Assembly: GCA_037917685.1 (NCBI GenBank)
Contig: JAVCBU010000006.1
Location: forward strand, 256,001-320,000
Direction of reading: 5' to 3'
From: Thermoproteota archaeon
GTDB lineage: Archaea; Korarchaeota; Korarchaeia; Korarchaeales; JAOZGB01
Length of the DNA stretch: 64,000 bases
Shown here: in pieces, positions 1 to 64,000 of the stretch
Position numbering within the stretch: position 1 is the stretch's first letter
Layout: each line of letters starts with the position of its first letter
Notes under the pieces: generated by a model
What the model was told of the DNA's origin: nothing
The model's database searches: none
The model's input: the letters and a program-made list of their open reading frames with translations, nothing else
Made by a program: the position numbers and the translations under genes

Positions 1-411
1 TCCCGTATTCATGTAGGCCTGGTTATCATAGCAGATGTAAAGGATGTTTTCACCCCTTTCAGCTGCTCCCGACAAGGCTTGGATCCCTATATCAACGGTT
101 CCCCCGTCTCCAGCCCAGCCGACGACAAGTACATCTTTGACACCTCTTATCTTCAGCGCTCTTGAAACGCCTGAGATGGCTGCACCTGTGGAAGCGAATG
201 CGATATTCATGGTAGGAGCGTTAAAGGCCACCTTGGGGTATGGACCCTGGATTACAGAGGAGCAGCAGGCGGGAATTACAAGTATAGTCTTTTTCCCTAA
301 GACTTTCAAAACTATTTTGAAGTTTATGGCGAGACCGCATCCGTGGCATGCAGCATGTCCTGGTAGGAGGAACCTCTCCCTTGTTAAACCTAGATTCTTA
401 GCTACCGACAC
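1..411 (-). CDS. porB: Pyruvate/2-oxoacid:ferredoxin oxidoreductase beta subunit (runs off the left edge)
   Basis: Not in the ORF track. Manual translation from GTG at 411 gives PGHAACHGCG...IPACCSS...GWAGDGGTVDIGIQALSGAAERGENILYICYDNQAYMNTG (TPP-binding GDG...DN motif); follows porA. Confidence 0.92.
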   Translation of the reverse strand, partial: MSVAKNLGLTRERFLLPGHAACHGCGLAINFKIVLKVLGKKTILVIPACCSSVIQGPYPKVAFNAPTMNIAFASTGAAISGVSRALKIRGVKDVLVVGWAGDGGTVDIGIQALSGAAERGENILYICYDNQAYMNTG

Positions 412-415
412 AGCA

Positions 416-1588
416 TCACCTCACCCTTAATTTATACCACATGTAATTGTCCCTCGGCTTTCCAGCTTTGATTGAGTGCTTAACCATTTTAGCCAGATCT
501 AAGTATGTAATATCCCGCCCCCCGAGTCCAGTGACATAGTTAAATATGGGAACATCGGTTTTCCCGTAGAGTAGTGCCTTAAGCTCTACCCCTAAGGCGC
601 CACCTATTCCTCCCAGGGATATATGCCTTTCTACCACTATAACCGCCTTTCTACCAGGGACAATATCAAATAATTGTGTGGGGAAAGGCCTAAAAACTCT
701 GACTCTCACAGCTCCAGCCCTAATACCTTCCCCTCGTAACCTGTCAACCGCCACTTTAGCCTCTTCTCCGAGGGTTCCCATGCTAATCAGTAGGTAGTCA
801 GCATCCTCCACCTTGTAGAGTTCAAGAAGCCCACCATGATCTCTGCCGAACATCTCTCTGTATTCTTTTGAGTACTCCAATATCAGGTTTCTTGCGGCCT
901 CCAGAGATCTCTGGATGTCATATCTCATCTCCATGTAATGCTCTGGCAGGGTCAAGCTGCCGTAGGTCAAGGGTTCATCTGGATCTAGGAGGAATCCTTT
1001 AGGCTCGTATGGCGGTAAGAATGAGTCTACATCCTCCTGGTCAGGTATTTCAACGGGCATATACGTGTGGCTAAGAATAAAACCATCAAGGCATACCATC
1101 GCGGGCAGCAAAACCCTTTCATTTTCAGCGACTTTATACATTAGAATAATCGTATCAAGAACCTCTTGATTATCTCTTGCGTAAAACTGTATAAAACCAC
1201 TATCACGTTGGGAATGGGAATCCGTATGTTCAACATGAATATTCCATGGCGGGGCTAACGCCCTGTTAACGACGGCCATACCTATCGGTAGACGAGCTCC
1301 TGCAGCCCAGAAAACCATTTCGGCCATGAGTAACAAGCCGTGGCTTGATGTTGCAGTGAAGGCTCTCACACCCCCCGCTGCGGCGCCAATACACGCGGCC
1401 ATAGCGCTATGTTCAGACTCAACCCTTATGAACTCGGCTTTTAGTTCTCCGCGCTCGACAAATTTCGATAAGTACTCTACAATGGTGGTCTGTGGAGTTA
1501 TAGGATATGCTGGGATGACCTGGACGCGCGCAAGCTTTGCCCCCACAGCGGCGGCTTTATTTCCAGTCATCATTTCCCATTTAGGCAA
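416..1588 (-). CDS. porA: Pyruvate/2-oxoacid:ferredoxin oxidoreductase alpha subunit
   Basis: AYPITPQT, VESEHSAM, TATSSHGL and LDGFILSH motifs. Confidence 0.93.
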   Translation of the reverse strand: MPKWEMMTGNKAAAVGAKLARVQVIPAYPITPQTTIVEYLSKFVERGELKAEFIRVESEHSAMAACIGAAAGGVRAFTATSSHGLLLMAEMVFWAAGARLPIGMAVVNRALAPPWNIHVEHTDSHSQRDSGFIQFYARDNQEVLDTIILMYKVAENERVLLPAMVCLDGFILSHTYMPVEIPDQEDVDSFLPPYEPKGFLLDPDEPLTYGSLTLPEHYMEMRYDIQRSLEAARNLILEYSKEYREMFGRDHGGLLELYKVEDADYLLISMGTLGEEAKVAVDRLRGEGIRAGAVRVRVFRPFPTQLFDIVPGRKAVIVVERHISLGGIGGALGVELKALLYGKTDVPIFNYVTGLGGRDITYLDLAKMVKHSIKAGKPRDNYMWYKLRVR

Positions 1589-1856
1589 TTTCCTCCGCCT
1601 CCATACTTATGGCTTTGACTGGGCAGACGTCGGAGCATATGCCGCAACCCTTGCAGTAGTCATAGTTTATTTCAGGGGTGTCGCCTTCCTGAAGTTCTAT
1701 AGACTCATCTGGGCAATAAATCCAGCATAAACCGCATCTAGTGCATTTTTCATGGTCTATAACAGGTTTAAAAACCCTCCAAGCCCCGGTTTTACCTACA
1801 GCCCCTGCTGAGGGCTTAGAAACTGGCATAATGTGAAAGAGACTGGCCATTTCCAT
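1581..1856 (-). CDS. porD: 2-oxoacid:ferredoxin oxidoreductase delta subunit (2x[4Fe-4S])
   Basis: TGAWRVFKPVID, CTRCGLCWIYCP and YCKGCGICSDVCP. Confidence 0.92.
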   Translation of the reverse strand: MEMASLFHIMPVSKPSAGAVGKTGAWRVFKPVIDHEKCTRCGLCWIYCPDESIELQEGDTPEINYDYCKGCGICSDVCPVKAISMEAEEIA

Positions 1857-1926
1857 TTCTTAAATCCTTGGGAAAATTAAAAATATTGATTAAGTAGGGG
1901 GTGGTTAAGTATCAGGTGTTCTATAA

Positions 1927-3291
1927 ATGGTTAAGATACTTCTGTTCATGGGGACCAGACCTGAAATTATCAAAATGGCTCCAGTAATCTACGGTTTGGC
2001 TGGGAAGCCGGAGGCTGAATTTATAATATGTGATACATCGCAACATTACGATGAGGAGTTAAGTAGGGTTTTCTATGAGGAGCTGAAGCTTCCTGAGCCT
2101 GAAGTTAAGCTTGAAGTTGGATCTGGAAGCCATGGGTATCAGGTTTCTACTGTAATAAAAAAGGCGGAGGAGGTAGTTGTAGAATATAATCCAGACGTAA
2201 CCATGGCTGAGGGGGACACTAATTCGGTTGTTGGGGCGGCCCTCTCGTCTGTTAAACTTAAAGTTCCCTTTGCACATGTCGAGTCTGGGTTGAGATCCTA
2301 CGATATGACGATGCCTGAGGAGATAAATAGGAAAATAGCAGACTCTATAAGCTCGGCACTGTTTGCCCCCACAGAAAGGGCCGCGTTAAACCTTCTGTAT
2401 GAGGGGGTTAACCCAAGTTATATCTGGGTTACAGGCAACACTATAGCCGATATACTTCATCTCTACGTAGATAGGGCGAAGATTGAGTCAACAATAATCC
2501 AAGACTTAGAACTAGAATCTGTGGATTTCTTGTTAATTTTAACGGTTCACAGGCCCGAGAATACGGATAATCCGGAAAGACTGAAATCTATATTTGAAGC
2601 TGTTAGGGAGCTTGAGGAGTGTACTGTACTTTTTCCTGTGCACCCAAGGACAAAAGCTAAACTAGAGGAATATGGCATGATGAAGAGGCTTAGAAGCCGG
2701 AAATTCAAAAACTTAGTTCTATTGAAGCCGCTTGGATATGTTGACTTTGTAAGACTCTTAGTTGAAGCAGACGCGATTCTTACAGACTCTGGTGGAGTCC
2801 AGGAGGAAGCAGCTATTCTGGGCAAACCCTGTATCACTCTAAGGGACAATACTGAGAGACCTGAAACCGTCGAGCTAGGGTTTAACATGATAGCTGGAAC
2901 CAGTAAAAATAGGATAGTAGATTTAACAAGAAAGGTTATTTATGATCCTTCCTACATAGACCGTCTAAGCAAGATTAAGCATCCGTTTGGCGACGGCCAC
3001 GCTGGGGAGAGGATAGCAAATATAATAGTTGAAAACTATGAAGACTTTAGGATTAAACCTCCCAAGTACCATCTCTCCGGTGCTCCGTCCTTCAGAGTAT
3101 ACAAAGTAAACGAAAAACTTTCTGGTAAAACCGTTGATAGTCTTAAGCCTCTGATTGTAACATTAGTATACCGTAATGGCCAGCCTGTAATCCCTATGCC
3201 AGACATGGTTTTAGAGGAAGGTATGCTTATTAGATGCCTTGCTGAAAAGCCAATTCTAGAGGACTTGGAGAACAGGTTCAATTTGGCGTAA
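1927..3291 (+). CDS. wecB: UDP-N-acetylglucosamine 2-epimerase (non-hydrolysing) with a C-terminal RCK_C/TrkA-C-like extension
   Basis: GTRPEIIKMAP, HVESGLRS, PEEINR, TDSGGVQEEA and RDNTERPE; about 75 extra C-terminal residues. Confidence 0.9.
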   Translation: MVKILLFMGTRPEIIKMAPVIYGLAGKPEAEFIICDTSQHYDEELSRVFYEELKLPEPEVKLEVGSGSHGYQVSTVIKKAEEVVVEYNPDVTMAEGDTNSVVGAALSSVKLKVPFAHVESGLRSYDMTMPEEINRKIADSISSALFAPTERAALNLLYEGVNPSYIWVTGNTIADILHLYVDRAKIESTIIQDLELESVDFLLILTVHRPENTDNPERLKSIFEAVRELEECTVLFPVHPRTKAKLEEYGMMKRLRSRKFKNLVLLKPLGYVDFVRLLVEADAILTDSGGVQEEAAILGKPCITLRDNTERPETVELGFNMIAGTSKNRIVDLTRKVIYDPSYIDRLSKIKHPFGDGHAGERIANIIVENYEDFRIKPPKYHLSGAPSFRVYKVNEKLSGKTVDSLKPLIVTLVYRNGQPVIPMPDMVLEEGMLIRCLAEKPILEDLENRFNLA

Positions 3292-3321
3292 CCATATAAT
3301 CCTAGCACAGACTATATATCT

Positions 3322-3570
3322 ATGGGGGAGGCTGGGTTGAGTGTTCTACTACTCGGTGTTATAATTCTTATAGTAGGTATCATACTGATTTTGCTATCTC
3401 TGATAGGGTTTGAGAGACACGTTAGCAAAGGAAAGACCTCGTTATTTGGATTTATACTTATAGGCCCTATTCCAATCGTTTTCGGGAAGAATGTTAGTAG
3501 AGAGACAGTAATCATCCTCGTCGCCATAGGGCTCTTGCTCACATTACTAGCTATAGGTGTTATAAGATGA
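3322..3570 (+). CDS. DUF131-like small membrane protein
   Basis: Two hydrophobic helices around GFILIGPIPIVFG. Confidence 0.8.
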   Translation: MGEAGLSVLLLGVIILIVGIILILLSLIGFERHVSKGKTSLFGFILIGPIPIVFGKNVSRETVIILVAIGLLLTLLAIGVIR

Positions 3571-3821
3571 GAAAAGCCTTCAACATGCCTATCTTATTTG
3601 CCGGCATAGCGCTCGTAATGCTTGGAATAGCCCTCATAATAGCACATACACAAGGAGAGTGGGGCTTCATCATAATAATAGGTCCTATCCCCTTCTTCGT
3701 AGGGTCAAACATAAAAGCCCTACTTGCAGCGTTAATACTTCTAATAGCTGTTTTGCCGATAATATTGTACTTTATCTGGTCCTACGGACTAATCAAAAGC
3801 CGCGAGGAAGTGGTGGTATAG
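3567..3821 (+). CDS. DUF131-like small membrane protein (tandem paralog)
   Basis: GFIIIIGPIPFFVG motif; ATGA overlap with the previous gene. Confidence 0.72.
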   Translation: MRKAFNMPILFAGIALVMLGIALIIAHTQGEWGFIIIIGPIPFFVGSNIKALLAALILLIAVLPIILYFIWSYGLIKSREEVVV

Positions 3822-3822
3822 C

Positions 3823-4449
3823 TTGGATATCTATGTATCTCTTGATTTTACGGATTTGAAAAGGGCCTTGGAGGTCGCCTCTAAGGTTGTCCAGGCAGGG
3901 ATAAAACATTTGGAAGTAGGCACCCCATTGATAAAATCTCAGGGGATATCTGCTATCCGGACAATAAAGGACAGGTTTCCAGAGATAACTGTCTTTGCCG
4001 ACATGAAAACAGTAGACACCGGCAGGCTTGAAGCGACATTGGCATTCAATGCTGGAGCTGACATCGTCAGCGTTCTCGGGGTTGCCCCAGACAATACAAT
4101 CCTAGGAGCTCTAGAGGCGGCAAGAGACCAAGATAAAGCTGTCCTTGTAGATATGATAGGTTCAAGGGAGCCCTTAAAGCGGGCTATAGAGGTTAAAAAA
4201 CTAGGTGCTAGAATGATATGCTTCCATACAGGAATCGACGAAGGTACAATCGCAGAAAACGTGGAGTTTCTTAAAAATGTGAAGAGCAAGCTTGCAAATA
4301 TACGCATAGGGGCAGCTGGGGGTATAACGGTCGATACAATTCTTCATATTAAGCCGTATGTTGACTTCGTACATATAGGTAGGGCTATCGCAAAGGCGGA
4401 AGACCCATACAGCTCAGCTATCAGATTTATTAAGACTGTGGAGGGCTGA
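3823..4449 (+). CDS. hps: 3-hexulose-6-phosphate synthase (OMPDC/HUMPS family, standalone)
   Basis: LEVGTPLIKSQG, ADMKTVDTG, HTGID and AAGGI. Confidence 0.82.
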   Translation: MDIYVSLDFTDLKRALEVASKVVQAGIKHLEVGTPLIKSQGISAIRTIKDRFPEITVFADMKTVDTGRLEATLAFNAGADIVSVLGVAPDNTILGALEAARDQDKAVLVDMIGSREPLKRAIEVKKLGARMICFHTGIDEGTIAENVEFLKNVKSKLANIRIGAAGGITVDTILHIKPYVDFVHIGRAIAKAEDPYSSAIRFIKTVEG

Positions 4450-4451
4450 TT

Positions 4452-5333
4452 ATGAAGCTAATAAAGAAAACCTACAAGTTTTACTCCAGTAATAAAAAGT
4501 ATAGACTTACATTTTACAGGTTTGAGGGCGAAAGGAAGCCTTCATATCTATTTGTAGCCGGCATCCATGGAAATGAATCTAACGCGATCTATACCGCTTT
4601 CCTGCTAATAACCAAACTCATTAAACTCAATAAAATACACAGTACTGTTACAATACTCCCAAGAGCTAATCCCCCCGCTATCAAGGGGAAGTTGAGGTTA
4701 AGCCCGGAAGACGGGAAAGACATGGCAAGATCGTTTCCAGGCAACCCTAACGGTACCCTAACAGAAAAGGTAGCTCACGTAGTATTTCAAGAAGCTGTAA
4801 AACATGACTACGTAATAGATATCCATAATATGTCACTACCCTCTATCTCGTTCTGCTCTACGTATTTCTCAAATATGAATTTAAGCCTAGCGATGAAAAC
4901 CGGGGTAAACTATATTGTAGAGTCTAAAAGAATTCCCGGAACTTTAAGTACCACAGCGTCTACAGAGGGAATCCCAGCAGTTGAAATAGAAGTTGGGGGA
5001 ACCGGAAAAGACATTAAGGAGTCGGACGCCAAAAAGGTTTCAAATAAGCTCCTAAGAATGCTACTGGATGAAGGCACACCCGACAGCCCGAAGTTCCTGG
5101 GGATAAGAGAGACAGTAAAATCTCCTGTAACGGGCTTTTTCTACCCTATGGTTAAGCCAGGCGCTAACCTGACCGTGGCGAGTAAAATAGGTGTCATAAA
5201 AAACGTTTTTAGACGAGAAGTAGAGGTTCTCTCAGGCTTTTCAGGGGTATGCATTACTATCTCACACGCAAATTTTGTAACTAGAGGTCAAAGAATAGCA
5301 TCCATCTCACGATATCTTAAAATGAAACTATAA
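4452..5333 (+). CDS. Succinylglutamate desuccinylase/aspartoacylase family (M14-like) protein
   Basis: AGIHGNE, DMARSFPG, VIDIH and EIEVGG; C-terminal barrel-sandwich hybrid (SPVTGFF). Confidence 0.8.
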   Translation: MKLIKKTYKFYSSNKKYRLTFYRFEGERKPSYLFVAGIHGNESNAIYTAFLLITKLIKLNKIHSTVTILPRANPPAIKGKLRLSPEDGKDMARSFPGNPNGTLTEKVAHVVFQEAVKHDYVIDIHNMSLPSISFCSTYFSNMNLSLAMKTGVNYIVESKRIPGTLSTTASTEGIPAVEIEVGGTGKDIKESDAKKVSNKLLRMLLDEGTPDSPKFLGIRETVKSPVTGFFYPMVKPGANLTVASKIGVIKNVFRREVEVLSGFSGVCITISHANFVTRGQRIASISRYLKMKL

Positions 5334-5361
5334 CCCCTTATAGAGATGGTGGTTCTCGCCG

Positions 5362-6807
5362 ATGAAAAGCATATTATGCATGCTTATTTTGCTGACCGCA
5401 TTATCATTATTTTCACCTCGAATAGTGACAAGTCAACTGTATAATGTAGAGATCTTCCTTGATAAAACCGAATACTTCCAAGGTGAGAAGTTAAGGATCT
5501 TGGTTTGTGCCTACCAGAATGGTGCCCCCGTTGGGAACGTCTACTTAAAGGTTTTTATCTTTAATCCCAACGGCGAGCTTATGGATGAGATTTCAGTCTT
5601 CCTCTCTAAGGGATGCGGGTCAGCCCTGTATGCAATCCCATCTTCTGCTTTACCAGGAGTGTGGACCGTAGAGGTGAGAGATTTAGAGGGTAGGTTCCTA
5701 GCGGTTAAAAGGTTTACACTGAAAAGAAAACTAATTTCTGTAACAAAGATCTGGTACCCTTCCAAAATCTATACCACTGTGGATAAGCTTGATATATCCC
5801 TTTACTTATTACTACTGACGAACGAGACATTCAATGGAACTATAGATATCGTAGTAAGCAATTCTAATACGTCTGTCGCACTTTCTGGTGTCTTAAATAT
5901 AAGCGGAACACCTGGTGAGAGGATTGTAATAAAACTGTCATCAATAGGGATCGAGATCCCTATATCCGCTCTTAAACCCGGGAACTACAGCCTTAACATA
6001 AGGATCTCCCACAATAAGAATTTGATACTAGACCACACAGGCTCTATTACGATAACTTCTCCTGAAATACTGGTAGATATTCCCACACAGAAAATTGTGC
6101 AAGAATACGGTTCACAAGCTACAACGACACTTCTGATAAAAAACAATCTTTCATATAAGTTCAATCTCAACATATCATGGGAAATAGTAAAGAACAGCAA
6201 GCAAATTATAAGTGGAGAAATCTCTGAGGACGTACCTGCCCGGAAATCTAAAAATGTAACGATAAAAATTCCACCATTAGAAGATGTAGGAGGCTATATC
6301 ATGGTAATTAACGTGTTTGGAGACAACACCATGGTGTACTCTGGTATAGTGACAGTTGAAAACATTGGAGCCGTTCAAATAGTTAATATTCCCGAAAAAG
6401 CTTACATAGGGGAAAAGTACACTATGCAAGTGTTAGATCAAAACGGCAACCCGGTAGCTGTAAACATCTCTATAAAAAGACCTGATGGGACTATTGAATT
6501 CAAAGAAGCAACTGATACAGGGGAATTTCAGTTTATCCCTGTGACACCTGGAGATTATAAAATCACAGCTTTTGGAGACTACTATAAAGAAACATCGGTC
6601 ACAGTAGAGGTTTCAGAAAAGCCGGTTCAAACAACCTCCTCTCCGCCTCCAACATCAACCCCACCCCCAGAAGGTAAAAAGATAAGTAAGCTCTTATTCC
6701 TAATCCCGATAGCCATCGTAGTTGTCATAATAGTTATTTTCATTTACACAAAAAAGTTGAAAGAGGAGAAAATAGAAGAAGTATTAGAAGAAGTAGCTAA
6801 AGTCTAA
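5362..6807 (+). CDS. Membrane-anchored surface protein with MG2/Ig-like domains
   Basis: Signal peptide; LDKTEYFQGEKL...IPSSALPGVWTVEV resembles an MG2 domain; many NxS/T sequons; Pro/Thr linker, TM helix and basic tail. Confidence 0.75.
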   Translation: MKSILCMLILLTALSLFSPRIVTSQLYNVEIFLDKTEYFQGEKLRILVCAYQNGAPVGNVYLKVFIFNPNGELMDEISVFLSKGCGSALYAIPSSALPGVWTVEVRDLEGRFLAVKRFTLKRKLISVTKIWYPSKIYTTVDKLDISLYLLLLTNETFNGTIDIVVSNSNTSVALSGVLNISGTPGERIVIKLSSIGIEIPISALKPGNYSLNIRISHNKNLILDHTGSITITSPEILVDIPTQKIVQEYGSQATTTLLIKNNLSYKFNLNISWEIVKNSKQIISGEISEDVPARKSKNVTIKIPPLEDVGGYIMVINVFGDNTMVYSGIVTVENIGAVQIVNIPEKAYIGEKYTMQVLDQNGNPVAVNISIKRPDGTIEFKEATDTGEFQFIPVTPGDYKITAFGDYYKETSVTVEVSEKPVQTTSSPPPTSTPPPEGKKISKLLFLIPIAIVVVIIVIFIYTKKLKEEKIEEVLEEVAKV

Positions 6808-9592
6808 GTTTTCTCCTATAATACTCTCTCTCAGCTAGCCAAAGCTCTTTTAAAAGATGCCTGTTAATCTCTTTAAACCTCTCAGCTAGCATCTCAGCTC
6901 TTTCTATATTTAAACCATCAACGGCTGCAAGCAAATACACAATGTTTTTGCTCCTGTCATAAATCCTTCTCCACCTGAGTAGTTCTTTCTTTAACTCAGC
7001 ACTTTCTATTTTCATGAGACGTGAATAGCTCTCATCCTTTACACCTATAACGCCCTCTAACCCGCAAAACTTACATTTCAGCTTTCGACCAACTATTCTA
7101 CTTAATCTACTATAACCATTATACTTCCAACAGTTAGTACAAACAAGATGCAGGATTTCATCATATAATCTTTGTTTGAAAGCCTCCACAAGAAAATATT
7201 CGTAATTCTCCGGCTGGACAATTTCATACCTGCCTCTGGTTATATTTCTCGCTATGGGCGAGAGTTGTCTGACATCATAGGCCTCTACAATGATGCCCCT
7301 CCCAATTAAAGACAGGAACTTTGAAAGTCCTTCAAGATCCATATCCTGTGTTAGGGTTTCGTTTAAAGCCTCATCATATACTGGGGTTCCCTCAAAGATC
7401 TCGGTAAGCTTTGAAAACCCAATATCTCCACGGATCTTCTCTCTAGGTATAGCCCCAAATCTTCTACCCACGTTAAGCAATCTTATCCTAAACCTAAACG
7501 TGTTAGGAGCAACCTTCCTTATCATTTTCGCTAGATCAACGTGTTTTAGCTCTACGAGCTTATCAGCAATGTATGCTGATGACAATGGAACTTGAGATGT
7601 AAGTGTTATGCCGTACTGGCTTTCTCTTGTTAAAACGGGAATACCAATTTCATCAACTATAATCTTAGAAAGAATTATGGATAGAGTTCTGTTTACCAAT
7701 GTTCCAACTGGGCATAAAATCGCTACATTCAGACCGTTGGATTCGATAACTATACGCTTACCACCCCCTGGTGGAACCCCATAAGAAAACTGTTCTCTAA
7801 ACAGCTTTAATGCTCTCCTTATGGAAGCAATATCTGTATAAGGATAGCTTTCTATTATCTTGGTTGCTATTGCTATCTCATCTAGGCCCCTCATCATCAT
7901 CTCCCAAATTAAACTCCATAGTTCTCCAACCTCCATGGCTATCTCGAAGGGCACTGGAAGTTCTTCGCCTGTCCAACTAGGAATCGCACCTTCAGCGCTT
8001 TCGGATAATAACCCGTACACAGCATTCTCCTTAAGTTCCTGGATCTCCCATGGTACTCCCTTGAAAATTACTTTCCTTCCTGGAGCGCAGTACTCTAAAA
8101 CAAATGCTTCATTTAACACGCCTACAGGTAAACCGTCTTTTGCATCTATGAACGGTATGACATTCTCCTCAGGGATGGTTGATACATTTTTAAAATAGTA
8201 TTCGTAGCTTACCTTCCCACCTTTTCTAATAATTCCCCCTCTTACTTTAAGAATGGGAGGCCACATATTGGATAAATATTCTATGACCCTCACGAGCTCA
8301 GTTATATCAAGATTCCTGTACGGAAAGCATTTTCTAAAGATGCCTAGAACTTCTGAAACGTCGATATAGCCCTCGGTGAGAGTTAAACCTACTATCTGAT
8401 GGGCTAAAACATCTAAAGGCTTATTAAAAATCCTCTGGACTTCAATATGTCCAGAAATAGCTCTTCTAGCAACCACCAAACTTTCGAACAAGTCAAGTTC
8501 GTCGATAGCAACGATTATACCTTGTGCCACTAGGCCAGGCTTATGGCTAGCCCTTCCCACCCTTTGTATTAGCCTACATGCCTGTCGGGGGGACATATAC
8601 TGGATAACACGGTCAACCTCACCTATGTCTATCCCAAGCTCAAGGGAGCTCGTACATACGATAGCCTTTATGAGACCTTTTCTAAGGCCTATTTCAGCTG
8701 ATCTTCTGACATATCCGGATAGTGAGCTATGGTGCACGGTTAGTATGCTTTCTAAACCCATAAGCCTAAGCCTAACCCCCAGAATCTCAGCTAATGACCT
8801 TGTATTTACAAATACAAGGCTAGATTTCGCTTTTGTTATTTCTTGGGAGATGTAGTTTAAATCGTCAACATTCCCTCCAGAAACACCACTTCGAAGGGGG
8901 GACTTCCTTCTCCGCCTTAAAAATTCAACTTTTACCCTAAAAGGCCTTTCCTCCATGGCATTCACTATCTCTAGCTTTCCGGGGTAGCCGTAGAATCTTG
9001 CAACTTCATCTGGATTACCAATGGTAGCTGATAAAGCTATGAGCTGGAAATCATCAACTAACATTCTTAGTCTTTCAAGTCCAACCACAAGCTGTGTCCC
9101 CCTCTTGTTACCAACGAGTTCATGAGCTTCATCAATAATAACATATCCGACATTTGAGAGGTGTTCCCTTAATCTTCTTCCGAGAAGAAGAATCTGCAAT
9201 GTTTCTGGTGTAGTAATCAGAATCATAGGTGGTGTCATCGCTTGTCTTCTCCTTACCGATGTAGAGGTGTCCCCATGTCTTACTTCCACATCTAGACCTA
9301 CAGCCTGCGAATATTCAACAAGCCTCCTAAGTAAATCCCTGTTTAGAGCTCTAAGCGGTGTAATGTACAATATTCGAAATCCTGAAGTCTTCTTTTCGGT
9401 ATAAACATTTGTAAGAACCGGCAGCAAAGCTCCTTCTGTTTTTCCAGAAGCTGTTGGGGCGATAGCTAAAACATTGGCCCCAGATAGCACTCTAGGTATT
9501 AACATCTCTTGTATCTTAGTAGGACTAATATATCCCTTTGCCTCTAACAATTTTTTAAGGGGTTCTGCTAACAGTCCAAAAACATCTTTCAA
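6797..9592 (-). CDS. lhr: Lhr-like SF2 helicase
   Basis: APTASGKT, ITPLRAL, DEAH, LSAT, HHSSLS, SSLELGIDIG and QRVGRA; C-terminal CxxC...CxxC. Confidence 0.9.
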   Translation of the reverse strand: MKDVFGLLAEPLKKLLEAKGYISPTKIQEMLIPRVLSGANVLAIAPTASGKTEGALLPVLTNVYTEKKTSGFRILYITPLRALNRDLLRRLVEYSQAVGLDVEVRHGDTSTSVRRRQAMTPPMILITTPETLQILLLGRRLREHLSNVGYVIIDEAHELVGNKRGTQLVVGLERLRMLVDDFQLIALSATIGNPDEVARFYGYPGKLEIVNAMEERPFRVKVEFLRRRRKSPLRSGVSGGNVDDLNYISQEITKAKSSLVFVNTRSLAEILGVRLRLMGLESILTVHHSSLSGYVRRSAEIGLRKGLIKAIVCTSSLELGIDIGEVDRVIQYMSPRQACRLIQRVGRASHKPGLVAQGIIVAIDELDLFESLVVARRAISGHIEVQRIFNKPLDVLAHQIVGLTLTEGYIDVSEVLGIFRKCFPYRNLDITELVRVIEYLSNMWPPILKVRGGIIRKGGKVSYEYYFKNVSTIPEENVIPFIDAKDGLPVGVLNEAFVLEYCAPGRKVIFKGVPWEIQELKENAVYGLLSESAEGAIPSWTGEELPVPFEIAMEVGELWSLIWEMMMRGLDEIAIATKIIESYPYTDIASIRRALKLFREQFSYGVPPGGGKRIVIESNGLNVAILCPVGTLVNRTLSIILSKIIVDEIGIPVLTRESQYGITLTSQVPLSSAYIADKLVELKHVDLAKMIRKVAPNTFRFRIRLLNVGRRFGAIPREKIRGDIGFSKLTEIFEGTPVYDEALNETLTQDMDLEGLSKFLSLIGRGIIVEAYDVRQLSPIARNITRGRYEIVQPENYEYFLVEAFKQRLYDEILHLVCTNCWKYNGYSRLSRIVGRKLKCKFCGLEGVIGVKDESYSRLMKIESAELKKELLRWRRIYDRSKNIVYLLAAVDGLNIERAEMLAERFKEINRHLLKELWLAEREYYRRKLRL

Positions 9593-9728
9593 TCTAAATA
9601 GTTCATTATAAGCGTTTTAACCTAAAAATAATAGCATTTTATCCTTGTCAAAGTTTTTAATTTCCCTTAGGCATTTAATAATGTATAGAGAAAACACTTT
9701 GAAATACTGTTTTATGAGGTGATGAGCA

Positions 9729-11333
9729 ATGGCTGAGTCGAAAGCAAAGGAAGTGCCAGCGGGAATACCGGTTCTCGTTTTGAAGGAGGGAACTCGAAGG
9801 ACAACGGGTAGAGAAGCAATGTTGCAAAATATAACTGTGGCTAAAACCCTATCGGAAGTTTTGAGAACAACTCTTGGTCCCAAAGGGATGCAAAAGATGC
9901 TTGTCGATTCCTTTGGAGATGTTGTAATAACCAATGACGGAGCAACTGTCATGAAGGAGATAGAGGTTGAGCATCCAACTGCAAAGATGTTGGTTGAAGT
10001 TGCTAAAACACAGGACCAAGAGGCGGGAGACGGAACCACTACCTCAGTTATCCTAGCTGGAGAGCTTCTAGGGAATGCTCAGGAGCTTCTAGAGCTAAAC
10101 ATACATCCAACCATAATAGTTAAAGGTTACAAGCTTGCAGCAGCAAAGGCGCTTGAGATTATAAGGGACTCCGCCGTCGAGGTAAAATGGGACGACAGAA
10201 ATGTTTTGAAGAAGGTTGCAATGATAGCATTAGGGTCCAAAACAAGCGGTATCCACAAAGAGTACCTGTCTGATCTGGCAGCTGAAGCAGCACTTAGAGT
10301 TGTACAGGAAAGGGATGGTAAAAGAATAGTTGATCTTGATGATATTAAAATCGAAAAGAAGGAGGGAGGTACGCTCACCGATACCAAACTTATCAACGGC
10401 ATAGTCATAGACAAGGAGATAGTTCATCCAGGCATGAAGAAGAGAGTACAAAATGCTAAGATAGCTCTTATAGAAAGTGCATTAGAAATTAAAAAGCTGG
10501 AATTCGACTCCAAGCTAAGCATAACATCTCCTGAGAAGATGAGGGCTTTCATGGAGCAGGAGAGAGAGCTCCTGAGAGAAATGGTTGAAAAAATAAAGAG
10601 CGTCGGTGCAAACTTTGTTTTCTGTCAGAAAGGAATCGATGACGTAGCACAGCATTACCTTGCGAAATATGGTATATCAGCGGTGAGACGTGTTAGAAAG
10701 TCCGACATGGAAAAGCTTGCAAAGGCAACAGGAGGAAAGGTAGTGGCAAATCTTAGAGACTTATCCATAGAAGATCTTGGAGTAGCAGAACTTGTGGAAG
10801 AGAGGAGAGTAGGAGAAGACAAGATGGTGTTCGTTGAAGGCTGCAAAAACCCCAAGGCCGTAACGATTCTAGTAAGAGGAGGCTCCAAACAAGTAATAGA
10901 TGAAGCGGAAAGATCGGTTCATGATGCACTATCGGTAATAAAGGATGTAATAGAAGATGCAACCATTGTTCCAGGAGGAGGCGCAATAGAAGCCGAAATT
11001 TCAATGAAACTAAGAGATTACGCCGAATCCGTTGGGGGTAAAGAGCAGAAGGCTATCGAAAGATTCGCAGACGCGGTAGAAGTCATACCAAGAACTCTCA
11101 TCGAGAATTCGGGATTTGACACGGTTACGAAAATGGCTGAACTTGTGAAGAAGCACCACGAAGGAATGAAAAATGCAGGGATAAACATATTTACAGGTGA
11201 TGTTGCGGACATGGTCGATCTCGGAGTCATAGAACCTGCGAGAGTGAAACTGCAAGCGATAAAGTCCGCGGCTGAAGCGGCAGAAACAATATTAAGAATA
11301 GACGACATAATAGCATCATCAAAAATAGAGTAG
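9729..11333 (+). CDS. ths: Thermosome (group II chaperonin) subunit
   Basis: TTLGPKG, ITNDGAT, GDGTTT, GGGAIE and ILRIDDII; SD GAGGTGA upstream. Confidence 0.97.
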
Positions 11334-11339
11334 ATCCAA

Positions 11340-11603
11340 ATGGTGAAAGAAAAGAAATCCGGGGGGGACTTAGGCCCTCCTTACCTCACAATTTATGAAA
11401 GAACAAGGATAATAGGGATCAGAACGGAACAGCTAGAAGCGGGAGCTAAACCTCTCTTGAAAGATATACCTGAAAATATTAAAGACCCTAAAAAAATAGC
11501 TGAACTTGAACTTGAGGCAGGTGTTCTCCCAATTTTAATAGAGAGGGTATCCTTATCTGGTAGGAGAAAAATAGTTCCCCTTAAGAAACTACTTGGGAAG
11601 TAA
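11340..11603 (+). CDS. rpoK: RNA polymerase subunit K (Rpo6)
   Basis: LTIYERTRIIGIRTEQLEAGA...IAELELEAGVLP. Confidence 0.9.
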   Translation: MVKEKKSGGDLGPPYLTIYERTRIIGIRTEQLEAGAKPLLKDIPENIKDPKKIAELELEAGVLPILIERVSLSGRRKIVPLKKLLGK

Positions 11604-11666
11604 AACATTTAAAAAAAGCCAGTATGGATATGAAGCCAAGAACCTACAACAAACAAGGTGACATGA

Positions 11667-11954
11667 ATGTCCGCAGAAGTAGGAACTGTATACATAGGAA
11701 ATAAGCCAGCCATCAACTACGTGATGGCTACGATTCTCCAAATAAACCAGGGAATAAACAGAATAGTTCTAAAAGCACGTGGAAGAGCTATCTCAAGAGC
11801 TGTTGATGTTGCAGAAATCGCCAGGCAGAAGTACCTTCCAGGCCGTCTGGAGGTAAGGGATATAAGAATAGGAACAGAGGAAATCCTAGCGGAGAACGGA
11901 ACAAGAAGAGACGTTAGCGTAATAGAGATCGAACTAGAGTACAAGCCAGAGTAA
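11667..11954 (+). CDS. albA: Chromatin protein Alba
   Basis: IGNKPAINYV, KARGRAISRAVDVAE and VSVIEI. Confidence 0.95.
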   Translation: MSAEVGTVYIGNKPAINYVMATILQINQGINRIVLKARGRAISRAVDVAEIARQKYLPGRLEVRDIRIGTEEILAENGTRRDVSVIEIELEYKPE

Positions 11955-11995
11955 TAGACTTCCTTCACCCTTTCTTTACATTTTGGTGGTAAATC

Positions 11996-12145
11996 ATGGG
12001 CGTAAGAGTTGAGGTTAGAGGAAGCAAGGGGGAATTAGAAGAAAAAACATGTCAAAATTGTTCATCGATCTTTTATATAAACCCACGCAAGAAGAGAACA
12101 GTTGCCTATTGTCCAGTTTGCGGATTCAAAATAAAGCTTAAGTAA
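11996..12145 (+). CDS. 49-aa zinc-ribbon microprotein (CxxC...CPxCG)
   Basis: Below the ORF-track cutoff: MGVRVEVRGSKGELEEKTCQNCSSIFYINPRKKRTVAYCPVCGFKIKLK; GGTGG SD-like sequence upstream; fills the gap between albA and rps26e. Confidence 0.75.
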   Translation: MGVRVEVRGSKGELEEKTCQNCSSIFYINPRKKRTVAYCPVCGFKIKLK

Positions 12146-12185
12146 AGAAAAATTTATGATTAAGGGTTAAGCTTTCAATAGTGAA

Positions 12186-12521
12186 ATGGCTAAAAAGAGG
12201 AAGAACAGAGGTAGAAAGCTTAGCGGAGCTGGTCATCAAAGGACAGTTCAGTGTTACCAATGTAACAAAGTAATTCCAGCCGATAAAGCAGTTAAAGTCA
12301 CAAGGCGATACCTCGTCCTAGATAGCTCATTAGCAAGAGAGTTAAAAAAACAGGGAACCTTTATATCCAGTAGGAAAGAGACTAAATATTACTGTGTAAG
12401 TTGCGCCGTATACCTTGGAATTGTAAAGGTACGTAGCAGAGAGGAGAGGAAGATTAGGGTACCACTTCAAGTAGGGGAAAGAAAGGTAAAGCAGGGCCCC
12501 CCGCCGCGCATTAAAATCTAA
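12186..12521 (+). CDS. rps26e: 30S ribosomal protein S26e
   Basis: MAKKRKNRGR, VQCYQC, PADKAVK and YCVSCAVYLGIVKVRS. Confidence 0.95.
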   Translation: MAKKRKNRGRKLSGAGHQRTVQCYQCNKVIPADKAVKVTRRYLVLDSSLARELKKQGTFISSRKETKYYCVSCAVYLGIVKVRSREERKIRVPLQVGERKVKQGPPPRIKI

Positions 12522-12913
12522 AATTTCGATATTATCAATGAGATTGCGATGATTATAAAGACCTCCGCAATTAAGATGTAGAGGAGGAGACGTTTAATTC
12601 CTTCTATCTTTACGCGATATATTTCATCCCGTAAGATGTCATATTCTGAGATAGCCTGCTCAATACTAATTTCTCCGGAGATCAGACGGTGTTCTAGTGA
12701 ATTTATTCTTTCTAAGTAGTGCGATACGTCTATACCAGTTATTTTAGGAATTCTGAGATCCTGCCTAAGACTATTCAGATCTTCTAATAATCTTAATTTT
12801 ACACTTAATTCTCCAGTTGAGTTCTGACATGGATAGGTAATAAAATAACCCCTCTCCAGTTGCAGCAAAGCCAATATGCTTAACACTACAAGAAGAGTAT
12901 ACGTCTTGTTCAA
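12518..12913 (-). CDS. Hypothetical membrane protein
   Basis: N- and C-terminal hydrophobic segments around a helical region; follows AMP phosphorylase on the same strand. Confidence 0.55.
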   Translation of the reverse strand: MNKTYTLLVVLSILALLQLERGYFITYPCQNSTGELSVKLRLLEDLNSLRQDLRIPKITGIDVSHYLERINSLEHRLISGEISIEQAISEYDILRDEIYRVKIEGIKRLLLYILIAEVFIIIAISLIISKF

Positions 12914-12947
12914 TCTATATATTGATTATCATACATGCTTTAAAATT

Positions 12948-14486
12948 CTATTCCAGTATAAACTTATCTCTAACTACTTTTAGAATCATTCCCTCAACAG
13001 CTATAGGCTTCCTACTCAAAGCAACTTTGATAGCTTCCTCAAGTCGAGCCTCACTACTGCTATAAATATCGTAAAGGGTATCCCCAATACTAACTTTATC
13101 TCCTCTTTTCACATAGAGATAAATGCCAGCGCCACTATCCCTAGGAGCCCCTGCTGCTCTTGCTATTTCCACAAAAGCCCTGTTCGACACCGCTGTGACA
13201 AATCCCTCAACTTGACTTTTAACTGAGTATTTATATTGGCCGATCTCGATATCCTCTGGTTTAATGTCAGGGTTACCTCCTTGCTCTCTAATTATCATCT
13301 TCATCCTTTCATAAGCTTTCCCAGTCTCTAAAATATGCCACGCAGCAGCCTCACCTTTACCCGGTGCGGCTGCACCTCCCATTTCTAATAGCAGGCCAGC
13401 TATAGAGACTGCTTTTTCGACAATGCTTCTTGAACATTTCCCGCCTGTCATCAAACATATTAACGCCTCCTTTGCCTCCAGAGCAGGACCGATGGCCCTA
13501 CCTACAGGCTGACCACCATATGAGATTGCTACCTCAATATTTATTCCAAGTCTTGACCCTATTTCCCTGAATTTATTAGCCATTTCAGTAGCTTCCTTCA
13601 CGGTCTCTACCTTCGCCTCTTCTCCAGTAGGTATATCTAAAACAAGGTTCTTCACTGATGCCGCCAGCTTTTTTGAAAGGATAGATGCGAACATTAAGGG
13701 TTCAGGATCTAGTGAAAGGGGAAACTCAACGCGGGAAATAAGGATGTCATCTACAGGCGAGATGTTCGCAGTTTTAGTCCATGCTATGGTCCCCCTAACC
13801 TTTAAACAAGCTTCAACTATCTCCTCTGCAGTCAAATCTACAGGGGCTAGAACCTCCATCGTATCCACAGTTCCTGATGGGCTTGTTATGGCTCTAGTGC
13901 TGGTTTTAGGAATGTGTAAACCAGCCTCAGCAACTATGGGAACAATTATAAGGGTATCCTTACTTGTGCCAGGTACTCCTCCGATGCCGTGCTTGTCGAA
14001 AACTGTTATATCACCAAATTCCAGCTTGTTTCCAGCTTCAGCCATAGCCTTGGTAAGGCTAACAATCTCATCAGTAGACATGCCATGAAATTCAAGGGCT
14101 GTTACAAACGCGGCAAGTTCAGCGTCGCTTACAAGCCCCTCTTTAATATCATTTATGAGATCAAATATCTCTTCTTCGGAAAGTTCTTCTCCCCTTAGCT
14201 TGTTCTTCAAATACTTTACAGTGGAGGGTGCTTCCACTCCTTTAACGTAAACATAGGAGCCATCATCCACCTCTAGGCTCCTAGAAGCCTCGGAGAAAAG
14301 ACCTATCTCACCTCTCTTGATTATATCTCCACTGGTTATACTAACTATCGCGACTATAGACTTGTGATCCGTTGAGACCCTAACCCTACTGTTCGTCCAT
14401 ATGCCATATTTTTCTGCGTCTTCAGCATTCATTAAGATTCTTACATCGCCTAAAGCCATGTCTAAGATTCTAACTCTGAACTTCAT
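12948..14486 (-). CDS. AMP phosphorylase (archaeal thymidine phosphorylase family), paralog 1
   Basis: 512 aa with the extra N-terminal domain; DKHGIGGVPG, PKTSTRAITSPSGT, SILSKK, IGPALEA and ARAAGAP. Confidence 0.88.
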   Translation of the reverse strand: MKFRVRILDMALGDVRILMNAEDAEKYGIWTNSRVRVSTDHKSIVAIVSITSGDIIKRGEIGLFSEASRSLEVDDGSYVYVKGVEAPSTVKYLKNKLRGEELSEEEIFDLINDIKEGLVSDAELAAFVTALEFHGMSTDEIVSLTKAMAEAGNKLEFGDITVFDKHGIGGVPGTSKDTLIIVPIVAEAGLHIPKTSTRAITSPSGTVDTMEVLAPVDLTAEEIVEACLKVRGTIAWTKTANISPVDDILISRVEFPLSLDPEPLMFASILSKKLAASVKNLVLDIPTGEEAKVETVKEATEMANKFREIGSRLGINIEVAISYGGQPVGRAIGPALEAKEALICLMTGGKCSRSIVEKAVSIAGLLLEMGGAAAPGKGEAAAWHILETGKAYERMKMIIREQGGNPDIKPEDIEIGQYKYSVKSQVEGFVTAVSNRAFVEIARAAGAPRDSGAGIYLYVKRGDKVSIGDTLYDIYSSSEARLEEAIKVALSRKPIAVEGMILKVVRDKFILE

Positions 14487-14501
14487 AATTCATCAACCTT
14501 A

Positions 14502-15833
14502 TTGTGGGAAAATATCATAATGCAGAATGGCCTTAATAAAATTACCGGTATGGATGCAGTCAAATACTATATAATAAGCTTTGGTTGTGCAATGAACAAG
14601 GCTGACGGAATGATAATGGAAGGTATACTTCTAAAATCCGGGTTTGCAAAAGTCAAATCTCCAGAGGAAGCCGATGTTATAATTCTTAATACATGTAATG
14701 TTAAAGGCCCGACAGAAAGCAGAATGGTTCACTACGCTAGAAAACTTTCATCTACTGGGAAACCCTTAGTAGTAACCGGGTGCATGGCTGTCACCCAGAA
14801 GAATCTCCTTAAAAGGTACTCAAAGGTATTCCTAGGACCTAGGGCAATAGATAAGATTGTAAATGCTTGTAGTTACGCGTTGAGAGGAATCGAATTTTCA
14901 TGTTATCACGGAGAACCCATCAAAACGTGCCTTCCAACACCACAGTACACTGGCATCACAGCCATTGTTCCCGTTGAGGAAGGATGCTTAGGCTCCTGTA
15001 CATATTGCATCACAAGATTTGCAAGGGGGAAACTGAAAAGCTACCCATTGAACAGTATAATAGAGAGAATAAAGCTCTATATCCGAAAAGGCGCCAAAGA
15101 AATCTTCTTAACAGGCCAAGATATTTCAGCGTATGGAAAAGACATCGGATTGACAATCATCGACTTATTAGAAGCAGTAACACGAATAGAGGGAAGTTTC
15201 AGAGTGAGAGTAGGCATGCTTAATCCACTACATGTAGTAGATAGGGTAGAAGAGCTGGTTAAAGTCTACCGGGATGAAAAAATTTACAAGTTTTTCCACA
15301 TACCTGTACAAAGTGGGAGCGATAAAATATTATCGTTAATGGGTAGAAACTACAGCGTAAAAGATTTTCTAAAGATCATCGAAACTGTAAGAAAGGCCTA
15401 TCCTTATGGGACCCTCTCCACCGATGTAATCGTTGGATTCCCCTCTGAGACCGAGCAGGACTTTATGGACACAGTTAAGCTGATAGAAACCGTTAAACCA
15501 GAAATAGTTAACATATCTCGTTTTTCGCCGAGACCCGGAACTAAAGCAGCCAATATGGAGCAACTTCCCAAACACATAGTTAAGAATAGAAGTAGGAGGC
15601 TTACAGAAATATCCCGGAGAATCAAGTATAAGAGGAACAAACAGCTCTTGGGAAAAGAGTTCGCCGCGCTGGTTGTTAAAAATATTGGTAGCTGGTTTAT
15701 GGCTAGAACAGATGTATATAGGCCAGTTATAATTAGCAAAGCTAAGCTAGGCGCTTTCATAAGGGTAAAGGTGGTAGATGCAACTTCAAGAGGCCTAATT
15801 GGAGTAGTCCTAAACAATATAAGTAGTAGGTGA
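14502..15833 (+). CDS. mtaB: tRNA t6A37 methylthiotransferase (archaeal MtaB/MiaB-like radical SAM); true start may be 14520 or 14550
   Basis: UPF0004 cysteines (GCAMN, NTC, TGC), CLGSCTYC, HIPVQSGS and a C-terminal TRAM domain. Confidence 0.85.
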   Translation: MWENIIMQNGLNKITGMDAVKYYIISFGCAMNKADGMIMEGILLKSGFAKVKSPEEADVIILNTCNVKGPTESRMVHYARKLSSTGKPLVVTGCMAVTQKNLLKRYSKVFLGPRAIDKIVNACSYALRGIEFSCYHGEPIKTCLPTPQYTGITAIVPVEEGCLGSCTYCITRFARGKLKSYPLNSIIERIKLYIRKGAKEIFLTGQDISAYGKDIGLTIIDLLEAVTRIEGSFRVRVGMLNPLHVVDRVEELVKVYRDEKIYKFFHIPVQSGSDKILSLMGRNYSVKDFLKIIETVRKAYPYGTLSTDVIVGFPSETEQDFMDTVKLIETVKPEIVNISRFSPRPGTKAANMEQLPKHIVKNRSRRLTEISRRIKYKRNKQLLGKEFAALVVKNIGSWFMARTDVYRPVIISKAKLGAFIRVKVVDATSRGLIGVVLNNISSR

Positions 15834-15839
15834 AAGGAA

Positions 15840-17090
15840 GTGATGATGCCTGTAGATTACTATATGGCTACCAGGAGATGTAGACTTGTAAACTTAGCAT
15901 CCCAGCTCCAAAATCCTACTCTCGTGAGGATAGATATTAATGTCCCTTTAAAGAACGGTAGAATTATAGAGAACAGCTTGCGACTTGACGTATACGCTCA
16001 CGTGCTAGAGCTACTCTCTGAATACACTGGACTTGTAGTGCTAGCACATCAAGGGAGGCCTGGCGAGCCAGAGCTAATACCGCTTAGGCAGCACTGGATC
16101 ATATTGAGAAAGTTACTTCCATCCGAAATAGATATAGAGTATATCCCAGCAGATAAAATGTTAACAAAAGAAACCAAGGAGAAAATTTTGAAACTAGAGG
16201 TCAGGCAGATCATCTTAATGGACAATGTAAGACTTTTAAGAGATGAATACAACTTCGGTCCTGAAGCAGCGCTCTACCGGTTTTTCAAAGGGACAATAAA
16301 GACATGTGTAAATGATGCAATACCTGTATGGCATAGAAACCACACGAGCTTAATGATGCTCCCTTACATAGGAAAGACCTACGTTGGGATAAGATCGACC
16401 TACGAGCTAAAAGCTATATGGGATATAAACCATTCTTCCGAGACGTGCGGGATAATTATAGGTGGAAGCAAGTTTGAAAAGGCAGACTACATGTTCAGGC
16501 TACTTAAAAGGATGGACGCGTTTACAGGGGGCATCCCAGCCCAACTTGTTCTTATAGCAAAGGGATACGACATAGGAAGTAGAAACGAAGAATACGTGAA
16601 GGCTCATCTTAAACCAGAGCAGCTTCAGATCGCCAGGGAAATAGTCAGAAGATTTGACGTTAAACACCCGATAGATTTCGTTGTGTTAGAAAATAAAGTA
16701 CCAAAAGTGGTCCCACTTGAGAATTTAGGAGATTCAAAGGGATTGATAGTTGACATTGGCCCTGAAACCGTATATCTCTATGCAGACATGCTTCAGGAGA
16801 AGGAGATTAGAATAAGAGCTGGACCTCTTGGAATGTATGAATTAGGGTTTGGAAACGGGCTTAAACTTACTAAGATGATAGCGGGGAACGGATTGATATT
16901 TGTTGGAGGAGATACTACTCAAGAGCTAGTGATGTACAACATGGAGGAGGTGATTTCAAGAACAGGTGGCCTAGTGCTTATAAGTGGCAATGCTTTCCTT
17001 CACGGGCTCTCTGGTTTTAATTATCCATCAGTAGACTTGATAATAAAACAAGCGGAGGACAAGCTTCCCCCTATTCAATCTTTATCTTAG
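15840..17090 (+). CDS. Divergent phosphoglycerate kinase family protein
   Basis: RIDINVP, AHQGRP, VNDA...HR, DIGPET, GPLGMYE and GGDT retained; GGAK reads GGSK and STGGGA reads ISGNA. Confidence 0.75.
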   Translation: MMMPVDYYMATRRCRLVNLASQLQNPTLVRIDINVPLKNGRIIENSLRLDVYAHVLELLSEYTGLVVLAHQGRPGEPELIPLRQHWIILRKLLPSEIDIEYIPADKMLTKETKEKILKLEVRQIILMDNVRLLRDEYNFGPEAALYRFFKGTIKTCVNDAIPVWHRNHTSLMMLPYIGKTYVGIRSTYELKAIWDINHSSETCGIIIGGSKFEKADYMFRLLKRMDAFTGGIPAQLVLIAKGYDIGSRNEEYVKAHLKPEQLQIAREIVRRFDVKHPIDFVVLENKVPKVVPLENLGDSKGLIVDIGPETVYLYADMLQEKEIRIRAGPLGMYELGFGNGLKLTKMIAGNGLIFVGGDTTQELVMYNMEEVISRTGGLVLISGNAFLHGLSGFNYPSVDLIIKQAEDKLPPIQSLS

Positions 17091-17631
17091 TCCCCTTTCT
17101 AGCCTCCTTCTTTTTAACTCTTACCTCTAATATACCATTATTAAATGAGGCTTTTGATGTTTTTGGATCTACAGGTACTGGTATCGACTTCACGGTTTCA
17201 TATTTTCTATCTTTCCTCTCAGCTTTTATGTAGATGCTATCCTCCCTCATCTCAAGCTCTATATCCTCCTTGTTCACCCCAGGAAGCTCGGCTATAATCA
17301 CTATTTCATCATCCTCCTCCATTATGTCTATTAACGGTTCCCTCTTATCACTCACCACCGGCCTCCCAGCGATTCCTGGCCTTACATTTCCAAACTCCCT
17401 GAACACAGGTTTACCATCAGGTCCAATGCTGTACGAAAATCCGTAGACTATAGGACCTACCTCTCTAATGGTTCCATATGGGGTCTTACGTTCTCTCACG
17501 AGCTCCTCAGGAAATGAAATCATATCCTCAAACATTTCCTCCATCATTTCCCTAAAATACTCAAAAATGTCCATTTCTCCCTCGAAATCCTCCGGAAATC
17601 TTCTTTTACGTCTCCACCAAGACAAGTTCAT
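17071..17631 (-). CDS. hsp20: Small heat shock protein Hsp20
   Basis: GPIVYGFS...FREFGNV, REPLIDI, AELPGV and NNGILEV; start moved from 17685 to 17631 (or TTG at 17625) because of a GGTGA SD. Confidence 0.92.
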   Translation of the reverse strand: MNLSWWRRKRRFPEDFEGEMDIFEYFREMMEEMFEDMISFPEELVRERKTPYGTIREVGPIVYGFSYSIGPDGKPVFREFGNVRPGIAGRPVVSDKREPLIDIMEEDDEIVIIAELPGVNKEDIELEMREDSIYIKAERKDRKYETVKSIPVPVDPKTSKASFNNGILEVRVKKKEARKGTKIKIE

Positions 17632-17742
17632 CACCTTAACTATAATAGCTCCTGCTTCCAATATTAAAATTTCAACAGACAACAATTAGGAGGATAATCT
17701 TCGACGTTCAATTTCAACCTTTAAATTTTAGAGTTACCCTTC

Positions 17743-18252
17743 TTGATTATAGTGGAAGAGAACCTGAAAAACCTGTTTATTTCCATAATCGCCAGATCTG
17801 GCAGAGTTGAAGGAATAAAATACTCAACTTTGAAGAAAATATTTGGTCAAGATATTGATAATATGCTTGAAAAACTAAATGAGAGGATCAAAGACCTTGG
17901 ACTTAAAGTGGAGAGAATAAAGAGAGGCAACAGAGTAACTATTAAACCTCTAAGCCCGGTATCAAGTATTAAATTAACTCCCTTAGATAGCAACGCACTT
18001 GCAGCATTGGCTATCATCCTTGCCTTAATTGTTCTAAAGCAAGAGGCTGTCGACAAAGAAGATTACTTTAAAATAATGGAAAGGAAGGTTGGCCGAACTG
18101 AAGCCAAGATCTGTCTTGGAGAGCTTATCAGGGACGGATATATTGAGGAAAGAGGTGGGAAACTGTTTGCTGGTTGGAGATCTGAAGTTGAAGTTGACAT
18201 GGAAAAGCTGAGAGATAAAATTGTTAAGACAATAGAGGAGATGTCAAAATGA
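17743..18252 (+). CDS. Hypothetical protein, possible tandem winged-helix (kite-like)
   Basis: Fills the gap and overlaps the trm112 start; LxxLxxxGYI...GWRSEVE pattern. Confidence 0.6.
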   Translation: MIIVEENLKNLFISIIARSGRVEGIKYSTLKKIFGQDIDNMLEKLNERIKDLGLKVERIKRGNRVTIKPLSPVSSIKLTPLDSNALAALAIILALIVLKQEAVDKEDYFKIMERKVGRTEAKICLGELIRDGYIEERGGKLFAGWRSEVEVDMEKLRDKIVKTIEEMSK

Positions 18253-18611
18253 AATACAGGGATCTCAATGTTTTAGTATGCCCTGAATGCAAAAGTTTTC
18301 CTCTAAAAATGTGGATAATCGAGAGAGAGAAGGGTGATAAACGATTCTTGAGTAGTAGATGCGAAAGATACTGTGCATTCCGAGGCTTAAGTGATCAACT
18401 ATCAGAAATTAACATCTCTACGTGTGAAGAATGCCAGATGTACGAAATAAGAGCAGGACTCCTCTTATGCAATAAATGTAAAAGGTGGTATCCAATATTT
18501 GAGGGGGTACCTGTATTATTCAAAGCTGCACAGAGAAACAGGGAAGTGGAAAAAGAGTTCCTCAAAAAATATGGAAGCAGGTTGCCTAAAGAGATTAAAG
18601 TTGAAGAATAA
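18249..18611 (+). CDS. trm112: Trm112 family methyltransferase activator
   Basis: LVCPECK...GLLLCNKCKRWYPIFEGVPVL with an internal Cys-rich insert. Confidence 0.85.
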   Translation: MKYRDLNVLVCPECKSFPLKMWIIEREKGDKRFLSSRCERYCAFRGLSDQLSEINISTCEECQMYEIRAGLLLCNKCKRWYPIFEGVPVLFKAAQRNREVEKEFLKKYGSRLPKEIKVEE

Positions 18612-19107
18612 ACCTCCTCTGAAGCTCGATTACCTCAGAACTGTTTTCAGCTTGGGAGTAGGCCTCTAAGTAATCCTTGTTCATATTGACAAAAACAATA
18701 CCCCATTTAAATATCGAAGCAAGCTTCAAAGCTAGTGCTTTAAAATCCATTATATACAAAGCTGCTACTGTAGCCTCTAAACTAGAAAGTTTAGCAGGTT
18801 TACCGAAATTGATGGGATTAGCAGCGATAAGGAAAGGCAGTGATCTCTGAGTACCCATAGGAAACTTTCCATATTTTAGCTTTGCCCAGGATGCATCCAC
18901 AACGATTAAACCCCGTTTAACAGCTACTTCCCTATCTGCTTTGCTAAGGGCAATCTTGGAGAATGGATTGAGAACGACACCTCGTGGAACCTGTTTAAAG
19001 TCTCGAACAATGGTTCCGAAACCCATCCTCTTCATCTTTTTCCCTGTGCACTTCTTAGGATCGCACTCTCCATAATGGAGAATATAAATTCTAACAGCAT
19101 TCTTCAT
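18595..19107 (-). CDS. tsr3: SSU rRNA aminocarboxypropyltransferase Tsr3
   Basis: CDPKKCTG, DASW, RSLPFLIAANPINFG, KLSSLEA and FKWG. Confidence 0.92.
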   Translation of the reverse strand: MKNAVRIYILHYGECDPKKCTGKKMKRMGFGTIVRDFKQVPRGVVLNPFSKIALSKADREVAVKRGLIVVDASWAKLKYGKFPMGTQRSLPFLIAANPINFGKPAKLSSLEATVAALYIMDFKALALKLASIFKWGIVFVNMNKDYLEAYSQAENSSEVIELQRRFILQL

Positions 19108-19525
19108 TCTTCACCATCATGTTAAACCTTTCAATGTCACAGAAATTCCTTTCAATCCAATGCACAACTCCCTGTATTTGCCTTGGAAAACCTTCAATAA
19201 GGGCTAACATATTTCTTACTGTTTCATCGACATGCCCTCCATACTGTACTATCAAATTCTTAATAGTAGAATAAAGCCTTCCTCCTTCATGATCAAAGTC
19301 TGTTAGAATAATAAATGATCTCCGGGACCCTATAGCTCTCTCTCCATCATTCATAACTCTACTAATGAATATGGACGCATATGCGTATTTTCCATTCACT
19401 CCAAGGCTTTCCAAAGCGCTTTTGTCCTTAACCCCCTCTACTATCACAAGAGAACCCGTTCTGGCGAGAAATCTAAGCCTTCTAAAGGCTTCTAACAGTT
19501 TTAACTGTCTCTCAGATGGCTTCAT
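19091..19525 (-). CDS. Small Toprim domain protein
   Basis: IVEGVKD and ILTDFDHEG. Confidence 0.85.
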   Translation of the reverse strand: MKPSERQLKLLEAFRRLRFLARTGSLVIVEGVKDKSALESLGVNGKYAYASIFISRVMNDGERAIGSRRSFIILTDFDHEGGRLYSTIKNLIVQYGGHVDETVRNMLALIEGFPRQIQGVVHWIERNFCDIERFNMMVKNEECC

Positions 19526-19584
19526 CTTACTCTTCTATAATTGTAGATCATGATTTAAAATTATAACCACCCCCTAGAATACCA

Positions 19585-22443
19585 ATGAACGTTAGGGTCG
19601 CCCTAATTCTAATCTTAATTTTAGGCTTCAGCGAATCAGCAACGAGATCCCAGAGCATACAGACAATATCCGGAAGGACTATAGACTTTTACTCGGGGAA
19701 ACCAGTGCCCAATGTCACTGTAATTCTCCTAAATTCTAAGAGTCTAAGAAAATTCCAAGGCCTTTCCGATGGGGAAGGAAACTTTGAAATCCCTGTGGAG
19801 CCAGGCGAGTACTACATATACTCATATTACGACTCACCTTCAACACTTGGATTTGACTCTCCGCTTATCAGGTCTAAAAATACCTACAAGCCTGGCTCCA
19901 TAAACATTACAATACCAATAACACCAGGCGGCTCGATAGTTTTAGAGGGGGTTCTCTGGGATGTTGGATTAGGATATCCAGACTTCTACGCCTTCACGTT
20001 AAATATCTCAATGGATTTAGGTGAATTTTACACGGTTAAAACGTTTGGTAACCCGCCTTACAAGTATAAGGAGGGAGATGAGATACGATACATCGATTTC
20101 GACAAGAGGACGGTGTTAGTTCCATGCAGAACCGTCGAATTAATGTTAAGCCTCTTGTACCTAAACATATCTGTCGGCAGTCTCTTCTCCTCCTTTGAGA
20201 TAAAAATTTGCGATAAAACCGGGGAGGGTTTCAGTATAAAACAAGGAGAAAGTCTAACGATAAACTTAGAACACGTCATGATTCCTTGGAATGTAAAAAG
20301 GGCGGAGAAATCCATCTCTAAAACTAGATCCCTGATTTCCTCAATGGAAAACACAGGTTTTTACCTGGCTGTCGAAAAAGAACGGCTGAATGAGGCTGAA
20401 AGGCTTCTATCAGAACTGGTAACGTCGTCTAACCTGTCATTTCTCGAGTATAAGGAACCCATATATGAAGCATACCATATCGCAAGCTGGGAGGTACCAA
20501 GAAGGATAGAGCTGATGAGGATAAAAGCTAGGTCTAGTGCATTAGTTCTACCGCTATATGTATCCTTATTCTCAATTCTATTATCATATTTTATTTACGA
20601 TGAGAGAAGGAGGAAGCTTACTCAAGCATATGTACTACTGTCTATTTCGTCGTCGGCCTTGTTGTATTTCATCTTTCCTGGCGCTAAGTTTTTAGTGCCG
20701 CATTTATACATACTATCATCGCTGTCATCTATATTGGTTGTTTACTTCCTTCTCTTCAAGCTTCCTAACAAACTTACGAAAGAACTTAAGGTAGAAGGGC
20801 TGGTTTCCTTTAAGGATTTAATAACCGTTTTTTCATCGCTAGCCGTACGAAACCTTAAAAGGAGAAAGATTAGGGCTTTCTTTACAGTACTAAGCATAGC
20901 AATATTGGCAGCTGCATTTACCGATATGACATCATTCTCCGTTGTCTACGGGGTTAAAACGGAAAACTTAAACATACAATACTTAGATAACATGGCATAC
21001 CTCGTTATACCTTCGCAGAGATTCGATTCAGCTCCCATACCATTAGAAGAAGTAAACTGGTTGATCGAGTATTATAAAACCTCGGAATTCCACGTTAAAA
21101 TGGAGACATTTCCAACCTACCCAGTCGAGTTCGCGAAAATAGGATCTGGCGAAAGAATCATCGGCATACATGGCGTTATAGGACTAGCAGACAATATCAC
21201 AGAGCAAATCTTCCATTTGAGACCAAGAAGTGAAGATTGGATCATTATCTCTGAAAGATTAAGCATAGCAATGGGGCTAAGTGTGGGCGACACCGTCCAG
21301 ATTTATGCGCAGGAGCCTAGTGGGTACGTATCAGCGTTAAACCTGACCGTTATAAATGTCATAAGCGACAACGAAGTAGAAACAGTGGTAGATCCAGATG
21401 GAACCTCGTTCTTACCAGTTAAAGATCCGAATACGGGGGAAAGATGCAAGCCAGAGGAAACCATAATAATTGGGCTTCAATCATGTAAGGCGCTTGCTAG
21501 ATCCATCCCGCTGAAGACCTCAGGCATATACGTTTTCTCGGAGCCTGAGATGTTATCAAGACTAGCCTACAAGTTCGCCTCGATGAGAATGTATAACGTT
21601 TACTTACATCACAATGGCAGGGTTAAGCTTTACCATATTGGCGAAAAACTTGAAATTAGAGGATTAGGTCCTCTTTTAATTCCCATGTTAATAGTAATAT
21701 CAAATGTTGCCGCTGTGACCCTTAATACCGTGTATGAAAGGATGAATGAAGCTAGATTACTATCAAACCTAGGGCTGAATCCTAAGTATATCTCGACGGT
21801 ATTCATGATGGAGTCAATAGTGACAAGTATGATAGGCGGATTTCTTGGCTACTTTACTGGTCTTCTAATCTATAGAGGCATGGTGTTTTTCAGTTCATCT
21901 TTACTAGTTAGGGAGAAAGTTGAGTGGTACTGGCCTATAATAGCTGTATTCCTCTCACTGGCTGTTTCTACACTAGCTTCTGCCAAGTTCGCTGTCACGG
22001 CGTCTCTTAAAATAGTTCCATCCAGGATGCGGAAAAAAGTGAAAACCGATGCTAGAGCGAGATTTAAAGCATATGGGGTTAGGACATACTCTATGCCGGT
22101 TAGAGTACCTATAATCGATGAAGAGTTTTTCCTGGGATTTATAGAATCGGAACTGTCAAGCTATAGGGGTTACACCCAAAGTGTAAGCGAAGTTAGGAGG
22201 GAAAAGCATGTTGAAGACGGTAAAGTTATAGTAACACTTTCATATAAGTATAAAAGACTCTATGGAGCTAAACACCATGAGATTGTGGTTAAACTTCGCC
22301 TCATCAAGTATCCTGACCGCGATTACTATCTTATAAATGCTGAGGCATCTCCAGTTATACCTGGGACCCCTGAGAAAGCTTTAGATGATGCAATATCATT
22401 TCTTAGAGATATCTTAATGTATTGGTGTAGAAGTAGGGCATGA
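19585..22443 (+). CDS. Large FtsX/MacB-like permease with an N-terminal carboxypeptidase-regulatory-like domain
   Basis: Signal peptide; ISGRTIDFYSGKPVPNVTV; RNLKRRKIRAFFT; VYERMNEARLLSNLGLNP...MES FtsX signature. Confidence 0.78.
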   Translation: MNVRVALILILILGFSESATRSQSIQTISGRTIDFYSGKPVPNVTVILLNSKSLRKFQGLSDGEGNFEIPVEPGEYYIYSYYDSPSTLGFDSPLIRSKNTYKPGSINITIPITPGGSIVLEGVLWDVGLGYPDFYAFTLNISMDLGEFYTVKTFGNPPYKYKEGDEIRYIDFDKRTVLVPCRTVELMLSLLYLNISVGSLFSSFEIKICDKTGEGFSIKQGESLTINLEHVMIPWNVKRAEKSISKTRSLISSMENTGFYLAVEKERLNEAERLLSELVTSSNLSFLEYKEPIYEAYHIASWEVPRRIELMRIKARSSALVLPLYVSLFSILLSYFIYDERRRKLTQAYVLLSISSSALLYFIFPGAKFLVPHLYILSSLSSILVVYFLLFKLPNKLTKELKVEGLVSFKDLITVFSSLAVRNLKRRKIRAFFTVLSIAILAAAFTDMTSFSVVYGVKTENLNIQYLDNMAYLVIPSQRFDSAPIPLEEVNWLIEYYKTSEFHVKMETFPTYPVEFAKIGSGERIIGIHGVIGLADNITEQIFHLRPRSEDWIIISERLSIAMGLSVGDTVQIYAQEPSGYVSALNLTVINVISDNEVETVVDPDGTSFLPVKDPNTGERCKPEETIIIGLQSCKALARSIPLKTSGIYVFSEPEMLSRLAYKFASMRMYNVYLHHNGRVKLYHIGEKLEIRGLGPLLIPMLIVISNVAAVTLNTVYERMNEARLLSNLGLNPKYISTVFMMESIVTSMIGGFLGYFTGLLIYRGMVFFSSSLLVREKVEWYWPIIAVFLSLAVSTLASAKFAVTASLKIVPSRMRKKVKTDARARFKAYGVRTYSMPVRVPIIDEEFFLGFIESELSSYRGYTQSVSEVRREKHVEDGKVIVTLSYKYKRLYGAKHHEIVVKLRLIKYPDRDYYLINAEASPVIPGTPEKALDDAISFLRDILMYWCRSRA

Positions 22444-22487
22444 CGTAATAGTTTTAAGCATTAACCTAGCTATAAGGATGACCAGAG

Positions 22488-23288
22488 TTGGACCTCATAA
22501 CAAGGTTGATAGTAGGAACAATAGTGTGCCTAGTAATAGGGCTCCTGAGTTATAGAAAGAAGCTAGTTGACATGTCCGGCTTAATAGCTGGAATGATAGT
22601 TGGCGTAGGGATTTTCGCTATGGGAGGGTGGGAGCTGTATGTTCTCATCTTATCATTCCATCTTACGGCAGGCTTTTTCACCCATTACAAGTATGGGGAG
22701 AAATTGAAGAAGGGAGTTGCAGAGTTCAAGGGAGGCGCTAGAAGATGGAGTAATGTGTTTGCCAACGGCTTGGTACCGCTTGCCGCAGCATTTCTTGAGT
22801 TTGCTTCGAAAAAGGAGATATACCTGCTAGCCTATATGGGTTCTGTCTCAGCAGGCCTATCAGATACCTTAAGTAATGAAATAGGTGTCCTCAACCCCTC
22901 GCCTCCTCGGTTGATAACTAAACTTAAGGATAAAGTACCTCCAGGTACACCAGGTGGAGTCTCCCCGCTGGGTATACTAACTTCTTTCCTAAGCCCATTA
23001 CTGATAGGAATCCTTGCTGTCTTTTTGAATGTAGCGAGGCCGGAACACATACCCATTATAATGTCAGCTGGGGCAGCCGGAAGCATAATTGATAGTATCG
23101 TTGGAGCAAGCATACAGGCAATGTACCGTTGCAGTAGGTGTGGAAAACTAACTGAGAGAGAGTACCACTGTGGTAAAAAGGCGGTCCTCGTCAGAGGATC
23201 AACAAAGGTTAACAATCATGTAGTCAACCTTATAATGAGCGTTACCGGAGCTTGTGTTTCAATTCTGCTCTGGCAGCTCTTTTCATAG
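22488..23288 (+). CDS. DUF92 (TMEM19) integral membrane protein
   Basis: GARRWSNVFANG, DTLSNEIG, VPPGTPGGVS, DSIVGA and NNHVVN; C-terminal CxxC...HC. Confidence 0.88.
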   Translation: MDLITRLIVGTIVCLVIGLLSYRKKLVDMSGLIAGMIVGVGIFAMGGWELYVLILSFHLTAGFFTHYKYGEKLKKGVAEFKGGARRWSNVFANGLVPLAAAFLEFASKKEIYLLAYMGSVSAGLSDTLSNEIGVLNPSPPRLITKLKDKVPPGTPGGVSPLGILTSFLSPLLIGILAVFLNVARPEHIPIIMSAGAAGSIIDSIVGASIQAMYRCSRCGKLTEREYHCGKKAVLVRGSTKVNNHVVNLIMSVTGACVSILLWQLFS

Positions 23289-23301
23289 AGCCACGGTAAA
23301 A

Positions 23302-23339
23302 TTTAAGTAAGGGTTTTAATTCTATTCTAGCTGGAGGTG
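23302..23339 (+). promoter_or_regulatory. Probable TATA box and Shine-Dalgarno of tfb
   Basis: TTTAAGTA at 23302-23309 after a purine-rich BRE-like stretch; GGAGGTG at 23333-23339. Confidence 0.55.
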
Positions 23340-23347
23340 TTATTAAA

Positions 23348-24250
23348 TTAGTCGAAAACCTTAAAAAGCATATTCGCTGCCCCACCTGCGGGAGCAGCGA
23401 TATAGCAAGCGATCCTGACACCGGAGAACTCGTATGTGTAGAGTGCGGCCGGATAATAAGTGAAAGAATGGTTGACGTCGGCAAAGACTGGAGGGCATTT
23501 AGCAACGAGGAATACCAGTCAAGAGCCCATGTAGGAATAGCGATAACACCTACCCGGATAAACTACGGACTTGACACTTCCATAGTTTCAGGCGGGGAGT
23601 CGAGGAAGATAACGGAAAAGCTTAAGAGGGCTCAGAGAAGGGTTACAAGCGGCGTTTCACGGGAAAAAGCCCTTAGAATAGCCCTTAAGAAACTTAGAAG
23701 AGCAGCTGTAAAGCTTAATCTCCCCCCTGCGGTGTACCAGGATGCAGCAATCCTGTATAGGAAAGCATCCGCGAAGGGCCTCGTAAAAGGCCGTAGCATG
23801 GATTCAATGTTGGCAGCCGTTGTCTACGCAGCCTGTAGAAGGACGCACACTCCCCGAAACCTTAGAGAAGTCGCGGAACATTTTAAGATGAAGGAGAAAG
23901 AGGTTGGAAGAAGCCTAAGGTTCCTATTTAAGGAAATAGGGATCCAGATACCGCCGCCAAGACCAACAGATTACGTGTCTAGAATAGCTTCAAAGCTTGA
24001 ACTTCCCGATAAACTAGTTGCTAGAAGCCTCCAAATCCTAAAAGTTGCTAAGGAAGTCGGAGTAACAATGGGTAAGGAACCCTGCGGTGTAGCCACCGCG
24101 GCGGTATACCTAGCATGCCAAGAGGCTGGAATTCATAAAACTCAAAGGGAGCTAGCTGAAGTTGCAGGCGTAACTGAGGTAACTGTTAGAAACAGGTTCA
24201 AGGAGCTACTAGAAAAAGTTAAACCTGTACTTGATCAGAGAAGGAGATAG
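23348..24250 (+). CDS. tfb: Transcription initiation factor IIB (start codon non-canonical or uncertain)
   Basis: In-frame CPTCG...GELVCVECG zinc ribbon upstream of the tracked ATG at 23468; DWRAF; two cyclin repeats (KGRS, GKEP, TQRELAEVAGVTEVTVRNR). Confidence 0.9.
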   Translation, partial: LVENLKKHIRCPTCGSSDIASDPDTGELVCVECGRIISERMVDVGKDWRAFSNEEYQSRAHVGIAITPTRINYGLDTSIVSGGESRKITEKLKRAQRRVTSGVSREKALRIALKKLRRAAVKLNLPPAVYQDAAILYRKASAKGLVKGRSMDSMLAAVVYAACRRTHTPRNLREVAEHFKMKEKEVGRSLRFLFKEIGIQIPPPRPTDYVSRIASKLELPDKLVARSLQILKVAKEVGVTMGKEPCGVATAAVYLACQEAGIHKTQRELAEVAGVTEVTVRNRFKELLEKVKPVLDQRRR

Positions 24251-24254
24251 AGGA

Positions 24255-24569
24255 TTACTCTAGCTCAATACTGTCCTCCGGAATCCCCCATTCAACCAGC
24301 AACTTCTTAACCCTTGCTTTGTGGTTACCCTGAAGTATGATAACGCCGTCCTTAAATGAGCCGCCGCAGGCAAGTTTAGTTTTTAAGTCCGTGATAAATT
24401 TCTTAAGATCCAATCCTGAAGGATTTAGACCTTCGATCAATGTGACCTCTTTCCCCCATCTTCTTCTCTCGGTTCTGATCCTAACTATTTGCTGCTCCTT
24501 AGTTATCTCACCACATATACACAAGTCTTTGGGAAGCCCACAAACCGGACATCTCTCAGCCATACCCAC
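24255..24569 (-). CDS. Translation initiation factor aIF1 (SUI1/YciH); start may be ATG 24563
   Basis: CPVCGLPKDLCIC, GKEVTLIEG, LKTKLACGGS and LQGNH. Confidence 0.93.
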   Translation of the reverse strand: MGMAERCPVCGLPKDLCICGEITKEQQIVRIRTERRRWGKEVTLIEGLNPSGLDLKKFITDLKTKLACGGSFKDGVIILQGNHKARVKKLLVEWGIPEDSIELE

Positions 24570-24823
24570 TGCTCCTAACCCTTTCTACCTTAAACATCTT
24601 CAGCCTTATATAAAAATTAACAGGAACTATAGCAAATCTCGGTATTACAATAACTGTTATAAGTGTTACTATAAATTAAGCCTGATAAACCCTCTGTTTC
24701 TTTTAAAATAATACGTGAAACATAAACTACCCATAAAAGCTTGTTCCAAGAAAGAACTGGAGAAATAAAAGATTCGTGAAATGTTGCAAAACAAAACAGC
24801 TTTAAAAATACGCATATTACACA

Positions 24824-27130
24824 TTGAGAGGTAAAATGAAAAATAGAAAGATAGTATCTATCCTGCTGCTAGCCCTGCTCATCCTCCTAGTAAGAGTACC
24901 AAGCGTAGAAGCCTTCCCACGACTCACGGACTTCCCAGCTCCATTCGTACAAGACGGAAAGATCGACTACGACCTAGACGGAGAAAACGAGATTGCAATA
25001 ATCCTTGGGGAGACAGCGGCGGCATCCGACGTCCTAGGTGCAGGTATGATAGGTCTAAAAATAGGATCCCATCTCTACCTTAGCCATGCTGCATACCCAC
25101 CTGAGCCATTCCAGTTGCACGAGGTAGACCTAAATATTACACTCTACGAGTACGACTTCAGCGAATACTACACTGAATATGCTCCAGTATTTGACTATAC
25201 AAGCTACTACGCTACATGGGACGGGTCATATCCGCCGCCGGTGTTCGAGCTTAACTCAACATTCTACCTTCCAAGCATATATGGCGAGCCGGGCTGGACA
25301 ATCTGGGTGAACGAGTATGGTGTAACCCCAGTCGACCCATGCCTATGCCCAATACCCTACATAGAATACTTCACCTACAGACTTGGATGCAGAGGCTACT
25401 ACACATACGAGAACGTTGACTACCCGAGGCCAGACCTATACACATACTTCTACCAGTGGGGATACTATTATGACCCTACTCCAAGGCCATATCCACACTA
25501 CACGTTCAACATAGAACATCACCTAGTCTCATTTGAGTTCTACAATGAACTATCCGTGTGGATAGTCGGCGAACCTGTAGTTATACCATGGGCATGGAAC
25601 GTGATGCTTGAGGTAACCGCAATACACATTGCTCCGTGGGACTTTACGAACCTAACATCCAGAAATCACACGGTAGCTTTCGCGCTCAAAGATCAGGCGG
25701 GAAACATCATAGATTGTTGGATACAAAATGTAAGCCAGATATACAATGTAACATTCACCTACGTCTCATCATGCGGACTTACATTCCCATCGCTACTGCA
25801 CATACACGTTAGCAAGGTTTGCCCTGACTCAAACTGCGCCTATGTGGAGGTATGGAGTGCCCCAATACCGAAGCATGTTACAGTATATCAGGTTGACGGG
25901 ATTGACTTCATATGGGGCGTGAACGAGACCCCTGTATATGGTAGGCCGCCATGGTGGTACACACCTCTAACAGACCTAGAATGGGCGTATACCATACCGC
26001 CAGACTGGATATGCGGCGGAGATGTTGCAAGAATCGACACGTTTATGCCGGTGCATCCTCCATGGACTGGAAGAGCCTACCGGTTCATATGGATATCTCC
26101 ATATGAACTAACGGAAATCTGGAGATGCTACTATGTTAAGGTCATGGGGTGGGACACATGGCTTGAAAACGGGACAAAGATAATAGGCGGAGAGAAGTTC
26201 GTCTTTAAGAAATTCGTATGGACCGATAGCTATGGTAACATTCACGACATGACAAAGGCCGTCTACAGGATAAGGACGGTAGACCTACCATGGATGTTTG
26301 TAGAATACCTAGATATATACCAGACTGATTTCGACTGGGATGAGAACGTATGGGACAACGTACTATACCTAGGCGATTATCCGATGGTTACAGAATACTT
26401 CGAGCTTTCAAGCATCATCGGAGCTGACGTTACAGGTGTCTTCGGCGGCATATTTGACAGATTCATTGAAAGCGAGGAATATACAGGTACTACGAAGTAT
26501 GATATGACGACGATGCAGGACATAACCCCAGCAGAGGAGAAGGACTCAATATTCGACGGAGAAGACGTATTCAGCTACGTTAAGGCACCAGCATTCTACA
26601 TAGCAGGTAGTCCTGATGCTGAGCGTGCAAAGAGCGAGAAGAACCTAATCCTGATCGGAGGGCCACTGGTCAACAGTTATGTTAAGGAGCTTAATGATAC
26701 AGGCCTGCTGCCAATAAGCTTCATAGGAAACGACAAGCTTATGGACTGGAACAACCAGATATGGACCCTGGAAAACGTAACAGGCGTATACGGCTGGCCA
26801 CCAGAACTAGTACCAAGGATAACCTCAGGCCTAGGCGTAGTACAATATGCAAAGGAAAACCCATGGAACCCAGACAAACACATCCTAGTAGTAGCAGGAA
26901 CAGACAGATTCGGAACCTACGCAGCCTCAGTAGCCCTAGCAGACCCAACAAAGATAATCCGTGAGACCGCTGAGAACTGGTGCAAGGCTGGTGTTGAGAC
27001 TCCGTTCGCAGCCGTCATAGTGCTTGGCGTAACACCGGGAGTTGGAGTGCCAGGCGTGCAGCCGCCGCCGGGCGTCGTCTACGTATCAGTAGGCGAGCAG
27101 CAAGGAGAGACTCCAATAGCTGGAGGCTAA
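24824..27130 (+). CDS. S-layer protein (Methanococcales/Thermococcales-type N and C domains) with a large aromatic-rich central region
   Basis: Signal peptide; IILGETAAASDVLGA; NLILIGGPLVNS...LVVAGTDRFGTYAA; many sequons; long AT-rich upstream region. Confidence 0.8.
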   Translation: MRGKMKNRKIVSILLLALLILLVRVPSVEAFPRLTDFPAPFVQDGKIDYDLDGENEIAIILGETAAASDVLGAGMIGLKIGSHLYLSHAAYPPEPFQLHEVDLNITLYEYDFSEYYTEYAPVFDYTSYYATWDGSYPPPVFELNSTFYLPSIYGEPGWTIWVNEYGVTPVDPCLCPIPYIEYFTYRLGCRGYYTYENVDYPRPDLYTYFYQWGYYYDPTPRPYPHYTFNIEHHLVSFEFYNELSVWIVGEPVVIPWAWNVMLEVTAIHIAPWDFTNLTSRNHTVAFALKDQAGNIIDCWIQNVSQIYNVTFTYVSSCGLTFPSLLHIHVSKVCPDSNCAYVEVWSAPIPKHVTVYQVDGIDFIWGVNETPVYGRPPWWYTPLTDLEWAYTIPPDWICGGDVARIDTFMPVHPPWTGRAYRFIWISPYELTEIWRCYYVKVMGWDTWLENGTKIIGGEKFVFKKFVWTDSYGNIHDMTKAVYRIRTVDLPWMFVEYLDIYQTDFDWDENVWDNVLYLGDYPMVTEYFELSSIIGADVTGVFGGIFDRFIESEEYTGTTKYDMTTMQDITPAEEKDSIFDGEDVFSYVKAPAFYIAGSPDAERAKSEKNLILIGGPLVNSYVKELNDTGLLPISFIGNDKLMDWNNQIWTLENVTGVYGWPPELVPRITSGLGVVQYAKENPWNPDKHILVVAGTDRFGTYAASVALADPTKIIRETAENWCKAGVETPFAAVIVLGVTPGVGVPGVQPPPGVVYVSVGEQQGETPIAGG

Positions 27131-27144
27131 CCCCCTCCTTTTTT
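27122..27144 (+). terminator. Terminator of the S-layer gene
   Basis: GGAGG/CCTCC stem followed by T6 at the stop codon. Confidence 0.55.
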
Positions 27145-28657
27145 ACATATAGTAGCTTATCCTCTTTATCAAAGTACTTTCCACTGATACTGGCGGATTT
27201 GTTCTTGCAATTGTGCATGCTTCTTCGAGCTTTGTATGTTTCTCAGCATAAATTTCAAATAGGGGTTGGCCTTCTCGAACTCTTTCACCTTGCTTCCCAA
27301 ATAGTAATATACCCGCCCCTTTGTCGACCGGGGCTCCTGCAGCTCTTGCTACCCTCTTAATGATTTCATTACTTACTTTGGCGACGTATCCATCCGCTGG
27401 ACTGTAAAATGTTTCCTTTAATGGCCCAACTGGAATATCATCTGGTTTAATATCCGGATCCCCGCCTTGTGCCTCTATAATTTCACGCATTTTCTCATAA
27501 GCCTTTCCACTACGCAGTATTTCTTTAGCTCGTTTTCTCCCGTTTCCATAGGTTGCTTTTCCTCCCATTTCAAGAAGAATACCGGCTAAAGCTGTAGACT
27601 TCTCTACTAGAGAGCCGGGTCCTCCACCCATGAGAGTTTCTAAGGCTTCCTTTGCCTCTAGGGCTGGTCCTACAGCATGGCCGACAGGTTGCGAGCCATA
27701 TGTTATACCGCATTCAACCCTAATTCCAAGCTTCTCCCCCAGTTCAACAAACATTCTAGAAAGCCTTACAGCAGATTCTAAGTCGCGGACTTTGCTACCT
27801 TCCCCATATGGGACATCCATAACTAGAAAGTTTACGCCTAAAGCTGCTTTCTTCGCCATTATAGAAGCAACCATCTGGCTTTCAGGATTTAGGGATATTT
27901 TATAGCCAACTTCAGCGAAAACGTCGTCTGCCGGAGCCAAGCCTAAAGCCTTACCCCATACAATTGCTCCACCAATCTTTTCAACAATCCTTTTGAACTC
28001 GTCGATTTCAAGCTTTACATTTGCAAGGACTTCCATAGTATCAGCGGTTCCAGCGGGGCTTGTTATAGCCTTACTACTAGTCTTAGGTATTAGGAGCCCG
28101 TCAGCTGCCACTATGGGGACTATAAGCAACGAAACCTTATTACCCGGTACTCCCCCTATCGAGTGTTTAGAATAGACAGGCCTACTGAAGCTAATCTTTT
28201 CTCCGGATTCAACCATGGCTCTACTCAAGTAGAGTATCTCCTCAGAATCTAAACCCTTTACATATTCAGCTATTAGAAAGGAAGCTATTTCAGTTCTACC
28301 CAGTCTTCCCTCAATCACATCATTTACTATCTCTTGGATTTCCTCCTTCGTCAGTTTCGAACCATCAAGCTTCTTCCTAATATACTCCATCGAGCTAGAA
28401 GGCGGGCAAGTTTCTACATTTACATAGTCTCCAGGACTTGTGTGCAACTCTTCAATAATGAATCTTGGAAGCATAATACAGCTACCCTCAAACTTATCTA
28501 TCGTCCCCACTATTTCCACAACAGCCCTCCTCTCTTTATATATAAGGGTTATCCGCTCCCCAACCTTAAAATTGAACTTTTCTAAGCAATCTTTTGATAG
28601 AATCGCGATCTCCCTGTCGGTATCTATATTCAGATTAACTATTTTAAGTTCAGGCAA
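27143..28657 (-). CDS. AMP phosphorylase, paralog 2
   Basis: KHSIGGVPGNK, PKTSSKAITSPAGTAD, LAPADD, SIMAKK, GPALEA and ARAAGAP. Confidence 0.88.
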   Translation of the reverse strand: MPELKIVNLNIDTDREIAILSKDCLEKFNFKVGERITLIYKERRAVVEIVGTIDKFEGSCIMLPRFIIEELHTSPGDYVNVETCPPSSSMEYIRKKLDGSKLTKEEIQEIVNDVIEGRLGRTEIASFLIAEYVKGLDSEEILYLSRAMVESGEKISFSRPVYSKHSIGGVPGNKVSLLIVPIVAADGLLIPKTSSKAITSPAGTADTMEVLANVKLEIDEFKRIVEKIGGAIVWGKALGLAPADDVFAEVGYKISLNPESQMVASIMAKKAALGVNFLVMDVPYGEGSKVRDLESAVRLSRMFVELGEKLGIRVECGITYGSQPVGHAVGPALEAKEALETLMGGGPGSLVEKSTALAGILLEMGGKATYGNGRKRAKEILRSGKAYEKMREIIEAQGGDPDIKPDDIPVGPLKETFYSPADGYVAKVSNEIIKRVARAAGAPVDKGAGILLFGKQGERVREGQPLFEIYAEKHTKLEEACTIARTNPPVSVESTLIKRISYYM

Positions 28658-28707
28658 GCAATCCCAGAACCATCTAAAGTAATTATCTATATAAAAATCT
28701 GTGCCGT

Positions 28708-29877
28708 ATGGATGGTATGGACAACCTTGCCAGATGGGTTGAAGATGTCTTCTATAACCTCACTGATAATATTGGACCGAGGATGGCAGGTACAAACGAA
28801 AACGTGCTTGCAGGAAGCCTTCTATCCAGCTACGTCCAAGATATAGTAGGACTTGTAGATAAATTCAAGTTCAAGGTTACAAAGTGGATACCTAAAACCT
28901 GGAAAATCCGAATTGATGGGGTAGAGTATAAATCCCTGCCTCTAGGTTTTTCGCCTTCTGGAAATGTTTGCTCAGATCCAGCCTACGTTTACAAAGCATC
29001 AAAATACGAGTTTGAAAGTCGGGATGTATACGGTAAAATAGCAATTGCCACTCGAGGTGGGGATCTAAGATGCGAGCAGAAATATCGGAATATAACAGAA
29101 GCCGGGGCCATAGGCTTCGTTCAAATAATGGATACCCCAAACGGCATATTAAGAGCTGAAAAGATAGCGTCAGATAAGATAGGTCCCATTCCAGCAGTCG
29201 AAATAACCTATGAAGACGGTATGAGACTGCTCAGAAAAATGAAAAAGGGTGTAAATGTAAACATTTCAATAGAAACCAAGGTTGAAGACGGACGTATAGA
29301 AGTGTCCAATATAATCGGTGGAGATATAGATAGGAGCCCAATAATATTGACAGCGCATTTTGACAGTTGGTTTAATACCCCTGGAGCATTTGACAACGCC
29401 TCAGGAGTTATATCGGCCCTTTTAGCAGCTAAAATATCAAAGCTAAAAAACATAGCAGTGATCCTTTTTAACGCCGAAGAATTTGGTTTGCTAGGATCTA
29501 AAAGCTATTCCCGGGAGAAAGCATGCGAGCTCTCCGAAAAACTAATCCTAAACCTAGATGTTTGTGCATGTAAAAATAGCATTTCATACACGCTACAAAC
29601 CAACAGCCGCAGGCTTGCCAAGGCCGCTGTAGAAGCCTCAGACCAGACGGGAATAGATATATCTATTACCTCCAAACTCTCACAACACAGTGATCACTGG
29701 CCCTTTGCCAAAGAAGGTCTTAAAGTAGGATTTCTATTTCAAAATTCCTGTAGCATCCATACCCATACCTCCTACGATACCCCTGAGAAAGTTGGAGTTA
29801 AATCTATAATCAGAACAGCCAAGCTTGTAGGCAAAATTATTGAAAACTTCATCAATAAAACAAGCAAAGACTATTAA
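28708..29877 (+). CDS. M28 aminopeptidase with a PA domain
   Basis: IGPRMAGT, TAHFDSW, GAFDNASG, AEEFGLLGS, NLD, SDHWPF and HTSYDT. Confidence 0.88.
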   Translation: MDGMDNLARWVEDVFYNLTDNIGPRMAGTNENVLAGSLLSSYVQDIVGLVDKFKFKVTKWIPKTWKIRIDGVEYKSLPLGFSPSGNVCSDPAYVYKASKYEFESRDVYGKIAIATRGGDLRCEQKYRNITEAGAIGFVQIMDTPNGILRAEKIASDKIGPIPAVEITYEDGMRLLRKMKKGVNVNISIETKVEDGRIEVSNIIGGDIDRSPIILTAHFDSWFNTPGAFDNASGVISALLAAKISKLKNIAVILFNAEEFGLLGSKSYSREKACELSEKLILNLDVCACKNSISYTLQTNSRRLAKAAVEASDQTGIDISITSKLSQHSDHWPFAKEGLKVGFLFQNSCSIHTHTSYDTPEKVGVKSIIRTAKLVGKIIENFINKTSKDY

Positions 29878-29884
29878 TATGTAG

Positions 29885-30997
29885 ATGGTCTCATTGAGAA
29901 ACATACTGCTGATCAAGTACGGAGAACTGTTTTTGAAGAGCCCACCGATTAGAAAAATATTTATTAAGAAACTACTTGAAAACATAAAAGCCTCTTTAGA
30001 TGTAAAACTAATACCTTACAATATTCTAATAGTCAGGCATGATAGCATAATCATGGAAGCTGATAGAAAAGCCTTCAAGCATCTATCAAAAATCCCAGGC
30101 ATCGCAAGCGTCGCCTACGCCTATGAAACTAAAGCAGTATATCACGAAATACTGCAATGTATACTTAAGAGCCTTAAACCAACGTTTCAAAGCATTTACA
30201 TCAGGGCGAAAAGAGTTACAAAAACCTTCCCTTTAAAGTCAATGGAGCTTTCTCAAAAACTCTCATACGACGTAGCATCTAAGCTTAACGTAGAGGTCAA
30301 CCCTAAAGAGCCAGAAGTTACGGTATATGTGGAGATAATAGGCGATAAAGCGTACATCTATACGGAGAAAATTAGAGGAATAGGCGGCCTTCCCGTTGGT
30401 ACGGCTGGGAAGGCCGTAGCACTATTGTCAGGAGGAATAGACAGCCCTGTCGCACTATGGCTCATGTTGAAAAGAGGAGTAACGGTCACCCCCATATACA
30501 TGAGAAGGTCTGAACAAGAACTCTCAAAGGTTAATAAAATAATATCAAAACTCCAAGAATATGTATACCCTTCAAAATTAAACCTAAAAATCGTAGAATG
30601 GACAAGGTATATGCTTAACGTCCAAAGTAAACTTAAAGCTGTTAGAAAAGAGCCGTGGATATGCATCTTCTGCAAGAGATACATGTTAAAACAAGCTGAA
30701 AAAGTAGCGTTGTCGATTAACGCAAACGCCATAATAACAGGCGAGTCGATAGGACAAGTAGCCTCCCAGACTCTCTCAAACATGAGGGTAATATCAAAAG
30801 GGATAAAACTACCAATATTAAGACCGCTCATAGGCTTCGACAAGGCTGAAATAGTACAGCTTGCTCGGTCAATCGGCACATATGAGATTTCAATAGAGCA
30901 TACGGTAAAATGCCCATTCATGCCGAGACACCCTGTTACAAGGGCTAGTTGGGGACACTATGAAAAAATAGCCGAAAAAGCTGGTTTAGAACCTTAA
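29885..30997 (+). CDS. thiI: tRNA 4-thiouridine synthase (CxxC+C Fe-S type)
   Basis: YGELFLKS, THUMP domain, GGLPVGT, LLSGGIDS, CIFCKR, TGESIGQVASQT and CPF. Confidence 0.93.
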   Translation: MVSLRNILLIKYGELFLKSPPIRKIFIKKLLENIKASLDVKLIPYNILIVRHDSIIMEADRKAFKHLSKIPGIASVAYAYETKAVYHEILQCILKSLKPTFQSIYIRAKRVTKTFPLKSMELSQKLSYDVASKLNVEVNPKEPEVTVYVEIIGDKAYIYTEKIRGIGGLPVGTAGKAVALLSGGIDSPVALWLMLKRGVTVTPIYMRRSEQELSKVNKIISKLQEYVYPSKLNLKIVEWTRYMLNVQSKLKAVRKEPWICIFCKRYMLKQAEKVALSINANAIITGESIGQVASQTLSNMRVISKGIKLPILRPLIGFDKAEIVQLARSIGTYEISIEHTVKCPFMPRHPVTRASWGHYEKIAEKAGLEP

Positions 30998-31028
30998 CAT
31001 TTAATCAATCCGATGACATATTATAGCT

Positions 31029-32417
31029 GTGAGAATTAAGAACTTTGATGAGTTAGCCCTCGGCCAGACAGATGCCGATACCAAGGCAAGGACTATAGCG
31101 TTAGAATGTATAGAAAAGGCGATAGAAGCCGCTGATCCTCAGATTGCGGTGCAAAGAAACGTTAAATTATCAGGAGAGGAACTTAGAATAGGTTCATACA
31201 AGATAAACCTTAAGAAAGCTGATAGAATAATCGTGGTTGGGGGGGGAAAGGCCTCTGGACGCATGGCTGAAACATTAGAGTCGATATTAGGTGACAAAAT
31301 AGAATCCGGAGTAGTCAATGTACTTAAAGGGACGGAATCCCTCTTTAAAACAAGAAGAATAGTACTTAACCCTGCTGGTCATCCGATTCCGACTACTGAG
31401 GGAGTAAAAGGTGTAAAAGCTATGCTTAGCCTATTAAAAGGGCTAACATCCCGGGATATTGTCATAACACTCATATCAGGTGGGGGCTCGGCCTTAATGC
31501 CTTACCCTATCGAGAAGATATCTATAGAAGACTACGTGGAGGTCAACAAACTACTGCTGAAGTCGGGAGCGGACATAAATGAGATAAACGCGGTAAGAAA
31601 GCATCTCTCTAGAATAAAGGGGGGATGGCTTGCAAAATACGCCTATCCAGCAACCGTTTTCAGCCTAATAATATCCGATGTAGTAGGCGACCCACTCGAA
31701 ACTATAGCCTCCGGTCCAACATCGCCAGACCCCTATACTTTCACTGACGCATATAACGTGTTAAAGAAGTATGACTTGCTAGATAAGGTACCCAGTAACG
31801 TTCTAGACACGCTTCGGGCAGGTTTATCAGGCTATCTTCCAGAGACCCCTAAGCCAGGAGATAAAATCTTCGAGAAAGTAAGAAATATTATAGTGGCAAG
31901 TAATAGTATTGCAGTAAACGAAATGGTCAAATACGGGAAACATATGGGATATAAATGCCTTAACCTGTCGTCATATATTGAGGGCGAGGCGAGGGAGGTA
32001 GGTAAGGTTCTAGCGTGTATAGCAAGAGGTATAGATAAAGCGGGAGTACCCGTTAAAAGGCCAGCTCTAATCGTAGGCGGGGGGGAGACTACAGTCCATG
32101 TGGTAGGCGAAGGATTGGGTGGAAGAAACCAAGAAGTCGTTCTAGGCTCTGTGGAAAAGCTTTCAGACATAGAAGGATGTGCATTGTGTTCCGTCGGAAC
32201 AGACGGTATTGATGGCGTAACAGATGCAGCCGGGGCCATAGCAGACGGGAAAACATACAAGAAAGGTTTAGATATGCATTTAAAACCAGAAGACTACCTT
32301 AAGAACAACGATTCATATAACTATTTCAAAAGGGTAGGGGGGCTCGTCATTACTGGCCCCACTTTAACTAATGTTGCAGATATATTCGCGGTTGCACTAG
32401 CTTCCATTAACACTTAA
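31029..32417 (+). CDS. gck: Glycerate 2-kinase (MOFRL family)
   Basis: GGGKAS, ISGGGSAL, RKHLSRIKGG, IASGPT, GGETTV, GGRNQE, GTDGIDG and TLTNVAD. Confidence 0.92.
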   Translation: MRIKNFDELALGQTDADTKARTIALECIEKAIEAADPQIAVQRNVKLSGEELRIGSYKINLKKADRIIVVGGGKASGRMAETLESILGDKIESGVVNVLKGTESLFKTRRIVLNPAGHPIPTTEGVKGVKAMLSLLKGLTSRDIVITLISGGGSALMPYPIEKISIEDYVEVNKLLLKSGADINEINAVRKHLSRIKGGWLAKYAYPATVFSLIISDVVGDPLETIASGPTSPDPYTFTDAYNVLKKYDLLDKVPSNVLDTLRAGLSGYLPETPKPGDKIFEKVRNIIVASNSIAVNEMVKYGKHMGYKCLNLSSYIEGEAREVGKVLACIARGIDKAGVPVKRPALIVGGGETTVHVVGEGLGGRNQEVVLGSVEKLSDIEGCALCSVGTDGIDGVTDAAGAIADGKTYKKGLDMHLKPEDYLKNNDSYNYFKRVGGLVITGPTLTNVADIFAVALASINT

Positions 32418-32447
32418 AAGTACGGTGTGCTATGAATATGTGATTAA

Positions 32448-32732
32448 ATGCCAAGAAAAAATCCTAAAACAGTAAGAAGAAGGACAAAAAGAAGGCTAGG
32501 TAGGAAAGCTTACGGCAAATTATCAAAACCCCTGTTCAGTAAAGCAAATAAGAGAGACATCGAGATTGGACGAGAATACGAGGTCTTAATAGTCGATACG
32601 ACAAAGAAGGGCCAGGGTGTTGGCTATATAAATGGTAGAAGAGTCCTAGTAAGGGGAGCTGAGCCAGGGGAAAAAGTAAAAGTGGTTGTTAAAAAGTTAG
32701 TATCAGATTACGCAGTTGCAGACCTAACTTAA
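32448..32732 (+). CDS. Single TRAM domain protein with a basic N-terminal tail
   Basis: IGREYEVLIVD...GQGVG...GAEPGEKVKVVV. Confidence 0.8.
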   Translation: MPRKNPKTVRRRTKRRLGRKAYGKLSKPLFSKANKRDIEIGREYEVLIVDTTKKGQGVGYINGRRVLVRGAEPGEKVKVVVKKLVSDYAVADLT

Positions 32733-34264
32733 GCTATGGAGCTTTGCTTTACACCATGTTCCCTCTCCCACTGTTCCAGAGGAATTGCGAACTTCTTTTC
32801 AATCTGCTTCCTGTAAAGGCTATTACCATGTATATCTGTAAGGTTCATAGCACAGAACGGTATTAGCCTGCCATCAGGGGTTGAGTAGTGTATTCCACAC
32901 CGCATAAGTCTCTCGAAGTCTAGATTTAACGAGTCTTGGAAGTGCATTATTCCGATCATTACCATCCTGCTAAAGTGGAACTTTGCAAGAGACTTGTAAT
33001 CTCTTTTAACTATTATATCTTTAAGGACATCTGTCAAGTTTAGGCCTTCCGGTGCTTCGTCGGATTTTATAAGCTTAGGTAATATGCTTAAGAGTTTAAG
33101 TTTAGCCGCCTGCTTAGAAATCCATCCACCTTTCTCAATCTTTTCCACACTTTCAGCACAGGTTTTCCAGAGTAGATCAACGTCGACAAACCTGGTAATC
33201 GGAATATAATCACCGTCTTCTGTAACATAGATATATGTTGCCATCCCGCAGTGGGGATTCATTGTGAACTCAACCATCTCCCTACCTTCTAGGAGCCCTA
33301 AGAGCCTGGAAAGCGTTGCTGGATAGGTGACCGGCCTGAAATCATCAACCTTCACCTTCCCGTTGGTTTGTTCCTCTATGAGTTTCAACACCTCATCCGT
33401 GGTTATCCTATGCTTGTTGATGTCTTTAAGTTCAAATCTGCCAACGAAAGATACTGGTTGTATGTTTAGACATCGTATTACATCTACATTCCTAGCTGCA
33501 AACTCAACCATTTTTCCAAGCTGATTATCATTTACTCCCTTAATTAACGTTGGCACAAGCACTACGCCTATACCTGCTTCTCTACATCTTTCAATCGCTT
33601 TAAGCTTAATATCAGTAAGATCTGAACCTTTATGGATATAAGCAGACTTCTCGAAACCTTCAAATGACAGATATATCGTTGTACACCCGGCTTCTCTAAG
33701 CTTTTCAGCGTAACCAGGCTCCATCGCTATTCTAACACCATTCGTATTTACCTCCACATGTGGGAACCCCTCTTCCCTAGCCATTTTCACTATCTCAAAA
33801 AGGTCAGCCCTAATTGTAGGTTCTCCACCAGTAAGTTGGACGGCTGGTGTGGGGACAGGTTTATTCTGTCTAAGTCTTCTAAGCATCATCCTAATCTGCT
33901 CTTTCGTTGGTTCATAGACGTATCCTGTTGCAAATGCGGCATCGAAGCACACAGGGCATTTAAGATTGCATCTGTTGGTGACGTCTATTATTCCAAGGCT
34001 TGTGTGACTTTTGTGAACTGGGCAGAGTCCGCAGGCATACGGACAGTTGGTATCTTTAATAGCCGGGTTCTCTACTCCCTTCCCTTCCCAGCTGTACTCC
34101 ATAACTTTTTTAAAGAGCCCTGCGTCTCTCCAATACACGTGCTTAAACTCTCCGTGCTCTGGACAGCTCTTTACAATAAATACAGCGCCTTTTTCTTCAA
34201 CTACCGAAGCGTCAACTACTCTTAAGCACTCTGGGCATACACTTTTTGTATCGTAAAGTTTCAT
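32729..34264 (-). CDS. tes: Tetraether lipid synthase (Tes/GDGT-MAS, radical SAM)
   Basis: SVCPEC...CPEHG, CPYACGLC, DVTNRCNLKCPVC, GGEPT and RCGIHY...IPFC. Confidence 0.88.
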   Translation of the reverse strand: MKLYDTKSVCPECLRVVDASVVEEKGAVFIVKSCPEHGEFKHVYWRDAGLFKKVMEYSWEGKGVENPAIKDTNCPYACGLCPVHKSHTSLGIIDVTNRCNLKCPVCFDAAFATGYVYEPTKEQIRMMLRRLRQNKPVPTPAVQLTGGEPTIRADLFEIVKMAREEGFPHVEVNTNGVRIAMEPGYAEKLREAGCTTIYLSFEGFEKSAYIHKGSDLTDIKLKAIERCREAGIGVVLVPTLIKGVNDNQLGKMVEFAARNVDVIRCLNIQPVSFVGRFELKDINKHRITTDEVLKLIEEQTNGKVKVDDFRPVTYPATLSRLLGLLEGREMVEFTMNPHCGMATYIYVTEDGDYIPITRFVDVDLLWKTCAESVEKIEKGGWISKQAAKLKLLSILPKLIKSDEAPEGLNLTDVLKDIIVKRDYKSLAKFHFSRMVMIGIMHFQDSLNLDFERLMRCGIHYSTPDGRLIPFCAMNLTDIHGNSLYRKQIEKKFAIPLEQWEREHGVKQSSIA

Positions 34265-34332
34265 CAGCTATCTTACCCCTCGATAACAAATATAAAATAT
34301 GTCACCCTTTCAACCATGTGTTAAGTATTGAG

Positions 34333-35070
34333 ATGTCGAGGGAAATAGAAAACATAGCAAAAAGACTTGGTATCGGAAAATATGAGATAAACGCGTATCT
34401 AACATTACTTCTTCATTCAGGCATTACCGCTACCGAAATCTCATCGAAGGGAAGAATTCCTCTTAGTAAAATATATACAATTCTAAATAAACTGCTAGAC
34501 TACGAGTTTATATACGCCACCCCGGAAAGACCGAAAAAGTATTATCCGTATCCACCTAGAACGGTAGCTCAGAAAATAGTCCAGAGAGAAGTTGAACAAA
34601 TAGAAACAATAGTTAAAAAGCTTTCCGACCTGCTTGAAGCAGCAAAGGTTAAGATAAGAGAGATGCCGAGCATAGCGGTGATATACGACATCAATGAGCT
34701 GGATAACGTTATAAAACTGTTAATCCAAACGTCAGAGGAGAAAATCCTAATCTCGTACAATAAAACAATGGAAAGAGCAATAAGGGAGAGCATAGAAGAT
34801 CTTAAGATAGCCGTAGCTAGAGGTATAAACCTTAAACTCATACTCCCAAAGAACATCGAAAACCCTTTCCCTAAGAACCTATTAGAAGAGAGAGTCTCAT
34901 ATAGAAAGAGACTCTTTGGAGGAGGAATAGTGGTAGATAGCAGGAAAGTGTTAATAGTTCTCCCCAAAACCCAGCTTGTAAGGCAAACGATAGGAATCCT
35001 TTCAAGCCACATAGTGCTAGCGCAAATAGCAGAGGAATATTACGAATACATCTGGAAAGAATCAGAGTAG
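34333..35070 (+). CDS. TrmB family transcriptional regulator
   Basis: LGIGKYEINAYLTLL...IPLSKIYTILNKL wHTH and a C-terminal effector domain; start placed at ATG 34333 to avoid overlap with tes. Confidence 0.87.
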   Translation: MSREIENIAKRLGIGKYEINAYLTLLLHSGITATEISSKGRIPLSKIYTILNKLLDYEFIYATPERPKKYYPYPPRTVAQKIVQREVEQIETIVKKLSDLLEAAKVKIREMPSIAVIYDINELDNVIKLLIQTSEEKILISYNKTMERAIRESIEDLKIAVARGINLKLILPKNIENPFPKNLLEERVSYRKRLFGGGIVVDSRKVLIVLPKTQLVRQTIGILSSHIVLAQIAEEYYEYIWKESE

Positions 35071-35754
35071 TCCGTCTCCTCCGTAAAGGGCGTCTAATAC
35101 ATCCTTAGCCTGCTCTGGATCACCTTCGACAAGCTGGCATTCCGCATATCCCTTCTTCCAATCTCCTCTCTTACGCTCGAGCTTAACATACTCTCTAAAC
35201 GGGTGTAAGACAACATTTGCAAAACCTCTGATAATCCCAGTAACAGTTGCCTCCTGAAATACGATGATTAAGCCATCTTTCAGCTTCATTAAAGTTCTGT
35301 AATGTAAGTGGTTCTTAGGTTTACCTATGATAACCCATTCAACATCGCAGTTTCTAACCACCAGGGGAATCCCTCGCTTTATCATCTTAACTAATTTACG
35401 GGTCGAATCCGCTACTTCTTCCCCAATCTCCTCAAAGTTAAACCATCTCACCTGTTCAGCGTCGCCACCAGCCTTAACCTTGCCACCGAGGACGTCACAT
35501 AGATAGTCAAGGATCACATAATGGAAGCCGTCTTCCATGATCTCGCTGACAAACACAAGCCTTGTGGGCGAGACTTCTAAACCTGTTTCTTCAAGCACCT
35601 CTCTAACAACAGCATCGTATACTCTTTCGCCATACTTAACTCTCCCACCTGGGATAGCCCATAAACCCTTCCCTGGGGGTTTTTTCCTTTTCACAAGGAG
35701 TATCCGGTTATTACTTATTATTAAGCCTCCAACCGCTATTTCAGGGTTTTTCAT
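35062..35754 (-). CDS. Nudix hydrolase fused to an unexplained ~100-aa C-terminal domain
   Basis: Nudix box GGRVKYGERVYDAVVREVLEETGL; C-terminal H-x-R, FQEAT, HP and KxGYAExQLVE. Confidence 0.82.
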   Translation of the reverse strand: MKNPEIAVGGLIISNNRILLVKRKKPPGKGLWAIPGGRVKYGERVYDAVVREVLEETGLEVSPTRLVFVSEIMEDGFHYVILDYLCDVLGGKVKAGGDAEQVRWFNFEEIGEEVADSTRKLVKMIKRGIPLVVRNCDVEWVIIGKPKNHLHYRTLMKLKDGLIIVFQEATVTGIIRGFANVVLHPFREYVKLERKRGDWKKGYAECQLVEGDPEQAKDVLDALYGGDGLL

Positions 35755-35757
35755 TAT

Positions 35758-36612
35758 TCAATCACCTAATATGCTAACCGCTGCTCCTATGGCTGCGCAG
35801 TACTCTGAATCCTTAGGGACTATAGCCTTACCTCCGAACAGCTCTATGGTTGAAATTACGATAGGGGCCAATATCTTACTTTTAGAAAGTCCTCCTACGA
35901 TAACGATATTATCTTCTAAACCTTCGCTCCTTGCAGCAAAGTAAGCAACAGTACCTATAACTTCTCCTACAAGCGAGAAAATACCTATAGCTGTGTCTTC
36001 TGGCCTAGTATCATCCCCAAACTTTCCAAAATTAGATGCTGTAACGTCTGGCGGGAGAATTCCAACCCCGCCTCCAGTAATGTCTCTAATCGTTAAATTT
36101 ACCCTAGTAATATCACCCATAGAGGCAAGCTTCTCCAATGTATCAAGCCTATACTTGCCAAGAGTGCATCTTCCGATACCTATAAGGGTCCCACCGCCAA
36201 CTCCGGTTCCGCCTACATGCTTAACCCTTTCCCCGCCATCCCTAACCGAGACCATCGCAGTACCCGTACCAATACTAACAACTAAAGCCTCTTCCAAGCC
36301 GCTAAGGAAAATCCCCCCTAATCCTATAGCCGCTATCTCATCGACAACTGTAACAGGAATATTAAACAGTGAGGAGCCTATGTCTTCCCTTCCACCACCT
36401 GTAACAGCTATACTCCCTATTTTCTCAATGTTAATGGCAAAGTCATGAACGAGCTTACCCAGCGCCCCGGAGGCCGACGATACGTGATCATAGGTTGGCG
36501 TATTAGTTTTAGCTATCACATCGTTGCCATCTAGGGCCACAGCTTTAGTTGTAGTCCCACCAACATCAAGCCCTACTATGACCATAATATCAAACAAATT
36601 TAGCATTTTCAT
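35758..36612 (-). CDS. coaW: Type II (fumble/CoaW-like) pantothenate kinase
   Basis: GLDVGGTTTK, VTGGG, VDEI, VSIGTGT, HVGGTGVGGGT and TASNFGK. Confidence 0.8.
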   Translation of the reverse strand: MKMLNLFDIMVIVGLDVGGTTTKAVALDGNDVIAKTNTPTYDHVSSASGALGKLVHDFAINIEKIGSIAVTGGGREDIGSSLFNIPVTVVDEIAAIGLGGIFLSGLEEALVVSIGTGTAMVSVRDGGERVKHVGGTGVGGGTLIGIGRCTLGKYRLDTLEKLASMGDITRVNLTIRDITGGGVGILPPDVTASNFGKFGDDTRPEDTAIGIFSLVGEVIGTVAYFAARSEGLEDNIVIVGGLSKSKILAPIVISTIELFGGKAIVPKDSEYCAAIGAAVSILGD

Positions 36613-36831
36613 TATTTAAACAACACGCCAGTGTAAACCCTGCGAACTAATAAGGATCAAAGTATCATGAATTTACATATATTAACCCAGCATTTAGGAC
36701 ATAAATCCGACCAGATTTCACTAGTAACCCTTTTGCGAGCCATACCTATTTTACAAATACACAAAATTTGGCAGGCATGCTTGCAGTAAATTTTAAAGTT
36801 TCATTAAAATAAGAGGTTAGGGGGATAGGAA

Positions 36832-37362
36832 TTGAAATTAGATACTAAACGGTTAGCCTTAACCATTATGAATGCAGCCCTATATGCTGCAATAGGTTAC
36901 TCAACATATTTTGGAATCATAGTCTTCGGCGTAAGATTCTGGCCAGCCGTAGTCATCCCAGCAATCTTCTCAGTACTCTTTGGACCCCTAGTCGGAGGCC
37001 TAGGCGCCGCAGTAGGAATCTTCATAGCAGACATGTTAACCCACGGCATGCCCCTGCTAAGCTTATCTGTCGGTGTGACAGCAAATTTTGCATGCTTCTA
37101 TGTAATAGGAGTTCTAGCGGGCCAGGAAAGATATGAGCTTAAGAGGTACCTGCTCGCAGCAATAGTAGGATTAGGGCTTGGAAGCCTCATCATTGGGATA
37201 GGAATCTGGGGGTGGAGCCAGTTCTTCGTACTACCGGGAAAAACGGCGGTTGAACCCATGAGAATAATAGGCGCTGCTTTAACAGCAGCATGGACCTTCA
37301 TCTCAGAAATACCATTCCTCTTGATAATCCCACCAATCGTGGTTAAAGCATACAAGGGCTAA
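36832..37362 (+). CDS. ECF transporter S component
   Basis: AALYA, VRFWPAV...LFGPLVGGLGAAVG; small, multi-TM. Confidence 0.8.
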   Translation: MKLDTKRLALTIMNAALYAAIGYSTYFGIIVFGVRFWPAVVIPAIFSVLFGPLVGGLGAAVGIFIADMLTHGMPLLSLSVGVTANFACFYVIGVLAGQERYELKRYLLAAIVGLGLGSLIIGIGIWGWSQFFVLPGKTAVEPMRIIGAALTAAWTFISEIPFLLIIPPIVVKAYKG

Positions 37363-37410
37363 GCCAACCACGAGCCTAAGATATTTAACATTACTCTCCT
37401 ATTTAAAAGA

Positions 37411-38422
37411 ATGATGAGTCTTTAACCCCTATTTGAACCCAGATCTATTGCTATTGTTGGAGCCTCAGAAAAACCAGGCAAGGTAGGCTCAGCAATAATG
37501 AAAAACCTACTAGATATAGGTTTTAAAGGCGAAATATTCCCTATAAACAAATCAGGATATTCGGAAATATTCGGTTTTAAAGCATACAGGTATATAACAG
37601 AAGTCAAGGAGACAGTTGACCTTGCGGTTATCGCGGTTCCAGCTGCCATATGCCCACACGTAGTTCGCAACTGCGGAGTAGCAGGCGTCAAGGTTGCCAT
37701 CGTAATATCATCCGGCTTCAGAGAAGTCGGGAATATAACTCTAGAAAGCTTGTTGAAACGCAAGGGAATTCGGGATGCGGATACTCGGCCCCAACTGTCT
37801 TGGAATATACTCTCCAATCTCAAAGGTAGATACGATCTTTAATCCAAACCTAAGCAGTCAAAGCCATCCCCGGGGGATATAGCTTTGATCTCACAGAGCG
37901 GGGCTCTAGGTGCAGCGATGCTTGACTGGATGACGATGGAGAAGCTTGGAATTTCAAGGTTTGTAAGCTATGGCAACGCAGCCGATATAGACGAAGCTGA
38001 TCTCCTAGAGTACTTAATGACCGATCCTTACACGAAAGTAATCGCAGTTTACCTAGAAGGTGCTAAGAGACCCAGGAAAATGGCTAAGATTATAGCAAGG
38101 CATCCCGGAGAAAAGCCGGTAATAGTGCTAAAAGCTGGCCAGACCAAAGCCGGCGCAGAAGCAGCAATGTCGCATACAGGCTCCCTTGCCGGAGCCTGTT
38201 GTGATAGCACTACTTCAGGCTCCTATGCTCAACGCCGAAAAACTCGTCAAAACCATTGTAAGGGTTAAGAACTCAATAAGGAAGCCCATAGTGGCAGTAA
38301 TGCCTGGAGGCTCATTCTCAGCAAAGTATCGCCTTATGCTCGAAGCTGATAACATACCAGCTTATAACTCCCCTAAGGCGGCAATAAATGCTTTAGACGC
38401 CTTGGTTGCTCACTCTCTCTAA
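37411..38422 (+). pseudogene. Disrupted ADP-forming acyl-CoA synthetase alpha subunit
   Basis: ATG ATG AGT CTT TAA followed in frame by PLFEPRSIAIVGAS; later pieces (LGPNCLG, ISQSGA, SHTGSLAG, C-terminus) fall in different frames; about 1 kb against 1.35 kb for the intact paralog. Confidence 0.88.
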
Positions 38423-38489
38423 GAGAGGCCCAGACTTCCAATATTTTAAAACTTTTAACTTAAAAGGTGCTCGGTAGACATGAAGGCTT

Positions 38490-40427
38490 ATGCTTCAAAT
38501 AGCAGAAGATAATGTGGGTAAGAGAGTCCTCCTAATGGGTAACCAGGCCATCGCCAGGGGAGCCATAGAGGCAGGGGTTCAACTTGTAACTGGGTACCCT
38601 GGGACTCCCGCCTCTGAAATCATAGAAACACTTTCAATGTCTGCAATAGACGCACATATAGAGTGGGCTGCAAATGAGAAAGTGGCATTTGATGTAGCTG
38701 TTGGAGGCGCGATAGTTGGAGCAAGAAGCATGTGCTGCATGAAAAACGCAGGCCTAAATTGGATTGTAGACATGCTCATGACCATAGTCTACGGGGGGGT
38801 TAGAGGCGGCCTATCTATAGTTGTTGCTGACGACCCAGGTGCACATTATTCTAGTAATGAGCAGGACACAAGATTCATGGCATACTATGCCAGGATACCA
38901 TGCTTAGAGCCCTCAAACCAACAGGAGGCGAAAGATCTAACTAAACTATCATTTGAAATATCTGAGAAGTTGGAACTACCAGTCATGGTAAGGTCAGTCA
39001 CAAGGCTAAGTCACTCAAGCGGTGACGTAACATACGGAGTGATCAGAAAGGAAAGGAACAGAGTTGTATTCGATAAACACTGGAAGATACCCTACAGATG
39101 GAATGTCTACGGCCCACCGGGCCCAGTTTCAAAGCATAGATGGCTTATAGAAAGAATGAAACCGGTGGAGGAGATCATAATGTCAATAGGAGAGCCGTAC
39201 AACAAACTTTCGCTTGAAGGCGACGGTAAGCTTGGAGTAGTAGCCTCAGGAATAGCCCATGGCTATGCTGTAGAAGCGCTTAGCTCCCTAGGTCTTAAAG
39301 TAGACTATCTCAAGATTTCAATACCTTATCCAGCACCCAGAAGCCTTCTTACAGAGATAATGAGGAGAAACGAGAAAGTTGTCTTTATAGAGGAAGGAGA
39401 ACCCGTTGTGGAGAACCAGGCAAGAATCATTGCTCAATCCGAAAGGATAGACTGTGAAATCCTAGGTAAAGGCGTAAACAAGGTTCTACCAGAGTATGGC
39501 GAGCTCACCCATGAGAATGTTAGAGTCGCTCTTGCATCCGCTTCAGGTATTAAATATGAGACTACCCGTCCTCCTGCAGGCAAACTCGAGGGAATGGTCG
39601 CCCCAAGATCATCTACACTGTGTGCTGGATGTCCACATCTAGGTATGTATTGGGCCCTCAAGCTAGCATTAGCAAAGAAAGGCGGGAAAGTCCCAATAAT
39701 AAACGGGGACATAGGCTGTTACGAGCAAGGTGGATATGGAATAGCTGCTAAGGAGGTTAAACCAAGCTTTTCCAATGAATCGGTTAAGTACAGGGTTGAG
39801 TCCCCCTATGAGATGCTTGACACCAATTACATAATGGGGGGAGGATTCGGCCTGGCCCAAGGCCAATACCAAGCAGGATACAGGGATGGGGTCATAGTGG
39901 GCCTAGCAGGTGACTCTACATTTTTCCACGCATGTTTGCCAGCGGTTGTAACAGCTGCGCTAAACAAGGCGAATGTTCTGTTCTTAGTCCTAGACAATAG
40001 GTGGACCGCTATGACTGGGCACCAGCCAAGCCCTACAACAGGAATAGATGCTCGCGGCGTGGAAACAATAAAATTAGATATTGAAAGGGTAGCAAAGTCG
40101 CTGGGCATAAAATATGTTTCGAAAGCAGACCCGTGGAATCTTAAGGAGATTCAGAAGGCCATAGAGGAAGCTGTGGAGCGTGAAGGACCGAAAATGGTTA
40201 TATCAGAGCGTGTCTGCACGCTTCAGGCCATAAGACAGAAAAAGCTTAAACCTAAAGCACTAAAAGTGTACGAGGAAAAATGTACAGGATGTAAGTTGTG
40301 TGTGCAGCTTGGATGTCCAGCTGTAACCTTCAATACAAAAACAAAGAAGGCTGGAATAGATCCAATACTATGCGTTGGATGTTACATGTGTGCCCAAATA
40401 TGTCCTGTAAATGCCATAGGTGATTAA
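38490..40427 (+). CDS. iorA: Indolepyruvate-type 2-oxoacid:ferredoxin oxidoreductase alpha subunit
   Basis: GNQAIARGA, GYPGTPASE, ANEKVA, DDPG...NEQD, LCAGCPH, GDIGCY, GDSTFFH, AMTGHQP; C-terminal 2x[4Fe-4S]. Confidence 0.92.
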   Translation: MLQIAEDNVGKRVLLMGNQAIARGAIEAGVQLVTGYPGTPASEIIETLSMSAIDAHIEWAANEKVAFDVAVGGAIVGARSMCCMKNAGLNWIVDMLMTIVYGGVRGGLSIVVADDPGAHYSSNEQDTRFMAYYARIPCLEPSNQQEAKDLTKLSFEISEKLELPVMVRSVTRLSHSSGDVTYGVIRKERNRVVFDKHWKIPYRWNVYGPPGPVSKHRWLIERMKPVEEIIMSIGEPYNKLSLEGDGKLGVVASGIAHGYAVEALSSLGLKVDYLKISIPYPAPRSLLTEIMRRNEKVVFIEEGEPVVENQARIIAQSERIDCEILGKGVNKVLPEYGELTHENVRVALASASGIKYETTRPPAGKLEGMVAPRSSTLCAGCPHLGMYWALKLALAKKGGKVPIINGDIGCYEQGGYGIAAKEVKPSFSNESVKYRVESPYEMLDTNYIMGGGFGLAQGQYQAGYRDGVIVGLAGDSTFFHACLPAVVTAALNKANVLFLVLDNRWTAMTGHQPSPTTGIDARGVETIKLDIERVAKSLGIKYVSKADPWNLKEIQKAIEEAVEREGPKMVISERVCTLQAIRQKKLKPKALKVYEEKCTGCKLCVQLGCPAVTFNTKTKKAGIDPILCVGCYMCAQICPVNAIGD

Positions 40428-41037
40428 GATGGTAGTGGAAAACATTCAGGTAATTGTTGCTGGTGTCGGAGGCCAAGGGAGCGTTCTGATATCCCATGTG
40501 ATAGCAGAAGCCGCCATAAGAGAAGGATACTCTGTTAGGGTAGGCGAAAAATTTGGTGCAGCCATGAGGGGTGGAGCTGTTTCGAGTCACGTTCGTATAG
40601 CTAAGGGGGAAATGGCACCCGTAATTCCACTTGGGGAAGCCGACGCCATAATGGCATTAGAACCCCTGGAAGGCCTTAGAGCCATGGTTAAATACCTTAA
40701 GAAAGGCGGTGTTGTAGTCTTAAATACAACTCCCCTATACCCAATAGACGTGAATGTCGGCAGAGCTGAGTATCCAGAAGTCTCAAAGATAATAAATGAA
40801 GCAAAGAGTCTCGGCTTCAAGGTGTACCATCTTGATGCTACATCTCTTGCCATCCAGGCAGGGACAGCTAGAGCCATGAACTCGGTAATGCTAGGGGCTC
40901 TATACGCGACAGGAATACTACCAATAAAAAAGGAAACGCTAATAGAAACGCTTAAGGATTATGTTCCTAAAGGAACAGAGCACGTCAACGAAAAAGCCTT
41001 CAATCTAGGCTTAAAAGCCCTCGGAGGATCTAAATGA
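40420..41037 (+). CDS. iorB: IOR beta subunit
   Basis: AGVGGQG, RGGAVSSHVRI, LEPLEGLR and NSVMLGA. Confidence 0.9.
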   Translation: MIKMVVENIQVIVAGVGGQGSVLISHVIAEAAIREGYSVRVGEKFGAAMRGGAVSSHVRIAKGEMAPVIPLGEADAIMALEPLEGLRAMVKYLKKGGVVVLNTTPLYPIDVNVGRAEYPEVSKIINEAKSLGFKVYHLDATSLAIQAGTARAMNSVMLGALYATGILPIKKETLIETLKDYVPKGTEHVNEKAFNLGLKALGGSK

Positions 41038-42311
41038 ACTATGTTGAAAAACTTGTATGTAGATGGTGTGGTAAAGAGTATAGATTCGAAGATGGACCAT
41101 TAACCTGTAGAACGGAGGAATGTCTCGGTAGATTAGAGGTCCACTACGACTATGAGAAAATAAGTGAAAAACTCACCAGGAAAGTGATAGAAGATAGAAG
41201 GGGAAGAGGATTCATAAGATACATAGAGTTGATGCCCCTCGAATCCAATGGACCCATCATAACCCTTTACGAAGGGGCAACACCCCTGATACACGCGAAA
41301 AAACTAGGTGAAAGGATAGGGTTAAGAAATCTCTACCTAAAAGATGAGTCTAGGAATCCTACAGGATCGTTTAAAGATAGACCGATATCAGTAGGGGCGA
41401 ACCGTGGCTTGCAGCTTGGATATAAAGTCACAGTAACAGCATCAAGCGGAAATGCCGCGGCAAGCCTAGCAGCGCACTCGGCAAGAATGAGTATGGCATG
41501 TGTAGCATTTGTACCCGAACATGTATCCCCGGGTAAAGCATCCCAACTCCAACAATATGGGGCAAGGGTTATCCGAGTAAGCGGGCTGGAAAAAGGCGTA
41601 GATCCAACTGTTAAGATGATGAAAACAGCATACGAAAAATACAAGTGGTATCCCTGTCCAAGCTTCGGGCCCTTCAATCCTTACCAGTCAGAGGGAACAA
41701 AAACTATGGCTTATGAGACGGCAGAACAGCTTGGATGGCATGCTCCAGACTGGGTATTTCTACAAGTAGGAGGTGGAGGCTTACTTTTGGGCAACTGGAA
41801 AGGCTATCTAGAGCTGGAACGGCTAGGATTAACGGATAAGATCCCTCGGATAGTTGCCGTCCAGTCAATAGGTTGCATGCCAGTGGTAAGGGCGTACAAG
41901 CAGAAAATGCATCCTCACAGGATAAAGCCATGGGAAAAACCAGACACCATTGCAAGCGGTATAGAGGATCCCTACCCGTGGGACGGAGACTCTGTGCTTG
42001 AAGCGATACAGAAATCTAATGGTACAGCCGTGGAAGTGACAGATAGAGAGATAATCGAAACGTGCAAGACCCTAGCTAAGACTGAAGGGATATTTACAAC
42101 CCCGACAGGAGGGGCAGGCCTCGCTGGAATAGTAAAACTAGCTAGAGAGGGATATATAGATAAAGACGAGGTGGTTTTCGCAGCCATAACTGAGACCGGG
42201 TTGAAAGAGCCTGAAATATTCTACAAAGAGATGGGAATGCCACCTTTGATAGAGCCCAGATTGGAAATACTTGAAGACATGATCTCCAGAGGAAATTTTT
42301 TCACTAAATAG
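41034..42311 (+). CDS. Threonine synthase-like PLP enzyme (fold type II)
   Basis: N-terminal Zn knuckle, EGATPL, NPTGSFKDR, ASSGNAAAS and EGTKT. Confidence 0.82.
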   Translation: MNYVEKLVCRWCGKEYRFEDGPLTCRTEECLGRLEVHYDYEKISEKLTRKVIEDRRGRGFIRYIELMPLESNGPIITLYEGATPLIHAKKLGERIGLRNLYLKDESRNPTGSFKDRPISVGANRGLQLGYKVTVTASSGNAAASLAAHSARMSMACVAFVPEHVSPGKASQLQQYGARVIRVSGLEKGVDPTVKMMKTAYEKYKWYPCPSFGPFNPYQSEGTKTMAYETAEQLGWHAPDWVFLQVGGGGLLLGNWKGYLELERLGLTDKIPRIVAVQSIGCMPVVRAYKQKMHPHRIKPWEKPDTIASGIEDPYPWDGDSVLEAIQKSNGTAVEVTDREIIETCKTLAKTEGIFTTPTGGAGLAGIVKLAREGYIDKDEVVFAAITETGLKEPEIFYKEMGMPPLIEPRLEILEDMISRGNFFTK

Positions 42312-42339
42312 AACACGTAGGAGAAACAGGTGCTAAGAT

Positions 42340-43386
42340 ATGGAGGTTGGAATCCTCAGAGGCCGGGATTACATATCTACCCAGGAATGGAGCATAGACG
42401 AGCTTAAGAAGGTATTAGATCTAGCATTCGACCTTAAAGATAAGCAGAAGAGGCGAGTACCTCACAGGTACTTAGATGGGAAAACATTGTTTCTAATGTT
42501 CTATAATCCAAGTCTGAGGACGAGGAACAGCTTTCAGACTGGAATGTTCCAGCTTGGAGGGCAAGCGATAGACCTTTCACCAAAAGCAGTGTACAAGCCT
42601 GCCCTTGCGGGGGAGGAAATCCCCTATACGACAGAAAGAATCTCAGATGTGGCAAGGGTGTTAAGCAGATATGGGGATGGAATAGCCATAAGGATCTACG
42701 GAGAAGCTGTAAACTGGATCTACGGCAAGGGAAACCTTATAGTTAGAGAGTTTGCCCATTGGGCAGACAAGCCGGTAATAAACATGGAAGATGACATCTA
42801 CCACCCGTGCCAGGCGATGGCGGATCTCATGACAGTCATGGAGTACAAAGGGAGACTTGAAGGTCGGAAGATAGTTGTTAGCTGGGCCTATTCCGGCGGG
42901 GTAAAACCGGTTGCCGTACCGCAGAGCGCAATTCTAATATTTACAAGGTTCGGAGGCGACGTTGTACTTGCCCACCCCAAGGGTCTTGAACTGGATCCCA
43001 AAATAGTTGAACAGGCTAAGAAGAACACTGAAGAGAGTGGTGGGAGCTTTGAAATAAAATACGACATGGATGAAGCATTCGAAGGAGCGGACGTCGTCTA
43101 CCCAAAATCATGGGGCTCCTTAAAATTCATGCCGCCAAACGTACCAAAAGTTGACAAGGAAGGAATGATAAGCCTCATGAACAAATACAGAGACTGGATC
43201 ACAACCCAGGAGAAACTTGACAAATGTAGCAGAAACGTCATTTACATGCATTGCCTACCAGCCGATAGGGGGATGGAAGTTACCGACGATGTAATCGATG
43301 GACCTCACTCAGTAGTCTTCGACGAGGCAGAAAACAGGCTTCACGTCCAAAAAGCAATAATGGCCTTGATAATGGGAGGAGAGTAG
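42340..43386 (+). CDS. Carbamoyltransferase, OTC superfamily (ArgF'/YgeW-like), paralog 1
   Basis: SLRTRNSF, HPCQAMAD, PKSW, HCLP and EAENRLH; lacks the canonical OTC DxxxSMG loop. Confidence 0.88.
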   Translation: MEVGILRGRDYISTQEWSIDELKKVLDLAFDLKDKQKRRVPHRYLDGKTLFLMFYNPSLRTRNSFQTGMFQLGGQAIDLSPKAVYKPALAGEEIPYTTERISDVARVLSRYGDGIAIRIYGEAVNWIYGKGNLIVREFAHWADKPVINMEDDIYHPCQAMADLMTVMEYKGRLEGRKIVVSWAYSGGVKPVAVPQSAILIFTRFGGDVVLAHPKGLELDPKIVEQAKKNTEESGGSFEIKYDMDEAFEGADVVYPKSWGSLKFMPPNVPKVDKEGMISLMNKYRDWITTQEKLDKCSRNVIYMHCLPADRGMEVTDDVIDGPHSVVFDEAENRLHVQKAIMALIMGGE

Positions 43387-43452
43387 TACATACTCACGTG
43401 AACATCGATTCTACTCCCAACCTTTTATTATTTCACATCCTTCACTTATAGG

Positions 43453-44292
43453 ATGAAACCGGCAATAGGTATAATAGGGGGCAGTGGACTTTACAAGCTA
43501 CTCGAACACATGACACCCCGCAAGGTTGAGACTCCTTATGGAATTGTAAAAGTTTTTACAGGTACAATCGGCGAAACAGATATAGTTTTCCTCCCAAGAC
43601 ATGGGGAAGAACATACTGTTCCACCCTCAAAAATAAATTATAGAGGTAATATCTACGCGTTGGCAAAGCTTGGTGTTAAAAGAATTATTGCCACCAACGC
43701 CGTAGGCTCGTTAAATCCCAACATGCCCCCGGGCTGTTTAGCTCTACCCCACGACTTTATAGACTTTACCAAAAATAGAAATTATAGCTTCTTTGATGGA
43801 AAATCAAACTATAAGGTTGGAAATGTAGAAATATGGGGGGTAGCTCATGTTTCCATGACCCCACATCCCTACTGTCCAGAGCTAAGAGACGCTCTCATGA
43901 AAGCCATGTCAAAGGTCGGAGTTAAATGTTTTGCCAAGCAAGCCGTCTATGTATGTACTGAGGGAAACAGGTTTGAAACAGCAGCAGAGATCAAAGCGTT
44001 TAGGATTCTCGGCGGTGACCTAGTAGGGATGACGGGTGTTCCAGAGGTAGTACTTGCAAGGGAACTTGCACTTTGCTACGCAACCATATGTCTTGTAACC
44101 AATTTTGCAGCCGGAATAATTAGTGGAGCAAGGCTAACCCATGAAGAAGTTAAGGAGATTTTCGATAAAAATATAGAGACCGTCAGAAAAGTAATCAAGG
44201 TCGCAGCAGGAATAATACCTGAAAAGAGGAGCTGCACCTGCGGCAAGGCTTTAGAAGGAGCATATACAACCTTAAAGAAGCCTCAAAGCTAA
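43453..44292 (+). CDS. mtnP: Methylthioadenosine/purine nucleoside phosphorylase (MTAP family)
   Basis: IGIIGGSG, LPRHG, NAVGSL, EGNRFETAAE, VGMTGVPE and VTNFAAG. Confidence 0.9.
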   Translation: MKPAIGIIGGSGLYKLLEHMTPRKVETPYGIVKVFTGTIGETDIVFLPRHGEEHTVPPSKINYRGNIYALAKLGVKRIIATNAVGSLNPNMPPGCLALPHDFIDFTKNRNYSFFDGKSNYKVGNVEIWGVAHVSMTPHPYCPELRDALMKAMSKVGVKCFAKQAVYVCTEGNRFETAAEIKAFRILGGDLVGMTGVPEVVLARELALCYATICLVTNFAAGIISGARLTHEEVKEIFDKNIETVRKVIKVAAGIIPEKRSCTCGKALEGAYTTLKKPQS

Positions 44293-45219
44293 ATCCTTAA
44301 ACCCCTGCTTGTCGAGAAACATGGACAGGAGATCCTTGTCAGGTATTCCTGCCCATCCCCCTATCTTCCTAATTTTAAGGGATGCCATCGCATTGCCAAG
44401 AATACAGCACTCTTCAATACTTAATCCTCTTAGTATCCCATATGTAAAGGCTGACGCAAAGGCGTCTCCAGCACCAGTAGTATCAATCGGCTCCGTTTTA
44501 AAAGCGCTTACTTCCCATGCATCGTCCCCGTCAGATGCTATTACACCTTGTTCTCCAAGCTTTACACAGACTATGGCATTTAATTTTTTGGCTAGCTTCA
44601 TAACAGTTTCCACATTAGGCTTACATTTACAGAGCCTTCCAAACTCCACAGAGTTAAGGTATAGTAAATCTACATTCTCTAATAGCTTGAGGGCCGACCG
44701 ATGGCTTAATGCCTTCAAACCTGGATCCATACTTAACAGACTATCCGTCTGTGTCCTGTAACTACATGCAGACTCAAACAAGTTTAGCCCTATACTTGAG
44801 AGGTGGTATATTAGAGCCCTCCCTACAATTCTAGAGTCTACCTCAATTCTTTCCAGGAAACTATTTGCCCCTCTATAGGAGTAAAGAGCGTGAGCCCCAT
44901 CCATAGAATTTATGGAGATGGCCCTGCCGGTATTAAACCCCTCGGCTACCCTGACCATGGAAACATCTATTCCCTCTCTCTTCATTTCATTGAGTATCCA
45001 CCTCCCATACTCATCATCCCCTATAAAACCAGCAAATGAAACATCTACGCCAAGTCTTGCTAGTCCAACTGAATAGTTAGACGCGCTTCCTCCAGGCATC
45101 TGGTATAACTCTATTATTTCAGCTTTCTCATCCACCCCGGCAAAACGGTCGACAAGAAGTATAAAGTCTAAGTTAATATTTCCAATAGCTACTACTTCAG
45201 CCATGTTATTCAACCGCAT
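44272..45219 (-). CDS. PfkB/ribokinase family kinase
   Basis: PGGSASN, IGDDEYG, NSVE and DTTGAGDAF. Confidence 0.9.
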   Translation of the reverse strand: MRLNNMAEVVAIGNINLDFILLVDRFAGVDEKAEIIELYQMPGGSASNYSVGLARLGVDVSFAGFIGDDEYGRWILNEMKREGIDVSMVRVAEGFNTGRAISINSMDGAHALYSYRGANSFLERIEVDSRIVGRALIYHLSSIGLNLFESACSYRTQTDSLLSMDPGLKALSHRSALKLLENVDLLYLNSVEFGRLCKCKPNVETVMKLAKKLNAIVCVKLGEQGVIASDGDDAWEVSAFKTEPIDTTGAGDAFASAFTYGILRGLSIEECCILGNAMASLKIRKIGGWAGIPDKDLLSMFLDKQGFKDLALRLL

Positions 45220-45234
45220 CCATCATATTTCATC

Positions 45235-46998
45235 TCACGGATTATCCTCTATTATCGGGTTCACAATCCTACTTTCTAGGACGTTCACGAGTCCCTTTAC
45301 TGTAATCTTAAGTTTAGGTATCACTGGCAAGCATAGAAAGCTTAAGGTCATGAGCGGCTCTCTCAGTCTCGTCCCAAGCATTTCAGCAGCCTCCTTGATA
45401 CTCTCAATCTGCGTTATAACTTCATCTGCCGGCCTATCGGAGACTATCCCTGCTATCGGGAGGGGCATTTTAGCTTTTACCTCCCCCTCTACCACAACAC
45501 ATATCCCGCCCCCCATCTTGTGCACTTCATTAACAGCGTGAGCTATTTCTACATCTTCGACTCCTACTACCACAATATTGTGGCTATCATGAGAAACAGT
45601 TGATGCTATGGCTCCGTGTTCTATACCAAAACCCTTTACGAAGCCAAGTCCAATTTCTCCTGTCCCTTTATGTCTTTCGATGACAGCAATTCTAACAATA
45701 TCTCTTTCAAGATCAGGCTGTATGACGCCATCTACTACATGCAGTTTTTCATGATATGCCTCGGTATAAATGGAGCCATCTATAGCACCTATAACCCTGA
45801 CTCTAACTTCACCATCTACACTGTATCTTAGTTGAAAATCTTCTGGAAACACCATCCTCTTAAGTCTAACAGTATTTATAGCGTACTCAGGGTATTCCAT
45901 TCCTTCAACTTTAGCTACCAGTTTCCCATTGTTTACCACGAGTTCTCCATTGAAAAATACCTTCTCAACTTCTACCTTTTCCAGACTACTCAGGAGGACA
46001 ATGTCAGCGTACTTTCCAGGCGCTATCGCCCCCAAGTCTTTAGAAAGCCCAAATCTTTCAGCAATGTTAATCGTAGCCATCTGAACCGCCTTAACAGGAT
46101 CTAAACCCATTTCAATGGCAATTCTAATTATGTCATCCATATGTCCCTCCTTCTTTAGCTCCTCAATGTTTCTGTCATCTGTCACAAAGACGCATTTTCG
46201 AGTGTCAAGCTTCCTCTCAATTATTGGTTTTAATAAGACTCTGAGATCCTTGGTAAGCGATCCCTCTCTTATCATAAGATAAAATCCTTGTCTAATCCTT
46301 TCCACAGCCTCCTCAGGAGTTGTTGCCTCATGGTCTGAGTCTATACCTGCACATCTATAGGCACATAGCCTACCACCAAGTAGGCCGGGTGCATGCCCGT
46401 CAATAACTCCCCCCATCCTTTCAACAGCCATGATCTTATCCAAGACTTCTTTTTTCCGGTTGATTACTCCAGGGAAATCCATGACTTCCGCGAGGCCTAC
46501 CACAGAGTTGTCTAGCAATAGTTCCATAATGTCCTTTGGACCTATCTCAGCCCCTGATGCATCTAAACCCTTGACTGCCGGGACACATGATGGTACAAGG
46601 ATGAAAAGTCTAAGGGGTATCCTCTTTCCCTCCTCTATGAAAAGTCTAATACCCTTTACACCCAGCACATTTGCTATTTCATGAGGATCAGCAAATATAG
46701 CAGTTGTCCCATGTGGTAGAACCGCCTTGCAATACTCTGAAGGTCTAACATAGCTACTCTCAATATGTAGATGCCCATCCATAAAACCTGGTGTTGCATA
46801 TAACCCTTCAGCATAGATCTCTCTAGTAGCCTTATAGCCATCAAGGTCTCCCACGCATGCGATTCTCCCTCTAAATACCCCTATTGAAGCCTTATATATC
46901 TCGCCAGAATAGACATTAACTAGCTTAACGTTTCTTATAATCACATCTAAAGGCACCGTACCTAAAGCTGAAGCTATCAAGTCATTCATTATATACAC
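45235..46998 (-). CDS. ade: Adenine deaminase
   Basis: DGHLHIESS, DPHEIANV, DGHAP, SDHE, REGS, TDD, IERH and HDSHN. Confidence 0.95.
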   Translation of the reverse strand: MYIMNDLIASALGTVPLDVIIRNVKLVNVYSGEIYKASIGVFRGRIACVGDLDGYKATREIYAEGLYATPGFMDGHLHIESSYVRPSEYCKAVLPHGTTAIFADPHEIANVLGVKGIRLFIEEGKRIPLRLFILVPSCVPAVKGLDASGAEIGPKDIMELLLDNSVVGLAEVMDFPGVINRKKEVLDKIMAVERMGGVIDGHAPGLLGGRLCAYRCAGIDSDHEATTPEEAVERIRQGFYLMIREGSLTKDLRVLLKPIIERKLDTRKCVFVTDDRNIEELKKEGHMDDIIRIAIEMGLDPVKAVQMATINIAERFGLSKDLGAIAPGKYADIVLLSSLEKVEVEKVFFNGELVVNNGKLVAKVEGMEYPEYAINTVRLKRMVFPEDFQLRYSVDGEVRVRVIGAIDGSIYTEAYHEKLHVVDGVIQPDLERDIVRIAVIERHKGTGEIGLGFVKGFGIEHGAIASTVSHDSHNIVVVGVEDVEIAHAVNEVHKMGGGICVVVEGEVKAKMPLPIAGIVSDRPADEVITQIESIKEAAEMLGTRLREPLMTLSFLCLPVIPKLKITVKGLVNVLESRIVNPIIEDNP

Positions 46999-47001
46999 CT
47001 T

Positions 47002-48351
47002 CTAACTTTCACTCTGGAGAGAGGATAGATGACTTAAAGCTTTTATAGCCCTCTCAGGAGTTGGAAAGACAGGTATGCCATATTTTCTAAACTTCTCCAG
47101 CTCCTTTGCCTGAACATCTCCTCCACCCAGGAAAACAGGGATTACTATCCTGTCATATCTGTCTATAACTTCCTTCGTAATCTCTGCTGCTCCAACTATA
47201 GGATCGCCAAATATAAATATGTACATTCCAAAGCCATCCTTAACAGTCGCTTCAACAACTGTTTTATATTGCTCAGCCATGGCGCTGCCAGTAAGATCTA
47301 AGGGATTCCCTATGATGCAGTATGATGGAAGAGCCTGCCTAAGCCTTTCCATAGACTCCTCTGATAAAACGGCTTGTTTTAAACCAGCTTCCTCCAACAT
47401 GTCGGCTGCAAGAATCCCAGCTCCACCAGAACTAGTAACTATGAGTATCTGGTTATTTACGAGGGATTTGTAATACGAGAGAAGTTTAGCCGTATCATAG
47501 AACTCTTCAAGGGACTCGACACTCACAGCTCCACATTGCTTTAATGCAGCTTCAAAAACTACGCTTGAACCAGCCAGCGCTCCTGTATGGCTTGAAACAG
47601 CTTTGGCGCCCCATTCCGTCCGCCCAGACTTCAAAATGACAACAGGCTTACTCATAACGCATCTCCTTAATGCTTCCATAAACCTCCTACCATCTTTTGT
47701 GCCTTCCAGGTATAATGCTACAACCTTCGTCTCATCATCTGAGGCTAGGTAGCTAAGCATGTCAATCTCATCCACATCAGCCTTGTTCCCAAGAGCTACG
47801 AATTTACTTAACCCTATACCATCTTCTTCAAGCATCATTTCCATAAAAGCCCCAACTGTACCACTCTGAGAGACAACAGCGACGCAGCCCTTGGTTTTTA
47901 TTAGAGGCCAGCTTGCACACAGGCCAATGTGTGGGTTATTTACCCCTTGGCAGTTAGGACCAACCATTCTCATCCCGCTTTCCCTAACTACGCTGACAAG
48001 CTCTTCCTCCAAGGTTTTACCTTCCTCTCCGGACTCTCTAAATCCCCCTGAAATTACCACTACACCCTTAACACCCTTTTCAGCAGCTTCTCTGATCGAG
48101 CCTGGGATGAACCTTGCGGGAATAACATACACTGCAAGGTCGACTTCCCCAGGAATTTCGCCTATAGACTTGTACACCTTTAGTCCAAGTATTTCGCCGC
48201 CTTTAGGGTTAACTGGATATATTTCTCCCCTGAACCCTGCACTTAAAATATTTCTAAGTATTACATATCCAAGCTTTCTTTCGTCAGCAGAGGCTCCTAT
48301 AACTGCTACGGATCTAGGGTTAAATATAGCCTCCAAGCCCACCATAATCAT
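47002..48351 (-). CDS. ADP-forming acyl-CoA synthetase alpha subunit
   Basis: FNPRSVAVIGAS, GPNCQG, SQSG, GNKAD, SHTGALAG and NPLDLTG. Confidence 0.9.
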   Translation of the reverse strand: MIMVGLEAIFNPRSVAVIGASADERKLGYVILRNILSAGFRGEIYPVNPKGGEILGLKVYKSIGEIPGEVDLAVYVIPARFIPGSIREAAEKGVKGVVVISGGFRESGEEGKTLEEELVSVVRESGMRMVGPNCQGVNNPHIGLCASWPLIKTKGCVAVVSQSGTVGAFMEMMLEEDGIGLSKFVALGNKADVDEIDMLSYLASDDETKVVALYLEGTKDGRRFMEALRRCVMSKPVVILKSGRTEWGAKAVSSHTGALAGSSVVFEAALKQCGAVSVESLEEFYDTAKLLSYYKSLVNNQILIVTSSGGAGILAADMLEEAGLKQAVLSEESMERLRQALPSYCIIGNPLDLTGSAMAEQYKTVVEATVKDGFGMYIFIFGDPIVGAAEITKEVIDRYDRIVIPVFLGGGDVQAKELEKFRKYGIPVFPTPERAIKALSHLSSLQSES

Positions 48352-48424
48352 CGCCTTAACAATACTAACGGATTGTTTAGATTTTTAATATAATGAGTAG
48401 TATCAGGATGGGAGGTGCCTAAGC

Positions 48425-49756
48425 TTGAGGCGTCCCAAAATACTTGTAACACCACCTGGACCGAAGGCAAGGGAGATAATAGAAAGAGATGAGAGAATGC
48501 TGTCACCCTCGCTCACAAGGACGGCTCCGCTTGTAGGAGTAGAAGCTGAGGGATGCTGGATAAAAGACATAGACGGGAACGAGTACCTAGACTTCGGATC
48601 AGGCATTGCGGTGACTAATGTAGGCCATAGGCATCCAAAAGTTGTGGAAACAATCAAAAGAGAGGCTGAAAAGCTTATATTCGTAAACAGCTGCGATTTC
48701 CACACTGTCCCCCAAGTTGAACTTGCGGAGAGACTTTTCAAAATTACCCCTGGAAACTTCAAAAAAAGAGTTTTCTACACAAATAGTGGCACAGAAGCTG
48801 TCGAATGCGCGATAAAGATTGCAAAATACAAGAGGAGAGGGTACTACTTCATAGGATTCATAGGAGGCTTCCACGGGAGAACCATGGGAAGCCTACAGTT
48901 CACCACGACATCAACTGTCGCAAGGCATAGATTCCAGCCAATGATGCCAGGAGTAATCCATGTACCCTACGCATACTGCTACAGATGCCCCTTCAAACTC
49001 GAATACCCTGAATGTGGAACATGGTGTATAGACTACATAGAAGAAGTGATACTTGAGAAGGTAGCCCCCCCAGACGAGGTTTCAGCAGTAATATTCGAGC
49101 CAATCCAAGGGGCAGGCGGCTACATAGATCCACCTCCAGAATTCATAAGAGGCTTAAGGAAAATAGCGGACGAATACGGCATAATCCTCGTAGACGACGA
49201 AATACAGTCAGGAATGGGGAGAACTGGGAAGTGGTGGGCAATAGAACACTACAACACCGAACCAGACATAATACTTATATCAAAAGCATTGGCGGCAGGC
49301 CTCCCAGCTGGGGCATGCGTTTCCAAAGCCGAGCTGATGGACTGGGCCCCGGGAGCCCATGAGAACACCCTCGGCGGGAATCCAATAATAATGTCGGTTG
49401 CACTAACAGTCCTAGACATCATAGAGGAGGAAAAGCTCCTAGATAACGCGGCTGAAATGGGAAACTACATGAAGAAGAGGCTCAAAGAGATAATGGAGAA
49501 GCACGAGCTTATAGGAGACGTAAGAGGCAAGGGACTAATGATAGGCGTCGAATTTGTGAAGGACAGAAGGACAAAGGAGCCGGCAAGGAACGAGAGAAAC
49601 GCGATAATAAAGAAAGCCTTCAAGAAAGGCCTAATACTTCTAGGCGCCGGAAAATCAAGCCTAAGAATAGCCCCACCGCTAACCATAACACCAGAAGAGA
49701 TAGACGTAGGCCTAGAAATACTAGAAGACACTATAAAAGACATAGAAAGAGGCTAA
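48425..49756 (+). CDS. Class III PLP aminotransferase (GabT/acetylornithine-AT-like)
   Basis: DGNEYLDF, NSGTEA, FHGRT, FEPIQG, DEIQSGMGRTG, SKAL and TLGGNP; GGAGGTG SD. Confidence 0.92.
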   Translation: MRRPKILVTPPGPKAREIIERDERMLSPSLTRTAPLVGVEAEGCWIKDIDGNEYLDFGSGIAVTNVGHRHPKVVETIKREAEKLIFVNSCDFHTVPQVELAERLFKITPGNFKKRVFYTNSGTEAVECAIKIAKYKRRGYYFIGFIGGFHGRTMGSLQFTTTSTVARHRFQPMMPGVIHVPYAYCYRCPFKLEYPECGTWCIDYIEEVILEKVAPPDEVSAVIFEPIQGAGGYIDPPPEFIRGLRKIADEYGIILVDDEIQSGMGRTGKWWAIEHYNTEPDIILISKALAAGLPAGACVSKAELMDWAPGAHENTLGGNPIIMSVALTVLDIIEEEKLLDNAAEMGNYMKKRLKEIMEKHELIGDVRGKGLMIGVEFVKDRRTKEPARNERNAIIKKAFKKGLILLGAGKSSLRIAPPLTITPEEIDVGLEILEDTIKDIERG

Positions 49757-49788
49757 CTGTTATCCACCCGATTCTTTGGCAATAGTAA

Positions 49789-50394
49789 GCTGTAGGATCA
49801 AGTACACCTCCGCAGTTTAGAACTGGATCGCTAACACAAGTCGTCAACCCTAACCATGCTACTCTTTCTTCTCTGATCCTAACTGAAATCAAAAAAGACG
49901 AATTCGCCGCCTCATTAATCCTTGCAGCCCTAACACATCTCCACAGCCGAAGACTAATCTCCTTCAGCGAAAGAGAAAGAAAAGTACTAATGGGCCTAAG
50001 AAAGATCCAAGAACTCACAGTAACATCAATAAGCCACCATGAAACACATGGTTTAGAAGGCGCAATTAACAGGTATGCAGCCTTACAGGGAAACCCATCT
50101 CTAAAAGACCTCGTTGAGTACATAGCCGGAGGAAGCTCACCTGACCCATTCGAACCCGTCCTAACACACGTAAAGCAGGGACTAACTCGAAAAGGACTCG
50201 CCTACAGAAAAGGCAGAATAATAAAGAAGTACAAAATAAACTGCGAAAAAGCTCTCCCACTAGCCCTACATAACTATGTTGCAAAAATCAAAAACTCAAT
50301 GGAAACACTAAAACTCAAAATACCAAGCCTATACTCGACAATCTACAACACATTATGCCTCCTCATAGAAACCTCAGACTCAGGGCCGGATTAG
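49789..50394 (+). pseudogene. 5'-truncated hypothetical gene remnant (tracked ORF 49990-50394)
   Basis: Frame is open from 49789 with protein-like sequence (KKDEFAASLILAALTHL), but there is no ATG/GTG/TTG or SD before 49990. Confidence 0.4.
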
Positions 50395-50577
50395 CAAACA
50401 ACAGGCCGAAAACACCAGCCCCTTAAGACTATACAAATGACCCTCTAGGTATAAACATCCGGGCTCGACGTGAATACCCCATATCGAGCTGGGCATCGAG
50501 ACGTCTTATGGTACTTCCAGCCCTGGCTGGAACTGAAGCTCCCCTGTATGCAGGCCTAACCATCCCTACAATGTCTC

Positions 50578-51000
50578 CTATTCTATGCTAAAATCTTTAA
50601 TATGCACAACGTCCACTATCCCTTCAGATTTCTCGATTTGCTCACTATCAGCAGTTACAAGTTTAACCCCATACTTCTCAGCAACCTGAATATAAAGGGC
50701 ATCATAAAACGTAATACTCCTCTCCCTAGCTATCTCCATCACCCTCCTTAGATCAATGGCCGACGGCTCTACAAGGTTCAAATCTAGGTCTAGAAGTAGG
50801 GAGATAGCTTCTGAAGCATCCTCCACACTTAACTGTTTATTTTTCCATATGCTATTCCCCACCTCATATATCAGGTGCATCGGAGCCACCAGCTCAACAA
50901 TGCCGTCCACATAAGCTTGTTTCAACGTCACAGCCTCGCCACTATACTCCTCCTTATTAAACCACTTTGCAGCCACACTAGCATCAACCACAATCTTCAT
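50578..51000 (-). CDS. vapC: VapC PIN-domain toxin
   Basis: VVDASVAAKW, YEVGN, TFYDALY and LVTAD. Confidence 0.92.
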   Translation of the reverse strand: MKIVVDASVAAKWFNKEEYSGEAVTLKQAYVDGIVELVAPMHLIYEVGNSIWKNKQLSVEDASEAISLLLDLDLNLVEPSAIDLRRVMEIARERSITFYDALYIQVAEKYGVKLVTADSEQIEKSEGIVDVVHIKDFSIE

Positions 51001-51212
51001 TTCCTCCTATCCTCCCTTATCGACTTTACAGAGTCGAAAAGCCCATACTTAGTCTTCTCCCTTATCCTGTCAATCTCCTTTGAAGCCTTTAATCTCTTAA
51101 TTCTTCTAATCTCCTCTTTAATCGCCTTCCTAATATATTCAGGCCAGTTTACATCAACCTTCATCATTTCCTCCTTCAACTCCTTAGGCACCCTAACAGT
51201 AATCACACTCAA
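50997..51212 (-). CDS. vapB: VapB antitoxin (RHH type)
   Basis: VITVRVPKELKEEM...VNWPEYIRKAI...SIREDR; ATGA overlap with vapC. Confidence 0.88.
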   Translation of the reverse strand: MSVITVRVPKELKEEMMKVDVNWPEYIRKAIKEEIRRIKRLKASKEIDRIREKTKYGLFDSVKSIREDRRK

Positions 51213-51239
51213 ATCTCAACACCACGATGTTATTCACCA

Positions 51240-51263
51240 TTATAATATAAAAATGTATTACAT
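51240..51263 (-). promoter_or_regulatory. vapBC TATA box with an adjacent palindromic operator candidate
   Basis: Minus-strand TTTTTATATTATA next to the near-palindrome ATGTATTACAT (51253-51263). Confidence 0.45.
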
Positions 51264-51827
51264 AGACGTTACACGCATAAGCCATACGCCTATAAGACCG
51301 TAAAACCAACAACCAATATAACCATATTGTACGTTTTATCAGCGTTAAACATACGACATGTAGGGTGCTGACCATCCTCTCCCAACTTTACAATGTCACT
51401 AGTTAACAAAAGGCATTTATAAGGATAAGTCCAGAATTATGTAACAATGTTTAGTGACAATGTTAAGCAACGGATTAAATCCTTAAACGCTCCATAGAAC
51501 CGATCAAGATGGAAAAGATGGAAGGGATGGGTAGTCCTAGAAGGCACTTGAGCCTTCAAAACATGGAAAAACATAACCTCCTCTTCTTTAACCTTTGACT
51601 GCATCATATTGCACGTTTCCCTAACAGTAGAAAGGTACAGGGACTAAGTTCCTATATCTGTGATTTACCTGTTATGTGACACGCTTAACTCTCCTAGTCT
51701 ACCCCGGTAACATGCTGTTATTAGCCCATGGAGACCTTACAGGCGCTAAGGACTTATTAATACTTTAACTTATCCTTAACAGAGAAAACTAAGTAAGGTT
51801 CTACTCGTAAAATTTATCTGTTAGCTA

Positions 51828-53903
51828 ATGTTTTTCATGAGAGGTGTCCGCTTGATCTTCGCAGTCTTCGGTTTGGCTGTCGGACTGGCTGTGATGGTTA
51901 TCGTTGGCCTAATTTATAGATCGATAGCTAAGATAGAACCTGGAACAGAAAGAATGGTTGAGATTTCAGGGTACATTAGGCGTGGAGCAAAAGCCTACCT
52001 TCACAGGCAGAGCAGGATGATTGGAATCTTCATAGTTATATTTTCAGTGCTCCTAGCACTGTCTAGAGGGCTGTACATGGCTGTATCCTTCATTGTTGGC
52101 TCGCTTCTCTCGCTTTTCTCAGCTTATATAGGTATGAACGCTGCAACCATGGCGAATGTAAGGACCGCGAATGTTGCAAGGAAAAGCCCCGGCAGAGCCG
52201 CCTTAGTAGCCTTCCGCGGAGGTGCTGTGATGGGCCTGTCTATTGTCGGGTTAAGCCTTATAGGGATTAGCTCGCTCTACCTTCTATACGGCCTTTTCAT
52301 TGAGGATTTGAGAGTACTGCTTGAGAACATTGTCGGCTTCGGCTTTGGCGCTAGTCTTGCAGCTCTGTTCGCGCAGCTTGGAGGCGGGATCTACACTAAG
52401 GCCGCTGATATAGGAGCAGATCTTGTTGGGAAGGTAGAGAAAGGAATTCCTGAGGACGATCCCCGAAACCCAGCGGTTATAGCTGACCAGGTAGGCGACA
52501 ACGTAGGTGACTGTGCTGGTAGAGGGGCTGATCTTTTCGAATCTTTCAGCGATAACATAATAGCATCTATGATTCTCGGCTTATCGCTAGCTGCATCACT
52601 TCAAATCCTAAATGTGCATAAAGTATTAGGTTTCCCGATAGCCGTTGAAGCCCTTGGAGCTATTGCAACAGTGATAGGTCTGCTGATGGTTAGAGAGTCA
52701 AAGGATCCTATGAGTTCGATAAACAGGGGGCTTGCAACAAGCGTTATTGTATGTGCGGTCGGATTTCTCCTTCTAACAGTTAAAACAGGTATGATAGGAG
52801 GATACAAGCTATTCATAGCATATCTTTCTGGGCTAGTTGTAAGCCTCGCAATAGGCTATGCAACGCAGTACTACACTAGCACAAACTATTCACCTGTTAG
52901 AAGTATAGCTGAAGCCTCCAAGTCCGGTCCAGCCATAAACCTGATATTCGGATTGTCCATAGGGATGGAGAGCTCCATAGTTCCGGTGATAATAATCTCA
53001 ATAGTAATCCTATTCTCCTTCCTAGTAATGGGTGGGATGTCAAATATCGCCGAGGGGATCTACGGTATAACAGCTGCTACACTAGGAATCCTATCAACAA
53101 CTGGCTTCATCATGTCCTCAGATACCTTCGGCCCAATATCGGACAACGCTGGCGGGATAGCCGAGATGTCTGGGATTGAAGAGGAGGTAAGAGAGGCGAC
53201 AGACGTTTTAGACTCGGTCGGTAATACAACAAAGGCTCTAACTAAGGGGTACGCAATGTCATGTGCCTCGCTATCCGCGCTGGTTCTGTTCGCATCGTAT
53301 GTCTACCTATTAAGGGAGTATGGCCATTCTGGAATGATAGACCTAGGCCATCCATATACTATAGTAGGGGTTTTCATAGGTGCCTCGATACCCTTCATAT
53401 TCTCATCAATGGCGATCAAAGCTGTTGGTAAGACAGCATTCCAGATGGTTGAGGAAGTTAGAAGACAGTTCAGAGAGATAAAAGGACTAATGGAGGGTAA
53501 GGCTAAGCCAGACTATGAAAGATGCGTGGATATAAGCACGATGAACGCACTCAAAGAAATGATAAAGCCGACACTAATAAGCGTAATTTCCCCGGTACTA
53601 GTGGGCCTCATACTTGGTGGAGAAGCCCTTGGCGGGTTCCTCATCTCAGCAACAATATCAGGAGCCCTCCTGGCAGTATTTATGTTCAACGCTGGTGGGG
53701 CATGGGATAACGCAAAGAAATATATCGAAGCCGGAAATCTAGGTGGAAAGGGGACACCTACACATGCAGCTTCTGTCATAGGGGATACAGTGGGAGACCC
53801 GTTAAAAGACACTGCAGGTCCGTCGCTACACATACTGATAAAACTCCTCAACATAATAGCATTAACAATAATACCAATAATCGTAGCATTATCACTCCTC
53901 TAA
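51828..53903 (+). CDS. hppA: Membrane-bound H+-translocating pyrophosphatase, predicted K+-independent; start probably TTG 51852
   Basis: GGGIYTKAADIGADLVGKVE, EDDPRNP, DNAGGIAEM, GNTTKA (Lys variant), AWDNAKK and GDTVGDPLKDT. Confidence 0.95.
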   Translation: MFFMRGVRLIFAVFGLAVGLAVMVIVGLIYRSIAKIEPGTERMVEISGYIRRGAKAYLHRQSRMIGIFIVIFSVLLALSRGLYMAVSFIVGSLLSLFSAYIGMNAATMANVRTANVARKSPGRAALVAFRGGAVMGLSIVGLSLIGISSLYLLYGLFIEDLRVLLENIVGFGFGASLAALFAQLGGGIYTKAADIGADLVGKVEKGIPEDDPRNPAVIADQVGDNVGDCAGRGADLFESFSDNIIASMILGLSLAASLQILNVHKVLGFPIAVEALGAIATVIGLLMVRESKDPMSSINRGLATSVIVCAVGFLLLTVKTGMIGGYKLFIAYLSGLVVSLAIGYATQYYTSTNYSPVRSIAEASKSGPAINLIFGLSIGMESSIVPVIIISIVILFSFLVMGGMSNIAEGIYGITAATLGILSTTGFIMSSDTFGPISDNAGGIAEMSGIEEEVREATDVLDSVGNTTKALTKGYAMSCASLSALVLFASYVYLLREYGHSGMIDLGHPYTIVGVFIGASIPFIFSSMAIKAVGKTAFQMVEEVRRQFREIKGLMEGKAKPDYERCVDISTMNALKEMIKPTLISVISPVLVGLILGGEALGGFLISATISGALLAVFMFNAGGAWDNAKKYIEAGNLGGKGTPTHAASVIGDTVGDPLKDTAGPSLHILIKLLNIIALTIIPIIVALSLL

Positions 53904-54120
53904 GTACTACCATGGGATAGATCTATACCTATACATCATTCTTTACTGTCACTTTCAAAAAACTACTTTAAACCTTTGTTCAGCGTTCTATCCTTTATTG
54001 GAGTGTACAGGTTCGCAGAACAGTTCTTAGTCTTAAATTACCTCACAACAAGGCTTTATCGATAAATATATATTTATTAAAGGCTAACAATACTACGATA
54101 ATCGTCGGAGGTGTACCGAT

Positions 54121-55347
54121 ATGCAGAAACAAATAGTGGCTGCTGCCTTAATAGCTCTTATAATAGGCGTTCTCGCAGGTTACTTTGCAGCTCCAGCTAA
54201 AGTTGTAGAGAAGGAAGTAGTAAAAGAGGTTCAAGTTGAGAAGAAGCTTAAAGCAGCGTGGATCTACGTTGGGCCTATAGGGGACTATGGATGGAGCCAC
54301 GCGCATGACCAGGGGAGAAGATACTGTGAGAAGATATTTCCATGGCTAGAGACGGTGTACGCTGAGGCTGTAAGCGAGGCTGATGTTGACCGTTACATAG
54401 ATAGGTTCATTAAAGAGGAAGGATGCGATGTAGTCTTTACCACCTCGTTCGGATACATGGACGCTACCATAGCTGCTGGTGAACGTTATCCAGACAAGAT
54501 CCTCTTCCACTGTAGCGGCTATAAGAGGTCCTCTAACGTTGGAACATACTTCGCTGAGTTCTATCAGCTGTATTATCTGAATGGACTAATGGCCGGGGCA
54601 CTCACCAAAACAGGGAAGGTAGGGTATGTGGCTGCCCATCCGATCCCCGAGGTCATCAGGCACATCAACGCGTTCGCGCTAGGGGTAAAGGAGGTAAATC
54701 CCGACGCCAAGGTCTATGTTAGATGGCTATTCTCATGGTACGATCCAGCTAAAGCTAGAGAGGCGGCTGAAGCTCTCATCTCAGAGGGATGCGACTGCCT
54801 AGCGTTCACAGAGGACAGTCCAACAGTGATAGAAGTCGGCCAGGAGCATACCGAAGCAGGTCAGCAAATATACACCTTTAGCCACTACTCCCCGATGCAG
54901 AAGTTCGGCCCTGACAGCTGTGTATCTGGGCAGCTAGTACATTGGGAAGTAATCTACGCAGACATCCTGATGAAAATATACCTTGGAGTATACAAGCCTG
55001 GAAACCTTGAAAACGTAGACTACTGGTGGATGCTAAAAGAGGGAGCATGTGAGCTTGGCGGCGAATTTGGACAGCCAATAAACCCCAAGTTCGAGGACGA
55101 ACTAAAGTCGGTAATCGTTGAAGATCCAATACTAGGCAATATCTCTGTGTACGATCTCGTTATGACAAGACTAGCCCAGATGAGCGAGGAAGTTCCAACG
55201 TTCGACCCATTCACAGGACCCATATACGACCAGAATGGCGTTCTTAGAGTTAAACCGGGAGAAAGGCTTGGTCATGACGCACTGTGGACAATAGACTGGT
55301 TTGTAGACAACATAGTAGGAGAGATACCGGCTCCAGGACTCTGGTAA
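54121..55347 (+). CDS. BMP family ABC substrate-binding protein (nucleoside/purine)
   Basis: YVGPIGDYGWSHAHDQGR, FTTSFGY, HINAFALG and WYDPAKA; N-terminal anchor; GGAGGTG SD. Confidence 0.9.
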   Translation: MQKQIVAAALIALIIGVLAGYFAAPAKVVEKEVVKEVQVEKKLKAAWIYVGPIGDYGWSHAHDQGRRYCEKIFPWLETVYAEAVSEADVDRYIDRFIKEEGCDVVFTTSFGYMDATIAAGERYPDKILFHCSGYKRSSNVGTYFAEFYQLYYLNGLMAGALTKTGKVGYVAAHPIPEVIRHINAFALGVKEVNPDAKVYVRWLFSWYDPAKAREAAEALISEGCDCLAFTEDSPTVIEVGQEHTEAGQQIYTFSHYSPMQKFGPDSCVSGQLVHWEVIYADILMKIYLGVYKPGNLENVDYWWMLKEGACELGGEFGQPINPKFEDELKSVIVEDPILGNISVYDLVMTRLAQMSEEVPTFDPFTGPIYDQNGVLRVKPGERLGHDALWTIDWFVDNIVGEIPAPGLW

Positions 55348-55348
55348 T

Positions 55349-55364
55349 CCCCCCACCTTTTTTT
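55349..55364 (+). terminator. Oligo-T terminator of the BMP gene
   Basis: CCCCCCACCTTTTTTT just after the stop codon. Confidence 0.55.
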
Positions 55365-55460
55365 ATCTAACATGCAGTCTTTATACAACTCCATACCGGA
55401 AATCCAGGATAGCCTATTCGTATTGGAACAAACTCTGAAGAGAGAATTGAACTCCGAGTA

Positions 55461-56393
55461 CTATTTTTCTCCTCGTTTGTAGGGTATCCCTAGCGCCGCT
55501 GGTGCACCCATCTTCTTCCGTATCGTCTCTTCAGCCCCAAATATTAACACCACTATTGTTAAGATGAAAGGTAACATCCCTAAGAGGCTTGGAGATATAC
55601 CATAAGGTTGTAGATGATACTGCAGGGCGTCTACCCCCCCGAACAAGTACGAACCTATAGCAGATCTTAAGGGGTCCCACATTGCAAATATCGTTAAAGC
55701 TATCACAATCCACCCTCGGCCTGCGGTCATCCTTTCAATCCATGCTGGCGTGTAAACAACTGATAGGTAGGCACCGGCGATGCCAGCCATAACCCCGCCG
55801 AAGAAGGTGCACCCATACCTTATTAGAGAAACATTAACACCTAACGAGTCCGCTGTCTCAGGGCTTTCCCCAACAGATCTTATTTTTATTCCGAGGCTGG
55901 TCTTAAAGAGTATAAACCATAGCACTGGCACCAGAACGTAGGATATATAAACTAAGGGGTCTTGGTTGAAGAATGCCGGCCCAATAATCGGGATCTCACA
56001 TAGAAGTGGGATCTTGACATCTGAAATGCTTGGGATCTTGACTCCAATATAGGGCTTTCCTATAAGGCCGCTTAAACCTAGGCCGAACATCGTCAACGCG
56101 AGGCCTGAAACAACCTGGTTAGCCATCAATGTTATACTCAGCACAGCATGTATTAACGAGGACAGCCCACCGACCACTGCAGCGGCAGCTATCCCAAGCC
56201 ACGGGTTCCCGGTAACCCTTGTAACTGCAAATCCTGTTACGGCTCCTAAGATCATCATACCTTCAACCCCAAGGTTTAATATTCCTGATCTTTCAGCGTA
56301 AACTTCTCCTAGAGTCCCATAGAGAAGCGGAGTTCCAGCTCTAATTGCAGCCTTGAGTATAGAAGATATTATTAACTGGAGCATGTCCTTCAC
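55461..56393 (-). CDS. Nucleoside-type ABC transporter permease
   Basis: ERSGILNLGVEGMM, ANQVVSG, RSVGESP, AGRGWI and APAALG. Confidence 0.92.
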   Translation of the reverse strand: MKDMLQLIISSILKAAIRAGTPLLYGTLGEVYAERSGILNLGVEGMMILGAVTGFAVTRVTGNPWLGIAAAAVVGGLSSLIHAVLSITLMANQVVSGLALTMFGLGLSGLIGKPYIGVKIPSISDVKIPLLCEIPIIGPAFFNQDPLVYISYVLVPVLWFILFKTSLGIKIRSVGESPETADSLGVNVSLIRYGCTFFGGVMAGIAGAYLSVVYTPAWIERMTAGRGWIVIALTIFAMWDPLRSAIGSYLFGGVDALQYHLQPYGISPSLLGMLPFILTIVVLIFGAEETIRKKMGAPAALGIPYKRGEK

Positions 56394-57448
56394 CTCACGA
56401 TTCTAATTCTATACCTTTTCAATATCTCACCCGCAATTATGAAGATAAGAATTATCCCGTTAAATATGTCAATAGCCGCCACAGGCAGCCCCAGCGAAGT
56501 CTGAATTATATCGCCTCCCACGAGGAGTCCTCCGAGAAGTATGGACGACGCAAGCGTAAGCCATGGGTTTAAGCCTCCAAGCCAGGCCGCAATGATGGCT
56601 GTGTATCCGTACCCAGGTGATATCCCCATTCTAAGCCTATGCTGTATCCCAGCGACCTCACCCACACCAGCTATCCCTGCAAGCCCTCCACTTATTACCA
56701 TTACCAGTAGAACGGTCTTCAGATAATTTATTCCTGCATATCTGGCTGCATCTATGTTTTCACCTACAACTCTTATCTCATAGCCCACCTTTGTCTTGTT
56801 AAGTAATATGTAAGTTGCGGCTACAGCTACTACCCCGATAATCAGGGTTGGATAATGTATTCTCGTCCCTGGAATCCTTGGAAGTCTAGCATCTGGTGGA
56901 AACTTACTAGTATACGGGAACCCCCACTCTTCGGGCCCCCTCCAAGGCCCATATACCAGGTATTCCACAAGTTTTAATGCTATATAGTTTAACATCAGGG
57001 TTGTTATAACCTCGTTAACATTCAGCTTAGCCTTTAAAACTGCTGGAAGAAGAGACCACGCAGCTCCAGCCACGAAGCCTACAGCGAACATCAGTGGGAG
57101 AACCACGTATGATGGTGCAGTAAGATTCAAAGCTATACCGGTTGCGGCAACCGCACCTATAAGAAGCTGCCCTTCAGCGCCAATATTCCATATTAATGCC
57201 TTAAAAGCCAATGTAAGCCCAATACCACACAAGAGAAGGGGTATTGACTTTACTATTGTCTCGGAGAATCCATAAAGACTCCCAAAAGCGCCTCTAAAAA
57301 TCTTACCATAGGCTACAGCGGGGTTCACACCGTAGATCCAGAATATTATTGCAACAGCTAGTAATGCAAGGAATAACATGAGAAAACTTACACCTATGGA
57401 TAATAGCTTGCTCTCATACTCCCTTTTTTCAAGTCTAATCCTCATCAT
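56390..57448 (-). CDS. Nucleoside-type ABC transporter permease
   Basis: WNIGAEGQ, NEVITTLMLNY, AARYAGI and GYGYTAI. Confidence 0.92.
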   Translation of the reverse strand: MMRIRLEKREYESKLLSIGVSFLMLFLALLAVAIIFWIYGVNPAVAYGKIFRGAFGSLYGFSETIVKSIPLLLCGIGLTLAFKALIWNIGAEGQLLIGAVAATGIALNLTAPSYVVLPLMFAVGFVAGAAWSLLPAVLKAKLNVNEVITTLMLNYIALKLVEYLVYGPWRGPEEWGFPYTSKFPPDARLPRIPGTRIHYPTLIIGVVAVAATYILLNKTKVGYEIRVVGENIDAARYAGINYLKTVLLVMVISGGLAGIAGVGEVAGIQHRLRMGISPGYGYTAIIAAWLGGLNPWLTLASSILLGGLLVGGDIIQTSLGLPVAAIDIFNGIILIFIIAGEILKRYRIRIVR

Positions 57449-59022
57449 AGATCACCTTCACCCATATAAGATCTGCTTTCGCCTTCAACTCTCTTTGTTC
57501 CAGCCATCATAAGTCCTATATCTTCAATACTGGCCTCCTCAGGCTTTACTATCCCCATAAACTCACCTTCAAACATGACAGCTATCCTATCACTGAGGTT
57601 TAAGACTTCCTCTAAATCCTCAGAGACTAGTAAGACGCCGCATCCTCTTTCTCTTTGCTTGAGGAGAAGTTTTCTTATATACTCTGTCGCCCCAACGTCA
57701 AGCCCGTAAGTTGGGTGAGCGGCGACTATAACCCATGCGCCTCCGGAAAGCTCTCTTGCAAGGATAAGCCTCTGAATATTACCGCCTGAGAGAAGCTTAG
57801 CTGGAGTGTTAATACTTGGGGTCATAATCTCATATTCTTTAACCAGTTTTTCAGCGGTTTCTCGTATTATTCCCCAGTTTAACATGACCCTACCTGAGAA
57901 GGGTTTTGTATGATAAGATTTGAGAATTAGATTCTCAGCTACACTCAATCCCGGGGCTATTCCAAGCCTAATCCTTTCTTCAGGAATGTGGGCCATCCCA
58001 AGCATCGCTATTATCCTGGGGTTGCAGTTAGTTACATCCTTTCCCAGGCAGATGATTCTTCCAGACTCTACTTTTCTCAACCCAGTTATAGCTTCCACGA
58101 GCTCTCTTTGCCCGTTGCCAGCTACCCCTGCGATTCCGAGGATCTCGCCAGCCCTCAATGTAAATGATACCCCCTTAACAGCTGGCAGGCCACGGTCATT
58201 CAAAACATGCAAGTTTTCTACTTTGAGTAGAACTTCACCCGTAGCCACGGGTCTTCTCTCCAGCCTAAAAAGTACTTCTCTTCCGACCATCAGTCTAGCA
58301 AGTTCCCTCTTATTCGTATCAGATGTCTTAAGAGTGGAAACCACCTTTCCCTTTCTAAGAACAGTTACTCTATCGCTTACCTCAAAGACCTCATCAAGCT
58401 TATGAGTTATGAATATGATAGCCTTATTCTCAGCTTTCATCTCCTTTAGGGTTTTAAAAAGCTCTCTCGTTTCTGAGGGGGTTAAAACCGATGTTGGTTC
58501 ATCCAATATTAAAACTTCCGCCCCGCCGTACAAGGCTTTTATAATCTCAACCCTTTGCTGCTCCCCGGCTGAAAGCTCCCATATCCTTGCGTCTGGGTTA
58601 ACTTTTAACCCATATCTTTCTGAGAATTCTAATATTTTCTTCCTCACCTCTTCTATAGGGTTTACAAAACTCTTTACAAAGCCTAACGCCACATTTTCGG
58701 CGACTGTGTGTCTGTAAACGAGCTTAAAGTGCTGGTGAACCATCCCAATACCGTACCTTATCGCATCTCTCGGGGACTTTATTTCAACATGTTTCCCCCT
58801 TATATAGATACGGCCTTCGTCGGCCTGGTAAATACCGTACAATATGTTCATCAAAGTGGTCTTTCCAGCTCCATTCTCGCCGAGAAGAGCATGTATTTCT
58901 CCAGCTCTAACATCAAAGTCCACATGGTCATTAGCTATAACCCCTGGAAACCTCTTCACAATACCTTTCATGGAAACAATTGGAGGCTCACGTGCAGCCG
59001 TATGAACCACCTCTCTCTGCAA
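57445..59022 (-). CDS. Nucleoside-type ABC transporter ATPase (double domain)
   Basis: GENGAGKTT, GMVHQHF, LDEPT, GVAGNGQ and LSGGNIQ. Confidence 0.95.
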   Translation of the reverse strand: MQREVVHTAAREPPIVSMKGIVKRFPGVIANDHVDFDVRAGEIHALLGENGAGKTTLMNILYGIYQADEGRIYIRGKHVEIKSPRDAIRYGIGMVHQHFKLVYRHTVAENVALGFVKSFVNPIEEVRKKILEFSERYGLKVNPDARIWELSAGEQQRVEIIKALYGGAEVLILDEPTSVLTPSETRELFKTLKEMKAENKAIIFITHKLDEVFEVSDRVTVLRKGKVVSTLKTSDTNKRELARLMVGREVLFRLERRPVATGEVLLKVENLHVLNDRGLPAVKGVSFTLRAGEILGIAGVAGNGQRELVEAITGLRKVESGRIICLGKDVTNCNPRIIAMLGMAHIPEERIRLGIAPGLSVAENLILKSYHTKPFSGRVMLNWGIIRETAEKLVKEYEIMTPSINTPAKLLSGGNIQRLILARELSGGAWVIVAAHPTYGLDVGATEYIRKLLLKQRERGCGVLLVSEDLEEVLNLSDRIAVMFEGEFMGIVKPEEASIEDIGLMMAGTKRVEGESRSYMGEGDL

Positions 59023-59124
59023 TTCTAAGCTCTATTTCATGCATAGGAGAGGAATAATATAAATAGGCATCTGCGATGTCAACCCTAAAATGGGAAACAA
59101 TAGAGTGTCGAGTCAGTATGGTTG

Positions 59125-60168
59125 CTATCTTATACCTCCCATCGTCAACACTAGAACTGCTGCTTTAGCATACATATTGTCTTCAGCCTGTTCGTAGATA
59201 ACTGACCTGTTAGAGTCCATTACCTCGTCGTCAGCCTCGTTTCCCCGTAGGACTGGTAGTACATGGGTTACTATCCCGTGCTTATCCATTAAGTCTAGAT
59301 CTTCCATTTTAAGCCTCCAATTCCTATACTTTGCATATATCTTCAATTCTTCATTGCCGAACTTGCTTGCTCCTAGCTCTGCGAGCCTCGCAGTGCACCA
59401 GCTCCTGGGGAACACCACATGTGCACCGTCCAAAGCATCCCTGTAATCGTTAGAGAACTCAAGCGATCCACCGCTATCCTCAGCGTTTCTCCTAGCGGTT
59501 TCAACTATTTTAGGGTCTAAGTCGAAGCCTTCGGGGTGTGCTACTATAACATCCATGCCAAACCTGGTAGCTAGAAGCATCTCCGCCTGTATACTGCAAC
59601 GTCCTCTTATAACAGGGGCGTATCCCCACATTATCACATACTTCTTACCGTTAAGTCTTCCAAGCTTATTTTCAATTGTGACCATGTCGCCGATGGCCTG
59701 GGTTGGATGGTACATGTCATCAGCCATGTTAATTATGGGTACCCTAACATGCTCTGCAAACTCCCTGATTACGGCGTTCCCACGTCCATAGACGTAATCT
59801 ATAGCCTTATCCAGAATTCTTATGCCAATCGCGTCTCCGTAGATCTCATACATCTTTGCAAGGTCTTTTATGGCTTCCCCCTCTTCAATCCTTGTCATCC
59901 TCGACTCAACGTACTGGGCGTGACCGCCAAGCATGGTCATTCCTGTTTCAAAGGCAGATCTAGTCCTTGTTGAAGGGGCGAAGAACAGCATAACAAATGT
60001 CTTCCGTTCAAGGTACCTGGGCAGGCCATCTATACCCTTCGTGTAGACTGTGTGTTTAAGCTCTCTTGCAAGGTTCATAGCAGTTCTTATCTCATCTATA
60101 CTCCACTCCTGGGTGGTTATGAGGTCTCTACCCCTAAGATCATCAACGTAGTACTTCACGATGGTCAC
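59125..60168 (-). CDS. Divergent carbamoyltransferase, paralog 2
   Basis: STRTRSAF and HPTQ retained; HCLP reads HVLP and ENR reads EDN. Confidence 0.85.
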   Translation of the reverse strand: MTIVKYYVDDLRGRDLITTQEWSIDEIRTAMNLARELKHTVYTKGIDGLPRYLERKTFVMLFFAPSTRTRSAFETGMTMLGGHAQYVESRMTRIEEGEAIKDLAKMYEIYGDAIGIRILDKAIDYVYGRGNAVIREFAEHVRVPIINMADDMYHPTQAIGDMVTIENKLGRLNGKKYVIMWGYAPVIRGRCSIQAEMLLATRFGMDVIVAHPEGFDLDPKIVETARRNAEDSGGSLEFSNDYRDALDGAHVVFPRSWCTARLAELGASKFGNEELKIYAKYRNWRLKMEDLDLMDKHGIVTHVLPVLRGNEADDEVMDSNRSVIYEQAEDNMYAKAAVLVLTMGGIR

Positions 60169-60195
60169 CTCGTGCTTTATCTCATCTGATCTGTT

Positions 60196-61560
60196 TTAAG
60201 CTTTCCTTAAATATCTAGGTATAAAGCTTCCCCAGCCCCTATTCCCGACGGACTCTCCATCTTTAACTATAATCCTACCTCTAGATATGGTTGTCTTAAC
60301 CCTACCCTTAATATGTAGTCCCTCAAAGGGTGTCCAGTCTGACTTATGATGTAACAGGTCGGCTTTAATGGTCCATTCCTCTTTTGGGTCGAACAGGACG
60401 ATGTCAGCATCCGAACCTGGCGCTATAACCCCCTTCTTAGGGTAAAGGCCGAATCTTCTCGCAGGATTTAAGGCGAGCACTTCCACAAGCCTGTTCAAAT
60501 CTATGATGCCTCTGGAAACTCCGAAACCATAGACAAGTGGGACCAGAGTCTCTACACCTGGTAAGCCTGAAGGAATATTCCATATATCCTTCCATCCTTC
60601 CTCCCTTTGATGTTTAAAGGTGGGGTAGTGATCTGTAGCCACCATGTCTATCGTTCCATCCTTAAGTCCCTTCCACAACGCTTCTACATCTCTGCTCCCT
60701 CTTAGTGGAGGGTTAACCTTTGCATATGGGCCAAGCCTCTCCACATCTTTTATGGTTAAGACAAGGTATTGTGGGCAAGTCTCTACTGTAACGTTAAATC
60801 CTTTGTTCTTTCCGTATCTTATAGCCTCAACACCGCCAGCGGTGGTCAGGTGGGCCACGTGAAGCGCTGTCCTAGTGAACCCGGCAAGAACTATAACCCT
60901 CCATACAGCCTCAACCTCCGCAACCCATGGCCTGAAGCCATGATGTGCAACAGGATCTTTCCTACCGTCCCTTACAGCCACTTCAACATACCTAGATATT
61001 ATACTGTCATTCTCCGCATGAACTACTACAACCGCTTTATTCTTAGTCTTCTCCATCAATTTTAGGATTGTATAGTCCTCCGCTTTAAAGGGAGGAGCTG
61101 TAAAAGTCTTGAAAGATGATACTCCAAGGTTAACAAGCTCATCAATGTCCTTAAGATCCTCAGGTTCTTCTATCATCCCTGCGTGCAAGGAAAAGTCTAT
61201 ATAGGACAGCCTTTCTCCGGCTTTTATCTTCTCCTTTACAGAACTAACCGTTACAACAGGTGTTGTTGTGGGCATTTCAATAATAGTAGTTACACCCCCA
61301 TGGGCCGCCGCTAGGGTTCCAGTATCAAAACTGTCTCTATCACCCAAGTCTTCAGGATCATAAATGTGTACGTGGACATCTATAAAACCAGGAAGGAGAA
61401 GCATACCATTAGCCTTTATTTCAATATCTCCCTTTGGAAGGCGATTGTCACTTCCAATCTGGACTATTTTACCATTTGATACAGATACCCCTCCCTCGAC
61501 AAGAATGCCGTTATAAAAGACCTTCGCTCCTCTAATGGTTAGTTCAACAAGTTCTCCCAC
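60196..61560 (-). CDS. Cyclic amidohydrolase (dihydropyrimidinase/allantoinase family)
   Basis: PGFIDVHVH, GGVTT, SFK (carboxy-Lys), VHAEN, HVAHL, ETCPQYL, NPPLR, ATDH and GSDAD. Confidence 0.9.
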   Translation of the reverse strand: MGELVELTIRGAKVFYNGILVEGGVSVSNGKIVQIGSDNRLPKGDIEIKANGMLLLPGFIDVHVHIYDPEDLGDRDSFDTGTLAAAHGGVTTIIEMPTTTPVVTVSSVKEKIKAGERLSYIDFSLHAGMIEEPEDLKDIDELVNLGVSSFKTFTAPPFKAEDYTILKLMEKTKNKAVVVVHAENDSIISRYVEVAVRDGRKDPVAHHGFRPWVAEVEAVWRVIVLAGFTRTALHVAHLTTAGGVEAIRYGKNKGFNVTVETCPQYLVLTIKDVERLGPYAKVNPPLRGSRDVEALWKGLKDGTIDMVATDHYPTFKHQREEGWKDIWNIPSGLPGVETLVPLVYGFGVSRGIIDLNRLVEVLALNPARRFGLYPKKGVIAPGSDADIVLFDPKEEWTIKADLLHHKSDWTPFEGLHIKGRVKTTISRGRIIVKDGESVGNRGWGSFIPRYLRKA

Positions 61561-61636
61561 ATGAGATGTTCACCTCCGCTAACGTATAAACTTTCTATTT
61601 TGTATTCGCAGGTGATGTCATGCTGAATAAGACATG

Positions 61637-61643
61637 TTTAAAT
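61637..61643 (+). promoter_or_regulatory. TATA box of the putative sRNA
   Basis: TTTAAAT at -28 to -22 relative to G61665. Confidence 0.5.
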
Positions 61644-61664
61644 GGTTGCAGGAGCATGTAATTT

Positions 61665-61730
61665 GGGGGATGAGGAGGGCGAACATCGAAACGAGATTTA
61701 TCGATGAGGTACCCAGTTCACCCTGACCCC
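61665..61730 (+). ncRNA. Candidate C/D box guide sRNA
   Basis: GGGG terminal stem, box C-like AUGAGGA, internal C'-like CGAUGA, box D CUGA, CCCC, then UUU; about 66 nt, intergenic, with an upstream TATA box. Confidence 0.68.
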
Positions 61731-61747
61731 TTTGATGCCATAGAAAC

Positions 61748-62443
61748 CTACAGCCTTGTTAACGTTATCTTTTGGGATGCCGGTAGTGAAACATTGTAGA
61801 GTTTAACGCCCCCCATATTGTACTCTATAATTTTCGCATAATGAAGGTGGGCGTAGAAGACGATGCTAGGCTTTTTCTCTATGATAACTTTCTCGAATCC
61901 TGGATGGCCCAGCCATGGATACGCGCTCTTCTTCTCTCCTATCATAACCTTGAAGCTTGGAGCATAATGCATTAGTAGGATGACCCTGTCAGCGTGCTTC
62001 CAAGATTCTTCTATAATCTTAGAAATGTTTTCTACTCTTTTCCTGTATCTTTCAGCTATTCCGGGAATATGCTTTGCCTGCCAGCCTGTAGGCCGGTATA
62101 GACTTCCCTGGGTTCCACATATGCCCACTACTCTCTGGTCTATGTGGATATACTCAACCTCATCGTCTAGGAATCTAACCCTAGCCCCATATATTTTTCT
62201 TAAGCTTTCACGCTTATTTTCAAACTCCTCATTACCAAAACATGCAAAAATCTTTACATCGTTGCCAATATGTTCATCTATGGCCTTCAATACCGTTGCA
62301 TACTCTAATATCAAGCCTCGATAAATCATGTCACCTGCAAGGAGCATGATATCAGGCTTACGGGTTATATTAGATAGTGCCTGTCTGAATAGACCTAGAT
62401 ATCTTGGGGAATGAACATCGCCGACAGCTGCTATTAACATCAC
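61748..62443 (-). CDS. Calcineurin-like metallophosphoesterase
   Basis: GDVH, AGD, GNEE, MHYAP and AHLH. Confidence 0.88.
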   Translation of the reverse strand: MMLIAAVGDVHSPRYLGLFRQALSNITRKPDIMLLAGDMIYRGLILEYATVLKAIDEHIGNDVKIFACFGNEEFENKRESLRKIYGARVRFLDDEVEYIHIDQRVVGICGTQGSLYRPTGWQAKHIPGIAERYRKRVENISKIIEESWKHADRVILLMHYAPSFKVMIGEKKSAYPWLGHPGFEKVIIEKKPSIVFYAHLHYAKIIEYNMGGVKLYNVSLPASQKITLTRL

Positions 62444-62516
62444 TAATCTAATCTTTGTATCTTTTATTATCTTTCAGCCTACCTTATTATAAAAGCCATA
62501 CTGGTAGTATGACCTG

Positions 62517-64000
<1,484 letters not shown>

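Follow-up and report, generated by a model that had tools for sequence, protein, structure and literature searches.

Analyses of the genes at positions 55461-61560 of the window (the whole 64,000-nucleotide stretch of Korarchaeales DNA under study) suggested that this minus-strand run forms part of an archaeal pathway whose genes are dispersed and which would ferment imported nucleobases, most likely purines, and conserve the energy of their ureido groups, a reading based on sequence comparisons to which we assign a probability of about 0.58. If this is correct, many archaea would turn nucleobase ureido groups into ATP with a gene set that includes carbamate kinase.

The run comprised, in gene order, Hyd, a cyclic amidohydrolase of the hydantoinase/dihydropyrimidinase/allantoinase type (60196..61560, 454 aa, Pfam Amidohydro_1 88.4 bits); CTaseA, a non-canonical transcarbamylase (59125..60168, 347 aa, OTCace_N 123.9 and OTCace 102.7); the ATPase of an ABC importer, with two ATP-binding domains (57445..59022, 525 aa, ABC_tran 165.2 in two stretches); and its permeases 2 (56390..57448, 352 aa) and 1 (55461..56393, 310 aa), whose two BPD_transp_2 scores were 157.8 and 121.9. 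A BMP/PnrA-family substrate-binding protein was encoded on the plus strand, convergent with the permeases (54121..55347, 408 aa, Bmp/PnrA-like 146.8 bits), and its family suggests a nucleoside or base as ligand. The ORFs and Pfam matches agree with the arrangement described in an earlier note on this DNA, including the gap of 27 bp that the ORF coordinates give between Hyd and CTaseA. By the same coordinates the three transporter genes had mutual 4-bp overlaps, and there was no shift in GC content across the region.

Hyd is, judged from its sequence, an intact enzyme gene, as had been claimed: in an alignment with the L-hydantoinase 1gkr the HxH ('dvhvh'), the Lys of 'sfk', 'vhaen', 'lhvah' and 'atdh' all matched up, and we take these stretches to be the metal ligands of cyclic amidohydrolases. 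The top NCBIfam model was that of D-hydantoinase/dihydropyrimidinase (365.3, cut-off 393.25), with the allantoinase (332.5, cut-off 357.85) and ErtD models scoring nearly as high, which counts against the main reading; for the Hyd orthologs of relatives the top model was allantoinase TIGR03178 (353.8, cut-off 357.85). Hyd reached the cut-off of none of the NCBIfam dihydroorotase equivalogs, passed the domain-level model TIGR00857 (320.1, cut-off 279.05), and scored 270-273 bits with hydantoinases and 206 with DHOase of the PDB. An E. coli HyuA query had Hyd as its best match in the genome (36.7% identity, 1e-75; 31% for Hyd2). In the tree, Hyd fell in a clade with relatives' hydantoinases embedded in nucleobase clusters (SH-aLRT 90), and it was not grouped with the amidohydrolase directly adjoining PyrB in relative G043. 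The clade membership ruled out Hyd as PyrC, and with that the possibility, raised in the earlier note, of its being the only dihydroorotase of the genome. We propose that Hyd may open a hydantoin or dihydropyrimidine ring in a HyuA-like role.

CTaseA had STRTR and HPTQ motifs, HVLP in place of HCLP, and neither DxxxSMG nor HP[LG]P. Its scores were under every NCBIfam equivalog cut-off (AOTC, 210.9 of 288; OTC, 200.7 of 280.85; YgeW, 150 of 453; ATC, 126.9 of 236.95), and together these features bear out its earlier description as non-canonical. A paralog, CTaseB (42340..43386, plus strand), was 42% identical to CTaseA and had the motifs SLRTR, HPCQ and HCLP. The best NCBIfam model of both was AOTC, that of N-acetylornithine transcarbamylase; since CTaseB scored above its cut-off (298.6, cut-off 288), this paralog may have an arginine-related role. 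Against the YgeW HMMs both proteins stayed below the cut-offs of 453 and 500, with scores of 143.5-181. Both the AOTC match and the YgeW shortfall count against the main reading; the E. coli YgeW query was 34% identical to CTaseB and 29% to CTaseA. The AF2 model of CTaseA (pLDDT 94.5) had AOTCase, OTC and a YgeW-like chain as its nearest folds, with 3kzm and 3kzk as best structural matches (TM 0.84-0.86). In a tree that contained no AOTCase, SOTCase or PTCase reference, the CTaseA clade (A) was monophyletic (support 100/99), the CTaseB clade (B) had support of 99/96, and both were separated, with E. coli YgeW, from OTC and ATC (99/97). Clade A was connected with YgeW by a weak, long branch (80/70, length 2.37), a further point against the main reading. 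CTaseA is neither OTC nor ATC: the true OTC of the genome was encoded separately (TIGR00658 365.4, cut-off 280.85), and all five other cluster-bearing genomes tested, which have CTaseA and CTaseB, also held canonical ATCase and OTC. We propose that CTaseA would act catabolically, converting a ureido acid and Pi to an amine and carbamoyl phosphate, and that CTaseB is a candidate for cleaving ureido groups alongside it in that pathway.

CTaseB lies in a co-oriented run of IOR alpha, IOR beta, PALP, CTaseB and, last, MTAP. The PALP gene (41034..42311, plus strand, PF00291 261.4 bits) encodes a threonine-synthase-like PLP enzyme of fold type II and has a 4-bp overlap with IOR beta upstream of it. 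The enzyme passed the threonine synthase model NF006050 (320.3, cut-off 303), and the E. coli YgeX query had no match in the genome at E<1e-5, both of which count against the main reading; a second threonine synthase candidate was present at C19:784-1881. We propose that the PALP enzyme, from a different subfamily, may have a YgeX-like role in stripping the amino group(s) off the C3 end product. The MTAP/purine-nucleoside-phosphorylase family enzyme (43453..44292, plus strand, TIGR01694 273 bits, cut-off 274.85) and an adenine deaminase (45235..46998, minus strand, TIGR01178 625.9 bits, cut-off 472.5) are likely feeder steps, from nucleoside to base and ribose-1-P, and from adenine to hypoxanthine, respectively.

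The carbamate kinase that the earlier note proposed to look for was found at C1:373310-374287 (TIGR00746 430.6, cut-off 358.25; 47.8% identity in the E. coli YqeA-CK query). Of the other homologs sought, the genome contained SsnA above its family cut-off (NF005540 544.5, cut-off 444; 34.9% identity in the E. coli SsnA query), PreA/PydA-like reductases and two Mo-hydroxylases (contig C7), but for YgeY the best match was only 23% identical; YgfK was not found in the genome. The top model of the reductase PydA408 was the pyrimidine enzyme PreA (204.3), another point against the main reading. The genome held just three OTCace genes, none of them an ATCase, and no CPSase (the large subunit included), PyrF or PyrC-type gene; CPSase, PyrF and PyrD had no match above cut-off in this 95%-complete genome, and the sole OMPdecase-family gene was a hexulose-phosphate synthase.

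Four same-order relatives each had one cluster with the order Hyd-AOR-Fd-PydA-AOR-Fd-BMP-perm-perm-ABC-SsnA-...-CTaseB. Their proteins were 69-71% (ABC ATPase), 57-73% (BMP protein), 64-67% (SsnA), 80-83% (CTaseB) and 45-46% (Hyd) identical to those studied here, and orthologs of both permeases were in the same clusters. The reductases in the Korarchaeales lineage sit next to ferredoxin-like and tungsten-AOR-family genes. PALP orthologs adjoined CTaseA in four relatives. Hyd-group homologs were present in all five cluster-bearing genomes tested, as were Mo-hydroxylases (6 of 14 control genomes). In a phylum sample of 43 genomes, 10 of the 11 with a Hyd-group match (42-47% identity) also had CTaseA or CTaseB, and none of the 21 genomes of genus g4 had either, although these genomes are related and the counts not independent.

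We also studied 80 other archaeal species-level loci with a CTaseA ortholog (54-73% identity), taking CTaseB, carbamate kinase, the SsnA-like amidohydrolase, the PydA-like reductase and the PALP enzyme as five core partners; the neighbour counts are from related genomes and not independent. Within 10 kb of CTaseA were CTaseB in 43 loci, SsnA-like genes in 38, carbamate kinase in 35 and PALP in 31, and more rarely PydA-like (19), ABC (14), Xdh (8), adenine deaminase (6) and AT3-type genes (6). At least one core partner was within this distance in 54 of the 80 loci, at least three in 32 and all five in 13, and CTaseB was directly downstream of CTaseA in 24. In the 45 loci with at least 5 kb on both sides, the numbers were 31 (CTaseB), 28 (carbamate kinase), 28 (SsnA-like), 26 (PALP) and 14 (PydA-like). 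When the 1118 neighbouring ORFs were all clustered in an unbiased way, the same partner families ranked first. In the DNA covered, the other 26 loci had no core partner, a point against the main reading, 16 of these having less than 5 kb on one side; eight partnerless loci, among them those of the two complete Thermogladius genomes, had flanks of the full 10 kb, and in one of the eight CTaseB, carbamate kinase, SsnA-like and PydA-like genes were ~25 kb from CTaseA. The ABC ATPases adjoining CTaseA were 51-60% identical to our ATPase in 12 loci, and two more loci had ABC matches at 23-30% identity only. The conserved linkage that the earlier note looked for was present across many archaea for CTaseA with carbamate kinase, SsnA-like, PydA-like and ABC genes, but not for Hyd, a homolog of which was near CTaseA in none of ten relatives' loci and within 10 kb in two of the 80, which counts against the main reading. 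Only in the source genome did Hyd and CTaseA directly adjoin each other.

In the pathway we propose, the BMP-type ABC system would take up nucleosides or bases, the phosphorylase and adenine deaminase of the window would release and deaminate the base, and the Mo-hydroxylases and PreA/PydA-like flavo-FeS reductases would prepare and reduce the ring. Like HyuA, Hyd would then open the hydantoin ring that remains, yielding a diureido acid, whose ureido groups CTaseA and CTaseB would remove by phosphorolysis; carbamate kinase would make ATP from the carbamoyl phosphate, and the PALP enzyme adjoining CTaseB would deaminate the C3 remainder. The catabolic ring opening with phosphorolytic decarbamoylation suggested earlier is supported by the Hyd clade, the non-OTC/ATC transferase, the carbamate kinase and the recurrent linkage. 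The example then given, from ureidopropionate to beta-alanine and the class III aminotransferase, suits the partners less well; the aminotransferase is present as stated (48425-49756, Pfam/NCBIfam). A better match for the gene set is the reductive route for uric acid (2,8-dioxopurine) in bacteria (UacX/SsnA/HyuA/YgeW/YqeA/YgeX), in which, according to two reports (10.1101/2025.04.24.650524; 10.1101/2025.05.19.654654), HyuA produces 2,3-diureidopropionate, from which YgeW and YqeA derive ATP. The partners that speak for purines are Xdh, adenine deaminase, PALP, the additional transcarbamylase and an SsnA that exceeds its equivalog cut-off. Shared with the bacterial pathway are a PydA/UacX-type ring reductase, SsnA, a HyuA-like hydantoinase, an OTCace-fold transcarbamylase partnered with carbamate kinase, a PF00291 PLP enzyme, and Mo-hydroxylases and nucleobase uptake genes nearby. 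In contrast to it, the hosts are archaea, the transcarbamylases fall into two clades of their own (A and B), neither of them YgeW, a threonine-synthase-like PLP enzyme takes the place of YgeX, a BMP ABC system instead of a symporter would serve for uptake, the reductase of the Korarchaeales lineage has its tungsten-AOR-family and ferredoxin-like flanks, and the archaeal clusters lack a YgeY-type M20 (and this genome YgfK). We read the system as an archaeal variant of a known pathway type.

Reductive pyrimidine catabolism, which we consider rather unlikely, would have the PreA/PydA-like reductase produce dihydrouracil or dihydrothymine, Hyd act as dihydropyrimidinase, both transcarbamylases phosphorolyse N-carbamoyl-beta-alanine and N-carbamoyl-beta-aminoisobutyrate, and the class III aminotransferase take the beta-amino acids. 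The top models of Hyd and PydA408 and two cytosine-deaminase-like genes in the genome suit this route, as does the aminotransferase, a 73%-identical copy of which is just upstream of PALP and ~3 kb from CTaseA in relative G042; Shi et al. 2015 (PMC4581275) foresaw a catabolic beta-alanine transcarbamylase as possible. However, AT3-type genes were rare near CTaseA, and the route has no need for SsnA, Xdh, adenine deaminase or PALP, yet these recur, and SsnA exceeds its equivalog cut-off both in this genome and in relative G040 (573.6, cut-off 444). Use of hydantoins, N-carbamoyl amino acids or allantoin, with Hyd an allantoinase or general hydantoinase and the transcarbamylases cleaving allantoate-derived compounds of the ureidoglycine/oxalurate type, as in the Rubrobacter UGTCase or classical oxalurate route, appears to us improbable. 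It draws on the allantoinase scores of Hyd and its orthologs and on allantoate also having two ureido groups; moreover, Barba et al. 2013 already proposed a cyclic amidohydrolase, carbamoyltransferase and carbamate kinase as a purine catabolism module, a three-enzyme idea that our system shares with the ureidoglycine carbamoyltransferase module of Rubrobacter xylanophilus. That route, however, goes via allantoin and allantoate without the reductase or SsnA, which would be superfluous for oxidative allantoin use, and an allantoate amidohydrolase-type M20 was missing among the frequent CTaseA neighbours. In addition, UGTCase is placed in a pseudo-ATCase group with HPLA, H[ST]LP or HSLP motifs (Table 1 of the same paper), whereas the CTaseA motif is HVLP and its place in the tree is apart from the ATCases.

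Rearrangement alone could have made neighbours of Hyd, CTaseA and the importer with no common pathway, a likewise improbable explanation that fits the adjacency being found in this genome only. Furthermore, our CTaseA grouped with Desulfurococcales-type sequences (72-73% identity) and not with those of same-order relatives (58-61%), which suggests a transferred or relocated gene. Against chance stand the relatives' clusters that unite Hyd, the same importer, SsnA and CTaseB, the importers of this type adjoining CTaseA elsewhere, and the co-occurrence in the (related) genomes of the phylum sample. A biosynthetic role, in which Hyd would be a dihydroorotase and CTaseA an atypical transcarbamylase acting on aspartate or (acetyl)ornithine, for making pyrimidines or arginine, is very improbable: the missing ATCase, the TIGR00857 score of Hyd and the AOTC score of CTaseB could be cited for it, but the genome lacks above-cut-off CPSase, PyrF and PyrD, the other five genomes hold canonical ATCase and OTC alongside CTaseA and CTaseB, CTaseA has neither the ATCase score nor the HP[LG]P or DxxxSMG motifs, and Hyd is apart from the PyrB-adjoining amidohydrolase of G043.

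Two further families resemble the proposed catabolic transcarbamylases. The arginine and agmatine deiminase pathways (catabolic OTCase or PTCase with carbamate kinase) share ureido phosphorolysis followed by ATP formation from carbamoyl phosphate, but here a separate gene encodes the true OTC and CTaseA is without the ornithine-binding DxxxSMG and HCLP. In structure the CTaseA model came closest to AOTCase/SOTCase, which also supplied the best NCBIfam model of both paralogs, and CTaseB fits their S[LM]RT / HP[LC]Q / HCLP pattern as given by Barba et al. 2013; CTaseA, in contrast, is sub-cut-off, has STRT/HPTQ/HVLP, and occurs with carbamate kinase and ring-opening enzymes rather than with arginine biosynthesis. 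In two relatives CTaseB adjoined a PLP decarboxylase gene, and in one of these a DHDPS-family gene as well.

ORF calling in this part of the window identified all six genes that the earlier note had placed there. A hydantoinase-type cyclic amidohydrolase (Hyd; 60196-61560, minus strand, 454 aa) is followed after a 27-bp gap by a non-canonical carbamoyltransferase (CTaseA; 59125-60168, minus strand, 347 aa), and then by a tandem ABC ATPase (57445-59022, minus strand, 525 aa), permease 2 (56390-57448, minus strand, 352 aa) and permease 1 (55461-56393, minus strand, 310 aa), with 4-bp overlaps among the three transporter genes. The gene of a BMP/PnrA-type binding protein (54121-55347, plus strand, 408 aa) is convergent to this run. 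The Pfam assignment of the six-gene run was unambiguous, and base composition was even over the region. The Bmp protein, two BPD_transp_2 permeases and tandem ABC ATPase, all scoring far above their Pfam cut-offs, indicated a BMP/PnrA-type importer, presumably of nucleosides or bases. The sources recorded for close homologs included "Candidatus Bathyarchaeota archaeon" (94% identity), which gives a rough placement only. A membrane pyrophosphatase gene (51828-53903, plus strand, 843 bits) is immediately upstream of the binding protein gene, and a PIN-domain protein is encoded at 50578-51000 (minus strand).

The top NCBIfam model for Hyd was D-hydantoinase/dihydropyrimidinase (TIGR02033, 365.3; cut-off 393.25), followed by ErtD, dihydroorotase and allantoinase models, with every equivalog below its cut-off. 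Among solved structures, Hyd scored higher against hydantoinases (270-273 bits) than against an allantoinase (234) or dihydroorotases (206). The binuclear-metal ligands of Hyd (HxH, carboxylated Lys, two His and Asp), in stretches that we take to be the metal ligands of cyclic amidohydrolases, align with L-hydantoinase 1gkr. A tree of 37 cyclic amidohydrolases placed Hyd among hydantoinases within the clusters of its relatives and of Desulfurococcales (SH-aLRT 90). Assignment of Hyd as a dihydroorotase (PyrC) was rejected, as its best equivalog score was 333.6 against a cut-off of 452 and the only PyrC marker in the tree, a relative's enzyme (G043b) encoded immediately beside PyrB, was placed elsewhere; the domain-level TIGR00857 was the sole dihydroorotase model that Hyd passed (320.1; cut-off 279.05). 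A third clade of the tree (seven rows, support 100) was at one stage labeled a PyrC clade on the basis of two members 4-6 kb from PyrB. We withdrew this label because three members, G044b, G046b and G047b, are between or beside genes of the xanthine dehydrogenase (Xdh) family of Mo-hydroxylases (G044:C14:509944-513826, G046:C1:1205046-1207624 and G047:C77:222-4878). The genome studied here had no member in this Xdh-flanked clade, or in the PyrB-adjacent group of G043, in the 37-sequence tree.

CTaseA retains the carbamoyl-phosphate motifs STRTR and HPTQ, has HVLP where ornithine carbamoyltransferases (OTCases) have HCLP, and has a longer loop, "FPRSWCTARLAELGA...", at the OTCase DxxxSMG site. 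It was therefore rejected as an ornithine carbamoyltransferase, scoring 200.7 with TIGR00658 (cut-off 280.85), and also as an aspartate carbamoyltransferase (ATCase), based on its score with TIGR00670 (126.9; cut-off 236.95), on HVLP in place of HP[LG]P and on its separation from five ATCases in the tree (100/100). A paralog, CTaseB, is encoded at 42340-43386 of the window and is 42% identical to CTaseA. The N-acetylornithine carbamoyltransferase (AOTCase) model NF003384 (cut-off 288) was passed by CTaseB (298.6) and failed by CTaseA (210.9). Both were below the cut-offs of 500 and 453 of the two models for the bacterial transcarbamylase YgeW (TIGR03316/NF005538), CTaseA with scores of 143.5 and 150, and CTaseB with scores of 171.7 and 180.7. 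In terms of motifs, CTaseA (STRT, HPTQ, HVLP) fits the YgeW pattern S[LT]RT, HP[TMF]Q, H[AVC]LP as listed in Table 1 of Barba et al. (2013), and these motifs were unchanged in 10 family members; CTaseB instead has SLRT(R), HPCQ and HCLP.

A tree of 44 transcarbamylases, containing no AOTCase, SOTCase or PTCase, recovered CTaseA-type (clade A, 100/99) and CTaseB-type sequences (clade B, 99/96) as monophyletic, and the two clades together with E. coli YgeW were split from the OTCases and ATCases (99/97). Within that sampling, support for YgeW as the sister to clade A was weak (80/70), and its branch was long (2.37). The window's CTaseA clustered with Desulfurococcales-type sequences and not with those of Bathyarchaeia, which fits relocation or transfer of the gene. 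Foldseek searches with the AlphaFold model of CTaseA (pLDDT 94.5) gave similar scores for AOTCase, OTC and a YgeW-like chain (TM 0.80-0.86), without separating them or giving a clue to the substrate.

Searches of the whole genome (1.81 Mb, 95% complete) identified three OTCace genes, those of CTaseA, CTaseB and a true OTC at C6:33118-34065 (TIGR00658, 365.4). This 95%-complete genome yielded neither an ATCase nor a CPSase large subunit, and neither PyrF nor PyrD above cut-off, the sole OMPdecase-family gene being a hexulose-phosphate synthase; the cell may rely on salvage for its pyrimidines. (A 3-hexulose-6-phosphate synthase is encoded in the window at 3832-4419, plus strand.) Based on this inventory, Hyd and CTaseA are not the pyrB/pyrC pair of the cell. 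A carbamate kinase is encoded at C1:373310-374287 (430.6; cut-off 358.25). None of the outcomes by which the earlier note would have its proposal refuted (a hydrolase that is the only dihydroorotase, a transferase that is a biosynthetic OTC or ATC, or no carbamate kinase and no conserved linkage) was observed.

The genome has 12 Amidohydro_1 genes. They include an SsnA at C1:114098-115411, whose score of 544.5 exceeds the equivalog cut-off of 444, a second hydantoinase-like enzyme, Hyd2 (C7:36275-37660, 462 aa), which is in a different clade from Hyd, two adenine deaminases, two cytosine-deaminase-like proteins and several proteins of chlorohydrolase type. Hyd2 belongs to an operon outside the window (C7:36272-44846, minus strand) with the order Ssn2-Fd-AOR-PydA-like-Fd-AOR-Hyd2, in which Fd is ferredoxin-like, AOR is of the tungsten-AOR family, and the SsnA-like protein, AOR, DHO_dh/PydA-like protein and second AOR have 467, 619, 363 and 638 aa, respectively. 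A set resembling it, composed of a PreA-like reductase, a ferredoxin-like gene and two AOR-family genes, is at C1:185001-190798. The candidates for a ring reductase and an XdhD counterpart were PydA/PreA-like proteins (C1:185001 and C7:40034), with scores below cut-offs, and two Xdh-family enzymes on C7.

Within the window, CTaseB is the fourth of five co-oriented genes (38490-44292, plus strand), downstream of IOR alpha (38490-40427), IOR beta (40420-41037) and a threonine-synthase-like fold type II PLP enzyme (PALP; 41034-42311), and upstream of an MTAP/PNP-family phosphorylase (43453-44292). IOR alpha, IOR beta and PALP overlap by 4-8 bp, the IOR subunits being translationally coupled to the PALP gene; the 10-kb flanks of CTaseA also included an IOR-alpha homolog in 3 of 80 archaeal loci. 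A ribokinase-family kinase gene (44272-45219, minus strand), with sub-threshold matches to ribose-1-phosphate kinases, adjoins that of an adenine deaminase (45235-46998, minus strand).

Those 80 loci represent one genome per species, each with a CTaseA ortholog of 54-73% identity, from Desulfurococcales, Thermogladius, Zestosphaera, Bathyarchaeia, Caldarchaeales-type and other archaea. Genes within 10 kb of CTaseA were counted in all 80 loci and in the 45 with at least 5 kb on both sides. The five core partners were CTaseB (43/80; 31/45), an SsnA-like amidohydrolase (38/80; 28/45), carbamate kinase (35/80; 28/45), the PALP enzyme (31/80; 26/45) and a PydA-like reductase with DHO_dh and 4Fe-4S domains (19/80; 14/45). 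Less frequent were an ABC ATPase (14/80, 12 of them of importer type with 51-60% identity; 11/45), Xdh (8/80; 8/45) and adenine deaminase (6/80; 4/45). Of the 80 loci, 54 had one or more core partners, 32 had three or more and 13 had the full five, and CTaseB was immediately downstream of CTaseA in 24. No core partner was found within 10 kb in 26 loci, of which 16 had less than 5 kb on one side and eight had full flanks. When 1118 neighboring ORFs were clustered label-free, the core partner families again ranked first, the other frequent families being lineage housekeeping genes (e.g., RadA, tRNA synthetases and HIT). In a phylum sample of 43 genomes, 14, including the one studied here, accounted for the CTaseA-type and CTaseB-type genes.

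The pairing of Hyd with CTaseA, on which the earlier note had built, was not conserved: Hyd was adjacent to CTaseA orthologs in none of 10 relatives' loci, and a Hyd-like gene was within 10 kb in 2 of the 80 loci (1/45). PALP adjoined CTaseA in 4 of the 10 relatives' loci, all of one genus. A wider linkage, with CTaseB as the transcarbamylase, was seen in four relatives of the same order, each of which has one contiguous cluster, Hyd-AOR-Fd-PydA-AOR-Fd-BMP-perm-perm-ABC-SsnA-...-CTaseB, which links Hyd, the importer, SsnA and such a transcarbamylase there. Identities to the genome studied here were 69-71% for the ABC ATPase, 57-73% for the binding protein, 64-67% for SsnA, 80-83% for CTaseB and 45-46% for Hyd. 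In this genome the gene set is scattered over three contigs, and CTaseA is now beside Hyd.

Several variants of these loci were observed. A PLP gene of the Orn/DAP/Arg-decarboxylase family is between SsnA and CTaseB in two relatives (L170:18704-19999 in G040; L174:5223-6545 in G042), and the gene after CTaseB in G040 is of the DHDPS family; the decarboxylase-family neighbor could hint at a different use of CTaseB. In a third relative, G041, an amino-acid-kinase-family gene (L045:11793-12815, 340 aa), unmatched by the carbamate kinase query at E<=1e-10 (tblastn), and a class V aminotransferase gene are divergent beside PALP-CTaseA.

The combination of a ring-opening amidohydrolase, a catabolic transcarbamylase and a carbamate kinase is known from anaerobic purine breakdown in bacteria. 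According to two 2025 studies of gut bacteria, which worked out the reductive pathway, XdhD reduces uric acid to 2,8-dioxopurine, YgfK or the PydA homolog UacX reduces the ring, and HyuA opens a hydantoin to yield 2,3-diureidopropionate; YgeW then removes one ureido group by phosphorolysis, with ATP formed by YqeA, YgeY hydrolyzes the other ureido group, and YgeX converts diaminopropionate to pyruvate (10.1101/2025.05.19.654654; 10.1101/2025.04.24.650524). The two studies differ as to the ureido group attacked by YgeW. With E. coli queries, the best matches in the genome studied here were Hyd for HyuA (36.7%), SsnA for SsnA (34.9%) and carbamate kinase for YqeA (47.8%), and YgeW matched CTaseB (34%) and CTaseA (29%). 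YgeX had no match at E<1e-5, and the best for YgeY was an M20 protein at 23%. The genome resembles the bacterial pathway in having SsnA and carbamate kinase, both above cut-off, and at the family level the archaeal set is that of Clostridium and E. coli apart from three differences: a second transcarbamylase in place of the hydrolase YgeY, the threonine-synthase-like PALP in place of YgeX and, in the window's lineage, AOR-family and ferredoxin genes around the reductase.

Together, these data point to reductive ring opening of the purine type, coupled to ureido phosphorolysis for ATP, as the most likely mechanism, with a probability of roughly 0.58. Bases or nucleosides would be imported, and the purine ring would be reduced and opened stepwise by two cleavages, the hydantoin being the substrate of Hyd. 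As judged from sequence, CTaseA and CTaseB would phosphorolyze the ureido groups and carbamate kinase would produce ATP. Window genes that might suit entry to or exit from such a route, at the level of family, encode the nucleoside phosphorylase, the ribokinase-family kinase, adenine deaminase, the IOR-type 2-oxoacid:ferredoxin oxidoreductase subunits and an ADP-forming acyl-CoA synthetase subunit. The pyrimidine route that the earlier note gave as its example, with ureidopropionate decarbamoylated to beta-alanine, would likewise employ a reductase such as the PydA-like proteins; adenine deaminase and Xdh genes are also among the neighbors of CTaseA, and we consider this route unlikely. We rate a route from allantoin or hydantoin as quite improbable.

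That the genes are unrelated neighbors has a slimmer chance still, given the unconserved Hyd-CTaseA adjacency on one side, and the clusters of the four relatives on the other. A biosynthetic role seems scarcely credible. The recurrent cluster does contain a carbamate kinase, a transcarbamylase, an amidohydrolase and a DHO_dh-like protein, as a pyrimidine-biosynthesis operon might. We rejected such an operon because all five cluster-bearing genomes that were searched whole encode, besides CTaseA and CTaseB, an OTC and a canonical ATCase (332-387 bits; cut-off 237), and because no CPSase or PyrF was found in the genome studied here. All five also had Hyd homologs (40-43% identity) and Mo-hydroxylases, the latter being present in 6 of 14 control genomes.

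A broader form of the purine reading is a tentative one, which we regard as rather doubtful in its entirety. Purine fermentation by a distinct version of the reductive pathway might occur in many anaerobes among the archaea (Desulfurococcales, Bathyarchaeia, Caldarchaeales and others), with CTaseA and CTaseB each phosphorolyzing one ureido group of a diureido intermediate to give two carbamoyl phosphates, and in the window's lineage ring reduction might be driven by tungsten-AOR-family/ferredoxin/PydA-like modules. The yield from carbamoyl phosphate would then be two ATP per purine, compared with one in E. coli and none in C. difficile.

In the literature searched, we found no description of the archaeal gene set, of the two non-YgeW transcarbamylase clades or of their wide spread, and no title or abstract describing an archaeal counterpart; the word "archaea" does not occur in the main texts of 10.1101/2025.04.24.650524 and 10.1101/2025.05.19.654654. 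Homologs at >=55% identity make up more than 100 sequence clusters. If the purine reading is correct, many archaeal "ornithine carbamoyltransferase" annotations would denote catabolic enzymes of nucleobase fermentation, the transcarbamylase family would gain two new substrate classes, and heterotrophic archaea of sediments and hot springs would obtain substrate-level ATP from nucleic-acid debris. Cultured Thermogladius strains carry the genes, and the reading is open to direct test there and with a few recombinant enzymes.

Near the end of the window, a short RuBisCO-like protein (62517-63641, plus strand, 374 aa) matched Pfam RuBisCO_large with only 49.8 bits, and its best NCBIfam model was DK-MTP-1-P enolase (113.5; cut-off 409). 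The adjoining gene encodes an IF-2B-family isomerase (C6:319636-320595; 63636-64000 of the window, minus strand, continuing past its end), and the pair could process nucleoside sugars by a route of the methylthioribose or pentose-bisphosphate type.
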